Source of the DNA: Raillietiella orientalis
Taxonomy: Eukaryota
Direction of reading: 5' to 3'
Assembly: GCA_036172245.1 (NCBI GenBank)
Contig: JAYWIR010000038.1
Span: 1 to 64,000 of the forward strand
DNA: 64,000 nucleotides
In this document: positions 1 to 64,000 of the stretch, one piece after another
Layout: the number at the start of each line of letters is the position of its first letter
Position numbering within the stretch: position 1 is the stretch's first letter
The notes under the pieces: model-generated
Databases searched by the model: none
Seen by the model: only the letters and a program-made list of their open reading frames with translations
What the model was told of the DNA's origin: nothing
Position numbers and translations under genes: made by a program

Positions 1-448
1 CAGTCATGTGGACCACCACGGAGCGGTCCATAGATACTGGCAGGATCTTGCGGCCGTCTACGTTCAGCGGCGCATGGATTAGGCGGTGAGCCAAGGTGAC
101 ATCTTTGCAGACCACCTCGACCCGCTGCCCGCCGCTGAGGACGGAGAGGCCGTCCAGATCCTTCTCATTAACATTCGCGTCCTTCAACGCTTTGCTGAAG
201 GCGCGCGCTGTCCGGCCGTCGAACAAGTTGCCTACCTGGTAGACAAGCGATGGCTTGTACCCGGAGGCCTTGTATGCGGCCATCTCCGCCATGGCTGCTG
301 CGCTGGGCGCGGCCACCATGGCGCTCCATGTCCTCGGCGTGGCCGGGGATGATTCCGGGGCGGCTGCCCCTGCTCCAGTAGGCTGTGGGGGCGAACTAGC
401 CTCCCCCACTCCCACCTCCATCGCGGTGTCCTCTGGCGTCGTGGCCAT
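1..448 (-). CDS. Retrotransposon ORF1 (gag-like nucleic-acid-binding protein), N-terminal part, open to the window edge
   Basis: Manual translation gives MATTPEDTAMEVG...YKPSLVYQVGNLFDGRTARAFSKAL...LSVLSGGQRVEVVCKD...ILPVSMDRSVVVHM. This is collinear with the ORF1s at 760-1674 and 31321-32922. It is absent from the ORF track because there is no stop in the window. Confidence 0.85.
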   Translation of the reverse strand, partial: MATTPEDTAMEVGVGEASSPPQPTGAGAAAPESSPATPRTWSAMVAAPSAAAMAEMAAYKASGYKPSLVYQVGNLFDGRTARAFSKALKDANVNEKDLDGLSVLSGGQRVEVVCKDVTLAHRLIHAPLNVDGRKILPVSMDRSVVVHMT

Positions 449-543
449 TGGACACCGACGATGTACACAAAACAATACACACAAGAAAGCGCTTTCCTAC
501 TACCCTTTGAGGAGTGAAGGAAAAACACGTCCTCCTACTGGCC
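1..543 (-). mobile_element. 5' end of Tx1/L1-like non-LTR retrotransposon (copy E0); runs off the window
   Basis: The minus strand begins near 543 with ..GTAGGAGGACGTGTTTTTCC (the family 5' motif), followed by a short UTR and the ORF1 ATG at 448. It truncates ORF1 of copy E1. Confidence 0.8.
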
Positions 544-1936
544 TGGAGGGGGCTGGCTGCAACGAGGCTGCCAGCTCCTCCGCGGCTCGCGCGAAGGCTA
601 CGTCATCGATGGTGGTGTCGATGACGGACGCCGCCGCCGGCTCGCTCCCCTCGCTGTTGACAGAGTCAACAGAGGGGAGGTCGTCGGTAGCGGCGAGTTC
701 TTTCAGGCAGCGTTTGGCAACATCGAGAACGCGTTCGACAACGACGCTGCACTCTTTAATTATCGCGCTACCCTGCTCTTTCTTCTTCTGTTGGTAGGCG
801 ATTTTCTTTTCCATCCTCCTCGCCTTCTTTGATTTTTTGGCCGTTGCCACTTGCCACCCAGTCTCCTGGCCGGCTCCCTCAACTTTTTCGGCGTTTTTCG
901 TGGGGTCTCGGATGCGGTCTGGGTCTTGGGCGCGGGTGGCACAGCCTTCGCGGCAGCTTTCGCCGCCAGCCTTTTCTGCAGAAGCCGGGCGCGTTTTTTA
1001 AGGTTTCTCTTGGAAACCACCCGCACTGCTGCTTTTGGGCACACCTCCCTCGTGTGACCCATTGTGCCGCATACTTGGCACTGCACGTTGGGACACCTCT
1101 TTTTGAGGTGGCCCGACGTATTGCAGAAGCCGCAGTATTTCGGCTTCCCCACATACCAGAGGTCGACGGTTTCGCCTTCGACCACCAGTTTGTGGGGAAG
1201 AGTGCAGCCCTCCCGAACGGTCACGCGCGCAGAAGTGAGGGCGTGTTGCAGTTTTGTGTAGTCCTCGAAAGGACTAACTTTCGTCCACTGCGCGTGGACC
1301 GTTCCGTATTCCTCCAACGCGGCGCGAACCTGTTCCTTGCGCATCCGCGCGGTAACACCTAACAGGTGGACCACCATGCTGCGGTCCGCCGTAATAGGGA
1401 GGAGCCTGCGCGTCCCCTTCACCACGGGGGTTTTAAGCAGTCGTTGGGCCAGCTCTGCTTGTTTGCAGATGACCTCAACGTACTGACTCCCGCTGCGGAT
1501 GGTCATAGCGCTGAGCTCCTCCTCTTTCACATCGAGAGCGCGCATGCCCTTCGAGAAGTCGCGCGCGCTCTCTAAAGAATATAAATTGCCTACCTCGTAG
1601 AACAATGAGGGGTTGTACCCCTTCTCTACATAGGCCGACAATTCCGCCGCGGCTGCTGGCGATGGCGCCGACACAACGGCGCTCCACGCCCGCGCTGCAG
1701 CGGAGACCGATTATGTGGGGGCGGATGCCCCCACCTCCATCGCCTCTGGGAGCCACGTTGCCGCCGCCCCCTGGCTCTCCATCGCCTCTGGGGGCGGCGT
1801 TGCCGCTGCCCCCTGGCCATCCCTGGTTATCGCGTCAGGCATCGCTGCCTGATCGACCACCGAACCACACGACGCTTGCACTGGGGGAGACTTCCTGGCA
1901 CGAGGAGCACCGAGAAAACACGTCCGCCCTAGAGCG
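544..1936 (-). mobile_element. Tx1/L1-like copy E1: 5'UTR + disrupted ORF1
   Basis: The 5' end CGCTCTAGGGCGGACGTGTTTTCT is at 1936 and the ATG (MPDA..) at 1842. There is an in-frame stop at 1711-1713 and a frameshift near 850. Two CCHC knuckles: CGFCNTSGHLKKRC and CQVCGTMGHTREVC. Confidence 0.88.
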
Positions 1937-3997
1937 CACAAGGCGGTCGACTGCGTGGATCAGTATCTTCTTCTGGAGCTCCTGGAAAGCCTCGGTCTCC
2001 CGGTGCACCTCGTGGCCTATTTGGGCGCTTGCTGGCGCCACGCGGTCATTCCCATCTCTTTTAGCGGCTGCCACGTGTACGGCGTGCCGGTGCGGCGGGG
2101 CATCAGGCAGGGAGACAGCTTAAGCCCGGTGCTCTTCAGCATCTTCTTTGAGTTGACGCTGAGGGCGTACAGGCTGACGCTGGCCAACCTGCCGAGCTCT
2201 TGTCCAGGAACACCGTCCGTGCCGTCCTATGCTGACGACCTGCTTCTCCTCTCACCCATGACCACCCCGGCGTCCAGTCTTGAGGATTTCTTCGAGCTGA
2301 TTCGCCGGGGAGCGGGCATGAGCGTAAACTGGAGCAAGAGCGTGGTCGTACCTATTGGTGCGGCGTGGGAGGGGCAGTCCGACTGGATCCGCCTGGGGAT
2401 CCCGACCGCTTGGTCTTTCGAGTACTTAGTCGTCCCGCTGGGAAACATCAGGTCAGTGGAAGCGTGGTCGGACTGCCTTCGGAAGGCTACGAGTGCTCTG
2501 AGCCCGTTCCATCTTGGCAGGTTTTTCCTGTCGGAGCGGGCCGCGATATGGAACACCTTCATTGGCCCCCTCTTGCGCCCCCTGCTTTTTGTTTGCCCGC
2601 CCCCCTACTCGGCCAAGCTCCAGGCGCACAGCCTGTTGAAGAACGCTCTGTGGGGACCTGCGAGGTCCAGGATCCGCGTGAAAGACTTGGCGGCTGCGCG
2701 TCGGGATGCTGGCTTAGGCATCCTGACGCTGGAGGGAATCGAGCTGCAGGTGCAGCTTCGGATGTTGGCCCTGTGCGCCAACATTTGGACCACTCCGTGG
2801 TGCACGCCCGCGCGCCTGCTCCTGCGGCGCTGCACCGGCAGCGATGGACTTTTGTCGCTGCGGCCGCACACGGAGCGGCCCACGACAAGTTTCGGTTTCC
2901 CTTTGAAACCCCTCTACCGGCTCCTGGCAGCCCAGGAATGAATCTCCTGCCGCCCAACGAACTTTGAAGCCTGGCGGCAGGAACCGTTGCATGCCTGGGC
3001 AAAGCAACAGGATGTTTCCCTTCTGGAACTTCGTTGCGCTCACCTGTCCCCGTACTGCACGGTGGATGAGGTCTGCAGCAGCCAGGAGAAGTGGACCGGC
3101 CTGGCCCTCACCCCCCTCGCCGACGCACTGTCAGCCCTCAGGGCAAGAGATGACAGTTGCGAACCGGCGAGATGGGAGGTCGCCTGCACCATCTCAGGAA
3201 CAACGCGACCTATTGGAGGCTGGGAGACTTGCGAGCTGGCGGACGCGGCCACACCTCGCCACGTTCCGAAGGGACTCCTTCGGTGGAGAGAACACTTGAG
3301 TGTGCCCCCCGAAGAACTTGTGGTCCCTCCCTTTTGTTTGAACACTTCTGTGTTCCCCCTTTCGTGGAAGCAGGACGTCATCATGCTGGTGCACTGGGGT
3401 TTTCACTCCAACCAGTGTTTCCGGGGGAGTTGTCTCTTGAAATTGTAAGCAATGCTGGGAAGTATAAACGCTCCCGCACCTGCTCCTGGACTGCGGTGCC
3501 CTTCTAGGTCTCTGGCGGAGGCTGGCCTCAGCTCTCCTGCACCAGGGGGACACCGCGAGGGACTTGATGCGCCGCTTCTTCACGCCAGGCGTTGTCGTTG
3601 CAACCGTGTGTCTCACCCGCGCCATCGACAAGGCCCACCGAGAGTTGGAGAAGCTGGCCATCGTTCGTCAGCCCACCGGATTAGCCAGCGCAAGCATGTC
3701 GTCGGCAGCCGAGTGGGCCCATCTGCCACAGGACGTGAGGAGAGAGATCGCCGGCATCCATCGCCGGTTTTGAAAGGAAGGAACGGACTCACCAAAGACC
3801 CCTGTCCCCTGCCCACCACATTTTTATTTTTATTTTTTATAGTAGTGTATTTGTGGTCCCCTCCCTCCCTTCCGGACTTTCGGCATACCAACCTGCGTGT
3901 CGGGGATCCCACCCCCTTCGCCTCTTATTTTTCCCTTTGTCCAGAAACTCTGTTCCCGGATAGTTTTTAATAAACGCCCCGGCGCACCCGGGTGATA
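1937..3997 (+). mobile_element. Tx1/L1-like copy E2: RT core to 3' end (frameshifted pseudo-ORF2)
   Basis: Starts at HKAVDCVDQ and contains GIRQGDSLSP, YADD and FEYLVVPL. It continues through shifted frames 2987-3448 and 3564-3773, then a T-rich 3'UTR and AATAAACGCCCCGGCGCACCCGGGTG at 3969-3994. Confidence 0.9.
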
Positions 3998-4399
3998 AAC
4001 AGTAGACTTTCTTTTCTCTAGATGAAACCCGCACCTCCACCAGAATACATGACCTTTCTGACTTCTCCAGTTTCCACCTGTGCTTGAGAACATCAACGGA
4101 CCACTCTGCCCGCGGCTCCTACCATGCCTCACGCATCAAACCAGTGGTCTGTAACGAACTGTCCGATGACTATCGAGGAGCAACGCGGTTCCTCCTTGAA
4201 TCAACTCTGACTTGTGGGTCCACCACAAGATAGAGAACGCGAATGAAAAGGAAGCACGGTGGGAACGAAAGCGATTACCGGAAAGAAGACGTCTTCGAGA
4301 GAGAAGAGACTGCGCTTCAAGTAGTCGCTGCTTGCTGTTTCCGCTTCCGCGTCCACTAAGCAAGAGGTCGTCTCCTGTCATTTTCAATTCGTTCTAGTT

Positions 4400-7300
4400 T
4401 GTAAGCGCGCTTTGGAACGCGCATGGTCTCGTTACCGAGAATGGTCCCACGAAACCTCCATGAGTGTTCACGTGCACCTCTGTTTTCCTGAGTAGCAACA
4501 GCACCTTACCTTCTTCCCGATGAGCAGGCTCCAATGTTTCGGACTTATGCCCAGAAGAGTCATGTTCAGCATCCGAGGTTCACCGTCCAAGGAACGAATC
4601 CACGCCGCCATCTTCCTTCTTTCCGGTACGAGAGATCCCACCGGAGCTTCGCAGGCGATCCGCTTGCCGTGCGTTCAAGATGACTCCCCCCAGTCAAAGA
4701 CATGAGACATGCATCACGCCACCGACGAAGTCGCGACCTCCTTCGCACCGTTTCCCGGATACACTCATCGGGCGGACTCTCAGAGAATGCGATGGCGCAC
4801 CGCACAGATGAGCAGAGCGCACTCGGGGATGGGAGCGCCTCTGCTTCTCTCATAACATAGTTGCAGATGAATCCCATTTGAGAGTCAGGTGGAACGCATG
4901 GACTAGACAGATGGGAGATCACTGGTGCTGCCCCTACGTGAGTAACCGGTATTCTCGAGGAAGCTCATGGGTTGCTCCCATGGCAGCAAGATGCTGGCAT
5001 CAAAGACCTCCGTCTTGACCTTAAAATCCTTTTACAGCTCTCGTGGCCAGTCCTTTCAGGACCTCTCATCTGTCTCATTTCTCCTTCAGCCATGATGGAT
5101 TTTTTTTCTCCGTGCAGCTGTTATCTGCGTGATCCAGAATTTTCCGTGTTCACGTGTAGCTCTCATGTCCTACCCTCTTTCCGAAAGAGCTGCTGCGTTG
5201 GTGGAGCAACAGTGCGATCCCTCCACTTAAGCGCCAACTGTCTCTTTTTTCGAGCATCCACCTCCAGCATTTCTTGTTGACAATCGAGCAGACCCTCAGT
5301 ACGCTACCATCATATGACAGGTGACTCCCACGTACGCAGATCCATGTCCTGTGAAGACATACATAAGAGGAATTGGTGGTCACCAGCTCTGCATCCCCCA
5401 GTCGAATTTACGGTGCGGCCATTTCAATGGAGTTCCGAAGGCATCAGTGCCGCTCCTGGCATGCAGGGCTGCTGAGCCCTCGCTGCGCAGAGTGCTTCTC
5501 GTCTTGCGTCCGGGAATCTCCAGAAGAGGTTCTTGGTATCTAGCGGGAGTTCTCTTAGGGGTTTCAGAGAGAATGTCCACGTGAGCACCCCTCGGAGGAA
5601 AAAAAACCTTATGGTGCTCTTCGCCATCCGTGTCCTCTGCCGGACGACCGGAAACACCGCTAGTAACTCCAGCTGCATACAGTCTGAGGATTCGAGAATC
5701 CACCTTAGAAATCTGGAGTCTACCACCGGCGGCATGTGGAATTGGCCTGCTGGGTGGAAAGCAGAGGATGGGGGCTCAAGGGAGGGCGTTTGCCAACAGA
5801 GATTTTCTGCCTCTTCCTCCTCCGCACCTGCTTTCACGTCGAAGATCGCGTTCCTCCTGAACTCAATGAGCCATAGGCTGTTCCTTTGCTCCGCGACCTG
5901 GGATGCCTCGGACAAGTCCTGCCACTTCCGGGATGAACCCCGTCCCGAGCCGTCTTCGACGCGGCTCTCCGTTCAGCTCTCCGCCAAGGACTGCCTTCGC
6001 CTCATCGCTCAGTTGGCGAGCTTTCTTTTGGAGAACTTTCTGAAGAGTTCCTAGAAAACACCCTTGGCGTGCGGATTCGTGGGCGCCAAGAAGAAAGGCG
6101 TCGTCTCTCTCGGAAGAAACATGGATGCTTGCGGACGGAGGACTGCAGACTGTCGACTGCGAGCCACACCCATTGGATGCAGCCGGAGGAGAAAGGAGAG
6201 TCAACGGACTTCCGTAAGGTCAAGTACGGCGCCCCATGGCAGCCGACCACAGCCATCGGGCTGAAACCGCGCCACGATCAGCTGAAACGGCACAGAAGGT
6301 CCAATTGCCGCCTCTTTTCAGGGGGGAGCGCTGCCTTTGGCCCTCGGGCCGGAAGGCTTCTTCGTGCTACTCCGGCTGGGTCACTTCATGCCAGCAGGAT
6401 CTGAAGAGATGTCGCAAGGGAGTTGGCTGGGCTCCGGAGAGGTCTGCCCGGGAGAAGGGATTACAAACCCTCGTGCACGTCGCGAATCACTGCTCGCGGG
6501 GTCCCTCATGGACATCCGGGGTCGCAACGTGCTCCTAACAGGTAAAGGCGGCTCCGGGAGGCAGCTGGAATGTGGTTGCGTGGGAGAAGGTCTTTTCCGC
6601 AGCCAACTGCATTCAGAATCGGTCTCCGCTCCGATGGAGAAGAATGGTCGCTTTGAACGTCGCCTACTCCATGGTTGACACCCTCTAGAGCGTTAGGAAG
6701 ACACGACAAAGACGTTCGCGTGGGGCGCCGCGAGGATGAGACCTCCGCGCGTAGCACCACCAGGAGTCGCGGGTTCGAATCCCGTCCGAAGAAGGATCGA
6801 CGCCGAGAAAAAGGGGCCATGTCGTGGGTTGGAAGTTCCCCCTGTAAGATAACTCTGGTTGGTCCATTCGGGTGCGGCGTCGGTGGAAGTCGGATGCCCT
6901 CGTTGACTGGCCGAAACAGGGAATCGACGGGTCCTTGCAAAAATCAAGGAGCCGGTTCCCTTCCGAATTTCACTCCGGTTGTGCAAATGGGGCTCTTCCC
7001 TTTCTCGAAAGAGGAGCCTCTATTCGTACGACGGGGCTGATTGGTTCTCCCCTCGGGGTCCGTTTCTCTCCAGTGTTACGGAAAGGCGCTGCTTTCTCCG
7101 AGGTTCTCTTCAGAGAAGGAGGAAATAAGGAGCGGTTCCCTGCCGGATCCCCCCTTAGAGAGCAAATAATGCAGTGGCCCCCTGGAGGGAACTCCTTTGG
7201 AGAGAATAAGGAAGTGGTCCATTTCCGTATTTCCTCCGGATACAACCAGGGCAAGGGATCCTTTCAAGGCTCCTTTCCGAAGCGTAAGAGAGAAATGGAT

Positions 7301-7440
7301 CCCCTCCTGGATCCACAAAGTACTCCCTGCGAATTTGACTTCAAGCCTAAAGAGTCACACGCACCCTCAGGTGGCGTGGACAGTGCTGAAAGATAACTGC
7401 GAGACCCTGGGAAGGAAACCGACGGCTCTTCAACACACCT
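4400..7440 (+). pseudogene. Highly decayed LINE ORF2 relics (endonuclease/RT fragments)
   Basis: Scattered motif remnants: LWNAHGL at about 4410, REGVCQ/DFLPL near 5780, SAKDCL (YADD-like) near 5980 and KVKYGAP near 6220. A minus-strand C-terminal relic lies near 4700-4920. Confidence 0.4.
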
Positions 7441-7560
7441 TGTGAGCCAAAAAAGAAAAGGAAAACCTGGAAGAAGAAAAAAGAGCTAAAAGGGGAGCAA
7501 CGAAGACAGAAAAGACCCCAAAGGGACTTCCACCCTCTGCGGCGAAGTTCATTCTTTTCC

Positions 7561-8400
7561 CGCTCTCGAAAGGTGGATCTGTGTCTGTTTAGTGTGGGGA
7601 GGGTTGTGGGGATGCGGACGCGGTGCAAGGCGTGAATGCCTGAAATTACTACGAGGAATAAACAAGGGGAAGCGTCCACCTCCCCCAAGCCGGTGGTGGG
7701 GTTGTTACCGCTCCCACAGAGCTGCATCCCGCGCACGGGAAGCCATGCGGTGCCTCGGCTGCTGCACCTTCAGTGGCAGCCATGGCCGTGCGGCAGCCTA
7801 CCTGGAGGGGGGGTGGAACCCCAGATCCTTATACAAGGCAGGCAGTCTTTATTCTCTGGTTACCGCGCGCTCCTTTGCAAAGGAGCTGCGCCGTCCCAGC
7901 GTGAGAAAGAAGGAGCTCCAGGGACTCTCCATTCGGAGCGGGAAGCAGCTCATGGAGTTGACCTGCAAAGACGCGGATCCGGCTCGGCGGCTGTCGAGAG
8001 CTCCCGTCCCAATGGGTGGAGAGCAAACTCCCCCCTGTCATGGTGGATTGCTCTTTGGTGGTCCACCTAACGAGAACAGCTGTCAGAATGGCGAGACGCC
8101 GTTCGGACCAAATCTGCGCAATGAAGCGCCGTCCACGTGCTGTGGGTTAAGCCCAGTCCCTTCGAAGGCTTCGGGTGGGTCATCAGTGGCCTAGCCGAAG
8201 CGCGCATCTCGGCCCCCGTGGACAGCGGCCTTTCCCACAGACTGAGGATCGGTGACGAGTTTATCGATCTACGGTTTGTGGCGAAACTCAAATGCTGAGG
8301 ATACGGCTGCTCTTCAGGACATCTCGAAAGGAGGTGACCATTGAGTGTTTGCAGCGCCAAAACAAGGGAGAGAATGGAGTGAATAAGTAATAACGGGAAA
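7561..8400 (+). pseudogene. Retrotransposon 5' end + decayed ORF1
   Basis: CGCTCT at 7561, ATG CCT GAA at 7636, and YLEGGWNPRSLYKAGSLYSLVTARSFAKEL...LSIRSGKQLMELTCKDA, which matches ORF1. Contains frameshifts. Confidence 0.8.
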
Positions 8401-8689
8401 AAGCAATGAAGAGCGCGGACAACTCGGAAGCTGATTGGGAGGTTTTGTAGGGACACTCGGGTTTCCATCCCGAGGGTCCTTTGAAAAACTTCCCGTCCAA
8501 AAGGACTCCTATGCTGGGGGGAGCAACTAAGAATTCCTCTTGAGGAGGTGAAGGGGTCCTCAGCGTCCTGGAAGAGTGCAACCCTCCCCCTAAAGTGGCA
8601 GCATTCGGCGATCCTGCTGTTGCATCGGGGCCTTTTTCCCGTGCAACCCCCGCCGACATCATGGGACCCGGTTAAGTGAAAGCCCGCCC

Positions 8690-9277
8690 TGCAGCAGTCG
8701 CAGCGCGAGAGACCTTCCCACACCTGCTAGTGGAATGTTGCCCTCTGCCCCTTGTGAGGAGCGTTTTGCCACGCCCCTGCGGATTTCCGTTGGGAACACC
8801 AGAGATGGCTTGAAGGGCCTCTTCCTGCGCGACACCCTTACGCCGGTTGCACCCCTAGCGGCACTGTGTTGCCTTCGCAAAATTGTGGCTGCATCGAGCT
8901 ACGCCAAGGAAGTGCAGAATGACAGGAACCTGTAGGTATTTTGTGGTCCTCTTCTTGAGGGCAGTTCCACCTGGGAGTCTTGGAAAAGGAACTTGCCAGC
9001 ATTCTTCCAAGAAGGCAGAGGACACCCTCCAGCACGCGGTGATCCCTAACCGAACCCCCCAATTTTTTTTTGGAGTTTTCGTTTTATTTTTCTCTTTGTT
9101 TGTATCCCCTTCCCCTCTGCTGCCGAGAAGAACCTCGTCGGCCAGCGAGCCGGTTCTGGGCACGTTCCTCTTTGTATATATATGTAATGTGGCAGGATCA
9201 AATGATAGTGATAACATTCAAGATAGTGATCTTGAATGTTTATTTCATACTTAAATGCCCCGGCGCAACCAGGTGAC
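8690..9277 (+). mobile_element. 3' fragment of the same LINE family
   Basis: ETFPHLL..LFLRDTLTPVAPLAALCCLRKIVAA, the 3'UTR motif CCCCTCTGCTGCCGAG at 9112, and the terminal TAAATGCCCCGGCGCAACCAGGTG at 9252-9275. Confidence 0.8.
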
Positions 9278-9399
9278 TATCCAAGGCCGAAGGACGTGCA
9301 TCGTGCTTGCTCCTGGGTCGGCTCAGTTTTTAGATCAGTTTATGAATAGTGTGGAGATTCGGTAGTGGGAGAAGGCAGTAATGCCTAAGACACCATCAA

Positions 9400-11130
9400 G
9401 CAAGGCCAGGAGGTCTCCCCATGCGCAGCGGGGATCAGCTCGTCGAGCTGATCTGCAAGGAGGCCTGTCTGGCTCAACGGCTACTGAGGAATTCCGTCGT
9501 GATGAGAGACAGGAAGACACTTCCCATAACGATGGATTCATTCATAGGGGTCCATCTCATCGAAATCCATAACGGTTCATCTCACCGAAACAGCCTCGGC
9601 TTGGTCCGAATGACCAAGGAGGCCATCCAGGGCGAACTTACGAAAGTCGGAACGGTGTACACGCTGCGCGTCAAGATCGCCCCGTTCGAAGGGTTTGGTG
9701 GGCTATTTTGTGGCCTCACCGCAGTGCGGATAACCGTCCGCGGAAGACTTGCATTGCTCCATCAACTCGAAGTCGCCCCTACCACGTGTGCGTGGGCGGA
9801 AGAAACCTTCCTAGCTCGGCACTACCCTTGCTCAGGGAGCAGCTGGGCAGTAGCTGGTCGGCTAAATGGAAGTTCAGCTGTGAAGTCAGTTAGTGGAGAA
9901 AGAAAATAGATGTTTGGACTTCTGGCCAGCTTGCGGTCGCTGCGACCTTAAGTGCACCACCTAAAAGACTATTGCTCTGGGTTGAGCTGCTTAGAATCCC
10001 ACGGGAAGATTTCAAGTGGCCCCCGGCACTGAAGAACAGCCAAGCCCTCCCCCTGTAGGGGCAGGTATCGGCACTTCTACTGCTCTGGGGTCTCCATCAG
10101 CAATGCTCGCCGATTCCATTAGACAGCGGGCCTGTGGATTCAAACTGCTGCAGGTGCGAGGAACGAAAGCCCCTCACGCAGTTGCTTATTGACAGCTGCC
10201 TCCCGGTCCCTGTGGTTGCGATTCGCAGCAACTCTTCAGGCACCGACGGACAATCCCAGGAACGTGATGAAGAGCCTCATCGTGCGCGATGCCCTTCCAA
10301 CTCCCTCATCCCCAGAAGCTCTTTGCTACCTAAGGGGGATTGCGGTGGCCTGGAGCTACACTAGAGATGGACGGTACGACAGGGACGCCATCTGCTTCGC
10401 CCTACTCTTCCTGAGAACGGCAGCTAGTTGGCCCCACCTGGAGCACACTTAGATGGATGCCGGTATCCTTTGAAGGATGCAGAGGACACCCTCCAGCAGA
10501 CAGTGCCCCCCAATGTTTTCTAATTTTTTTATCAACTTTTGTTTTTATTTTTGTTCGACACTCCGCTGCCGAAGTGAACCTCTCTTGTCTCCCTGGTCGT
10601 CTCTTTCTTGGCAGGTTCCGAACATTTTCGGACGTTGTTGGGCTAATGGTCCGACACTTGTACGTTTATTTTTCATATTTTGATGTATGTATATATTTCT
10701 TTATTTTTCATTACCAGGTGATAACCACCAACATTAATTTACCCGGGGAACCGGTCGAATTGCGGTACATAGAGAAGCCGAAGCATTACGTGCATTGCAA
10801 CACTTCGAGGCATATGAAAAAGGGGTGTTCCCAAATACAGAGTCAGGTGTTGGGAGTAATAGGACACTCTCCCAAGGTATCTCCCCGAGAAACGTGCGCG
10901 TCGCGGCTGCTAAAAGCAGCAAAGAGCGCGCGGCAAAATAAGAAAAAAATAGCTGCGAAAAAAGCTTCTTCTGCAGCACCAGAGAAGGCTACTGCTACAG
11001 AAGAAGCCAAACACAACAGAGTGGAAGCGGCGAGGAAAACGGCCGGGACGCTGCGTGGCAGCAGGTAAAATAAGAACCAAAATCAAAAAGGAAAGAAAAA
11101 GAAATCGCGAAACACGGAGAAACTACGGCT
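9400..11130 (+). pseudogene. ORF1 relic split by a nested 5'-truncated LINE
   Basis: RSGDQLVELICKEACLAQRLL...LLHQLEV (to about 9776) resumes at about 10745 as GEPVELRYIEKPKHYVHCNTSRHMKKGC. Compare LPHKLVVEGETVDLWYVGKPKYCGFC in E1. Confidence 0.78.
9778..10725 (+). mobile_element. Nested 5'-truncated LINE 3' fragment
   Basis: AWAEETFLA.., SLWLRFAATLQAPTDNPRNVMKSLIVRDAL..WPHLEH, the 3'UTR motif CTCCGCTGCCGAA at 10561, and the terminal remnant CCAGGTGATAA near 10714-10724. Confidence 0.75.
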
Positions 11131-11164
11131 CAATGCGATTCCATAAAAAATAGATGCGTAATCC

Positions 11165-13699
11165 TTTACCACTCGGTTGCGCCCCCGGGCGTTTATTCAA
11201 AAAAGAACAAACCATCTGGGAACCTAGGTTCCAAGACTGAAGTTCCACAGTGCAAAATGGCGCCCACTGAAAGCCGGAACGGGAGGGAGTGCACCACAAA
11301 TAGATACTAAAAAATACAAAAGAAGATATAAGAAGAAGGGGGAGGAGTTTTGGCTTCGGGCATTCCTTTGTTTCAGAACCGCTGCTGAATGCCGGCGATC
11401 TCCTTCCTTGCTCCTTCCTTGAGAAGAGTTCACCTAGCAACCCTCCTCATGCTGGCGGCTGCAATCCAGGTTTGGACTGCTCGCGACTCCCACAGGTGGC
11501 GGGCCATGACGATGGCCCGTATAACACAGATCGTTGCGATCACCGTGTCTGGTGAAAGGCAACACGCGTGAAAAAACGGCGCATGACATCGACAGTGATG
11601 TTCCCCTGGTGCAGAAGTGCTGTGGACAGCCTCCGTCACAATCTTTGAGGGCACCGTGGTCGAAGAGAGGGTGCAGAAGATGAACCTTCCAAAGTTCGGA
11701 AAGACTACCTGGGAAGTGCGCATTCGGCAGATGCCCGATGGCAGCGTCTTGCTCAAGCCGTTGACTCAGATCCTGGCCAACCACTTTAGGTCCGTATTCA
11801 AGGTGTTGATGAGCCGCCGTTGAGTGACCTTGGTCAGGTCTCCTCGCTTCGGAAGCAGTCTCATCCTGCTCTCCTGGAACGCCTCGGAAAGCCTCCGTTC
11901 TTCTTGGATGCGAAGCGTCGGTTCGTGAAACAACCGCAGGCAGGCGTGAAGATACCTCTGATAGTACAAAATTGGCACGCATTCCTTGCGTGCTTATCCT
12001 TGCGGCTCCGAAAACTGCAACCAGATCCTTACGGAGTCCTGCGAACACCTGCTTCACCTCTTCCATGGGGATTTCCTCTTACAGGGTTTCCTGCTGTCGC
12101 CGAGTGAGTCTCTTATGTAGGTGTCGAAGGAAAACCTCCCGCTGAGTTCTCCTTAGAGGGAGACTGAAATGCTGATGGAACGCCTCTGCGATTTCTGCCG
12201 ACGTCTGTCTTAGCTGGTCTATGCAGAAGACCTTCGTCTCCTTTCTTTTCCTGCACGCCTACTTCTCCTTTGACTTTGCGGAAGGCGTACCGGCTCTCTT
12301 AATGGTCCTAGTGCCTGAAGAGCAAGCGATTTTTGATGTTTTGCTCCCGGTACACTTCCTGCCTCATCCTCCTGCTTTTAAGTTTCTCATTGCGAAATAC
12401 GCGGATGGTGTGCTTCAACTTGTCCCAGTCGTCGACCCCGCGGATGTTGGTGTCCCGCAGGATCGTTTCCATCAGTTGCTGGTGACAAAAAAGCGTTTCG
12501 CACCAGGCGGGCGTGCAGATGAGCGCTGCCCCCGTGCATGCATTCTTCCAAGGATTTTCGGTTCTCAGTGTGAAACACAGCAGCTGGTGGTCCGGGAGCA
12601 GAGTCAAGCGTGTCTCGAAATCCCTGAACGCGGCTGTCGACTTCTTGACGGTGTTCGATCGTCATGTTGCTGGCCGTCAAACACAGCAGTCCGAAATCCT
12701 CGGAAAGCTATGAGACGAGAACTTTCCCTGGTATTCCTCGACTGGACCGTGATGCCCGCGATTTGAAGTCGTCCCACGACGGAAACGATGTCCTTTGATG
12801 CGGCGTCGCTGCGCAGGAGATCGCGCAGAGCCTCCGCACACCGATGCTTTTCCAGGTGGCGACGTACACTTTCACCAAGGATAGGTAAACAGCGCCGGAT
12901 TGGAACTCTGACGATGCGGACGGGCGAAGGAGACAAGGGCTCCAGGATGGTGTGAACGAAACTATTCCTCAAGAATATATGAGCGCCCTTGGTCTGTCTC
13001 TCTCTTGGGCTCACGAGCGGCCTGTTGTCCAGTTGCCGTTCAAGTTCGCAGCAGATTTGGTCGCTCGTCTCGTAAGTCTCTGAAAGGCAGATGATGTCGT
13101 CACGCTGGTGGGTGTGCATGATCCTTCTTCTCTTCTCCTGGTTACACATCGCATTCAGGTTCCAGGAGGAGATCTTGATGCTCCTGGAAAAATACAGGAA
13201 GAAAGCCATGAGCGATGTTTTTTTTTCTTAGCGTTTCCGTCTTTTGCTGCCTGGGAGACGCTGTAAGCTTCCTGGAAGCAGAGGTGTCCTCCTCCGTCTC
13301 GCTCTCCGACCCCATGTCGTCCGTGGTGTCTTCGGCGGAAATTTCTTTTCTGGAGCGTGGTCTCCGGCCAGCAGATTCTGCTGACCTCACAGGGAGATCG
13401 TTCTCACTCTCCCAAGCCGTGGTCCTGGATTTCTCCGCCTTCAGGACTTCCTCCCTTGGACTTCCATGTTGTCGATCACGACAGTGTAAAGGATTTCTTT
13501 CTGGATGGATGGTGTTGAGCAGCGCATTCATCGTGCTCTCCTCCGTGCATTTCTTCATCCCACTTGCCGCCGCTGCCCACACGTGTAGCCGTTGAAATTC
13601 ACAGAAAATGAGCACCCCATGTGCTGCCTTGTAGCGGTGGAAAACGGAATTTTCCTCACCAGCCACTCACCGGTTTCCGAAGGGCACATCTTTGAAGCG
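11165..13699 (-). mobile_element. Internally deleted, decayed Tx1/L1-like copy
   Basis: Endonuclease IKISSWNLNAM..DIICLSET (12604-13209), VDDWDKLK, and the RT N-terminus RMRLLPKRGDL..LNTDLKWLARI. The RT core is missing. The 3' end AATAAACGCCCGGGGGCGCAACCGAGTG is at 11170-11197 (minus). Confidence 0.8.
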
Positions 13700-16600
13700 G
13701 AAAAGAGGTGAAAGTCTGTGATTGGCTCACGCCTACAAAGATCGCTCGCTCAAGCCGTAGACAAAACTTGACAACCAGATGCCATATTTAATCTGGCACC
13801 GGAAAAACAGAGCTATCCTGGGATGGGTTAATGATGCGTGGAAAACGAGAGCGAGCCAGCGGAGGCCTATGATGTGTGCGCGCGCTGTAGATGGCCGCAT
13901 CCTGCCGCGGCCCCCCATTTACTCCACGGGTCACCTTTCTCTACGTGGTCAATCACGTACGAGAAGTCGGACGCACCTCCAAAGGCATAACGCGCTAAAG
14001 ACGCACACTCCACGCACGAAGTCGGCGTCTCCTTCGCAAGGACTATGCATTCTCCATTTCAAATGGCCTCGTGACTTTGAATTCTGGTGAAAAAGGCAGA
14101 AGATCAGAGGTGCCTCCTCCTCAATCATGAAGAGGGATGTCCGACCCGTTCCAAGGAAGTAGGTGAAGCATCAACCGCTTCAGTGTGGCAACCACACGCG
14201 CGAGCAGCCTCTGCAAGAAAGGCGAGAAAAGGTCATTCCTAAAAGCCGCCTTGGGCGGAATCGAAGCGGACGTCGAGGTGGAGAACAAAAGGATGCTGTG
14301 GGCAATACGCAACATGCGTGCTGCGTCGACCGCAAGGAGTGGCGGCTCTTTTTCGTTATCCAAACCTTGGAATGGACCGAATCCCTGACAGCATGCGTTT
14401 ATTTTGCATAACTCAGAAAAACTGCGTGCTCTTTTAATAGAAGCATTCCAAACAAATTCCAATCCGCTACGTGATTTTAGAAGTGCGTCAGCAGAGTTGT
14501 CATCAGTGCTTTCAAACTCCGAACGAACTTCCCAAAACATGGTGATCCTCAAATCCAAGACATTATCCATAGTAAGAATAATCCCTGGCTGTTGGTACTG
14601 CACGGCGGCGGAGCCGGGAAGGCCAAGGTAACAACTTAGTAGCAAGGCGAAGTTCATTGTCTTGGAAGTCTACTTCAACGGCATTCTTTCCTATAATCCT
14701 TGTTGAAAGATGCAATTGAAGACTTTTGGAAGGGACGAATATCAGATAGCACTTGTCCTTTATCTGCAAAAATCAAAGTCTCATGGAACTTTTCGGAAGA
14801 GAACATCGCACAGGAAGCGGAGTTTTCCACGCAACTAAGCGGATCCAATGCCGACCTCAAGCAAATCTTTTGAACATAGAAGAGCACCGCTTTTTCAGAA
14901 GAGAGCGAGAGCGCTGCGTGAATCAGAAGATAATCAGAACATCGAATCCTCTCAAAGGAAGGTCTGCACTTGCGCACAGCATCCGTTGCGCGCGAGCGCG
15001 GCGAACTGTTTCACTGCGCATGCGCGAGCGCAAGCAGCGAGAAAGAAATGGCGAATGCGAATGCCAAGGAGACTCATCCCAACTTCGCAGTTTCACGATG
15101 CTTTTCGGGAAAACCCACATCCCCGTTTGCGATATGTTGCATCGACATCAAAAGCTTTCCTGGAGTGACGCGACCTCCAGAAGGATGAGCTGGGAGTGAC
15201 GTCCACCTATTCCCAGGAGAACGCATGGTTGCCCTTTGCCCGCCGTTCTCCCACAACGCAACACACCCTGAATATCATGGGGAATAAATGGGAGCCCCTT
15301 CCGGGAAAGCACCAGATGTTCCTGCAGGCCCACCGCTGCTGTCTGCGGAAAATAGGTGCGGCTTCACCCAACGTGCCTGAGGGCCACTGAACAGCTCGAG
15401 CTGTAGAGCCTCACACTCGGTGAAATCCAGAAAATACTTCGTGGGAAAAATGCATCGCAAAATTCGGGCTACTGAGGCTGAGGAGATGCGGAACGGTGGA
15501 CAAGAGCTCAAGCGGTTGAAACCAGCTGTGGTTCTGGTTGCAGTTTCTTCCCGTGGTCCATGACACCGCCAGCGCTCCCTCAGACAAATTCACCCAAGAA
15601 GTTGACCGGTCATTCATGAGATCGGGGCTGCGAGTTTGAGGACTCGAATCAGGGACACGGGGATTCCCCCGTTCGCTCAGGTCCCCTGCACCCGTAAGCG
15701 GTCGAAGCGATTCAGAGGCCGATTTAACAAGACCGCCACACAAAAGAAAAAAGGAATAAGCGTTACCTTGAAGTGGTAGCTCCAGAAATCCAACCAGATT
15801 TCGTATTTTTCTGTAATCGCCACGTGCACGACGGGATTCTTTCTCGGTGTGCAGTTGATCTGGAATGGAATTTTCTACAGTGAATAGTCAAAGGTCATTG
15901 GAGACCAACTTGTTGCAACCCAGATTGGCTTTTTTTTGATCTGGGGTCCAATATAGTGGCCAAAACCCTCACAAATTTTTCGGGAGCCTCAGCCAAGAAG
16001 GTGTCCAATTTAAGGTGAGCCGTGATGCCTTTTGATGTATGTGTCACCTTCCTGTCTACTTCTATGCTGAGGCTGGAAGCAGAGGAGCAAATGAGAATCT
16101 GATGGGTGTAAGTAAGTCATTTAGCCATCTCTATGGTAAGCGCTCCCCTATCAGGGAAAAAAGGGGTCCCCGAGGGGCGCCGGCTGCCTTCTAGGAGAGG
16201 ATACGCGCACGTGAGGAATCTTTCGCGGCTACCGAAAAGTGTCTGCTCGTGCACAAATTGGAAATCTCCTTCGACAGAGAATGCTAATGTGTGTGATGCG
16301 TGCTCAGACTAAAGGTGAGTACCATGTAGAGAAAAGGGGGAATGAGTTCATTCGGTGGTAAATGCAGAAAGTGCTGCCGTGCGCATTTGCCCTACAGTAG
16401 GGCCATTTCATTGGAAAAGTCGCGAGGAAAAGAATCTCACCTGTGAGCTTTGAAAGAATAGGTTTTCTGGTCCTTACCACCAATGAGCTTCATGGAGGCA
16501 CTCCACTTTGACGAGTATGATTTTCCTGAATTCAGAATAAGCCATCCACCTTCTTCTCTGCAATTGCCGTTAGGACACCTCGATCAACCGACCAGAGGGT

Positions 16601-18899
16601 GTTCTCACCTATTCAGCGCCACGAACATCTTCAAAGAAGGAAGCTGTTGTTGTTGAATGATTTTCTTGAGGTAGAGCTTGTTAATGGGGAAAGAACCAAA
16701 GTAAGGTTGAAGATTAGGGATGGGGTTGTTTCCTTGGGGTTCATAACTTGAAAGAACTCTCATCGGAACAGTCGGGGGAAAAAGGGAAGATATGATACGA
16801 TCATCAGTAAACATCTAAAATGAAATTCAGAACGGTGGTCATCTGCAAGTTGCAAAATTCTCGAGGAGTTTAAAAAGCTTTCACGAACACGCTTTCCTCT
16901 TGGATTCCAAACTATTCCTCGAGTAAGATGCAGTCAAATCCATGCATCCGTCGGAGTGCGCACAAAACCCTTTCGGTGTTTTTGGATTTACGTTCGCATT
17001 CCGCTTTTTCAGCTGGTAGAGGAAGGAACGCTCTCCAGCCCATGGCTACCGAGTTCACTTGCCACCGGGGAAAACCAGGAAGAAAAACGCCACACTCTCA
17101 GGAAGGTGCTTCTGCTCTTCGTGCACACACAAACCGCGCATAGTCATTCCAAAGGAATGGAAATACAGAGCATCAGAACTCGACGTCGTCAATGACGGCT
17201 ACTCTGCAGCTGGACCCATTCCCGTGAGATCGACTTCTCCGATAATGACCCTCAACCTGGAAAAATCGATTGCCTGGAGTGTGTCATTCCCGACGAAAGA
17301 CTGGTGTTCCGTCCCAAAAACCTTCGTTTTGTCCACTTTCTGGAAGTTAAAGGTTTTGGAATTCACGTTGCTGAATTTGGTACGATTCTCTGCAATGGAA
17401 AGGAGAACATGGAAAGTGCAGTCGTGCGCGCCAGGGTCACTTACTGCAATACGGAGTTGGGCAGCAGGAGCTCAACGTGACCACACTCGAGTACATTCCA
17501 GCATCGAGGGAAAAGGGAAGGAGAACCTTCGGAGTTCCCAAATTCGCATTCAGGAAGTAGAAGTCCTGTATTCTGGGAGTGTGAGAGACCCAGAAGGGAT
17601 GCACTCACCTGATGGAAATAAAGAGGAAACAATTCTTCCTTATTCGGCGATGTTGCCGCCCTAGGGAAATACGAGGGGGGGAGAGTCAAAAACAACGAAA
17701 CTCCCGCATCCTTACCAGGCAACGGCTATCAACGTGGAAAAGAATGCTCTGAACGTCCACATGTGGATGCCGAATCGACGCTCTGCGGCGCAAACAAAGA
17801 TTAGGAGCGATCCCCTCTCGGCTGTGTGCTTCCTCGGGGCACGCATCGTGCATTTATAGAGAAAAAACGGAGCATCTACGGGATAAACTTCCAAGATCTT
17901 TGCATCTGTTTCAACAGTTTTGGGTTGTGAATGTCACCTTTCTTCCCGAACTGGGATGTAGTCATGAAAGAGATTGAATGATGCATCATCAAGTAGGGAC
18001 TTCACTTCTTCGTTGCCCTCATGCGCCGCACCTCTATAGCTATCAATCACTCTTGGGGAGATGATGAGAGTCCCGATAGTTGTTTTGCTTCCGGGAGCAC
18101 TTCACCTTGCCCTCTCGTGCGACACTCCGCCGTAAAGCTGAAAATTGTTCAGGAGGGGGCCGCAAAGCTCAGTGGCACGGAAAGTAAGGACTTTTCCCCG
18201 CTGTTCCATCACTGTGTTGTTGTCTTACGTCTGTCTTACGCAGAAGACGGCGGGCTCTGAAAAGCTGCCTTTCTGTCGCAAGGGCAAGGAGACGGCTTTT
18301 GTTTTGGAGATGTTCGCAGCCGCTCTCGGGTCGCAGCCATGCTGCTGCACTTTGAAAGCAAATCTAAGAAGTAGAAATCCAGCCAAGAACTCGAGCGAAG
18401 GGATCTCCTGTTGCTTCCGTACTTCGGAAGTGGGGAGACATGGTGTTCTTTGTCTCTGCGGCCGTTCCCATCAACGATCGCCGTCTTGATCTCGCAAGCA
18501 GCCTTGACGTGCTAACGCTCCTGCTTCAGAGCGTCCCGCCCGATCCATTAAGGCCGAGCAAGCGTGGATGACCATCTCTCTCTTCCTTGTATCAGTCGCT
18601 CAGATGCCTCTTGCTGAACCCTGGAAAAAAGAATGGATTCGCGTTTCTTCGGCGCCCCATCCGTTCCGTGTCTATCTCCTTCTCAGTAGGGTAACCAAAA
18701 GCACCAACCATTTTTTCGGATTCGAAGGCTTTGAAGTTTTCTTTCTTTTGACAGGCGGGAACCGTTATACTTGTCTGCTGTGGAGGGTACCGGCTAAGGA
18801 GTATCTCTCCTGGTTCTCGCATCCCGGAAGCGACGGCTGCTAGCGTTCAGAAGCGCTTAATTCGGCAGGAATGCAAGCTGCACCAAAGCGCCCTTCTTT

Positions 18900-20480
18900 T
18901 GCTCTCCCTCTTTCTCTCTCTCGTCTCCAGTCCCCATGGTAACAGGCTGTCCAAATTTCATGCGAAACTGTGGCTGCTGCTCTCGCGAAAAATGACTGGT
19001 CCCTGGTTCCTTATTCATAAATGCCTGCTGCCAGCCATCCCTCGAATACACATCTGCGTCGGCAGCCGAAGCAAAGCCTCTGACAGAGGGTTAAACTGCG
19101 AAGAGCCTCAGCAGACAGTGCGTCTGGGAGTGTAGGAATGGAAACAGCGGCGCGCGTGTAAATCTTCCGAGTTGCGTCATAGGTTCTGCAAAGCCAGAGT
19201 AGGGATTCAGACCCGATTTCCACCCGGAGATGCATAGTCCTTCTGTCGGACTTTTGGGTTTCCCTCGAGGCTGTGACCGTGAGACCGACGTGCCTTCACA
19301 GAAAGTTATGGGCTTCGCAAGCTATCCGAAACTCTGCTCCGGAGGCACAGTTGACCGCAATTTCGAAAAGTCACAGACGGAATGGCGATTCTGACCGACT
19401 TCATTGGTGATGCTTGCAGGAGAGGCTGTCTCGGCTCCAAGAAACCTCGCTCGCGGCAGGGGGCAAGGCAACGCTGGGGCGCAGGCGCAAAGTGGAGCGA
19501 CCAGATAGCGTTTCCGACACCGGCACGTCCTCCTTCGCCACCCGTAACGGGCATACGCGCAGGAAGATCCGTTCGCCAAAAGGTGAGGTCACGAAAGAGT
19601 TTCCACTTGACCGTAGCAAGGCGTTGGCTCCAGGTCGGACAACGGAAATCTATGGAAAACCTATTCCCCTCTCAATTCCGCAGGGGTCGCGGAGTAGGCC
19701 CTTTATGAGGAGCGCTGTGGAGCGCGGATAGAAGGCACGGTAGAGAAACGAGAACGATCGTCACCATGGTGAGGGAGGGAGGGATAAGAAATCAGTACCG
19801 GTAGCGCCGCTTGTTATGCACCTTATGCAAGGTAGCCGCGAGCTCCTTTTTTTGCATCCCATCGGAACGCCTATTTTGACAGAGGGGGCTCGTTGCCAGG
19901 GGAGTGGCTTTCCTGAAGCTGCGCTCTCCGTCCACTGTGCTGCATGCAGCAATGATGGTGCTCAGGCCTCAGAGCGCTCCTGTTTTGTCGCTATCAATTG
20001 ATTCTGACGTAGTTTTCGAGGATGGAAAGAGCTGTGGGAATACGTGACAAAAGTATGTTCAAAGTGACGTTAGGCACTGTAAGGGAAACAAGGGATTCCG
20101 CTTCCAGACTCCATGAGAAAGTTTCCGTCGAAGGTGGGAATGAAAGACCATGCGGTCAATGATGACAGGTGAACCGCATTTCCTACACGAGACGACGGCC
20201 TCGAAGGCACGAAATTAAAGCTGGCAGATGTGGTGTCTACCCGCGCGCGAAATCCACAGGCGCGTATTCGGTTGCCAGGCTGTAGCGTGGTTGCTGCCTC
20301 GCAATTGCGACCTCACGAAGGCTCCAATGTTGCCACCGTGGTAGATCGACGATTCTTTGAGAAAACAGGAGCAGCAAGTGGATCTCCTGGTTCCCCGCAG
20401 AACCCGACGTCCGGTGGCGGTGGCACCAGCATCAGCAACTTGAACTCTGACGCGGATTTCATGCGTACCGTTGGTCACCT
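18900..20480 (-). pseudogene. Decayed LINE ORF2 relic
   Basis: Endonuclease-like THEIRV..RRSTCCSCFLKE at 20350-20478. Bases 20230-20340 resemble 36594-36705 at DNA level. GNSFVTSPF..LRVCP and NAIWS..CLAPCRERG match the post-RT region of ORF2. Confidence 0.5.
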
Positions 20481-22204
20481 GGGTTTGTACGGTTTCCTAG
20501 AAGGAAATGGTGGGTGGCGAAAAGAATGGCACCCGTGCAATTACTGTCACCTTTCTAGTCTTAAAGGCGTCTTCTCTACGGAAGGAGATGAGAGGTTAAC
20601 AATCGACACCTCGGCCCGATGGTCCCATGGTGTTTGCAGTGCTCAGCGTCGTTCCTTGCTCTGGTGCTGCTTATTCTCAAACAGACGATGGAGCTCGCGA
20701 TTATTCCTCTGTGGAGGGAGGAGCATTGAAAGAGCGTTAGTGTATCAAATCAGCACTTAGAGGGACGTTAGCATTTGAATAGCTTCTGCTATTGCATATG
20801 TGGAAGAGCCGTCCATAGGGATGTCATCTGCTGGCAGACCTATACTGTGATGGCGGAGGAGTGCTGTTTGTATTTGGGATAAAGGGCATAGCTCTCCTTG
20901 TGTTTGGTACATATTCTCGTGACATGCTGGCAGTGGGAAGGTAGACAGTCAGCACCAAGTGAGGTGGCACTTCGTGAACCCATTCTGCTCTGCGTGCTGA
21001 GCTTGGACACTTTGCAGCGCAGTCTGCTCCGGCGCAGCTGGTATAGCCTGTTGAGCCTCATGTCGCATTTCGGCTTCATTGGCACTTTGTCCAGTGATGA
21101 CTGGAATGCAATCAAAGCTGGGGATTCGAGGAGTCATCCGCCTGCTCCGTTGCTTTTTTCGTTCGACGTAGCGCACGAAAACGGTGCCGGCTGCGGACTC
21201 GGCGCAACCTGGATTATCAGGTCTTGCCCGTGAGGAGGAGAAGGGCACGTTACGGTCAGCACAGAGTCATGGGGGCTGTCTGCATGGTCTAGGCAGGGGC
21301 AGCTGTCCGTTCGGCGCCGGGCTGTCGTGTGCCAACAGCTCAATGTCAGCCTGGGGTAATGAGGATAGTCGTACCACAGACTCAGCTCTGAGGCGCGGAT
21401 CACCCATATATATCGCAGCAATGGAGGAAAGCACTGGGAGGTAGGAGCTCGAGTCCGCCTGTGTGACATGCGCGGATGCCCCCAACAGAAGCAGGGGAAA
21501 GTATTCATCCAGGAGGGAACGTGCAGGCGGTCTGGTGATGGGCTGCCGACACGGGGTCTACCATGATGGGCGCCTTCCACGCGTGCTGGGCGCACATCGC
21601 GAGCTTATGCTGGCTGAGAGACTTAATGCACTTCGGGTGCAGAGGGTCTCCTCCACTGGCTGGTCCGCTTTCTTCGTGGCATGCTCAGTGTCGGCGTCCT
21701 CCAGACATCCATCTGTGTCGTGCAGAGGTGGGTGGCGGGGAGTCACCGGATGAGGACTATTAGCGATTGATGAGTCCTCCATAATGTCCTGCAGAGCTTC
21801 GCAGGCTCCGCCTTTGGAGTCGGTGTTTGCATGCCTCCACCTGAAAAGCTGCTTTAAGAGGTGAGGTCTATCAAATGATGCACGGCATTGCGAGCAACGG
21901 GCACGTGGTGCAGGGAGGATGGGGGGCCATGTGACCGGCAGAAATGAGGAGAGAAGGAATTTCAACGCTTAACATTAGACATGATGTGCTAATGTTAATG
22001 ATAAGGTTAATGCCAAGGTTAATCAGGATCTTGGCAAAAATTTTAAAACATGTTTTAGCCAAAGTAGCATTCGTACTTCTCAACGAAAAGATCATGTATC
22101 GTACCTCAGCCTATTTTCTACTATTGTACAACAACTAGAGAAGCGTATATCCTTGAAAATCCAGGAAGAAAATAACCCGGTCAATCCCTGATAGAATAAT
22201 AAAA

Positions 22205-22486
22205 AACTTCTTTTGCCTCATCTGCATTCGTTTTGGCACCAAAACTTCCTTTATGCGCAGCCTGACCACCAATTCGCCTTTCACCTTTTGGCTTTTTCTG
22301 TTTCGTTTCGAGCTGGGAATTGACGAGTCGTTGAGTTTAAACTTAGTCTTTCCTTCAATTTAGGGTTTTCGATCCTCGGAGCTTTGTTTTTTGCTTCTAA
22401 CCTTTCTACTTCTACTTTCAGCCTTTTCGTTTTCGCTCCTAATTCTTCTACTTTTTACTGTCGCAAAGTTCGAAAAAGCCAACCAT
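22205..22486 (-). pseudogene. IS66-family transposase (TnpC) N-terminal fragment
   Basis: GAGGTGGT precedes the ATG at 22486. Frameshifted translation: MVGFFELC / VEELGAKTKRLKVEVERLEAKNKAPRIENPKLKERLSLNS / SSIPSSK / KPKGERRIGGQAAHKGSFGAKTNADE. This matches the IS66 coiled coil + NSS.P.S + GGQ.GH.G signature. Confidence 0.8.
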
Positions 22487-22559
22487 ACCACCTCACATTT
22501 TCCCCAGGATTGCCTTTTCAGATCACCCTGGCTGGCTGCCTCGCTTTGTCACTTTGCTT

Positions 22560-22720
22560 TCAAGAAACTCCTCCGATCAATGCTTCTTTTTCTATAATGG
22601 AAAAGTTTATTCCTCGTTTGATAGACTCCGTCCGTCCTGGGCTGAACGGATACCGTGGAAAGGGAAAACTTCACTCTTCGACTTTTTCGTCGTTGGCTTT
22701 GATTTGAAGCGCAGATATTT
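22560..22720 (-). pseudogene. Possible bacterial GNAT (RimJ/RimL-type) acetyltransferase fragment
   Basis: ALQIKANDEKVEE*SFPFPRYP...GINFSIIEKEALIGGV resembles the AN..V....P.PY / FAI.....LIG pattern. The match is weak. Confidence 0.35.
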
Positions 22721-22809
22721 GGCTAATTCATGCGCAGACAGCAAGATAAACGCCTTGTGCAAGCTTTTTTCCGTTCTTTTCTACATGCACACAGAGGGAT
22801 CACCAAAAA

Positions 22810-23085
22810 CTGCTGATGTATTGCCATTTTCAATGCAGAGGTTACCAGAGGTTGCAGGAGCAGCTTTGCAGCATTACTTGCACGAGTTGCATTTCCAGTT
22901 GTTCCCAAGTTTACATCTTTGGCCCAATACAGGTCCGCAATTCAATTTTGTTGTACTCCGTTCTTTACAAGTGTATTTTTCCTGCCAGTTATTCCTTCTC
23001 CATCAAATGGCCTTGATTCTCTGCCCCCTGGTAGCGATGGGTCATCAATGATGTTGATTTTATCCTTGAATATCTGAGTATTGGT
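22810..23085 (-). pseudogene. pmbA: PmbA/TldE metalloprotease-family fragment of bacterial type
   Basis: QIFKDKINIIDDPSLPGGRESRPFDGEGITGRKNTLVKNGVQQN*IADLYWAKDVNLGTTGNATRASNAA / PATSGNLCIENGNTS carries the hallmark DDP..S.PFD.EG...NG, TGNA and N..IENG motifs. One stop and one frameshift. Confidence 0.85.
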
Positions 23086-25429
23086 AATCAGAGTATTTGT
23101 CTTCGTAGACGATGCATTTGGGACCAAAGTATCGAAGAGCATCGATGACCACCGCGTGGATGCGGGCTAGGTGCCCTTGAGATTCCTGTTCAGGTTCTTA
23201 GTGAGGGCCGCTGTGCACACGAGCGCGCAGTCTGGAATGGGACAACGGCACTCCCGTGGAGGGTCGCAGTCAATAGATAGTTGCGCATCACTCGATAGAA
23301 AGGTCGGTGGGTGGAACATGTTGGTGGTAATGACGGTGGTAAAGCGACGAAGGTGGACACGATGGAGCTCACCGAACGTTGTTTTCAAAGTAACCAATGG
23401 GACTTCCACACGGCGAGGTACAGCCAATCAGCATGCTGCGCTATCGAGATGCCAATAGGCTTGAATCGTCGGGACGCTAGTTTTCCCACGCGGGAAAAAA
23501 AAAAAAAAAAATCTCGGTGTGATGGTGGTATCAGCCACCGGAGCCACCGATCTCACACACAGTTCGTGCAGCAAATAGGCACACTCAAGTACAAGTGGTC
23601 GCGGGGTGCATTTCTTCCAATAACCCTCCCACCTTCCTGTCATGCATACTTTCTGGCTCCCGCCACAGCAGCATACACGCGGGGGACGATTGTGGTCCAC
23701 AATTACCACGTCCTTGGTCACATTTCTTCCAAACTTGGCACGCTGGTGGAGGATGTCGAAAGGAAACAGTGGACGAAAAATCATTCGAGACACACACACA
23801 GACACACAAAAAAAAAAATGGACAATTCGAAAACTGAAGGCTCGCGGGAGCTTCGTAGGAGCTCGCGGAAACGTACGGCAATACGGTTACCTGGAAGAGG
23901 AAGCGAAGATCACCTGCATCCGCCGCCATTTGATGGGCGGTTAGGAACAGCGGACCCCGAGGGATCTTGCCCCCTCCTTCCCTCTTTTTTTTTGTCCTTA
24001 TTCCTCGTCCCCATTCGCTCCGTAACTCACCTGATACCCTTTGTTTTAGCGACGGTGCGCACGGAACGAAATCAAAGATCGCTCCTTCATCCCACCACCT
24101 TTCTTTTTTTTGTTGTCCTCGATTTCCTCCCGTTCCAGACGATTCATTATCCCTCCCTGCGAGTCCATGGACTCTCTTGTTGAGCTTCCTTCGTCTTCGG
24201 CCGGGTACTGCGTGCCCAACTGCATTTATTTTTCACAGAATAAATTCCCGAGCGTGACGTGGATGAAAAATTTCCACCTCCGCCTGCTGTTGGGTGCTCA
24301 CTGTGCTGAGAGACGACCAACGATCTATGCGAGTAACCTAGAATCGAGTATTCTTCAGTGAATTGTCAAAAACCAGTGGCGACCAGCTTGGGACCACACG
24401 AAGTCCATTTTTTTTTTTGCTTTGGCACCCAACGTGGTGGCCAGAGCTTTCACAATTTCTTCTTATGACGCAGCCGGGTAACTGTTGAAGATCACGTAAG
24501 CCGTGATACGCTATTTTGTGCACGGCACTCCCTCCCCTGTTTCTATGGCGAGGTTGGAAAGAGAGAAGCAAACGAGCATCTCTCGGAGACAAGTCATCTG
24601 GCGATTCCAGTGGCAAGAGCTCCCCTGTCCGCAGAAAAGAGCCTCACCAAGAAACCGCTATCAAAGCGGAGAAGAATGGGGCGGATGCCCACATGTGGAC
24701 GCCGATGGAGACTTTCGGATGCTGCATCGATCTGCTGTGGCGCTGGTACAGAGGACGACCGGTTTTTTTGCTGCCTATTGGTTTCCTGGAGGCACTTCGT
24801 AAGCGTACTTATGGAGAAGAGGCTGCATCCTGGCGATCATCTTCCTGGATCTTTGCAGGTGTTTTGGTAGTTCCTGGTACTGAATGTAACCTCTCTTCCC
24901 GACGTCGGTGGCAGTCATGAAAGTGATGGAATGATGGATCGCCAATTGGGGGCTTTTTCTCTCCTTCCTATGTGTGCTGCACCTCCGTAGGCAGCAATCA
25001 CTCATGCGGGGAACCGCTCGTGAGGGTCCATGGTAATTGCTTCTCTTCCGGAGGTGTCTTCGCTTCCACCCTGCTTGCTTGTGCAGGACTCCCCCGGAAA
25101 GCAGGGGATGGATCGTGGAACGCGGCGCCTGCATTCGCCCTCTTCCGGGAACCGAGCCAGGCAAGGGAGGACGCGGATAGCGCAGCGTGCGAGCGCCGCT
25201 CGTGGATTGGCACTGGCTGTGGGAAGCGTGTTGAACATCCAGCTGAAGGGGCGGTCCTTGAGGGAGCACGCGCTAGGAGGAGCTCCCACTGTTTAACTGG
25301 GCTGGGGCGCGATGAAGCTATGGGGAAGACCATCTTGGGTGTGCAGGCTTCTCACGCGGAAGATGGGAACAGTCCATCCAGCAGCTTTATTGTGGGAATG
25401 TTGGAAATGCTGATCCTGGTGGGCGTGTG

Positions 25430-27508
25430 GAGTCAACGATCCTTTCATCATCCGCGTCTAGGGCGACTCTCCGGAGCAGGCTGTCTCACGACTCCTGCTT
25501 CCGGAAGGTGCTCCAGCAATCGGGGAGGAGGAGAAAAGGAACCTCGACGAGCCTTTCACGATGGGCGAGATCATCTCGGCCATCGGAAAGCTCAAGAGGC
25601 GCAAGGCTCCAGGGGAGGACGGCCTGCCCGCGGAGTTTTACCAAACTTTCGCGGCAGAGCTTACTCCCCTGGTACATCAGCTCACCTTGCTGATCCGCGA
25701 AACAGGTGACGTTCCCACCTCGTTTCGTTCAGCAAAGGTGCGGCTCCTCCCTGAGGGAGGAGACCTTAGGAGCATGAACAACTGGCGTCCCATCACAATA
25801 GTGAATGCGGACGCCAAGTTGCTAGCCAAGCTGTGGGAGAGCGCCTGGGACGGGTCGCCAACATCTTCATCAGCTCGGAACAGACATATGCTGTTCCCGG
25901 GCGAAGTATGGAGGCGAACCTGTTCCACGCTTCCACATGGTTAGAGCTCCAACAAGGAAGGAGCATAATAAGCAACCGGAATTCCGATGCGTCCGTCGGT
26001 GGGGGACGAGATGGTCGAAAGGGGAGAAGAGCCCTCGCGGTTGCAGTCGATTTGCATAAAGCATTCCATTGCGTCGACCAGAATCTCCTCTTGGAGCTTC
26101 TGGAACGCTTGGGCTTCCCGGCCTCTTTGCTGGCCTACCTGCGCTCCAGCTGGCGCGACGCGCTTATTAATGTCTTTTTTAGTGGATCCACCGTGTACGG
26201 CGTACCGGTGCGACGCGGCATACGGCAAGAAGACAGCCTCAGCCCCTTGCTCTTCAGCGCCTATTTCGAATTGGTGCTGAGAGCATACAGGGAGACTCTG
26301 GCGCACCTGCCGTGCGATTGTCCCGGTACGCCTGCGGTTTCGGCGTACGCGGACGATCTTCTGCTGCTGCTGCCTATGTCCACCCCGGCCTCGGCGGTCG
26401 AGGACTTCTTCGACCTGCTGAGTTGTGGAACAGGACTGACGGTGAACAGGGCGAAGTCGTCCGTAATGCCAGTCGGAGCGGCGTGGGCAGGGCAGCAGGA
26501 CTGGGTCCGTTTGGGGATCCCCACGGTGAGGTACTTCAAGTACCTTGGTGTGCCGTTGGGGGATTACTCCCCTGCGGAAGAGTGGTCCGGCTGCCTTCAG
26601 AAGGCTCAGGCGGCGATCGGCCCGTTCCAGGACGGCAGGTTCTTCCTGCATGAACGGGCCGCGGCGTGGAACGCGTTCGCGGCCCCCCTCCTTCGCCCCT
26701 TGCTTTTTGTTTGCCCCCCCTCGGCGGAGTCAAAGAAGAGGACGAAGGACGTCCTGAGGATCGCACTTTGGGGCAGAGGGAGGCCCCGAGTCCGTCTTTC
26801 GGACTTGTGCGCTCCTCGTCCGGATGGTGGTCTGGGCCTCCTGACTTTGGAGCGGCTGGAGCTACAGCTCCAGTTCCGAGTTGTCGCCTTTATGGCAGAA
26901 AATTGGTGCACCCCTTGGTGCCTCCCTGCACGTCTCCTCGTCGAGCGGGCCACCGGCAATGAGAGACTCTCGTCCTACTTTGCACTCCGAAGCCCCATCT
27001 GCCACTGCGGACTTCAACTTCGGAGGGCGGCCAAGCTCGTGAAGAACAACTCGGCGCGGATCCTCGTACGCCCCGCGAACGGTCCTGCCTGGCTGCAGGA
27101 AACCGTGCGAACGTGGGCGATGATTCAGGAGCAGAGCCCGCAACACGAGCGAATAGCTCTGTTCGGGCCTCACGCCCACCGCACGCTCCGAGAAATCTTC
27201 GAGGATCCCCGAAGGAGAACGTGGGCTCAAAGAACCTCCCTTGCTGCGGTACTGCCTACCCTACGGGAACATCTGGGCAGCGACGTCGCGGCACAATGGG
27301 AGGTTACTGTCAAGATCGCCAGCATGGCAAAGAAGATCGGGGATTGGAGAACGGGTCAGCTCACCAACGCTGCGACCCCGAGGACCACCCCAAATGGACT
27401 CTTGCGCTGGGGAGAGCTACTGGATGTTCCAGAGGAACATCTCGAGTGGCCCCCGGTGCTCATGGACTCACGCACCCTCCTAATGAAGTGGCAACAGTCG
27501 GCACTGCT
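25430..27508 (+). mobile_element. Tx1/L1-like copy A, left part (5'-truncated ORF2, RT)
   Basis: KAPGEDGLPAEF, WRPITIVNADAK, a frameshift near 25835, GIRQEDSLSP, YADD and FKYLGVPL. It stops at WQQSALL, where copy B is inserted. Confidence 0.92.
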
Positions 27509-27755
27509 TTTACATCCGGGTGCGCCGGGGCGTTTATTTCTTTAATAAAGAATAAACAAGCAAGTGTAGGGCTATCGCCCCTACAGTGTTCAGAACATGT
27601 TCTTCTGAACTCGCCGAGTGGGCAGCATGCAGGCTCCCAAGGTCGACTCGGCAGCGGAGGGGGAAGGGACAAATAGAAAAAAAGCAAAAAGAAAACACTA
27701 TTTACAAAGGCAGGGAGGGGTTGGGGAAGGGATCACGTTCCGCTGGAGACGTCCT

Positions 27756-30700
27756 CTACATCCTTTGCAGGATGCCGGCAAGTTCAAACTGCATGTATCC
27801 CAAATGGGTCCATCTGGCTGCCGTCCTCAGGAAGCGCAGGGCGTAGCACAAGATGTCCCTATCGTTCGGTCCACCAGTGGCGGTGCTCCAAGCCGCTACA
27901 ATCCCTCGTAGGCAGCAGAGGGCTGCAAGGGCTGCGGCAGGCGAAATGGCGTCGCGCACGAAGAGGCGCTTTAAAACGTCTCTGGGAGCGTGCAAGGGTG
28001 CACCAACGGCTGTTGCAAAGCGCAACCACAGGGGCCGGAGGGCAACACAGTCAAGGAGCAGGTGCGGGAGAGTTCCTCGTTCCCCGCACCTGACACAGTT
28101 TGGGTCCACAACCCCCCTCGTCCAATGAGAGCGTCGGGCGTTGCTGGGGAGTCCCCAGTGCAACACCAGAAACGCCGACTCCTGCCACTGTAGGGGGAGG
28201 GCCCGAGTATTCCTCAGCACTGGGGGCCACTCGAGTTCATCCCGCGGGATGCACAGCAGCTCGCCCCAGCGCAACAGTCCTCGCGGTGGGGAACTTGGGA
28301 TCGCGGCATCAGCAAGCTGACCCGTGGTCCAACCACCTTGTTCTTTCTCAGTGTCCCTGATCGTACACCGGACCTCCCACATGGCCGGCTGGCTACTGCC
28401 CAGATGTTCCTTGAGGTGGGACAGAGCTGTGGCAAGGGAGGTCCTCTCAGCCCACGCACTCAAGGCGGGCTGCACGATGAGGTCCTGCAGCGAGCGGCTC
28501 TTATGATAGGAGTGCAGCATTCGCTGCCGCAACTCCGGGCTCGCTTCCTCGATCTGGGCCCACGTGCGAAGGCTTTCCTGCAACCAGGAAGTGCCGTTCG
28601 CGGGCCGGCAGGAGATCCAGGTGTTCTTCCTGGTCAGCTTCGCCACTCGCCGGAGAGCCAGTCCGCAATGGAACAGGTACCGGCGTTTGCGGCGCGCTAG
28701 GAAGGTAGACAGTCCCGCGCAGCCGCCGACTCGCTGAACCAGGCATCGTGCAGGCTCGCACCAGCTGGCGCTCCACAACTTCGCCACTAGGGCGATTGTT
28801 CGGAACTGCAGCTGCAGTTCGAGGCGCTCCAGCGTGAGGAGGCCAAGGCCCCCATCGCGACGAGGGGCGCACAAGTCCTTCCAACGCGCGCGGGGCCTTC
28901 CTCTGCCCCAGATGGCGATTCTGAGGAGGTCCTTTGTACGTGTTCTCACACCACGGGGTGGGGGACAAACAAAAAGCAAGGAGCGAAACAGGGGGGCCAC
29001 GAAAGTGTTCCACAGCACGGCCCGTTCCGGCAAGAAGAACTTGCCATCCAGGAACGGGCCGATCGCTCTCTCGGCCTTTTGGAGGCAGCAAGACCATTGT
29101 TCCGCTGGGGAGTAGTCCCCCAACGGCACACCGAGGTACTTAAGGTGCCGTACCGCGGGGATCCCCAAGCGAGACCAGTCTAGCTGCCCTGCCCACGAGG
29201 AACCGACTGCAACAACGGACGACTTTGCTCTGTTCACCTCCAGTCCTGTCCCGCGACGCAGCAGCTCGAAAAAGTTTTCGACCGCCGACGCCGGGGTGGA
29301 CATGGGGAGCAGCAGCAGAAGATCGTCCGCATACGCCGCCAAGGCCGGTGTACCTGGGCACACGCGCGGCAGGCGACCAAGAGTCTCCCTGAATGCCCTC
29401 AGCACCAACTCGAAGTAGGTGCTGAAGAGCAAGGGGCTCAAGCTATCACCCTGCCGTATCCCGCGGCGCACCGGCACACCGACCACGTTCCTTCCCCTGA
29501 AAGAAATGTTGGTCAGCGCGTCGCGCCAGCAAGAGCGCAGAAAGGCCAATAAGGAGGCCGGGAAGCCCAAGCGCTCCAGAAGCTCCAGCAGGAGCTCCTG
29601 GTCGACACTGTCGAATGCTTTTCGCAAATCGACAGCGACCGCGAGGGCCCCTTCTCTCTCCCGACTATCCCGCGAACCACCAGCGGACGTCCCGCAAATC
29701 GGGCTGCCGACCTTGTTCCCTCCATTCATTCTGGTTCTTTGAAGTTCGAACCAGGTGTTCGCGAAGAGCAGGTTGGCGTCCATGCTTCGCCCGGGAACAG
29801 CGTAGGTCTGCTCCGGGCTGATGAAGCTTTCCGCCACCCGCCCCATTCGCTCCGACCATAGCTTCGCAACCAGCTTGGCGTCCGCGTTCAGTACAGTAAT
29901 CGGACGCCAATTGCTGAGATTCCGTAAGTCTCCTCCTTTCGGTAGGAGACGCATACGTGCCGTTCGGAAGGAGGCGGGAACGTCTCGTGTCTCCCGGATC
30001 AGCAGCGTTAGCCGCTGCACCAGGGGAGCCAGCTCCGCCGCGAAGCACTGAAAAAACTCCGCGGGCAGGCCGTCTTCCCCCGGTGACTTCCGCCTTTTGA
30101 GCTTCCCGATTGCGGTGGTGATTTCACCCATCGTGAAAGGCTCGTCCAGGCGTACTCTCTCTTCTTCCCCGATCGCCGGGGCACCGTCCGGAAGCAAAAA
30201 TTGGGAAAATTCCCGGTCCGGAGGCACCCTGGTGTACAGAAAAGAATAATAGCCGTGCACTAGGCTACTCACCTCTGCCGGGGCCGAGTGCTCTTGGCCT
30301 TCGTCGTCCAGCAGGCTGGGCGACCCCGATTGCCAGGCCTGCCGCTCGGCCCCGGCTTTAAATTCCGCCAGTCTTCGGACGTCTGGTGTTCGGGAGTAAC
30401 GACGGGCCTGCAGGTAAGCCCTATCGTTCCGAACACCTTCTCCAAATCCTTTCGGGAGACGGTCCATGGGGAACTGTTGGCAGAACTCTCGCACCGAGAC
30501 TTTCAAATGGTCCCAGTCGTCGAGCGTCTGCAGGCTGAAACCTCGCAAGAACGCGCGGAGGTGTTCCGCTGCGCCTGGCTTGGTCAGCCAGTCCCCCGGT
30601 AGACGCCACGCCTGCGCGGGGGGCCCCCTGCGCGCGGGCGAATGACGAGTTCCACACGGGAGTGGTCGGAGACTGCGGACTGTATCTTACCTCGCCTGCC

Positions 30701-31321
30701 CACGCGACAGCGCAGGTGATCGTCGAGGAAAACGTGGTCCACGCTCCGTTCCATCCCGGTATCCCCGGCTAACAAGTTGGATGCGTGCACCGCAGCGCAC
30801 ATCTCGTTAACCGGGGTGGCCTCTGTCCTCGCCGCACCTGATAGCAGGCGAATATTAAAATCGCCGGCTATCAGGTGCGCCGTGCGCGCGCCTGCCTCCG
30901 ACAGCCAGTCGCGCTTGAACGCACGGAAAAACGCCGTCCGTTCCACGCGCGCGTGACCGCCGCTCGGCGCGTACACGTTCGTGACGACGAGATTGATGGA
31001 GTCGGACCACCTGAAGGTGATTTGCCCGACCCGACCTGCCTCATCGAAACGAACTTTCCGCACCGCGCGTTGTAAGGCAGGCTTCAGAAGGAAAGCGACC
31101 CCGCGCGTACGGCGGTGGCCGCATCGCCACATAAGCTGACCACCTGCTATCCGTTCGATCTCCCGCGCATGTTCTGCGGAAATCTCATGGATCTCCTGCA
31201 GCAGCACGAGGTCGAAGGCTTGCAAGGTGGCAGCTATGTCTCGTCTCCTGCCGTCATCGCAAAGCCCGTTGACGTTCCAGCTGGCGATGCGTATTTGACG
31301 GCAGGTGGCGAGTCCCGGCAT
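27756..31321 (-). CDS. ORF2p of copy B (AP endonuclease + reverse transcriptase + C-terminal Cys/His motif); one frameshift near 30595
   Basis: Endonuclease motifs SWNVNG, LLQE, NVYAP, GDFN, VDH and SDH. RT motifs WRPI, DLRKAFDSVD, GIRQGDSLSP, YADD and KYLGV. C-terminal CVRCGERGTLPHLLLDC. The two ORF-track frames join at a G5 run. Confidence 0.92.
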
Positions 31322-32922
31322 TACTGCTGGGAAAGTGATGCTGCGTCTCCCGCCTCACCTTGGGGCGGGACGCCGGCTTTCTCCTGTGCGGTGGGGGGCG
31401 GCTCGACGACCCCCTCCGTCTCCATCGGCTCCGTCTCGACCGATCGTGGGAGTTCAGGACTCGTGTCCATCTCTCCCACGCTCGCCGCACCCTCGTTTCC
31501 GGAGGAGTCCCCTTCCTCGGAGGAGACGATCCTCCTCGGGTTACGGATTTTCCTTCCGGTCTTCCTCGGGGGTGCAGATGCGGATGGTGCGTGTCCGGTC
31601 TCCGGGTCCGAGTCCGAGGTCCCGGTCCCCCTCCTCTCGGCCGGACGTCGAACGGCCTTCTTCCCGACCTTTGCGGGAGGCTGCTGACTGGCGGCGAGCT
31701 CGTCGGCGGCTTTTGCAAAGCCCGCGTCATCGCGCCTCTCCCCCTCGCCGCAGCCCTCGGACGCTGTTTGCACAGCGACGGGGCTGTCAGCGTTGTTGCA
31801 CACGGCAACGTCCTGTTCGCACGGCACTTCGGCGTCTGCAAGGCGCTCCAGTACGATCGTGCATTTTTTCAGTCCCTGCTTTTTCGCGAGTTTCGCGGTT
31901 TTTGCAGGGACTTTGTTTTTATTATTTACGTCCTTTTTTTCTTTCTTTTTCTTTTGACTGACCTTTTGCCAGCCAGGCTCTTCTCCTTCCACCTCGGTTG
32001 CCTGCGTTTCTGCAGACGGGGTGGTCGGGATGCCCTTTTTGGCTGGCTCCGGGTCAACCGTATTTTCAGACGGCGGCCTGGTCTTGCCAGGCTTCTTGCT
32101 CGCGTTCGTGCCGCTCACGGCAGCAGCCGGCGCGCGCGAAGTCTTTTTGGGGCACACTTCTTCCGTGTGCCCGATTGCCTCGCACTTGCGGCAGGTGATG
32201 TTGGGGCAGCGTTTCTTCACGTGCCCCGTACCATCACAAAACGCACAGTATTTGGGTTTCCCCAGATACCAGATGTCGACAGAATCTCCGTCGACTACTA
32301 GTTTATGGGGAACCCCAATGTCCTTATTCACAGTCACACGTGCCGCGGCGAGTCCGCTCAGGAGTCCGTCATAAGTACGGAACCTGTTGGGCTTCAGCCA
32401 CAGCGCGTGTACGGTGCCGAATTTGCTGAGTTCAGCCCTAACGGCGCTCGGTGACATCCGCACGGTGATTCCACGGAGGTGGACAACTATTGAGTTGTCC
32501 ACCGGGACAGGGAAGATCTGGCGGCCCTCGACCCTGACGGGGGTTCGCAGCAGTCTTTGCGCCAACCCTGCTTCTTTGCAGGTCACCTCGACATGCTGTC
32601 CCCCGCTGCGGATGGAGAGACCCAGCAGATCCTCCTTGTTAACGTTCAAACGGTGGAGCTCCTTCTCGAAGGAGCGCGCCACACGGTCATCAAACACCCG
32701 GCCTACCTTATACAGCAGACTCGGGTTGTAGTTGTAGGCCTTGTAGGCCTGGGCCTCGGCGATGGCCGCTGCAGATGGCGCGGCGACCGCGGCGCTGTAG
32801 TCCCTCGCCGGCGCGGGGGACGAAGCTTTCGGGGCAGGTGCCACTATCTCCCTGGGTACGGGGGACGTTCGCCCGGCCCCCACCCCACATTCACTAGTGG
32901 CGGGATCAGGCATTTCTGCCAT
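31321..32922 (-). CDS. ORF1p of copy B (533 aa; two CCHC zinc knuckles, disordered charged C-terminus)
   Basis: ATG at 32922 (alternative 32913). Knuckles CAFCDGTGHVKKRC and CRKCEAIGHTEEVC. Uninterrupted to the TAA at 31321-31323. Confidence 0.92.
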   Translation of the reverse strand: MAEMPDPATSECGVGAGRTSPVPREIVAPAPKASSPAPARDYSAAVAAPSAAAIAEAQAYKAYNYNPSLLYKVGRVFDDRVARSFEKELHRLNVNKEDLLGLSIRSGGQHVEVTCKEAGLAQRLLRTPVRVEGRQIFPVPVDNSIVVHLRGITVRMSPSAVRAELSKFGTVHALWLKPNRFRTYDGLLSGLAAARVTVNKDIGVPHKLVVDGDSVDIWYLGKPKYCAFCDGTGHVKKRCPNITCRKCEAIGHTEEVCPKKTSRAPAAAVSGTNASKKPGKTRPPSENTVDPEPAKKGIPTTPSAETQATEVEGEEPGWQKVSQKKKKEKKDVNNKNKVPAKTAKLAKKQGLKKCTIVLERLADAEVPCEQDVAVCNNADSPVAVQTASEGCGEGERRDDAGFAKAADELAASQQPPAKVGKKAVRRPAERRGTGTSDSDPETGHAPSASAPPRKTGRKIRNPRRIVSSEEGDSSGNEGAASVGEMDTSPELPRSVETEPMETEGVVEPPPTAQEKAGVPPQGEAGDAASLSQQ

Positions 32923-33006
32923 CCCCCGACCACTGATGCACCGCACTACACCAATAAAGTCGAGCGAGTCAGGAGCGCGCAGAAAACACGTCTGACCGTC
33001 GGAGCG

Positions 33007-33655
33007 GCTGGTGTTGCATTGGGGGCTTCCTTGCAACGCCCGCCGACACCACTGGACGCGGGGGGGTGTCAACCCTAATTGTGTCAGGTGCGGGGAGAGG
33101 GAATACCTCCCCCACCTGTTAGTGGATTGTGTTGCCCTCCGTCCCGTGTGGGAACGCTTTGCCGCAGCCCTGGGGATCCCCGGAGGCAACCCCAGAGACG
33201 CTTTGCGCCCCCTCTTCGTCCGTGACGCCCTGCCTCCAGCGGCCTCGCTTGCAGCCCTGTGCTGCCTACGTGGGATCGTCGTGGCATGGAGCAAAGCGAC
33301 GGGAGGATCCAGCGACAGGAATGCCAACGTGTATGCCGACCGTTTCCTCAGGGTGGCGACGCGATGGCCCCATCTGGAACCGCACACGCAGCAACAGCTT
33401 GCCGGCATCCTCCAGAGGATGACGGACCCTCCCAGCAGACTGTGATCCCTTCCCTCTCCCTCCCCGATTTTTGTTTATTTTTTTGTTTTCTTTTTGTTTC
33501 GTTCCCCCTCCCCTCTGCTGCCGAGGTCGACCGCACCGGTCTGCGCACCGGTAGCCCGGCAAGCTATATCTTTCCAGGGCGTGGCTGGACTACTGGTCCA
33601 GTCACAGATTATATAGGTTTATTCGTGAGAATAAACGTCCCGGCGCACCCGGGTT
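33007..33655 (+). mobile_element. Copy A, right part (ORF2 C-terminus, 3'UTR, terminal hairpin)
   Basis: LVLHWGLPCNARR..CVRCGEREYLPHLLVDC continues exactly from WQQSAL at 27508. Stop at 33445; AATAAACGTCCCGGCGCACCCGGGT at 33630-33654. Confidence 0.92.
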
Positions 33656-34199
33656 TCAAGCGTCTAGGGCGACTCCAGGCGCCCGGCAGTCCACGCGCCA
33701 TCAGGTGGCGAATGGGGAGACTCTGGTCCTGAGCGCGCCTTCAGTTTCTTCTCCACTCTAAAGAACGTCTACTGGCGAATTGCAAGCGGTGATTTTTCCT
33801 GATCTCGACCTCATAACCTCGAGTCTTGTCTGCGAGGGAGCTGCCACCTTGCTTCGGTATTTCCAGATGGCCTCCCCGATCGCTTGCGTCGCTGGCTGGA
33901 CACGCCCTGCCGCGCCCCGTCTCACATTTCCGTTCTGCGTCCCATTGCGAGGTCCAGAGTCCGCGGCTCACTCCCTGGCAGCATCGCCGTGCCCGTTCGT
34001 AAGGGGGCATCCTCGCTGTCAGGGCGCGGTTTCTCTGGTACCAAAGGGATGCCCGATCTTTCCTTCGGCATGCACGCCGATGGACCCCCTGGTGAGAACT
34101 CGAGCACGCCTGAGGCTGCTGCAGAAGTCGTGCGGGTGCCGGTGTTCTGGCAGTGCCCCCTTTCTGAGGTTTTCGCGTCTTCGTGGCGCAGAGGCAAGG

Positions 34200-34905
34200 A
34201 GTGATTTCAGCTGGCGGTGCAACCCATTAGCGCTTCTGGCGGTGTTGCTGTCAGTTGTGCATACGTGCTTTCTGATTCTCTGCACTCCCAAGGAACTCTT
34301 TGTTCTCCTCTGTATGTGCGTTGTTGCGTGGAGTGTATGGGCGGTTTCCTGGCGTGGCTTCTAGGGGGATCGGTCGTGGACGACCGGGGAAAATGGGCGA
34401 GGACTCTTGCTCTCCCGGTCATGATTGGCACGGCCTTCTCAGTTCGCATTCTCAGAATAGCTTCTCGGCCTTTTGGCTAAGATCATAGGGGACGCTGTGG
34501 ACCCATGTGGCGGCGAAGGATCCCCAGTAATCAGCCGAGGCAGGAAGCCGGGTCTGCAAGTCCTAGGGAAGCAACAAAATTCGTGCATGGAAACGTGGTT
34601 AGGGCGCATGTGGCCCCAACGGCGAGATTGTGCAGGTGCCCCGTCGCTGAGGCAGGGCTGGTGGCGCTGGCGGTACTGCCAGGGGGTGCGTGTTTTGTTC
34701 GCTGAGCATAACCCAGGTGGCAGCGGAACCAGCAGCGGCCTTGTATGTTGCCGGTGATCTCGCGTGGACGTTGGACTACGTGAGCCAGGACCATCTTTTG
34801 CATCTCCTGGAACGCTGACGCTTCCCTTAAAATCTCGTCTTCCTCCTTCGTACCCTGCAACGCGATGTGGTGACGGACGTCGCTTTAGGGAGCAACACCG
34901 GCATT
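34200..34905 (+). pseudogene. Decayed RT fragment
   Basis: LLAKI near 34470 and DLAWTLDYVSQDHLLHLLER*RFP near 34755-34825. Compare DLRKAFDSVDQELLLELLERLGFP in copy B. Confidence 0.55.
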
Positions 34906-34909
34906 TTCA

Positions 34910-37050
34910 TTTGGACACGCCGGGGGGTTTATTAAAAGAAAAACAAAACAAAGCACATGTGGTGACTGACGAATCTTTCTTGGCTCTTCATGGTCCTTCC
35001 TTCGTGACGTTATTGTCATCCGACTGCCCTCGTAGTGGCGCCGGGAGCTGTGCTGGTGTGCTGGCTACGAGCAGCCTGCGCGAACCCTCGACTCTCGGCG
35101 TCGCTCGCGGAGACTGCAGCCACGCAACCGCAAACGTGGGGTAGGGATGAGGAGGGAGTACAGAGTGCGAAGGGAGGTTGGTCTGGAATGGATTATAAGG
35201 AGGGGGAGGGAGAAGGTAGCTTAGGAAGTTCACCTAGAACGGAGGAGCTACGCAACAGGTCTTCTCGGGAGGGAGGAGGGCCGAGCGAAGCATGCTTGCG
35301 GCAGTGTTCGACCATCCAGCCACCTGGCGGAGCTTCTTGGAAGCTCACGGTCCACGGTTCGCGCGATACTGCCCGGAGTGACCCCGTGCAGGAATCGCGC
35401 TGTCGCTCCACGGGTGCGGAGGCGGGACCATCGCTCGTACACGCTCAGCGTGAGAAGGGGGGAGGGGAATTGACAAGGTCCGCGATGGGAGGAATGCGCG
35501 GGGGGAAAGAAGGCCTAAGGATGAACATGAAAGACAAAAGTGCAGAGTTGTGCAGAGGTCATGAGTAGGGTGGCGGGCAATGAGGGGAGGGGGGGGTCAT
35601 ACAGCACGCCCTGGCGAACTCTGCACTCTTCGCAGGGAGCCAGCGACTTCTTCCCCGTGCCGGACGAGATGCAGCCATCTCATGACCATCCTCGCAAAGA
35701 AAGTGGCCGCCGTCGGCGCGGTCCCCATCGTCCTCGTGGCTTCTCACCGCCCGCGACGCCGCGAGAGCAGCACGGAGCTGCGACCGACCGACGCCGCAGG
35801 CGAAGAGGCGCCTCGGCCCACTCCTCGCGTGGTCCTCCCGTGAGACCGAGGAGCAGCCTGGAGTCCCACGTGCTCCAAGGGGCAACGCTCCCGGAAAGCA
35901 GGGGCGGGAAGGCCCCGCTTCCACCGCACCAGGCACAGCCCGGAGCCGGACTGTTCACCAACTCCTGGCGATGGAGGCCACTGCAGCTACCTGCATGGGT
36001 CTCTGAGAACTCAAGCAACCCTGCCGCCTTCCCGCCCCTGCGCGCCGTCCGTATCGGCCTGCGTAGTCGGCATACACGGCGCCCTTACGCCCACATCCAT
36101 CCCGAGGAGCGGGGATGAGCGCATACAACACGAAGTCAATGTCCGTTCCCATGAAAGCACGGCGAACTGGGAGGCCACACTGGATCCACTCGGGAATTCC
36201 CGTGAGCAGCTCCATGGAGTATCTTTGGAAGATTCTGTCCGACGGTGCTTTCGTCGAATTACCTCCAGAAGGCAGGAATGGCGCTGAAGTCCTTCATGGA
36301 TGGCAGGTCGGGTTTTTCAAAGGGTCCCCCACTCAGAGCGTCTTTGCTTCCCCTCCCTTTCCTTTTCCCTCTTCTTTTGTTCCGCTTTCGCCATACGAGG
36401 CTAGACGCAGGGCGGGCGGTCTCCGGAGGAAAGCACCATGGGACCGAAGGTTTGCCTCGAAGGCCTCGTTGGCGCCAAGAGGGGATGCAGAACTCGCCGT
36501 CCTCCCTTCAAGGAAGAAGAAGGGGTCGTAACTCTAATCCGGAAAGACGGCCTTGATGACCGAGAAGTGAATGAGCAGGCTACGGCGGCTGTGGTGCCTG
36601 CCCACGCGCGGAATCCCGAGGCGCGTGGTCAGTTGCCAGGGCGTGGCGTCGTTGCTGCCTCACAGCCGCGACCGCACGAAGGCTCCCGGGTCACCAGCGA
36701 GGCAGGTTGACTCTGCACTGAGGGAACGGCGGTAACGGGTCTCCTGCCGCCCCTCAGTCCCCGACGGCAGGAGGCTGTGGTGCCCGAATACGCACCTCCA
36801 GGGCTGGCGCAGACCTGGTGCCTCCTGTTGGCCACCTGGAGTGCTGCGGTCTTCCTGGAGGAAGCAAGTAAAAGTCGATCTGTGCCACCACTGCAAATCC
36901 CTTGGCCATAGCGCCGTCGTCCCTACAGGAGAGGAACGGAGCTTGCCAACCGGAGGGGTGAGTGACCTCGCAGCAACAGCGACGGTGGTCAGACGGTGGA
37001 AGACGAGTCTCTGGGCAGACGCAACCCCGCTAAACAACCGCTCCATAGGG
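34910..37050 (-). pseudogene. Decayed, deleted LINE copy
   Basis: 3' AATAAACCCCCCGGCG at 34918-34933 (minus), with VRQG and DIDFVL remnants and endonuclease CFLQE. DNA similarity to 20230-20340. Confidence 0.55.
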
Positions 37051-37799
37051 CGGAATACCTGGACACCCCGTTGCGGATCCCTCCACTCAGCATGGACAGT
37101 CCCGTGTGCCCCTTCAGGAGGCAGGTGGGAAAAGCGGCTTTGCCGTCCTCACGGTGAGGCTTCCCGCTCACCCAACGGCGGCATCGTCACTTCCAGCCGC
37201 ATAGAAAGCAGAACTTCCGCCCACCTGCTTTCGGGACGCAGGATCACTTAGGGGCGAGCTGGAGCCCTGCCTCGCCGCAGCCCTGCTCCGATCGGAGATA
37301 CTCCGGAAGAGGTGCCGTGGCGCCGCTTCGCGCGGGTCGGGGAGTTTGTTTGTCGCCCGCTCCCCTAATAGCCCCATCCAGTGTTCCTTGGGGAGGATCG
37401 TGGCGCCCTAGTGAGGAAGAGGGACCACCCAGCTAGAACGCTCCGTGGAGAAGAACGTGGCAAAGTGGCTTCGGAAGTGGATGCCAGAGTGGAGGAGAAT
37501 GTCGCCTGCATCCCACACAGGTTTTAGAAGATGCAGAGTATGTGACCAATGGCCCCGTCCCCTCCCCCTTTTGCTTATTGATCTGCCTACTGTCTCCTCC
37601 CCTACGCCCTCCCTGCCCTTCTGTGGAGCCAGACTGAGAGTCGATGGTCTCCATTTCTTCTCATTCCCTCACCTGACTTTTCCAAAGGTCACGTAAACCT
37701 CTCGACCCACACGACCGGCTGACTTTTCTTTCTTTGTTGGAAGCGAAGCGTTTCCGAGTGACCGAAAGACGATGGATCGCACTAGGGTCTCCAGGATGA

Positions 37800-39750
37800 G
37801 GGGAAGCGGTCGATTCGTCTCGCGCACGCCGCTGCCGCTCTGTGCGCTCCAAGGCGACCCTACGCGTGACACCCTGGCCTCCGCCAGGAAGCGGGGCGGC
37901 CAGAGTCGCTGTTCTTCGGTGGCGCTCGAAGCATCGGCGCGCTGTCGAAGAGGATGAGCTGCCGGGAGGGCGCGGGCGCAGCTTCCGAACGAACTCTGGA
38001 GCAGAAAGGGAAGTCGCGAGACGAATGCCCCTCTTACCACCCCTTTCTGCAGGGGAGTCGCGACTTGTGCGACTCCCGGCTGGGACTGAGCCCTCGGTCG
38101 AACTTTCCGCCCTCGTCGGAGTCCTCCGGCGAGAGCGGAAATGTCCAACAGCGCTGTCGGGAGAAGGTCATGAGCGTCCCTGGTCGTCTCCCGGCTTCCT
38201 TCGAAGCTCCGTCAATCGCTTCGCGGTGGAGCCCTCGCGTCAGCGAAGGAGTCGGCAGAGCTCTGGTGAAATCAACGACCGCGCGGTCGCCGGCGGCCGA
38301 GGACGCGCGTCAGAAGGACGCGGGGCCTGTTCCCCTAGGCCTGACACACCTGCGGCCCCGCGGACGGATGTGTCGATTGCGATGCGACCTCGAGCCTCGG
38401 TTCATTGCACCCGACCCGTGATGGCAGTCTGCCCCCGTGACACCATCTGGCGCCTGTGGCCGTCGATTGGCCGCCGCCGCTGGACGCGCAGTGGCCGCCT
38501 ACGTTCAGGGAGCTTCCCGGTTCCGCAGCAGGGAGGAGACGGTAGGCCGATGACTCTGGCCGCTTGGGAGGATCGCGCGCACTTCCTGCAGGGAAGTGGT
38601 GCGCACGAGGCGCCAGCAACTTCCGCCTTTCAGGAGCTGCGTCCTCCAGGCCCGCAGGAATTACCCTACAACCTTCTCACGTGCGGGCTCCGTCGCCCTG
38701 CTGACTCCGTCACACGCATTGGGTCTCACCCCCTCCTCCCAGCCGATGCTCGCTCAGGAGTTCTCCGACCTGGAGTGGTCAGGCTGGGAGGAGCGTCTTC
38801 AGCAGTGTTCAACAGCTGACGAATGGGGCTAATGGGAGGCCGGGAGGAGGGGCAGCGGACATCGGGCGCGGGCGTGAGAAGCAGCGATTCAGTCACGCGC
38901 TGGTGAGAGCGAGGGGTGAACAAGAGACGGGGCAAGAAGATTAGTCCCCATCGACGGACAGTTCACGGGGATCGCGTCCCCCCTTCCCCAGGAAAGGCGA
39001 CTGCGGTGCAGGTGGCGCGACGGATGGTGTCGAGGAAGAAGCAGAAAGGAGCTCCGAGGATCCCAAAAACCCGCTGAGAGGGCGGTCTGGTGCCGGTAGG
39101 GATCGAGGAGGGTCACCTCGGACCTCTGACACGTGGATCCGAGTGACCTGGTCTTCCCTACCGTGGTCCTGCCCTCGGAAGAACTCGTCCCAAGGCAGCC
39201 CGGAAAGTCGGGTCCCGTCCACCGCGTGACGGCTCCCGGGAAGGAGGGCGATGCTACCCGGTGGCAACCCCGAGCTGGAGGGACCGGATTATGAAGAAAG
39301 CAGCGGGAAGGCGGAACGGAGGGAGCTCTCAAGGAACCTGAGTATGGCTCGAGGGGTTTCCGCCGGAGGGCACCCGATGTTGCTCTGCGGCCTCCGAGGA
39401 GAGCTCCAGACGACGGCCCCCCTTTGCACCAGCATCCGGGTGGAGACTCTGGCGCCGGATCCCGGGCCCCTGGAGGGAGATGGGCCGCTCGCTTTCTCCG
39501 AGGATCTCCGCCCCTGGCAACGGCATGAGATAGCGGAAACGCCGGCGAGGAGGAGCCGTGCCGGACGGAGTATTCTTCTCGAGTATGCGGATGGAGCAGA
39601 GGTGGCGCTACCTGACGGTAGATCAGCACCTGTCTCCCCCTTCCCCTCTTCAGGTCTGCGAAACCACCGAAAGGGGAGACCAGGAGGCGCAACAGGGCTT
39701 CCCGGCGCCTCCGGAAGCCGGAAGACGTCCGCAAGGAGCGGCAGGAGCGG
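37800..39750 (+). pseudogene. Very decayed LINE ORF2-like relic
   Basis: Faint ordered remnants only (CSTADEWG; LEGPDYEE..RELSRNLS..G; LRPW). Confidence 0.3.
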
Positions 39751-39875
39751 GTGATGCGGGCGCTTTTCCCTTCCCGGCTAGTGGGCAACTACAGCGCTGG
39801 GTCACGCCGGCTGCTCCGAACGTTGGTCACGGTCTCAGCCGACCGCCGGCGCGCACAGGAGCACGCGGCTCCTCG

Positions 39876-42800
39876 TCACGGGCAACGAAGGGCGCCCGAC
39901 CCCCTATGTGATCCGCGCCCGGAGCGGGCATCGGCTTCCAGAGAGAGGGAACGGAAACCGTGCGAGCGCCTGAGGGCGTCTTTAATGAACCTGCCGTCCC
40001 GGACGCCGTGCAGGAGTAGCCGGAGCTTGCCGACGTGTCCGGTGGAGGAGGTGTTGCTTGACTGCGGGATGAGGATGGGGTGAGGCCGAGCACGCGCGCG
40101 GGGGAGGGGGAACTTCTTACCACCAACTTCAGATGGGCTTTCCAGGAGCCACGCGGGTCCTCTCCCCAGGTTAGCACCGACAGGAAGGTCCATTCCTGGA
40201 AGCCGATGGTCGAGCTGTCGAACGGTCTGGGCTCGAGCAGATTGACAACGGTGCCTGAGGAGGCGAACGGCGATAAGTGGGTGGCCAGGGACGACGGTGC
40301 CCTTACCGGACGGCGAGGTCAGCGAGACGGAGAGGTCGCCGCGGCGAGAGCACTCAACGCTGAGCGTCAGAAGGACGTGCTCCAGCGAACGGATGCTGCA
40401 CGAAGTGGGTCGGAAGTCTGCCGTTGCCTCGAGATCCGGCCGGAGCTCGGAGCCGCTCCTGGGAAAGACGCGTATTGAGGGAAGCGAGAGGGAAGGAAGA
40501 GAAGAGGTAGGAAGAAGAAAAAAAAGGCAAAAAAAGAGGAAGTAAAAGAGGAGGAATAGGAAGGAGAGGAGGTGTTGTGTCTTTACCTGGACAGCTCTCC
40601 CAGGGAGCACGTGACCCTCTCCGGGACTGTGGTCCAGCGTTCGGCGAGTGAGACCATCCTCTCAGCGTCCATAAGCCCGAAACCGAAGGCGTGGTGAATG
40701 CTCAGGCCGGCGCCGTTGACCTGCCAGCCTTCGGGGTCCAGCGGTCGGGGATTTGCCGACAGCGCTACAAGGTACTGCACGTCCCTCCAGGTGAGGGTGG
40801 GGCTGGGGAGAGACCGCGCATCGCTGGAAAGAGAGTGGCGCGCGTTGCGAACGCCACCTACTTGACCTCGAGCGCCAAAGCGATAATGCCGGCGCCCAGA
40901 GGGGCTGCTGCCGACGTTCCTCCGTGCTGCCGGCTGCATCCACCGCCCACGGTCGTCGACACCTGCGTGGAGGGACGCCCGGTTGCCCCGACGACGCACC
41001 CGTTGCCCTCGACTCACTATCTTTCCTTGTCCGAGGACATCGCTTGAGTAGACGGCTGCCATGATGGCGGCGCACCGTTCGGCGTACCAGGGGGACCGCC
41101 CATCCTGGGCTGCCGCCGCCACGGCGACAGTGCGGACGTCGGACACGTAGCCGTCGCAGCCGCAGTGGTCTCCCTGTGCGCCCCCGTTGCCGGAGGCCCA
41201 CACGAACACGGCGCCGCGGCCCGCGCGACCCCGCATCACGGCCCGGTCGAGCGACCGCAGCGCCAGCTCGCCCGGACCCTCCACCGTGGCGCCGTCGTCC
41301 GCAGGCCCCCAGGAGGCCACCAGCACGTCAGCGACCAGCGACCGCGCGCCCAGGCCGTCGCCCTCGGTGGCGTCCGTAACTCTTCCGTCGAGCATGCGCA
41401 CCCCTGGAGAAAGAGCCGCTTGAGGGCATCGCATGCGGAAGGGAGCTCGACGCCCACGCACCTCCGATTCGGCTACCGAAGGCGACGCCCACGCCGCACA
41501 CGCCGTTCCCAGCTGCCATGGAGATCTCCCCGGCACACAGCGTCCCGTGAGAGCCCCTTCCGGGCATGGAGAACTCGGGGGAGGGATCGAGGTCCTGGCC
41601 GTTGACGTCGTAGCTCAGAGATGGGTCCTGCGGGGCATAAAACACTGGAGCAGGGGGAGGGAGGACCCTTACTCACGTAGTTGCCCCTGAGATCCTCGTG
41701 AGTCCACTCCAGACCGTCGTCCAGCACCACGATTCGCACTCCCCAGCCGGTGACCCCCTGACGGTATACGGGCAGCACGCGCAGGTCGCCGGTGGGGACG
41801 CGACCCCGACTTTCCCACGTCGTCCCGCTAATCTGGAAGAGAGGGCGCGAGGTTCCTGAGACCGCACCCCCGCGGAACTCACCCATGCTAGGATGGATGG
41901 CACCGGCGGCTTCTGCGCCCCCTGCAGGACGGACTCGAGTGACCCCACTGCCCGAGGGAGGTCTCTCCTCCTCCCTTCCCGCGTGCCTCTTACCAGGTAC
42001 CACTGCTCCGCCCAGAAGTAGTCGTTGAAGTGGGTCGTGGTTCCGGCGCCTCCTAGGAGGACCCCTCGGAGGGAGCGCCTCTTCTCAAACTGCTGCTCTG
42101 CCCAGGTCACCTGGCGGGGGAAGGCACGCGGGTGTCCCTTGGACCGGGCTCCTGAACGCCCTGCCGGCTCACCCTTCTGTCTCTGTGCAGGTTGGCGGTC
42201 AGGTGCTCCGCACTCTCGTGGGACCCCTCGGGGTGATCGGCCTTGCGGAAGACGGAGATTCCCGGAAGTCCCTCCAGCTGGAAGCACCGGCGCCATCTTG
42301 AGACCGCAGCCCAGCCTCGCGCGCTGTGTCCGGGCTGTCCCCCGGGCAGTCCAGTTAAGCAGGGGGCGAGAAGGAGGAGTCGCTTTCGCGCTGCGCCGGA
42401 GCGCCACCGCAGGGCACGCCCTGGGGCCGTGCCCAGCGTAGCAACGCACCGACGAAACGCTGCGGGCCAGACTGGCGCGAGCGGAGGCCAGTTGCATGCG
42501 CAACGTCTTATGCAGCAGCCTTCATGTGTGCGCGGAGCGGCGCGGACTGCAGGGCAGCTGCCGCAGGCGGGAGGGAAGCTTACAATCTGCGCATGCGCGG
42601 AAGTGGCATCGGTTTTGCGGTGGACGGCAGAGCCTTTCGGGAGGCGGCGCGGGCTCTGGGCAGGACGCACTCCGCTGCAGAGCCCCTTCGTTGTCGTGGG
42701 CACCTTCCCCCGTCCGGAAGAACGCCCACGCAGAGTTCCGTTAACCCCCGGAGAGTGGCAGCGGTCGATGCGAGGCACCGCCAGCCACTAAGGCCGGTTG

Positions 42801-45459
42801 TTGCCGGGTTCGGGAGGCGAACCGCCGACATGTTGCCTCGTCCCACCCTCCACGAGCCTCCGTCTGCACTGCAGGTCAACTCACGCGGCACTGTCTCTGG
42901 AACCAGCAAATTCCAGAATTTGGCGTCCCGACACTCCTCTTCCTCCCCTGTGTCCGAAATCGACGCAGGTGACGGCGCCGGCGAGTCGCTTAGCAGCGAA
43001 CTGCACCGACCCATGCAACTCACGTTTCCCACGGATACCGAGCATTTCCAATTGTTGCGTCACACAGGTACCCCAGCAGAACAGGGAGTCTATTTCTGAG
43101 TTCCCCGAACGTAGCTGCAGTACTACCAGCCTCGAATCCTTTTTTCCCTCATTGATTGTCAAGGCATCTGCAGCACCAGCGTTTTGAAAGTTTTTGTGCT
43201 GTTCCTTGCAGACGGCGATGAGATAGCCCTTGCAAACAGTCGAAAAGAGCTTTCTTGCTCATGCTTTCAACCCTACAGAAGCTGCTGAATGTGAGCAAAG
43301 CTAGAGTCACTCGGAGGCAGCCAGAGTGCTAAGCGGACCGAGCAAGACGCGTTCCATCTGCTTCCCATGGAGATGAGCGCTTGAAGAAGAAGAAAGAAGA
43401 AAGCTTCTTCTTCAGTGGGTTCATAAGGTACCCCTCCGAACTGCAGAAAGACGAAACTTTTGAAGCGTCCCCTGGGTATCAGATATTCCGATTCTCCACT
43501 TCACCCTTGTAGTCTTCTCCATCATCTTCACTCCACCAAGGCAATAAAGAAAATAATAAACCTTAACTCCGTGAAGGATCTCTGCTTGGGGCTGTTCTTT
43601 TCATTGAGAAGGTACCAGTGAAGCTGCGTTTCTAAGGCGATTCTCATCAATCCAGACGTTCCATCTCCATACTGCCGTCGAGATGTCTTGAGTCGTTCCA
43701 CGGTCAGGAGACCGCGAGTACCCGCGCAACAGGGGACGAAAGTTGGTGTCATGGCAGCACGCATTTGGAGGCGGACTTGGAGGCACCGTAAGCAGCCTCC
43801 CCTCACCAGCAGTTCTTCGGCATCTCTTTTCTGCACGAAATCGATGGTTCCCATGGGCGGAAACGCCAGGTCCACGCGCATCCTCGACCGTTCCCCAGGG
43901 AAAATGCGGGGAAGAAAAACAGCCCGGAGCTGAAAGGGAATCGTCTCAGCAGCCGTGGGCCCCTTAGGGTTCAGTGTTTTCCGAGACCCAGCTGGACGCA
44001 TGTCCCTTGGATGATTCTCGTTTTCCCCTTTCAGAAGCGCAGCTCCGTCCTTGCTCGTGCGATGGCTAAGAAAGAACGTTCGACCCCTGGGATATGCGCG
44101 GGCGGTGACAGACGCATGAGCGCATCTGTCCCCCAAACAGGACACAGGGACAGGTTTCTGTTTGGAGGACAGAAGGGTACGCACAATGACACTTTTCGGG
44201 GTGGAGGAGAGGACGCCCCTGCCCGTCCTTCCTTGTTGTCACAAGAGACGGGGTAAGCGGTTCCCGGCGCTTGAGTCTCTGTGGTGACAGACGGCCGAGC
44301 AGCCAGCGAGGCAGCGCGCCTGCGAAGGCTGCTGCTGCGCGCAGGCTGCTCGACTGCCAGAGCGCCCGTTCGAGAGGCGGCGGCGGCGCGCTCCGCCTGT
44401 CACGGACTTGCGTCATCGCTTGCGTCAGACCCGTCTCTCTTCCCTCCCCAACTCGGACGGTGCTCGCCCTTGGCAGCGAGGGCGCCACACTGGAAGTTGC
44501 GGGCCTTTTCAAAAGGCGGGAGGTGACGCGGAAGTGGGCCGGGAGGGGGGGAAGGAAAGGTCGCTTTCCGCGGCACCCCGGAAGCGCGGAGGCTTTTGGT
44601 TTCCTCCAGTTCGCTACCACTCCTTCCCACCCCCGCTTTCTCAACCACGCAACCCCGGCCATCGAGGGAGTTCCTCGGTAACTTGGCAACCCCATCGGAG
44701 ATGCTGTTTTGCCCCCTCGGGCAGCGGCCTCGCCGCGGCGTGGCCAAACCCCCCGAGGTGCCACGTCGACCCGACTCGCACGTGCGCGTGGTCTTGGGCC
44801 TGCGCTTGGCGGCTGGTTTCCTAGCGACGCGCGCGGGTGCGCGCGCACATCCTCGGACGCCGCCTCAGTGGTGCGGCGGCGGCGCCGTCCGGGATCCCGG
44901 TGTGTCCAGAACGCTGTGGAACGAGCTCGGCTCGCTCGGAGGCCCGAAGATGGAGGAGTTCCCGCGCGTCCCCTCGAGCGAAAGCGCACGCGCGTCCCGT
45001 TGACTCTGTTGCCTCGACCGGGGTGGAAAGAGGGGTGCCGACCCTTCCGCCGAAAAAGTCCTTCGGCGGAGCTTCTGTCAAGGGACGCCGCAGAACACCC
45101 GCGCGCGCGCGCCCTACGGGAGCACAGTGGGATCCCCCTCTTCCCCGCGGGCTCTTGCGGAGTCGAGGCGCTCCGGAGCCGCGCGCCTACCGCCCCCGCA
45201 GGGCGACCCCGCGGAACCGTCCACGTGGCATTACCGTTCCTGCGTACTCGTATCCCAGGTCGGCGGCGGCGTCCTCGGGAGCCACGCGCTCCCTGAGCCT
45301 CACGAGCCACTCATTGTGGAAGGAAGTGGCCGTCTCCAGCCCGGTGTGGTGGCGGAGGCGGGCGCCCTGCCCCGAGGAACAGGGCGCGAGCACACAGCAC
45401 AAGGAAACGAGGGCGCCCAGCGTGGCACCGGGCGAGCGGCTCCATCCGCACGGTTGCAT
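39876..45459 (-). CDS. PCSK1: Neuroendocrine/prohormone convertase 1 (PC1/3)-like subtilisin/kexin protease, 11 exons, about 647 aa
   Basis: Phase-consistent GT-AG exons: 45459-45235, 42277-42173, 42110-41994, 41832-41677, 41627-41462, 41403-41018, 40962-40862, 40802-40587, 40458-40307, 40254-40121, 40061-39876. Signal peptide, prodomain, triad motifs LDDG/HGT/GTSA, oxyanion SGNGG and P-domain RRGDL. PC1/3-type strings LDDGLEW, CAGEISM, TVEGPG and SPWYAE. No Cys-rich or TM tail. Confidence 0.9.
43550..44200 (-). pseudogene. Possible LINE ORF2 relic in intron 1 of the convertase gene
   Basis: LRCLQVRLQMRAA..PCCAGTRGLL resembles LERLELQLQFRTIA..WCEPARCLV. Confidence 0.35.
44814..44834. promoter_or_regulatory. 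X-box (RFX)-like motif, copy 1 of an exact 21-bp direct repeat (intron 1)
   Basis: TGGTTTCCTAGCGACGCGCGC is identical to 46031-46051. The core GTTTCCTAGCGAC resembles the RFX X-box. Confidence 0.4.
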
Positions 45460-46030
45460 GGCTTCTTCCCTGTGGCCGCCGCTCTCTCATACGCACGGGG
45501 GAGGCTGCGCCCTCGAGAGACGTCACCAGGACACGTCACGGGTAGAGAAGACACCGCCGGCTCGAGCCGCTGAAGGCGCGCGCGGAGATCGGCGGGTGCT
45601 CCCCTCTCCCCCTGGGCCACCGTCTGGAGAGGGGGGAGAATCTGGTCCCGTGCAGATTCTCCCCTCTTCCCCCGACTCTCCGACCCACGGCCGTACTCGA
45701 CGTGGCGTGCGGCAGCGGCGGTTCCCTCGCAGTTGCCGCAGCTGCCGGAGCACGCAGGTGTCCTCCCAGCGCTGCGCACACATGAGCGCGTTTCTGCTGC
45801 TGCTGCTGCCGCCGCGTCTTCTCCGCTTCGCCACCTTCCCTTCTCCCTTCCCGAGATCGGAGCCTTCAGTCAATTCGAGGAGGTGCCGGCGACACGGAGG
45901 AACCGCCTCGGACCCCGCAGGACGCGTAACCGAGGACAAGGAAAGTGCTCCCCCCCCACGCCCTCCTTACGGGGTGGCCACCCAACCAGCAGATTCTCCG
46001 GCATGCTCACACGGGCCTACGATCGATGGT

Positions 46031-46051
46031 TGGTTTCCTAGCGACGCGCGC
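46031..46051. promoter_or_regulatory. X-box (RFX)-like motif, copy 2 (about 570 bp upstream of the convertase ATG)
   Basis: Identical to 44814-44834. Confidence 0.4.
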
Positions 46052-49000
46052 TCCCTCCCGTCCGCGGACGCAGTCTCCCTCCCTCCGCGGGGAACGCGTC
46101 GCCGCGCCTCCCGCGCTCGCGCAGGCGCCGCAGTCCGGCCGCTGTCGAGCGGAGAGTCACTTGAGCTCCGGGAAGGCGTGGCTCCACGCCCGCAGGCGGG
46201 TGGGGATTCAAAGGACTCTTTCCCGAAGGCCGGGAGGTGGATCCGGGGCAGCCGCGGAGCCACCGATCCTCCTAGACCCATCTGCCAGTTGGTTTCGGAA
46301 CCTGAAGCCGAGGCAGGGACGAGCTCTGCTCTCCGCGAGACCCTGACCCCTCAGGGCGAACGCTCCACCTTCCCGTTTTGGAACCTCCGGAAGAGGATCA
46401 GCTTGCTGGGATCCTAGGACGAGGGAGCGCGGTACTAGCGGATAGCGGCACTGCGAGAAGCACCGTCGAGGGCGGAATCATCACCTTCCGCGGGAGCCTA
46501 TGAGAGTTCGCACTGCTTCGAGCGCGGTTAGGTGGTGGCCCGCGCCGCCTTGACGGCAATTGGGAGGCGCCCACGCCGGTTGCCGAGGAACCCGCATGAC
46601 TCGCGTTCCCGGCGACGTCCGTCCTTCTTGGCATCGCGAGAGCTCTGGCGCCCTCCAGCAGCAGACCCGGAGAGAGGAACCTCCCTCCTGCGCTCTTCCT
46701 TCCCCCTGGCTGCCCCAGCAGTCCGCACCACCACCACCTCCTCGAGTCATTCCGACTCCCTGAAGCCGCCCCAGGGAAAGTGGCACTGCGAGGTGACCAC
46801 GGTGGTATTTGAGCCGTTGGGGTCGCTCTTCCCAGAAAGGAGACGTGACCTAAGCGGCGGACCTTGAAATAGGGATCGAGCCAGAACGATCTTCCAAGAG
46901 GAAGCTGAAGGAGACGAGGGAGAGATGACCCGGAAAAGCAGCAAGGCTGCATTGTCATGGAGGCAGCCTAGAGGTCGGCCTCGTCGTCAGAGCCGCGCAT
47001 CGAAACGAGGCTGCTGTAACTACTCTATCTGCCAGGGGGGATGACCCTCGTCTCAGATTCCTGGTTGGGAAGACGAGGAGGGAATGCTGCCCTCTGACTC
47101 TGCTGTGCGGTTGGTCGTTGTCCGAGGAGCCGTGGAGATTGCTTGACCGAAGGGGTCGCTCCGAGGCTCCGATGCAGCGCCCTCTTCCAGGAGAAGGAGG
47201 CAGAGACCGGAAGGCATGGAGACAGATCGGAGCATCTCGCTCGGGGAAGGCTGGTCAGCGGTGTAACCAAAGAGCGAAGGCAACAGCGAGCGGAGCGGGG
47301 GTCGCACACTTCAGGGGGTCGCGTTCGCCCAGGAGATGGGGCGAGGCAAGCAGACTAGGAAGAGGAGGAGGTATTAGCGCGACGTCCCCAACGAGCTCCA
47401 AATGGCGTGACCGGGATAGGCGCCCATAGGAACGTAGGACCCTAAGAGAGATGCGAAAGGATCCGGGGTCTGAGAGAGGTGCCTTTCCACATCGGGAGCG
47501 GGAGGACAGTCTCCGTGATCTTCCTCGGCCTGTCTCCAGGCCGCTCTTGAGCTTGGAAACCACCATAGCAGCAGTTTTCAAGCTCAGGAACCTTTCTTGA
47601 ACGTCTGGAATCAACCTTGTTGTCCAAGTGACCCTTGGGGTGATCTCCAGGAGCGTGATGAGCTCAGGGAGGAGGAAGCAAAGGAAAGGCGTTTGGAGAG
47701 GAGGGATGATGGGCTGCTCCCAAAGGTCCTCGAGAGCCGCCCAAGGTCACTTTCATTTCCGTCCTTCCTTTCCGACCGGGTCTCAGGAAGATCAAGCGGA
47801 TGGGGCTGCAACCCCATCTCTTCCTCTCCTCCGAATCATCACCCCACCTTTCTTTTCGTTCCACCAGTCTTCTAATCACGTCCTCCTGACAGTGCAATGA
47901 ATCGGAACTTCTCTATGCACTCTACCTTCAAAAATGGTCCCCATGCAATTAGTAGGCAAACAAGGTGACTGTGGGACGCCCGATAGTGGAACATGCATGC
48001 ACCTTGGATTGCTGTACTTCCTAGTTACCAGGTTTCCTCACTTGAAAAGATGAAGCACGGATTGGAGTCCATTTCCGCTGATGAGCCTTTCCACTGTTCC
48101 ATAGGTGCACGGAAAATGGCAGAGTTATCCAAACTCACGAAGGATATGATCCCATTCTATGGTAGCAAAAAGCAGCGGAAACAACCGAAACTGCATTGTC
48201 GTTGAAATGCGTCGCTGATTTCCATCGATTCGGCAAAAAGAATCAAACGAAGTGTGGAACTCTGGCCGAATGATGGAATCTCTGAACCTAATTTTGGAAT
48301 AACGAATAACCTGAATTTTGGAATAACGAATTCATTTCGTCACTTGAGGCACGTGCGACTTGCTGTAGTGATTGAGCTTCCGCTTCACATGGTTCCCACA
48401 GCAATCTGGTGACAAAATCTCACATCTCAAACTTCTTGTTTCCCAGGATTCCTAGCGAGAGCAACAGAAGGTATTATGATAGTTCTGGGCTTGTACGTAC
48501 GGCTTTGCTCGCTTAGATAATTTGTATGGAGATTACAGCGAATGAAGACACTCATAGAAAAATTGCTCGCGTCACATCTCATTAATTTCTTTCCAAATTA
48601 CCAACAGAAAGTCTTTCTTGTTCTTTCCGATAAAAGGAAAGAGGTGCTCGGAGCTCGAACATGAGAAGAACGCACTACACAGTGGAGCTTGGCAGTACCG
48701 TACACGCCAAGCTAGACACAGACATTTGTGGTTTGTTTTGAAACTGACGGAGTAAGCACGCATTTTTGTGTGTGAGTTTTTGCTAATTAAAAGTTAACAG
48801 TGTAATAGCATTGATGAGTTCAAGTTGAAAACATAACTAATCTTGTTCCCGTTTATTTTCTACAGAAACACCTTCAAAACATTGATGGATTCCCTCGAAA
48901 GAACAGTCTGCCTTCCCTTTTCCTATTTCGAAATCATTTCCTTTTATATCTTCTTTAAATGGAAATAGCTTGCTATGTTCCATGTACAGTGCAATGAATG

Positions 49001-49978
49001 TTACAAACAACTAAACTGAGAGAGTGGGAACACTGCGTCATCACTTGGAAGCTTGCAGGACCATGACGATGGTGCTGCTTTCCAGGTGCTTCATTTCTTC
49101 AGCTCGAAGGTATTGCACTGGAGCAGGCAACAACGCATCATCAAAGCTTTGTAAGTAGGAGAAAAAAAGTGAATAACATGAAGGATAAAACAAGAGCTTT
49201 TCTTTGGATAATCGCTTTATTTCTAACCTTGAATTAAGGCAAGTTTTGATTAGTTTTGATTTGGAACAAGTAATTGTTTCCAAAATTAAAAGTGCGAACG
49301 ATGTCAGAGATCATAAATGTCAGGGTCATAGGAATGTCACTTTCGGCTTGGAAGTGAGCAAAAGCACTATATTGACTCGTATTCGTTGTTCGTTTTTTTA
49401 AGTGTTGCATCGAGTTCAAGTGCCATTGTAAGTTTGCTGAACTCATTTTAAGAGAGTGAAACGTGATGGAGGTAACATTCGAAATCAAACTGCAATAAGG
49501 GATGCTCGCATTGACAAATTCTCGACGGTGCAAATTCATTGTTTATTTCATATAGTGCAGCCGCAAGACATTCGCAAGTTTTTCAATTTGCTAAAGCATG
49601 CATTTTCTCACATATTTCTGCCCATTTGGTTATGTGACGTTGTGTGATAACCTGTGCAGCCAACTCATCTTCCGAGAATATTGGTGCATTCTTATGCATC
49701 GCAGCTGCTGATTCAAACATGACAAAGGCCCATGTATTTTGCATTGCCCATACGCAACCCCAGTGTTCACCCAGTACTGCATAAGAGAATTTGGCAGTAA
49801 TGTTCAGCTTGATAAAGATGGTTAAAATGAGAATATTGTAGTTGGTAGAATGTTGAAAGTTGAAGTTGACTAACATGATTAAATCACAAAAGAAACATGC
49901 AAATGTGCAATATCATGGTTTATGCTGTTTTTATTAGTCATAGTCTGCATTCACAACAGTGACGTTATGTGTTGTTAG

Positions 49979-50552
49979 ATCATGTTGATGATTGGAAACC
50001 TGGCCCCTACCCCAAAACCAAGGAAGAACGAGAAGCTGCAGCACACAAATATGGACTGATTCCCGAAGATTATGAACCACATCCTGATGATGGGACTGGA
50101 AAAGGAGATTACCCTCTTCTGCCAACAGTATCTGGATTTAGAAAGGACAACTTTCACAACTGGGACTTTCTGCGTTGGAAGAGGGATTATAGGGAGCCTG
50201 TACGTGCATGTTTTGCATGCATGCAGTGACTGTCTGGCTACTCCTCCATATAGATCCACCATGACTATGACATAATGGTTGAGGAGCGCCTGGATGTCAG
50301 CAGTTTTGAGGAACATCCTGTATCCTACAACAAAATGTTTTTCTCCTGGATCGGTACCTTTTTGGTGTTCATGGGCCTATGCTGGATTTCAGATAAATAT
50401 GCTTTCTTCCACCCAGTGGTAAGCATGAGCACATTTCCTGCTTTCTTTCTGTATTCTAAATGTGTCCGAACCAGAAGCCAAAGCAGTGGCCTTATAAGGA
50501 ACAAGGCCCCCATTATACCTTTGCACCCAAGGAGGATGGCCTGGCCAGTTAA
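49979..50552 (+). CDS. NDUFB8: NADH dehydrogenase (ubiquinone) 1 beta subcomplex subunit 8; last three coding exons (first exon not located)
   Basis: Exons 49979-50199, 50254-50418 and 50475-50552. WKPGPYPKTKEEREAAAHKYGLIPEDYEPHPDDGTGKGDYP..WD...KRDYREP, a single TM helix and PVKPKQWP..HYTF. Confidence 0.93.
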
Positions 50553-50753
50553 CCCACCCAAAGATGCCATCCATCCACAGCAAACTGGATGGGGACAGTG
50601 TTATATCTAGAAGAAACACACTGTTGTATTCCGATAAAGATGTAAAAACATGGTAGAAAAACAACATGGCAGTTGGAAGTTCTGAAGGATGGGACGGGGA
50701 TGGATGGGATTCCTTTCCTAGCACATACACACACACATATATTTATATGTGTG

Positions 50754-53700
50754 CTAGGATTGCTGAGCATTCAGATCATGGCTAGATGAGGAGTAACCGG
50801 TAGTGGCCTCTTGCAACTGTAACAGCATGCTGAGCTGAAAAAGCATGGGAGAAGGAGAGAAGGATGGAAGTGGTTGTAACTGGGCGTGGGACACAGGAGT
50901 AGTGCTTACCAGAGGGTCTTCCTGATAGGCAGGACTGTCAGAGTTGGAGATTTCCGGTGGAATTTCCAGGATGCGGTAACTGCTATCATCGGCCTGCAGG
51001 TGGTGCAAGTCAGTGTACAGTCCTTCCTTTGCCCAAGGGTAAGATTCCAGGACCCAGTGTGTAGGATCCTGGAAGGACGATGGCTGCATGTGCATGGTGC
51101 ATGCACTGTCCCGCACGACCTCCCGTAGATAAGGCATCAGGGAATAGTTCCAGAGATCCGTGAACCAGATCTGGGAGCCAAGCGCATCTGCAGGGCATGA
51201 GAGGAAAAGGCGCGGACCGATTGTGGCGTCGCTGGAGATGTGTGTCTCCAGGAACTTATTCAGATGCAACCATACTTTGGGCATCCACTCCAGGACGCGT
51301 GTGAGGGGGGGATTGCGGCTACCTGCCATCACCTCAGCGTTTATCAGGCGCCGGCGCAGATAGCGGGCCAGGAAGCCTTTCACAGGCTCCACGTGGTTGA
51401 TAAAGAGGGACCAGCGAAAGTTATAGTGTAGCTGGAGGTCCGTGGGAAGAGTGCCGGCAACGTACATTGTGCCGATGATTGTCGGCCACTTGATCATACT
51501 GTTCAAGTAAGGGCTTATAACGTCCGTGAGCGAGTTGACATGATGCAGATTGTCGAGCACAACAACTAGTGGTCCGCTTTCGCCCTCACCGGCGGCGGCG
51601 ACCCGCTCCTCTATCTGGGTCAGGAACTGGCGCAGCTCCTTACCGTTCTTGTGCTCTGCTGTGAAGCGTGCTACGTTCTGCGAGTTGGGACGCTGGCCAC
51701 TGCGCCACACGAGAAACTCGGCCAACTTGAGGGCAAGGTACGACTTTCCTGTGCCGCTCGGCCCGCTGAACACGAGGCGGCCTGTATCTGCAAGGAGGCC
51801 GAGATACCGGAGGACGATGGGTTTCGGCACAAGAGTTTCAAAAGAGAACGCGTCCACGGCGCCGTCTTGAGTAGCTCCTTGCAGGCACACGTGAATGACG
51901 GTGGCGTCGCCGACCAAATAGCCATATGGGAGGAGATGAGGCAGCTCGCTGTTTCCAGGCACGCGTAGCACCTCGCCGACCTCGTAATACAATATGGCAT
52001 CCACGCTCATCCCCAGCCCCGACGCAGGATCGATGCGCGTCAAGTATCTCTAAGCAGAAAACGCGGAATTTTAAGCTCGAACTGCAGCGAAGGCGACCAC
52101 CACCATCACCAACCTGGAAGACATGGCGCACCAGATCGTCCAAGGAAGACCACTGGGTCTTGCTGCCAACCCTCAGGGCGCCGATGTAGCATGGAGCAGC
52201 TGCCGGCTGCTGCTCCTGGTAGCACTGCAGGTCTCCGTGGCAACCCAGGTAAACATCAACAGAGATAAGCTTTCCTTCACGATCGCACGCTTCTGGCACG
52301 ATATCTGCTACCAACAGTTAGACCGGACCAATCGCGCACTGTTTTCTTCCTCTGTAGAGGCTAACCTGTGCCATCGTCTACAAAGTCGGTCACTGCCGGG
52401 CCGGTCGGAGCTGGTTCGGTCAGGCTGTAGCGCTTATCCATCCAGTCACCCACAGAAACCAACGAAGGTGTGAGAGATTTGCATGTGACCAGCCGCTGGA
52501 GGCGTTCATTGTCCTGGCGCAGAGTCTGCATCTCGCTCTGGAAGCAGTGGGATCTGCTGCGGCTGCAAAGGGGAACCAGGTTCCCGTACCCGCATCCGAT
52601 GGACCATCTCCCGCAAGGATTCAAGCTGGTGGGCCGAGCCCAGCGCCTCCAGACGGATGTCTGTCAGGGCCATGTCTTTCTCAGCCAGGCGGCGTTTCAG
52701 TTCTCCTACAATGTTCTCCGAGTCGGAAGAAGGTGACATCGCAGAAGACACATCATCATTCGCTGCCCCCTGCTGAGAGGCGTCTTCGGAGGCGTCTACA
52801 GCACTCTTGGCCCCTCCTTTTTTCGAACGGGTGAAGGCGCGCGTGAAAGAACTGCGCAACTGCACGGGAAGGGTAGAAGAAAAAGCACGTTGGCCGTCAA
52901 GGGTCCCTCCACATGAGATTCCCCTACCCATCCTTTTTTCTTCTTCTTGCTCGCGTTTGGAGAGTCGCCGCCGCCGCCGCCCCCGCCTTGTTGGGAAGCA
53001 GCAGAGTTGGCGCTGCATGCGCTCGAGAGGCTGGTCATGGAGTCCGCAGATAGGCGTCCTTTACCGATGGCGACTTCCTTTAGAGACTGGATCGTCTGTC
53101 GCAGCTTCTGCAGCTCGCTGTCCTGGCAACAGGAAAAGCAGGAAGCAGACAGTCAGTGAGGACGACAGCGACAGCAGCGCCGGTGTGCGCAAAGACCTTC
53201 TGCTCCGAGGTGGCGGAGAGCTGCTGCAGGCGGCAGGTCATGTTGTAGAGGGATTGCTCGTACGCCTTCACAAGGTGGTCCTGTACCCATGGAAAACCAT
53301 CACCCATGCAGGACAGGAATCCTGCGGTCCCTCCCTCCTATCCTTACGTGGGTGTGCAGCTGCTGCTTCAGGTTGATTTCCTTCTGCCGTGCCTCGTCCA
53401 GCTCCCGTCGGAGGCGTCGCAGCTGCCGCTCCTCCTGTATCCCTGCCAGGGAAGAGTTCGACGACAGCAAGCTCAAGGAGGAGCCGTGTTCTGCTCATCG
53501 AGGGAAAGATGTTTGAGCTCCCGTTCCGGACCGTCCGTCTGCGGGGATGGACGTCCCTGGTGCTCACCTTCGTCGTTCTTCGGGATCAGACGATTGCGCG
53601 CGGGGCTCATGCCGTTCAACGCGGAGCTCGCAGTCGTAGTCGGCGGGCAGCCGGGCCTGAGGACAAGCAGGGCGAGAATGCCATGAATGGACGCCTCCGC

Positions 53701-56700
53701 TCCCACACTCACTTGGCAGGGGGAGTCGTGGCTGGGGAAGGCGAAGTCGCAGTGGCAGAAACCTCACGGGACAGACGCTGCTCCTCGTCCCCTCTGCCGG
53801 AGTACGTCCTTTCCGAAAGAGTGGACCTATGGGGAGTATTGTCTGACCTCAGGCAATCGCTGCCGCCGCTATCGTCAACGGGACCAAGTTGACTTTCCCA
53901 TCCCCCACACTCGTAACCTCCATCCCCAACCCGACATCTAAAACTCTGCACCCACCGAATGGAGTTGGCCCGCATTGCTCGTGGGCTGGGATCGCTGGGG
54001 CCGTAAAAGGCCTTCCTCCCGTTGGTGAGGCTCCCGACCCGGGAGTGCATCGGGACGCTGGGCAACGACTCGGACGAGTCCCCTTCGCCAAGTCTGGCGC
54101 GCCAAGGACGGGACTCACGCGAGAGGTCGGCACAGTACGTGGAGTCGCTCAGGGAACCGTCCGTAAGTCTGGCGGCAGTGCTGCCGCCTGGAGGAGCCGT
54201 GTACGAGTACATTTCGCCTCCTCCCTTGGCAAAGGAGGTCAGGAAGCGCTCCCGGACGCCCTGAGACAGCTGCGCGGCCGTTGACGACGTCAACGAGAAC
54301 GATTTGTACCCATGCCGGCGACCCAAGCTGCCTGTTCCGTTGACCCCGGTGGACTCCTCAGTATCCCTGGGCGAAGAGTAAAGAGGATGACGATGCCCAT
54401 CGCATTTCAACCATTCCTCACCGAGCGTGAGGGAGGAAAGAAGGAATGATAAGGGAAACAGTTACCTGAGGTGCTCCGACATCTTCTCCGCTTCCGTCTG
54501 GGTACGCGCGCACATCTTCACCTTCGTCCTCGGCCTGTCCAAAGAATCAGGGCAGGTCCTGGGAACGGCTGCGACTTGCGCCATCTTGGGCGTCTCCAAG
54601 CTCGCACGAGGGCGACCGCTGGCTGACGAGGACGAAGAAAGAGCGGGACTGCCGGACTTCCTCGGAGTAGACAAAGCTTGAGGGGACTTCCTGACGTGAG
54701 CGTTTCCTCCTCGCAGAAGCAGCAAGCTACTGCTGCTGCCACCTTCCGACACGGGCCCCATTATTCTAAGGAAGGGGGAAGCAAGAAGACTAAGTGTAGG
54801 AGCGCCAATTCCCCCCTCTCCCCTCCCTTACCCAGTCAGCATCTCCGTCTGCTGGGAGCTGTCCGTCTTTCGGGATGCGGAGCAGGAGCGCGCAGAGCAC
54901 GGGGAGAGCTGGGATGCCCGGAAGTAGCTGATCGGCGCTATCATACCCTGCTGGCGTGCGGTAGAGGGACCAGCTGGTGATGGCGGCAGCAGTGACTCAC
55001 CTGACCTCCTCCTGCAGAAGGTTCCGAGGTCAGGGACGAGCTAGTCAGGTTGTCATCCGTTGAAAGGTCGTTCATCTCGGAAAGACCGGAAGACATCGAG
55101 CTCGTGTCGTCGAAGCTACGGGGGCGGGAAAAGAAAAAACACACGAGCGCACGGTGTGGTAAACGCAAGTGGGAGGCAGGTGAGGGGTAGGTGGATGCGA
55201 GCGTCCGGCCCGAGCACACTTACCGCCGCGCCTTCCTGCGGGCGTCGGCTGGCTGAACGGGCCCTCCCACACAGACACAACTACGAGCAGAGGGTGAGAC
55301 AACGCCAAGCGCTAAGTCGCGCTGCGCAAGCAAAGCTACCCCGCCCCCAGTATGCGTGCACGACCACTCACCTTACGTCCGTCGCCACGGTCACCCGTGC
55401 CTCATCCTTCGCTTTCGGTCCGACTCCCCCACCTCCCTCGGCGTGCTGGTGGTCCGAAGGGTCGCTGCTGCGGAAGGCAAAGCTTTTTCCGTAAGCGTAG
55501 TGGCTCGCCGTCAACGGCGCCATCGGCGACACGGTCGGAACGCCGTCAGGAGGCGAGGAAGAGGCGTTCGGCATAGGCAGCACGAAGGCCACGCTCGGAC
55601 CTCCTTCCTTGGGCAGGTGTGGTCGCTGGAGGGGTAAGGTCACGGGGCTGCGTGTCTCGCCTCCCCCACAAGACGGCGTCGCCGCCGACACTCCCTGGGC
55701 GTCCCGCGCTTCCTGGGGATCCGTGGCGCCCTGGGCCTTCGTCGTGCCCCGGACGGCGGCCGTGGGTTTCGGAATGGAGGTAAGAGAAGTCGAGACTTCC
55801 TCGACCTCCGGGAAAGGCGATTGTTGGTGGTGATGGTGGTGATCCCTGCGTGACGCCCGCGGCGACCGTGACTTGGAGACGACCGCTGGCGGAGGCGACG
55901 GCTTTCCTGGCCTGCTGCGCGCGCTCCTGCCTCCGGTCCGGGGCGACCCACCGGGAGCGGGGTGCACTGCAGCCAGACCCTGGCACGCTTCTCCGCTGCC
56001 GCCGACCACCGCAGCGCGGGGAGCGGGCATGGAGACCTCTGCAGCCCTGTTGCGAGACCCGTTGTCCCCGGTGAGAACCCGGTAAGGAGTGGCCTCACCC
56101 TGTCGAAGAGTCGCTGCGTTCCGAGCGGGCGGAGCTGAAGCCGCTCGAACTGGAGGTGCGCTTGGATATGGACCGCGCAGGAGTCGCCGGTGACGGGCCG
56201 CTACCCCCCCCGGGGTCCACAGCCCTTGCCTTCTCGACGCTGCCTTCCTTCCCGTGGAAAAGTTTCAGCTTATCCAGCACGTTCGGGCGCGGCTGCTGCT
56301 GCGGGCGGCCCGACGCCTTGGAGGAGCCGCGCAGCCCCGCCAGGGAATCTTTGGAGGGAACAATCCTGGAAGAAGAGGGCGCAGCATGTCCTTCGTCCCC
56401 CATCCTCCTGCTGGCCCACCTTCCGCTGAAGTGCTTCTCGTTCAGGGAAGAGCGGCCGAACTGGGATGCACGCGGGGCCGGAAGATGGGACGACGAGGAC
56501 GATGTCCCCGCTAGCACAGGACTTCCGCAGCGCGATCCGGACATCTGGATGACTGCTGCCGCTGCGCCTACATGTGCACAAGGGCGTGAGAGTACTGACG
56601 GAGAACAAACGCACACTGACCTGAAGCGGTGCATACAGTCTTCTTGGACGGGCCGGGGGGTGTGGGTATGTTGGAAGATGCACCATGCTTCGAATGAGGT

Positions 56701-56709
56701 GCGGGAAGC
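50754..56709 (-). CDS. NAV2: Neuron navigator / unc-53 / sickie family AAA+ protein; 3' multi-exon portion (CH-domain exons not found in the window)
   Basis: Phase-consistent exons: 56709-56621, 56567-56099, 56046-55372, 55115-55001, 54947-54832, 54765-54466, 54366-53956, 53868-53713, 53656-53568, 53490-53348, 53280-53197, 53122-52928, 52859-52590, 52537-52366, about 52307-52114, 52049-50910, 50834-50754. Motifs LDKLKLF, SSSSGFSSARSERSDSS, KKKKKGWLRSSF, LTDIRLEAL, Walker A GPSGTGKS, Walker B VVLDNLH and IGPRLFLSCP. Some boundaries in low-complexity exons are uncertain. The symbol is family-level. Confidence 0.9.
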
Positions 56710-59700
56710 CTGAAAACGAAGAAGAAAAATCTTTTTCGGTGTGTGTCTTTTTCCTTCCTTCCCATCCTTCCCCTTGTTCCAGACCACGGTTCTCTATTCC
56801 CGGGAAGAATTCACGAGGTAGCGCAAGTGGCAAGACGCGCGAAACCATCCCTCCGTCGTCACCTATGCTTGTGCTCGTCTCCACGGAGACCACAGCAGAC
56901 GGGAAGCAAACAAAACGCAGGAGTCCTTTCGCACGCGCGTTCGCGAGTGCGTCGCTTTCGTGGTCGCAAGGGCTGAAACCCATCTCTGGGATCGGTCGGG
57001 ATGTGCCGCGCGAGCTCGCAACTCGGGTTCGGGAACAGCTTTCTTGCTCTTCCGAAGATGAGAAAGAAAGGAGAGGGAGGAATTCCGTGCTGATTCTGCA
57101 TTAGTGGGCCTTCAGCAACAAGCAAACAGCATCAGCTATTCGGAGGAGAAACGCAGCAGCACGCCAATCACACACGCAACGCGCCTCGAGCGTGGACGCC
57201 AACGAGAGAGTGTGATAGAAGAAAATTACGGGCGAGAACGGCTGAGCACCAAATTCTGCCGGTATCAACACGAGGCCATCGAAGGAAAAGCAAAACAAAC
57301 AAAAGGCGGGGGGAGTCGGAGAAAGATGCCTCACGGAAAACGGAAGGATGGATACCTGGTTGAGGGAATTCGCAGGATTCACGTCTTCTCGTGAGCGCTA
57401 AGGAGAGACCCTAGAAGCCCAAAAGGTCCAGCGGAGGGAGGGGACGGAGCACCTTCGTGTGCAGAGTAACGAACGGTCCAGACTCCCGTGGGATGACGAC
57501 GCAATTAGGTGAAAAAATTTCCTCTTCCCGGTCGCGAGAGGTCCAACACGCGTCACCGACTCCTTGAAGTGGGTGGGGATGAACACTTGAAACGACGAAG
57601 GGATGTTCCTCCCGCCAGAGTCCGCAATGGAACCGCATGCCAAAAACGGGGGAGAAAGGATTTCCCGCCCGAACGCACCCTTCCGTCCCGCGCGCGCGCC
57701 GCCAACCATGGCCGCGCAGGAAATGGCCTGACCACTTCGCAATGCCGCAAGGGGAGATGCATGGTGCCGGTCGCTTTGGCAATATGGAGCAGCAGCGGTG
57801 CGAAAACGTAGGGAGTCAACGTACCATAAAACATGGAGGAAACATCGAAGGATGGGAGGAAGATGGAGATGACGAGATAGAAAGTTCAACCCCGAAATGG
57901 CGCATTGCGATAGAACTCCAGTAATGGCAGAGAGTCAACTCCACTTGAGAAACGAAGGGAAAAAAAACACACCATAAAGGAGGGACGGAAGGATAAACTG
58001 ACACTTGTATGAACAGCACATCAAGAAGAATGCCTAACAAACTGCCTCCTGAGTGGTCACTTCTAAGAAGACGAAGGGCATATCGTCCCATGTAAGTAAA
58101 CACGAAACAGCGAACGTTTCAGCTTGGGGTAGACGAGGAGGAAGAGGAAAGAAAGCACGAAAAACCGCCGTGGGGAGTCGGGAAAGCAATCCTGGACCAC
58201 ATTTCGTAAGAGAGCATTCGTTTGATGTTGCCAAATAATTAAAGCGACGCAGGATCTCACGGGACCATGACAGCATGCCAAACGACGCGTTCGAAATGGG
58301 GAAAAAGACGGAAGTATATTTCGTAAGAATAAGCGAAGAAAACTGCAACCCAATTGAAAGTGGCGCGAGTGAACCTGGGATCGCCTCCGCCCACTTGACC
58401 CGACGAGTCCAACGAGGTAACCCAAATCAATTCATTAGCTGACTTCGGTTAGCTAAAGCAGCTTGATCCTTCCGAGACGGACGAACGAGGACTCGCGGCA
58501 GCAAAAGAAGAGCACTTGAGGATCTTCCACAGCTTCGAGAGTAATGAAGTCGAGTTGAGCACTGGAGATTCTACCTCTACCAACACATCCTGGCGACAGT
58601 GTGCTCGGCATTGATGGCTATCTCGAGCTCTGTGCGAGATTAATAGTAGGAATAAATCAACTGGTCAGTGATGAAGTACTGGGGGAGGGGGGGGGATGGT
58701 AAACAACCAGAACTCGAAAAGTGGCTGGACGAAGATTTTTTGCGGAAGGAGAGGGATGTCGAGTGGAGACCAGGCGGATGCTGGTGAGCTCAAGACTCGT
58801 GTATGCCGTGTGTGGCACTACTTGACGGAACCTCGTTTAAGGAGGTAGCACGCTCGAAAATTAACATTTCCGGTCATTAACAAAGCGAATGAGACCACTG
58901 GGTTATCAAGTATCTTCGCGTACACACACACACACTTTGCATACGAAGAGTGCGACGCCGGTGTCAAGGTCACTCCGTGTCTCTTGAGTTGGAAAACGTG
59001 TTGAACTAGGCATTTGCAAGGAGTGGAAAGCTGGCGGAATCCGTCCGTTCGACCGGAAATCCTGGTTGATCCGTCTTGGGTTGGCGGCGAGAGCTGGAAT
59101 GGTTTCCGTCTCCGAGCGACGACGAGCTTTTTTTTTCAGTGCGATAGGGCCAGGAAGTCGAAGCAGCTTTTTCAAAGTGGAGATTTTCATATGTGCTGAT
59201 GATGCTGCAGGGGTTGCTTGAGGTGATGCTTGTACTTTTGTGTGCGCACGATCTTGATCGAGCGCCACGTCACGGGCGGCGCGAAGTGGTGGTGCCAGAA
59301 ACGCGAAAGAGGCAGAGAGCGCCAGCATGGGATCCAGACAACCGGCAGGGCGTGGTTCGAACTACTGGGCAAAGAGAACGACAGCGATCCTAAACTGCTG
59401 CACGGTAAACAGGCAATGATTAAGTGCGTACAAACAAAAGATGGCGTTCGCATATATCTGCACGCTCCGAAGTTGGTACCATGTAGGGAGCTTGGCCGGT
59501 ACTGCATCGACCTACGCACTGGTCAGCAACACTCTGCGGCAGCGAAGCGCGCAATCTGGAAGCGACCCACTCTGGTGAATCGGAGTTGCCGCAGAGTTTC
59601 TCCCTGATACATCCGTGCTCGCTTCTTCAAAAGTATGTCCAGGTTCTCCAGCGAAGGAGGCAGAACGCTCATCGATGCGGACCGTTTGAAGCCACCAGCG

Positions 59701-61099
59701 CGACCGCAGATGGGGTTCCATAAAGTAACTCCGTTCGGTGGCCAAGGGAACATTAAGAGATTCAAACTCCTCATCTCCTTCGTGCGAAGAGATGGGCGAG
59801 ACCCCATACACATGCGGAACTGAAGACTTTGGTCGGAAAGCCTTCCGAAAGCGACAAAACTGGGCAGCACGAGTTGAACGGTATTCCCGGTTTTTCCCAC
59901 CTCGGGAACACGCCACACCACCCAGATCATCCAGGATTGGATCCGTCGCGAAGCGGAGATTTTTCGACGACTCCCCACGTTGGCCGGACGAACGTCGAAA
60001 GACAATCGGGTGAGGCATCGCGCCCTCTGCACCAAAGCGCCTCTTCGGGACACACAGTGAACCACCGATCCCCGTGTGTGTTGCTCAAAAATTGGAGGCG
60101 CCATGTCAGCTGGGGATAACGCGGGAAAACGCCAGTGCACGGTCAAGACGTCCGAGGCAGCTCGTTCTCGCACTTCCATGCTTGCTGCACATCGTATCCC
60201 TCAATCCATGCGTGCTCGGAACCTCGACAAAGTGTTGAGTAGCAACTGCTACCCATGGTTATCAACTGGGATTCTTCCGTAGTGAAGCTGCCGAATACGC
60301 CTCTCCAGCCAGTGCGTTCGCCGCTTCTCCTCCCACACGGTGCACACACGAGAGTGCCTGCGGGCGAAATCGAAGCTGGGGAGGCTCGTGCTGTGGTTGT
60401 CGTAATCCAGCTGCTCCCAAAGCAGAAACGAGACCGGACATGGAGCTCCATGAAACAGAAATACGGGTGCAGGTCCCGGAGCACTTTCGGCCTGCCCGCA
60501 TTCTACGGACCATTCCAGGGCTCCTAATGGCTTAAGAAAGCCATTGCACTTCAAAGGCACTGCTCCCTTTCTCCCTAGGAACCAAGAGAGTCCTGCTTGC
60601 CTGTCCGCTTAAAGGCAAGCAAGCGAAGCACTGAAAGAGCGTGACCGATCTTTTACGGAGATCTGAGATCACTACGACCAATCAGAAAGAGGAGAGGGAG
60701 ACATCCGGAAAAAGCACGGGGAACTTGAACCGGAAAGAAAAACCGGTCGCATCAGGGAAGAAGGAAGCGCAGGCACTGGGAATGATCACAAATTACGCAT
60801 GTAATAATAATAAACGCCCAAAGAAAAACATGGAGAACAGTACGGATAACAAAAACGCTTTTGTACATTTTTCGAACCGATCGGCACAACCCTCTCTGCT
60901 TTATCCTTCGACAATGCGTGACGTCACATTAGCGGAAGGCACAGCTGCTCCCTAATCAGAGCTACCGGGATAACATCAAAGAGCAATACACATGTGAACG
61001 CCTGAAAGTCGTAAAAGCAGGACAATGGGGCAGTCGTTCCCATTTTCGCAACGAATCGCCAAGCGCTTATTCATCGGTCCCCATTGCTCCTGCGAAGTG

Positions 61100-62780
61100 A
61101 TCTGCAGCATCGCCTAGAAAGCCCTAGGCGAAAGGTGCAAGAAAATCCGCACGAAAGGGGCAAACGGCGCGGCCTGCGTCTGCGAAGAGTCATGCAAAGA
61201 GTGCTGCTGCAAGAGCATGGCTGGGGCAGCGAGAAGCTCTATCGATGTGGCGGAGGGGTCGAAATCGGTCCACCATCGGTCCCTTGTGAGGTGCGGCCTG
61301 AGAGAACGTTCGCAGTCCGGAACGAGCCTCCGAAGGGCAAGGCGAGTAGAGGGCAGGAAACAGTCGAGGAGCGCACGTCGCGGATTAGCATCCTGAGCGC
61401 GTCCGGGTAGACAGATGTGGCGACCGAGAGTTTTGTCACGAGGGACAAACCTACGGCAACACCATGGGGAAGGCGCGGTTGGTTCACGCGCCTTAAGTGG
61501 GGGAATTTGAACCCCCCGGTTCGTGCGTGGTTCCAGGAGTTTGGTGGACCGCTTTCGTGGAGGGGTTCCTGAATCTCCGTGGGGTGCGACGCAGGCTTGC
61601 AGACGATCCCCTCGCCTATCTTGGCTGCCTCCTGAATCGGCGAGACTCGATTTCGGGAATTCCCGTGGTTTCAAAGGGTCCATCAGGTACACCGAGTGGT
61701 GCGTTCAGGTGAAGCCATCACCGTCCGCCCGTCCGTTCTTGTTAGCGTTGCTCCTTATAAAGTGACGCATGAGTCTGGGTCTCTGTTCGAGCGGGAAGCC
61801 GAAGACGGAAATACCGCAGCATCCGCGAGACTCCTTGATCTTTCTGCCTCGTATCGGGTCTTGTGGACGCTCGTCGAGCCGAAAGGGCGAACGGTCCGGA
61901 ATGACCCCCTGACTCTCACACACGCCCTTTCTATTTACGGGAAGCGTAAGGAAGGAGCCTGCACCTTCGACTTTGTCTGAACGCGAAGCACGCAGGAGAA
62001 CGCTCGCCCGTATCTTCTCGCTGTTTCTCTCTTCAAGGCAAAGAAGGTGCAAAGGGTGGCTTCTCGTCTTCGAGCCTGTCCTTTCCTCCCTTCTTTGAGG
62101 AAGCGAGCCGCCTGTGAGCTGCGGGCTGTTCCCACCAAGCCCGTCCCGTTCCCGTCGGATGTCCTGCTCCCTTTCGAACGCTTGGCTATGCTCTCCTGGA
62201 GCGAGAATTCTTCTTTGCTTCGTCCATCTTCCGTCTCGCCACTTCCTCTCGTCTCCTTCACCGCTCTGCATCACCGGCCAACGTCTGGTATGGTTCGGCA
62301 GAGCAATGCAATGAGTCTGGTTGCTCGCAACGACTTGGAGAGGAGCTCTCTGAGTGCGAGAGGAACCCTCGTGAGCTGTCCAGCTGGCAGCGACCGGCAG
62401 AGCGACTTCGCCGCCTCTCTGCCTTCCCGAGTTTTCTGCCAGCACTGCGGGGTGTGGAGTGCGCGTAAAGACGGTAAAGAGAGTTCCTCTCGCGATGCTG
62501 TGCTTCTTGTTCCCGTCTGCCTTCCTTTCGAATAGGGCTGATTTCAAGCATTACCGGTAGGGGAACCTGCTTGTTGCCTCAGAAACGAAGATGCACTCGA
62601 GTTGCGGTTGTCGGCTCGGAATCCCGCGGTGCTGAAAACACCGCGTCGATTCTGAGGCCATAAATCAATCTCCTAGAGCATCCTCCTACGACATGCCGTC
62701 TTGCTACCCCCCCCCCGCTCAAAGGGTGTCTTGCCTGTGCACCTGGCAGACCTCTTGAAACCACGGGAGTTCCCGAAATG
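61100..62780. pseudogene. Two oppositely oriented ancient LINE-like relics
   Basis: VLLQE near 61200 and GRTVRNDP..CTFDF near 61885-61975 on plus. Inverted similarity between 61650-61692 and 62737-62779, and between 61786-61835 and about 62485-62532. Confidence 0.35.
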
Positions 62781-64000
62781 TACGGTCAAGTTGCAATTGT
62801 TCTGGAGGAGGGAGTCCAAACGGGGTGTGGATAAAGTCCCTTCGCTTGGCCCTGGTCGCGTCGAAACTCTGATGCTCCTTTTTTTAACCCCCTCCCCTCC
62901 CCCGCCTCCCCGAAAGGGATGAGTTCAGTGAGCAGGAGAATTTGAAGTTCCGCAAGGAGCAGCAAGGAACGACCGGCTTGCCCGTGGATTATGCAGAGTT
63001 GCCGTCGCACGGGACTGCACTCGGAGGCTGCACCTCTCCCAAGTGACCCGCTGCAGGGAAGGAATGTCACCTAGCACCCCACCCCACCCACCAACGATCG
63101 GAGAATCCGACAGATGGACGGCGCCCAGCTTCCGATCGCTCTGCTACCTCTGCCAACGACGGCGACTCGGCGTTTCCCAGCTTCCGAGTCGGGCATGACA
63201 AAGACGAGACGAGAGACGCATGTGAAAACATTCTCGTTGCCGCTGCCGTTCTGGATGGGCCCGGGGAGATGAGAACATTACAACCGCCACGGACTAGCAA
63301 TGTCTCCCGGCAGATGCCCGGGAGACATGGCGGCCGCAGCCGCAGGAAAAAGAAAAGCGGGGAGCGAACGGTGATGTTTCTACCGACCCGGAGGCTTTGG
63401 GGAATGCCTGCTTACGGTACCAGCGAGAGCCAATTCGGGTTCGCCTGCTCAAAAGGGGCTCCTCTTACGGGACACATGGGCACATCCGAAAGAGAAGCCT
63501 TTCCCTCCTAGCAGGAAAGCGAATCACGACGTCTTTTTGTCGGCAAACATCTCTTCTGACAATACTGTGCTCCCCACCGGAAACCGCTCTCTTCCTTGGG
63601 GACAGACAAGGGCCAGAAAGGCAGCTCTGGCAATGAGGAAAAAGCGAAGAGGCAACTCGACCTTGACCTCTTTGCGCGGGCACATCCCTTTCACGCGTTC
63701 CACAGCCGCAGCACTACGCGATGACATTTCGAAAGGAAGCTGCTGCCATGGCTGCGGAGAGGTCCAGCAGAACTTTCGGTCGGCCTGGCCTCTGCTGACG
63801 GGAGGACCTCCGGAATTCCTGAATTTCGAATGAGGATCACGTGACATGCAACAAGTGTGGACGAAAAAGTTGTCACTTCGGTCTTCCAGCTCCGCCGTGA
63901 CATCGACAGCGTCTGGGGGAACACGTTGCGCAGCCTCAACCAAGGGCGGGAGAGATGAGCGCATGTTTCTTGCGCGCGCGCGCCGCCCCAGCACGGTGCA

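Follow-up and report, generated by a model that had tools for sequence, protein, structure and literature searches.

Introduction

The presence of Wolbachia DNA in the chromosomes of arthropods and nematodes is well documented. On chromosome 4 of Drosophila ananassae, large Wolbachia inserts have been reported as fixed in an arthropod chromosome (PMC4299567), and the account of Brugia malayi includes two adjacent nuclear Wolbachia transfers (nuwts) that come from different parts of the Wolbachia genome (PMC3849323). In a survey of 22 species, NUWTs lying within 2.5 kb of their neighbours were grouped into regions (PMC12693587). The Wolbachia ‘genomic fossils’ reported from Dictyocaulus viviparus are short, disabled by frameshifts and stops, and co-assembled with host sequence; the report places these fragments at about 84.5% identity to living Wolbachia, and closest to filarial and clade F strains (PMC4046930). 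Complex or mosaic numts and nupts, as described in PMC6215612, consist of several non-contiguous source fragments that have been joined, with end joining at double-strand breaks given as the mechanism.

Here, a short island is described within the window (the whole stretch of 64,000 nucleotides that was analysed), which we regard with high confidence as a non-functional nuwt made up, as a mosaic, of pieces that lie far apart in Wolbachia genomes. The island is a commonplace case of a well-known kind of feature, in which symbiont DNA has been transferred to the host genome, and has no function. Derivation from Wolbachia is seen in the matches of all four pieces of the island, at 67–83% DNA identity, in a tree of one of them (piece D), and in an order-level sample of genomes; stops, frameshifts, gene-internal junctions and a host-like substitution pattern place the DNA outside a living bacterial genome.

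The island and its genomic setting

As originally predicted, the island is AT-rich, with a GC content of 0.408, where the adjoining 500 bp have 0.588 on the left side and 0.524 on the right, and the 1-kb profile agrees. The original prediction had set it inside GC-richer eukaryotic repeats; the GC-richer flanks were borne out, and the repeat status of the flanks was not. No second copy of the flanks was found elsewhere in the window and no tandem repeats were found in them, none of the 40 flank open reading frames (ORFs) scanned had a Pfam match, and the nearest LINE ORF starts at 25908. The surroundings are those of a bilaterian animal genome, in line with the animal host that had been proposed, the window containing LINE RT and endonuclease ORFs, together with a neuron-navigator/sickie exon that is 43–55% identical to insect, mollusc, chelicerate and vertebrate proteins. 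For the navigator-like ORF, the nearest protein cluster is eukaryotic, with Chordata the commonest group. Across the other ~62.9 kb of the window there were no matches at E <= 0.001 in five Wolbachia genomes, and a second AT-rich zone, at 48–50 kb, is likewise without a Wolbachia match.

Table 1. Coordinates of the island, its pieces and the intervening sequence within the window.
Feature	Position	Strand	Description
Island	21958-23082		~1.1 kb; at least four pieces (about 140-350 bp each) with 14-100 bp of unmatched sequence between them
Piece A	21958..22143	+	3' end of a Wolbachia hypothetical gene plus sequence downstream
Gap 1	22144..22204	.	AT-rich spacer; GC 0.36 over 22100-22204
Piece B	22205..22558	-	Start of an IS66-family transposase gene: 5' leader with the SD-like GAGGTGG, then ~103 codons
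Gap 2	22559..22658	.	Spacer, GC 0.44
Piece C	22659..22799	-	3' end of a gene for a ProP-like MFS transporter: last 42 codons, the stop, and ~18 bp beyond it
Linker C-D	22800..22813	.	14 bp between the C and D alignment ends; filler or decayed ends
Piece D	22814..23082	-	Internal pmbA/tldE fragment, 269 bp; gene nucleotides ~790-1053 of 1332

Identity of the pieces

Piece D proved to be the PmbA/TldE fragment that had been anticipated: the minus-strand ORF at 22942-23166(-) matches Pfam PmbA_TldD_3rd (E 3.8e-13; score 49.5 bits, cutoff 22), and the fragment reads DDPSLPGGRESRPFDGEG...TTGNATRASNAA with one in-frame TGA. Its reading frame is interrupted by a stop, where TGG has become TGA, and by a frameshift of +5 bp. 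An intact three-domain protein (PF19289 and its partner domains) is not encoded, as piece D, a fragment by homology and no gene, covers only profile positions 41–113 of 220 in the C-terminal domain. At the DNA level, it matches pmbA in 59 of the 60 Wolbachia-genus genomes (best 83%, E 4.8e-76 against a single 1–1.7 Mb genome); blastn recovered 25 of 26 Wolbachia-type loci at 68–83% identity, and in the alignment, of 264 columns including 5 gap columns, identity reaches 84.8%. A weak extension of piece D may reach 23101.

Piece C, the fourth piece, was absent from the original prediction and was found here. Its Wolbachia homologue is a 457-aa ORF (L079:263-1636) that matches Sugar_tr/MFS_1 and TIGR00883, and by tblastn 25 of 42 residues are identical. 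In each of 15 aligned Wolbachia loci the piece matches one site, with 73–82% of the DNA identical; its E-value is 1e-31 against a single 1–1.7 Mb genome, and it carries one internal stop and a 7-bp deletion. The sequence ‘QGVYLAVCA...’ does not continue PmbA, a reading that was rejected, and is the MFS C-terminus by ORF homology and tblastn.

A frameshifted IS66 N-terminus with GAGGTGG before the ATG had also been proposed, and in piece B both the leader and the codons do align with Wolbachia IS66 copies, the motif there being GTGAGGTAATATGG or GTGAGGTAATGTGG. Over 300–354 bp, piece B is 67–74% identical in DNA to a Wolbachia element of ~1.49 kb that is present in several copies (E-value 6.6e-41, against a single 1–1.7 Mb genome), and at the protein level 33 of 67 and 19 of 33 residues are identical, in two frames. 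Its frame is broken by one stop and one frameshift, two deletions have removed 7 and 13 bp, and it ends short of the zinc finger and DDE domain. A full-length Wolbachia copy (L091:409-1794(-), 462 aa) scores 284 bits on the NF033517 IS66 family transposase model, whose cutoff is 180, and matches Pfam DDE_Tnp_IS66 at 1.4e-32; piece B has the N-terminal transposase homology, and the DDE_Tnp_IS66 domain is found only in that Wolbachia copy, the island containing no two-ended element. Scanning the island ORFs directly with Pfam gave no IS66 match. The 57-aa IS66 piece is a low-information coiled coil. In a protein search of this piece against longer proteins, 0 of 100 candidates reached E <= 0.01. 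For piece B, a Wolbachia origin is probable from the genus-level and order-level searches and from its neighbours in the island.

Piece A is 70–93% identical in DNA to Wolbachia (genomes G002, G003, G004, G015, G033 and others), in alignments that start at 21958 and end at 22126-22143, with an E-value of 2e-15 (against a single 1–1.7 Mb genome) and about 25 bp deleted relative to Wolbachia. The homologous ORF (L080:1531-2070(-)) encodes a hypothetical protein of 179 aa, ending ...STLNIRHD...GFWQKLKNMF, that has no Pfam or NCBIfam family. Two weaker elements of the original prediction were not upheld. The ankyrin-like scrap near 21990 (‘ANVNDKVNAK’) belongs to piece A and aligns to this domain-less Wolbachia gene, and the GNAT-like scrap was not found; neither ankyrin nor acetyltransferase families appeared at E <= 1 among the 12 island ORFs scanned with Pfam.

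The two gaps and the linker, about 175 bp together, matched no source, the gaps having been searched in 60 Wolbachia genomes. Gap 1 (query 22085-22225) returned an 18-bp match in one genome (E 0.009) and gap 2 (query 22525-22668) matches of 19–21 bp in two genomes (E 0.004–0.008), all of which are at chance level. In Wolbachia copies of the IS, the left end lies 10–25 bp past the aligned part; by position, the first ~10–25 bases of gap 2 beside piece B may represent the IS66 left end, and the rest of the gap may be donor intergenic DNA or a further shard.

Arrangement of the pieces in Wolbachia genomes

The pieces had been predicted to be non-adjacent in Wolbachia, and comparison of their positions agrees: in every one of the 15 genomes where pieces C and D share a contig, their coordinates are 40–1179 kb apart, and in five further genomes the two are on different contigs. 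In the island, 14 bp separate piece D, which is taken from mid-gene, from MFS codon ~415. Nine genomes carry A, C and D on one contig; the pieces all face the same way in three of them, and a single one of the nine (G001) has the A-C-D order of the window, about what chance gives. No IS66 match was found in the 1.5-kb flanks of 15 loci with piece C or of five loci with piece A. The patchwork of distant pieces that had been proposed is thereby upheld; the capture of that patchwork at a break, which formed part of the same proposal, would be a reasonable reading. The pieces may have been closer together in the actual donor than in the 60 genomes searched.

An even chance is given to the mosaic being original, with the island as one of many scars in which DNA of dying Wolbachia, shredded to ~100–350 bp, was ligated randomly as filler into breaks of germline chromosomes of this host. 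The best-surviving alternative, which is unlikely, is that a single contiguous Wolbachia insert of tens to hundreds of kb was shrunk to the island by later deletions. There are precedents for large inserts, as in Drosophila ananassae (PMC4299567), and the several small deletions within the pieces indicate that deletion has been active; the segment from C through gap 2 to B could have been continuous in the donor, with an IS66 copy lying beyond the 3' end of the MFS gene, and in G001 the shared orientation and order of the single-copy pieces A, C and D (at about 1101, 905 and 838 kb) are those expected of such an insert. The collinearity is, however, confined to one of the nine one-contig genomes, close to a chance rate of 1 in 8, and even in G001 a span of over 260 kb must have contracted to 1.1 kb, sparing four pieces of 140–350 bp, in a window whose remaining 62.9 kb gave no match in five Wolbachia genomes.

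The donor

Searches against bacterial genomes bear out the predicted Wolbachia-like donor, the best matches being to Wolbachia and so not outside Rickettsiales. The 13 best protein matches of the PmbA piece, at 65–81% identity, comprise nine Wolbachia, one ‘Rickettsiales bacterium’ MAG, two unnamed entries and one Glossina austeni record, with the next matches at 42–46%. In the tree, piece D is nested within Wolbachia, separate from Ehrlichia, with 100/100 support, and falls within an inner Wolbachia group of 22 rows, where it is weakly placed (91/53) as sister to a clade (L001-L006) formed by the Wolbachia of Penenirmus, Tettigetta and Mansonella ozzardi and three ‘Rickettsiales bacterium’ MAGs. 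The named hosts of this clade are hosts of supergroup F.

The remaining pieces (A, B and C, searched as 21930-22830) have matches in 44 of the 60 Wolbachia genomes. An order-level sample gave matches in 18 of 301 genomes, of which 12 are strong and all also belong to the Wolbachia genus set, the other six being short and weak (best 70% over 105 bp). A blastn search of the island, in distant mode, against plasmid and phage collections gave no match. Judged by the genus and order searches and the pmbA tree, the island DNA derives from Wolbachia. It is most improbable that the donor was instead another member of the Rickettsiales or an unrelated bacterium: such a donor might be suggested by the best DNA identity of only 83%, the weak sister relation to one Wolbachia clade, and the greater divergence of the IS66 piece (67–74%), but is opposed by the position of piece D inside Wolbachia and its inner group, by an Ehrlichia pmbA identity of 55–57% against up to 84.8% for Wolbachia, and by the weakness of every order-level match outside the genus set.

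Decay in the host

Of 189 sites at which the 11 closest Wolbachia do not vary, 22 carry a private substitution, 16 from AT to GC against 3 from GC to AT. By codon position these are distributed 7/10/5, compared with 21/10/44 for the variation among those 11 Wolbachia. Piece C shows the same direction, with 12 substitutions from AT to GC against 4 from GC to AT. The GC content of piece D is 0.42 compared with 0.28–0.37 in the homologous stretches of 26 Wolbachia-type and four Ehrlichia loci, and its end branch in the tree measures 0.14, where the median is 0.05.

The insert is inactivated and has decayed in the direction of its host. Because it carries stops, frameshifts and deletions, and because its private substitutions are biased from AT to GC and ignore codon position, this decay took place inside the host, which agrees with the prediction of an old integrated transfer as opposed to contamination, its old age being probable. 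Both flanks in the assembly are GC-rich, are without Wolbachia matches, and share the window with the LINEs and the navigator/sickie exon. That reads of a live Wolbachia were wrongly joined to host DNA, as an assembly artefact or contamination, is scarcely credible: only one public run, with a share of 0.09, covers any of the stretch, giving three short records at low depth, and most of it, the left junction and interior among the rest, is without read cover, but a live bacterium could not carry such joined gene shards with stops and frameshifts, nor would it account for the GC-biased, codon-blind substitutions or for a best identity of only 83% to any of 60 Wolbachia genomes, and a 151-letter record from the run (X1) lies on 22987-23137, across the right junction, with 0 differences (depth 2). 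The record across the right junction may stem from the same sample as the assembly.

Origin and significance

DNA of a Wolbachia symbiont of the host lineage would have entered a germline nucleus and become fixed in a chromosome. Most likely, degraded fragments of bacterial DNA were joined end to end, and end joining ligated them into a double-strand break of the chromosome, a mechanism proposed by analogy with numts and nupts. After insertion, the island would have evolved neutrally, gaining stops, frameshifts and small deletions, with its composition drifting towards that of the GC-rich host. We infer the capture at a break, the joining at the moment of insertion, and the old age of the transfer.

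As a single locus, the island adds little beyond the documented arthropod and nematode cases. It does mark a past or present Wolbachia infection of the host lineage, and its private divergence, at 22 of 189 otherwise invariant sites, could help to date that infection. From the GC-biased decay, the neutral mutation or fixation bias of the host can be read cleanly, and the island could feed the study of how shards of foreign DNA are joined and captured in break repair. For annotators, the PmbA-like and transposase-like ORFs are not genes, and the locus is not to be stripped as contamination. If the mosaic is original, the genome would record a shattered, now possibly extinct Wolbachia strain with an IS66 lineage of its own, and perhaps also, in the stretch C-gap 2-B, a site where IS66 had inserted downstream of MFS.

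Comparison with known systems

The inserts described in Drosophila ananassae are near-complete, duplicated copies of the Wolbachia genome (PMC4299567), whereas the island described here consists of 1.1 kb of shards. The numts and nupts of PMC6215612 differ in their source, which here is the genome of a bacterial symbiont, and their mechanism would extend to the island by analogy only. The Dictyocaulus fossils, as reported in PMC4046930, are comparable: pmbA identity here is 83–85%, and there is a weak affinity to the L001-L006 clade, with its named hosts of supergroup F. That report deals with a genome-wide set, unlike the single locus examined here.

The filarial nuwts, in the accounts of PMC3849323 and PMC12693587, are likewise short fragments of Wolbachia genes that lie in host chromosomes and evolve neutrally. 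Unlike these, the present locus brings at least four pieces together within 1.1 kb, one of them the start of an IS66 element, and sits in a GC-rich host, and it is for this last reason that decay towards GC is visible.

Composition and extent of the island

Most 1-kb bins of the window are GC-rich (0.46-0.69), with the profile falling to 0.412 in bin 22001-23000. The Wolbachia-derived stretch itself, 21958-23082, has a GC content of 0.408, against 0.588 and 0.524 in the 500 bp to its left and right, respectively, which bears out the AT-rich island of the original prediction. Reading the minus strand in three frames recovers the predicted strings, ...DDPSLPGGRESRPFDGEGITGRKNTLVKNGVQQN*IADLYWAKDVNLGTTGNATRASNAA..., followed farther along by a coiled-coil stretch and then, in another frame, by QKKPKGERRIGGQAAHKGSF.... 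When 21930-22830 was compared with 60 Wolbachia genomes, 44 gave matches, falling into three separate blocks (A, B and C), the limits of which were refined by local alignments; these, with the pmbA fragment (piece D), are listed in the table. The sequences between pieces A and B (gap 1) and between B and C (gap 2) gave nothing beyond matches at chance level, 18-21 bp long, in one and two of the 60 genomes, respectively. A second AT-rich zone, 48001-50000 (GC 0.38-0.41), adjoins a navigator-like exon; five Wolbachia genomes gave no match to it, and it probably represents intronic or intergenic DNA of the host rather than another transfer.

Features of the island and of the neighbouring host DNA
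Feature	Position or length	Strand	Evidence or location
Piece A	21958-~22143	+	Local alignments to Wolbachia
Gap 1	61 bp		Between pieces A and B
Piece B, IS66 leader and ~103 codons	22205-22558	-	DNA identity 67-74%
Gap 2	100 bp		Between pieces B and C
Piece C, MFS 3' end	22659-22799	-	DNA and protein alignment
Linker	14 bp		Between pieces C and D
Piece D, pmbA fragment	22814-23082	-	blastn, Pfam, alignment
LINE-type ORFs	27756-33408 (-), 25908-27545 (+)		RVT_1 8.4e-23, Exo_endo_phos 9.8e-16
Neuron navigator/sickie homologue exon, single open, 418 aa	50754-52010	-	AAA domain and NAV1-type lid

The pmbA fragment and the Wolbachia donor

The ORF at 22942-23166 (-) matches Pfam PmbA_TldD_3rd (E 3.8e-13, 49.5 bits; gathering score 22) over profile positions 41-86 of 220, and the ORF that follows in this frame extends the match weakly, to position 113. 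Scores to the NCBIfam PmbA and TldD models are far under the full-length cutoffs, as expected because piece D is only a fragment. When the fragment, with its TGA read as X, was searched in a set of 5.8 billion proteins, limited to the longer ones, 19 of 89 candidates had E <= 0.001; the best 13, which are 65-81% identical, comprise nine named Wolbachia, one "Rickettsiales bacterium" MAG, two unnamed and one from Glossina austeni, with the other six being 42-46% identical. The G. austeni entry (P0013), a 763-aa UniRef protein carrying PF00231 and three PmbA domains and 68% identical to the fragment, looks like Wolbachia-derived sequence annotated within a tsetse genome.

At the DNA level, pmbA loci were fetched from species-representative genomes with one hit protein, giving 26 of Wolbachia type, four of Ehrlichia and others more distant. 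The island matched 25 of the 26 Wolbachia-type loci by blastn, at 68-83% identity across the whole of piece D, and none of the four Ehrlichia loci. In a MAFFT alignment the top identity is 84.8% over 264 columns, versus 55-57% for Ehrlichia, and piece D corresponds to nucleotides ~790-1053 of 1332, an internal segment of the gene. The profile and locus matches together confirm the PmbA/TldE fragment.

An IQ-TREE analysis of the window sequence with the 26 Wolbachia-type and four Ehrlichia rows places piece D inside the Wolbachia clade (100/100) and within its inner group of 22 rows, as the weakly supported sister (91/53) of six loci (L001-L006). The record titles of these six name Wolbachia of Penenirmus, Tettigetta and Mansonella ozzardi, and three MAGs; the Wolbachia of the named hosts probably belong to supergroup F. 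Of 301 evenly sampled genomes from the order, with only two candidates scored in each, 18 matched the island, 12 of them at E 1e-37 to 1e-75 and all belonging to the genus set, while the remaining six matched over 35-105 bp (E 6e-7 to 5.5e-4). The protein hits, the tree placement and the order sample thus support the Wolbachia donor originally proposed. Nothing was found for the island in plasmid and phage collections, and outside the island the window, searched as 1-20000, 19001-39000, 38001-58000 and 57001-64000, gave no match in five Wolbachia genomes at E <= 0.001, every match from the 19001-39000 chunk lying within 21958-23082.

Pieces A, B and C

Piece B matches a multi-copy Wolbachia element of ~1.49 kb, as judged by comparison of copies, one full copy of which encodes a 462-aa protein matching NF033517, "IS66 family transposase" (284 bits; cutoff 180), and Pfam DDE_Tnp_IS66 (1.4e-32). 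The leader of piece B begins 10-25 bp inside the left end of the element, and the coding part that follows ends before the zinc finger. Its GAGGTGG-ATG aligns with Wolbachia copies reading GTGAGGTAATATGG or GTGAGGTAATGTGG at that point, in agreement with the predicted IS66 N-terminus preceded by this motif. The homologous element (L091, L089, L094 and other loci; genomes G048, G059 and G054) is abundant in some Wolbachia genomes, many copies being broken up into 100-150-aa ORFs; among the 17 island matches listed for G048, 16 are to piece B.

Piece C, which was absent from the original prediction, covers the end of a gene for a ProP-like MFS transporter, from 42 codons before the stop to ~18 bp beyond it, with 73-82% DNA identity to Wolbachia and 25 of 42 residues identical. 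A homologous bacterial ORF (L079:263-1636) matches Sugar_tr/MFS_1 and TIGR00883. Piece A comprises the 3' end of a Wolbachia gene for a hypothetical protein of 179 aa (ending ...STLNIRHD...GFWQKLKNMF) together with sequence that follows the gene; the protein has no Pfam or NCBIfam family. The ANVNDKVNAK stretch, read as ankyrin-like, falls in piece A, and neither an ankyrin nor a GNAT profile was matched at E <= 1 in 12 ORFs of the island, so that both of these minor scraps were misread.

Arrangement of the pieces in Wolbachia genomes

Pieces C and D are both present in 20 genomes, on different contigs in five and on one contig in 15, where their coordinates differ by 40.3 to 1179 kb; a separation of at least 40.3 kb in all 15 supports a patchwork of non-adjacent pieces. 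Being gene-internal or gene-terminal shards 14 bp apart, C and D form an arrangement that a working bacterial genome could not have. Nine genomes have A, C and D together on one contig, three of them with all in one orientation, and only one of these (G001; about 1101, 905 and 838 kb) also shows the order of the window, which is close to the chance expectation. The main alternative, a single long Wolbachia insert reduced afterwards by deletions, is considered less likely than the patchwork. Within the patchwork reading, C, gap 2 and B might have been contiguous in the donor, the MFS gene being followed there by an IS66 copy, in which case the mosaic would be of three pieces; the 1.5-kb flanks contained no IS66 match in 15 loci with C or in five with A.

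Decay of the island

All four pieces are damaged: piece A lacks about 25 bp; piece B is interrupted by a stop and a frame change and has lost 7 and 13 bp in two deletions; piece C contains one stop and is missing 7 bp; and in piece D a TGG has become TGA and five extra bases shift the frame. At 189 columns identical in the 11 closest Wolbachia, piece D carries 22 private changes, 16 AT to GC versus three GC to AT, distributed 7/10/5 over codon positions 1/2/3, compared with 21/10/44 for the variation among those Wolbachia. Piece C shows 12 AT to GC versus four GC to AT changes at 105 conserved columns. The GC content of piece D is 0.42 versus 0.28-0.37 in 30 bacterial rows, and its end branch in the tree has a length of 0.14, the median being 0.05. 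Stops, shifts and GC-directed changes would be predicted for DNA that evolves neutrally within a GC-rich nucleus, and this sequence pattern supports an old integrated transfer. Contamination by a living symbiont would be hard to reconcile with it.

Flanks and neighbouring host features

One public sequencing run covers a small share of the stretch, including two 151-letter records without differences, at 22987-23137 and 23138-23288. The former crosses the right junction: with a junction at 23082 it has 96 Wolbachia and 55 host letters, and with one at 23101 these become 115 and 36. The left junction is without read cover. With a depth of two, and possibly from the same sample as the assembly, this record gives weak support for a joining of the island to host DNA on the right. 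As the immediate flanks contain no recognisable domain in 40 ORFs, no second copy within the window and no tandem repeat, the predicted position inside repeats was not borne out.

Farther away, the GC-rich LINE ORFs encode a 903-aa reverse transcriptase, a 245-aa endonuclease and a 695-aa product without a family, with a second reverse transcriptase fragment on the other strand. A 283-aa ORF at 40583-41434 (-), where local GC is 0.63-0.69, weakly matches Peptidase_S8 (subtilase; E 7.2e-06). The best named relatives of the navigator-like exon, from insects, molluscs, chelicerates, echinoderms and vertebrates, are 43-55% identical. Together with the LINE ORFs, this exon marks the host as a bilaterian animal, and none of the named hits is from a close relative of it.

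Origin of the island

The observation is real, and the main interpretation of a Wolbachia donor, an old integrated transfer and a patchwork of non-adjacent pieces is supported, two misread scraps and one overlooked piece aside. On this analysis the island most likely originated by multi-fragment capture, in which several short fragments of degraded Wolbachia DNA would have been captured together, linked by end joining both to one another and to the broken ends of a chromosome, and then left to decay neutrally. Complex and mosaic organelle inserts (numts and nupts) have been explained in this way (PMC6215612).

The island is a further example, without function, of a known kind, Wolbachia DNA in a host genome, and is expected to be silent or transcribed by read-through only. 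Its structure agrees with nuclear Wolbachia transfers (nuwts) described in three reports: in Brugia malayi, two nuwts that lie side by side and stem from separate regions of the Wolbachia genome (PMC3849323); across 22 filarial genomes, the grouping of nuwts into regions (PMC12693587); and in Dictyocaulus, short inactivated pieces that share about 84.5% identity with living strains (PMC4046930).
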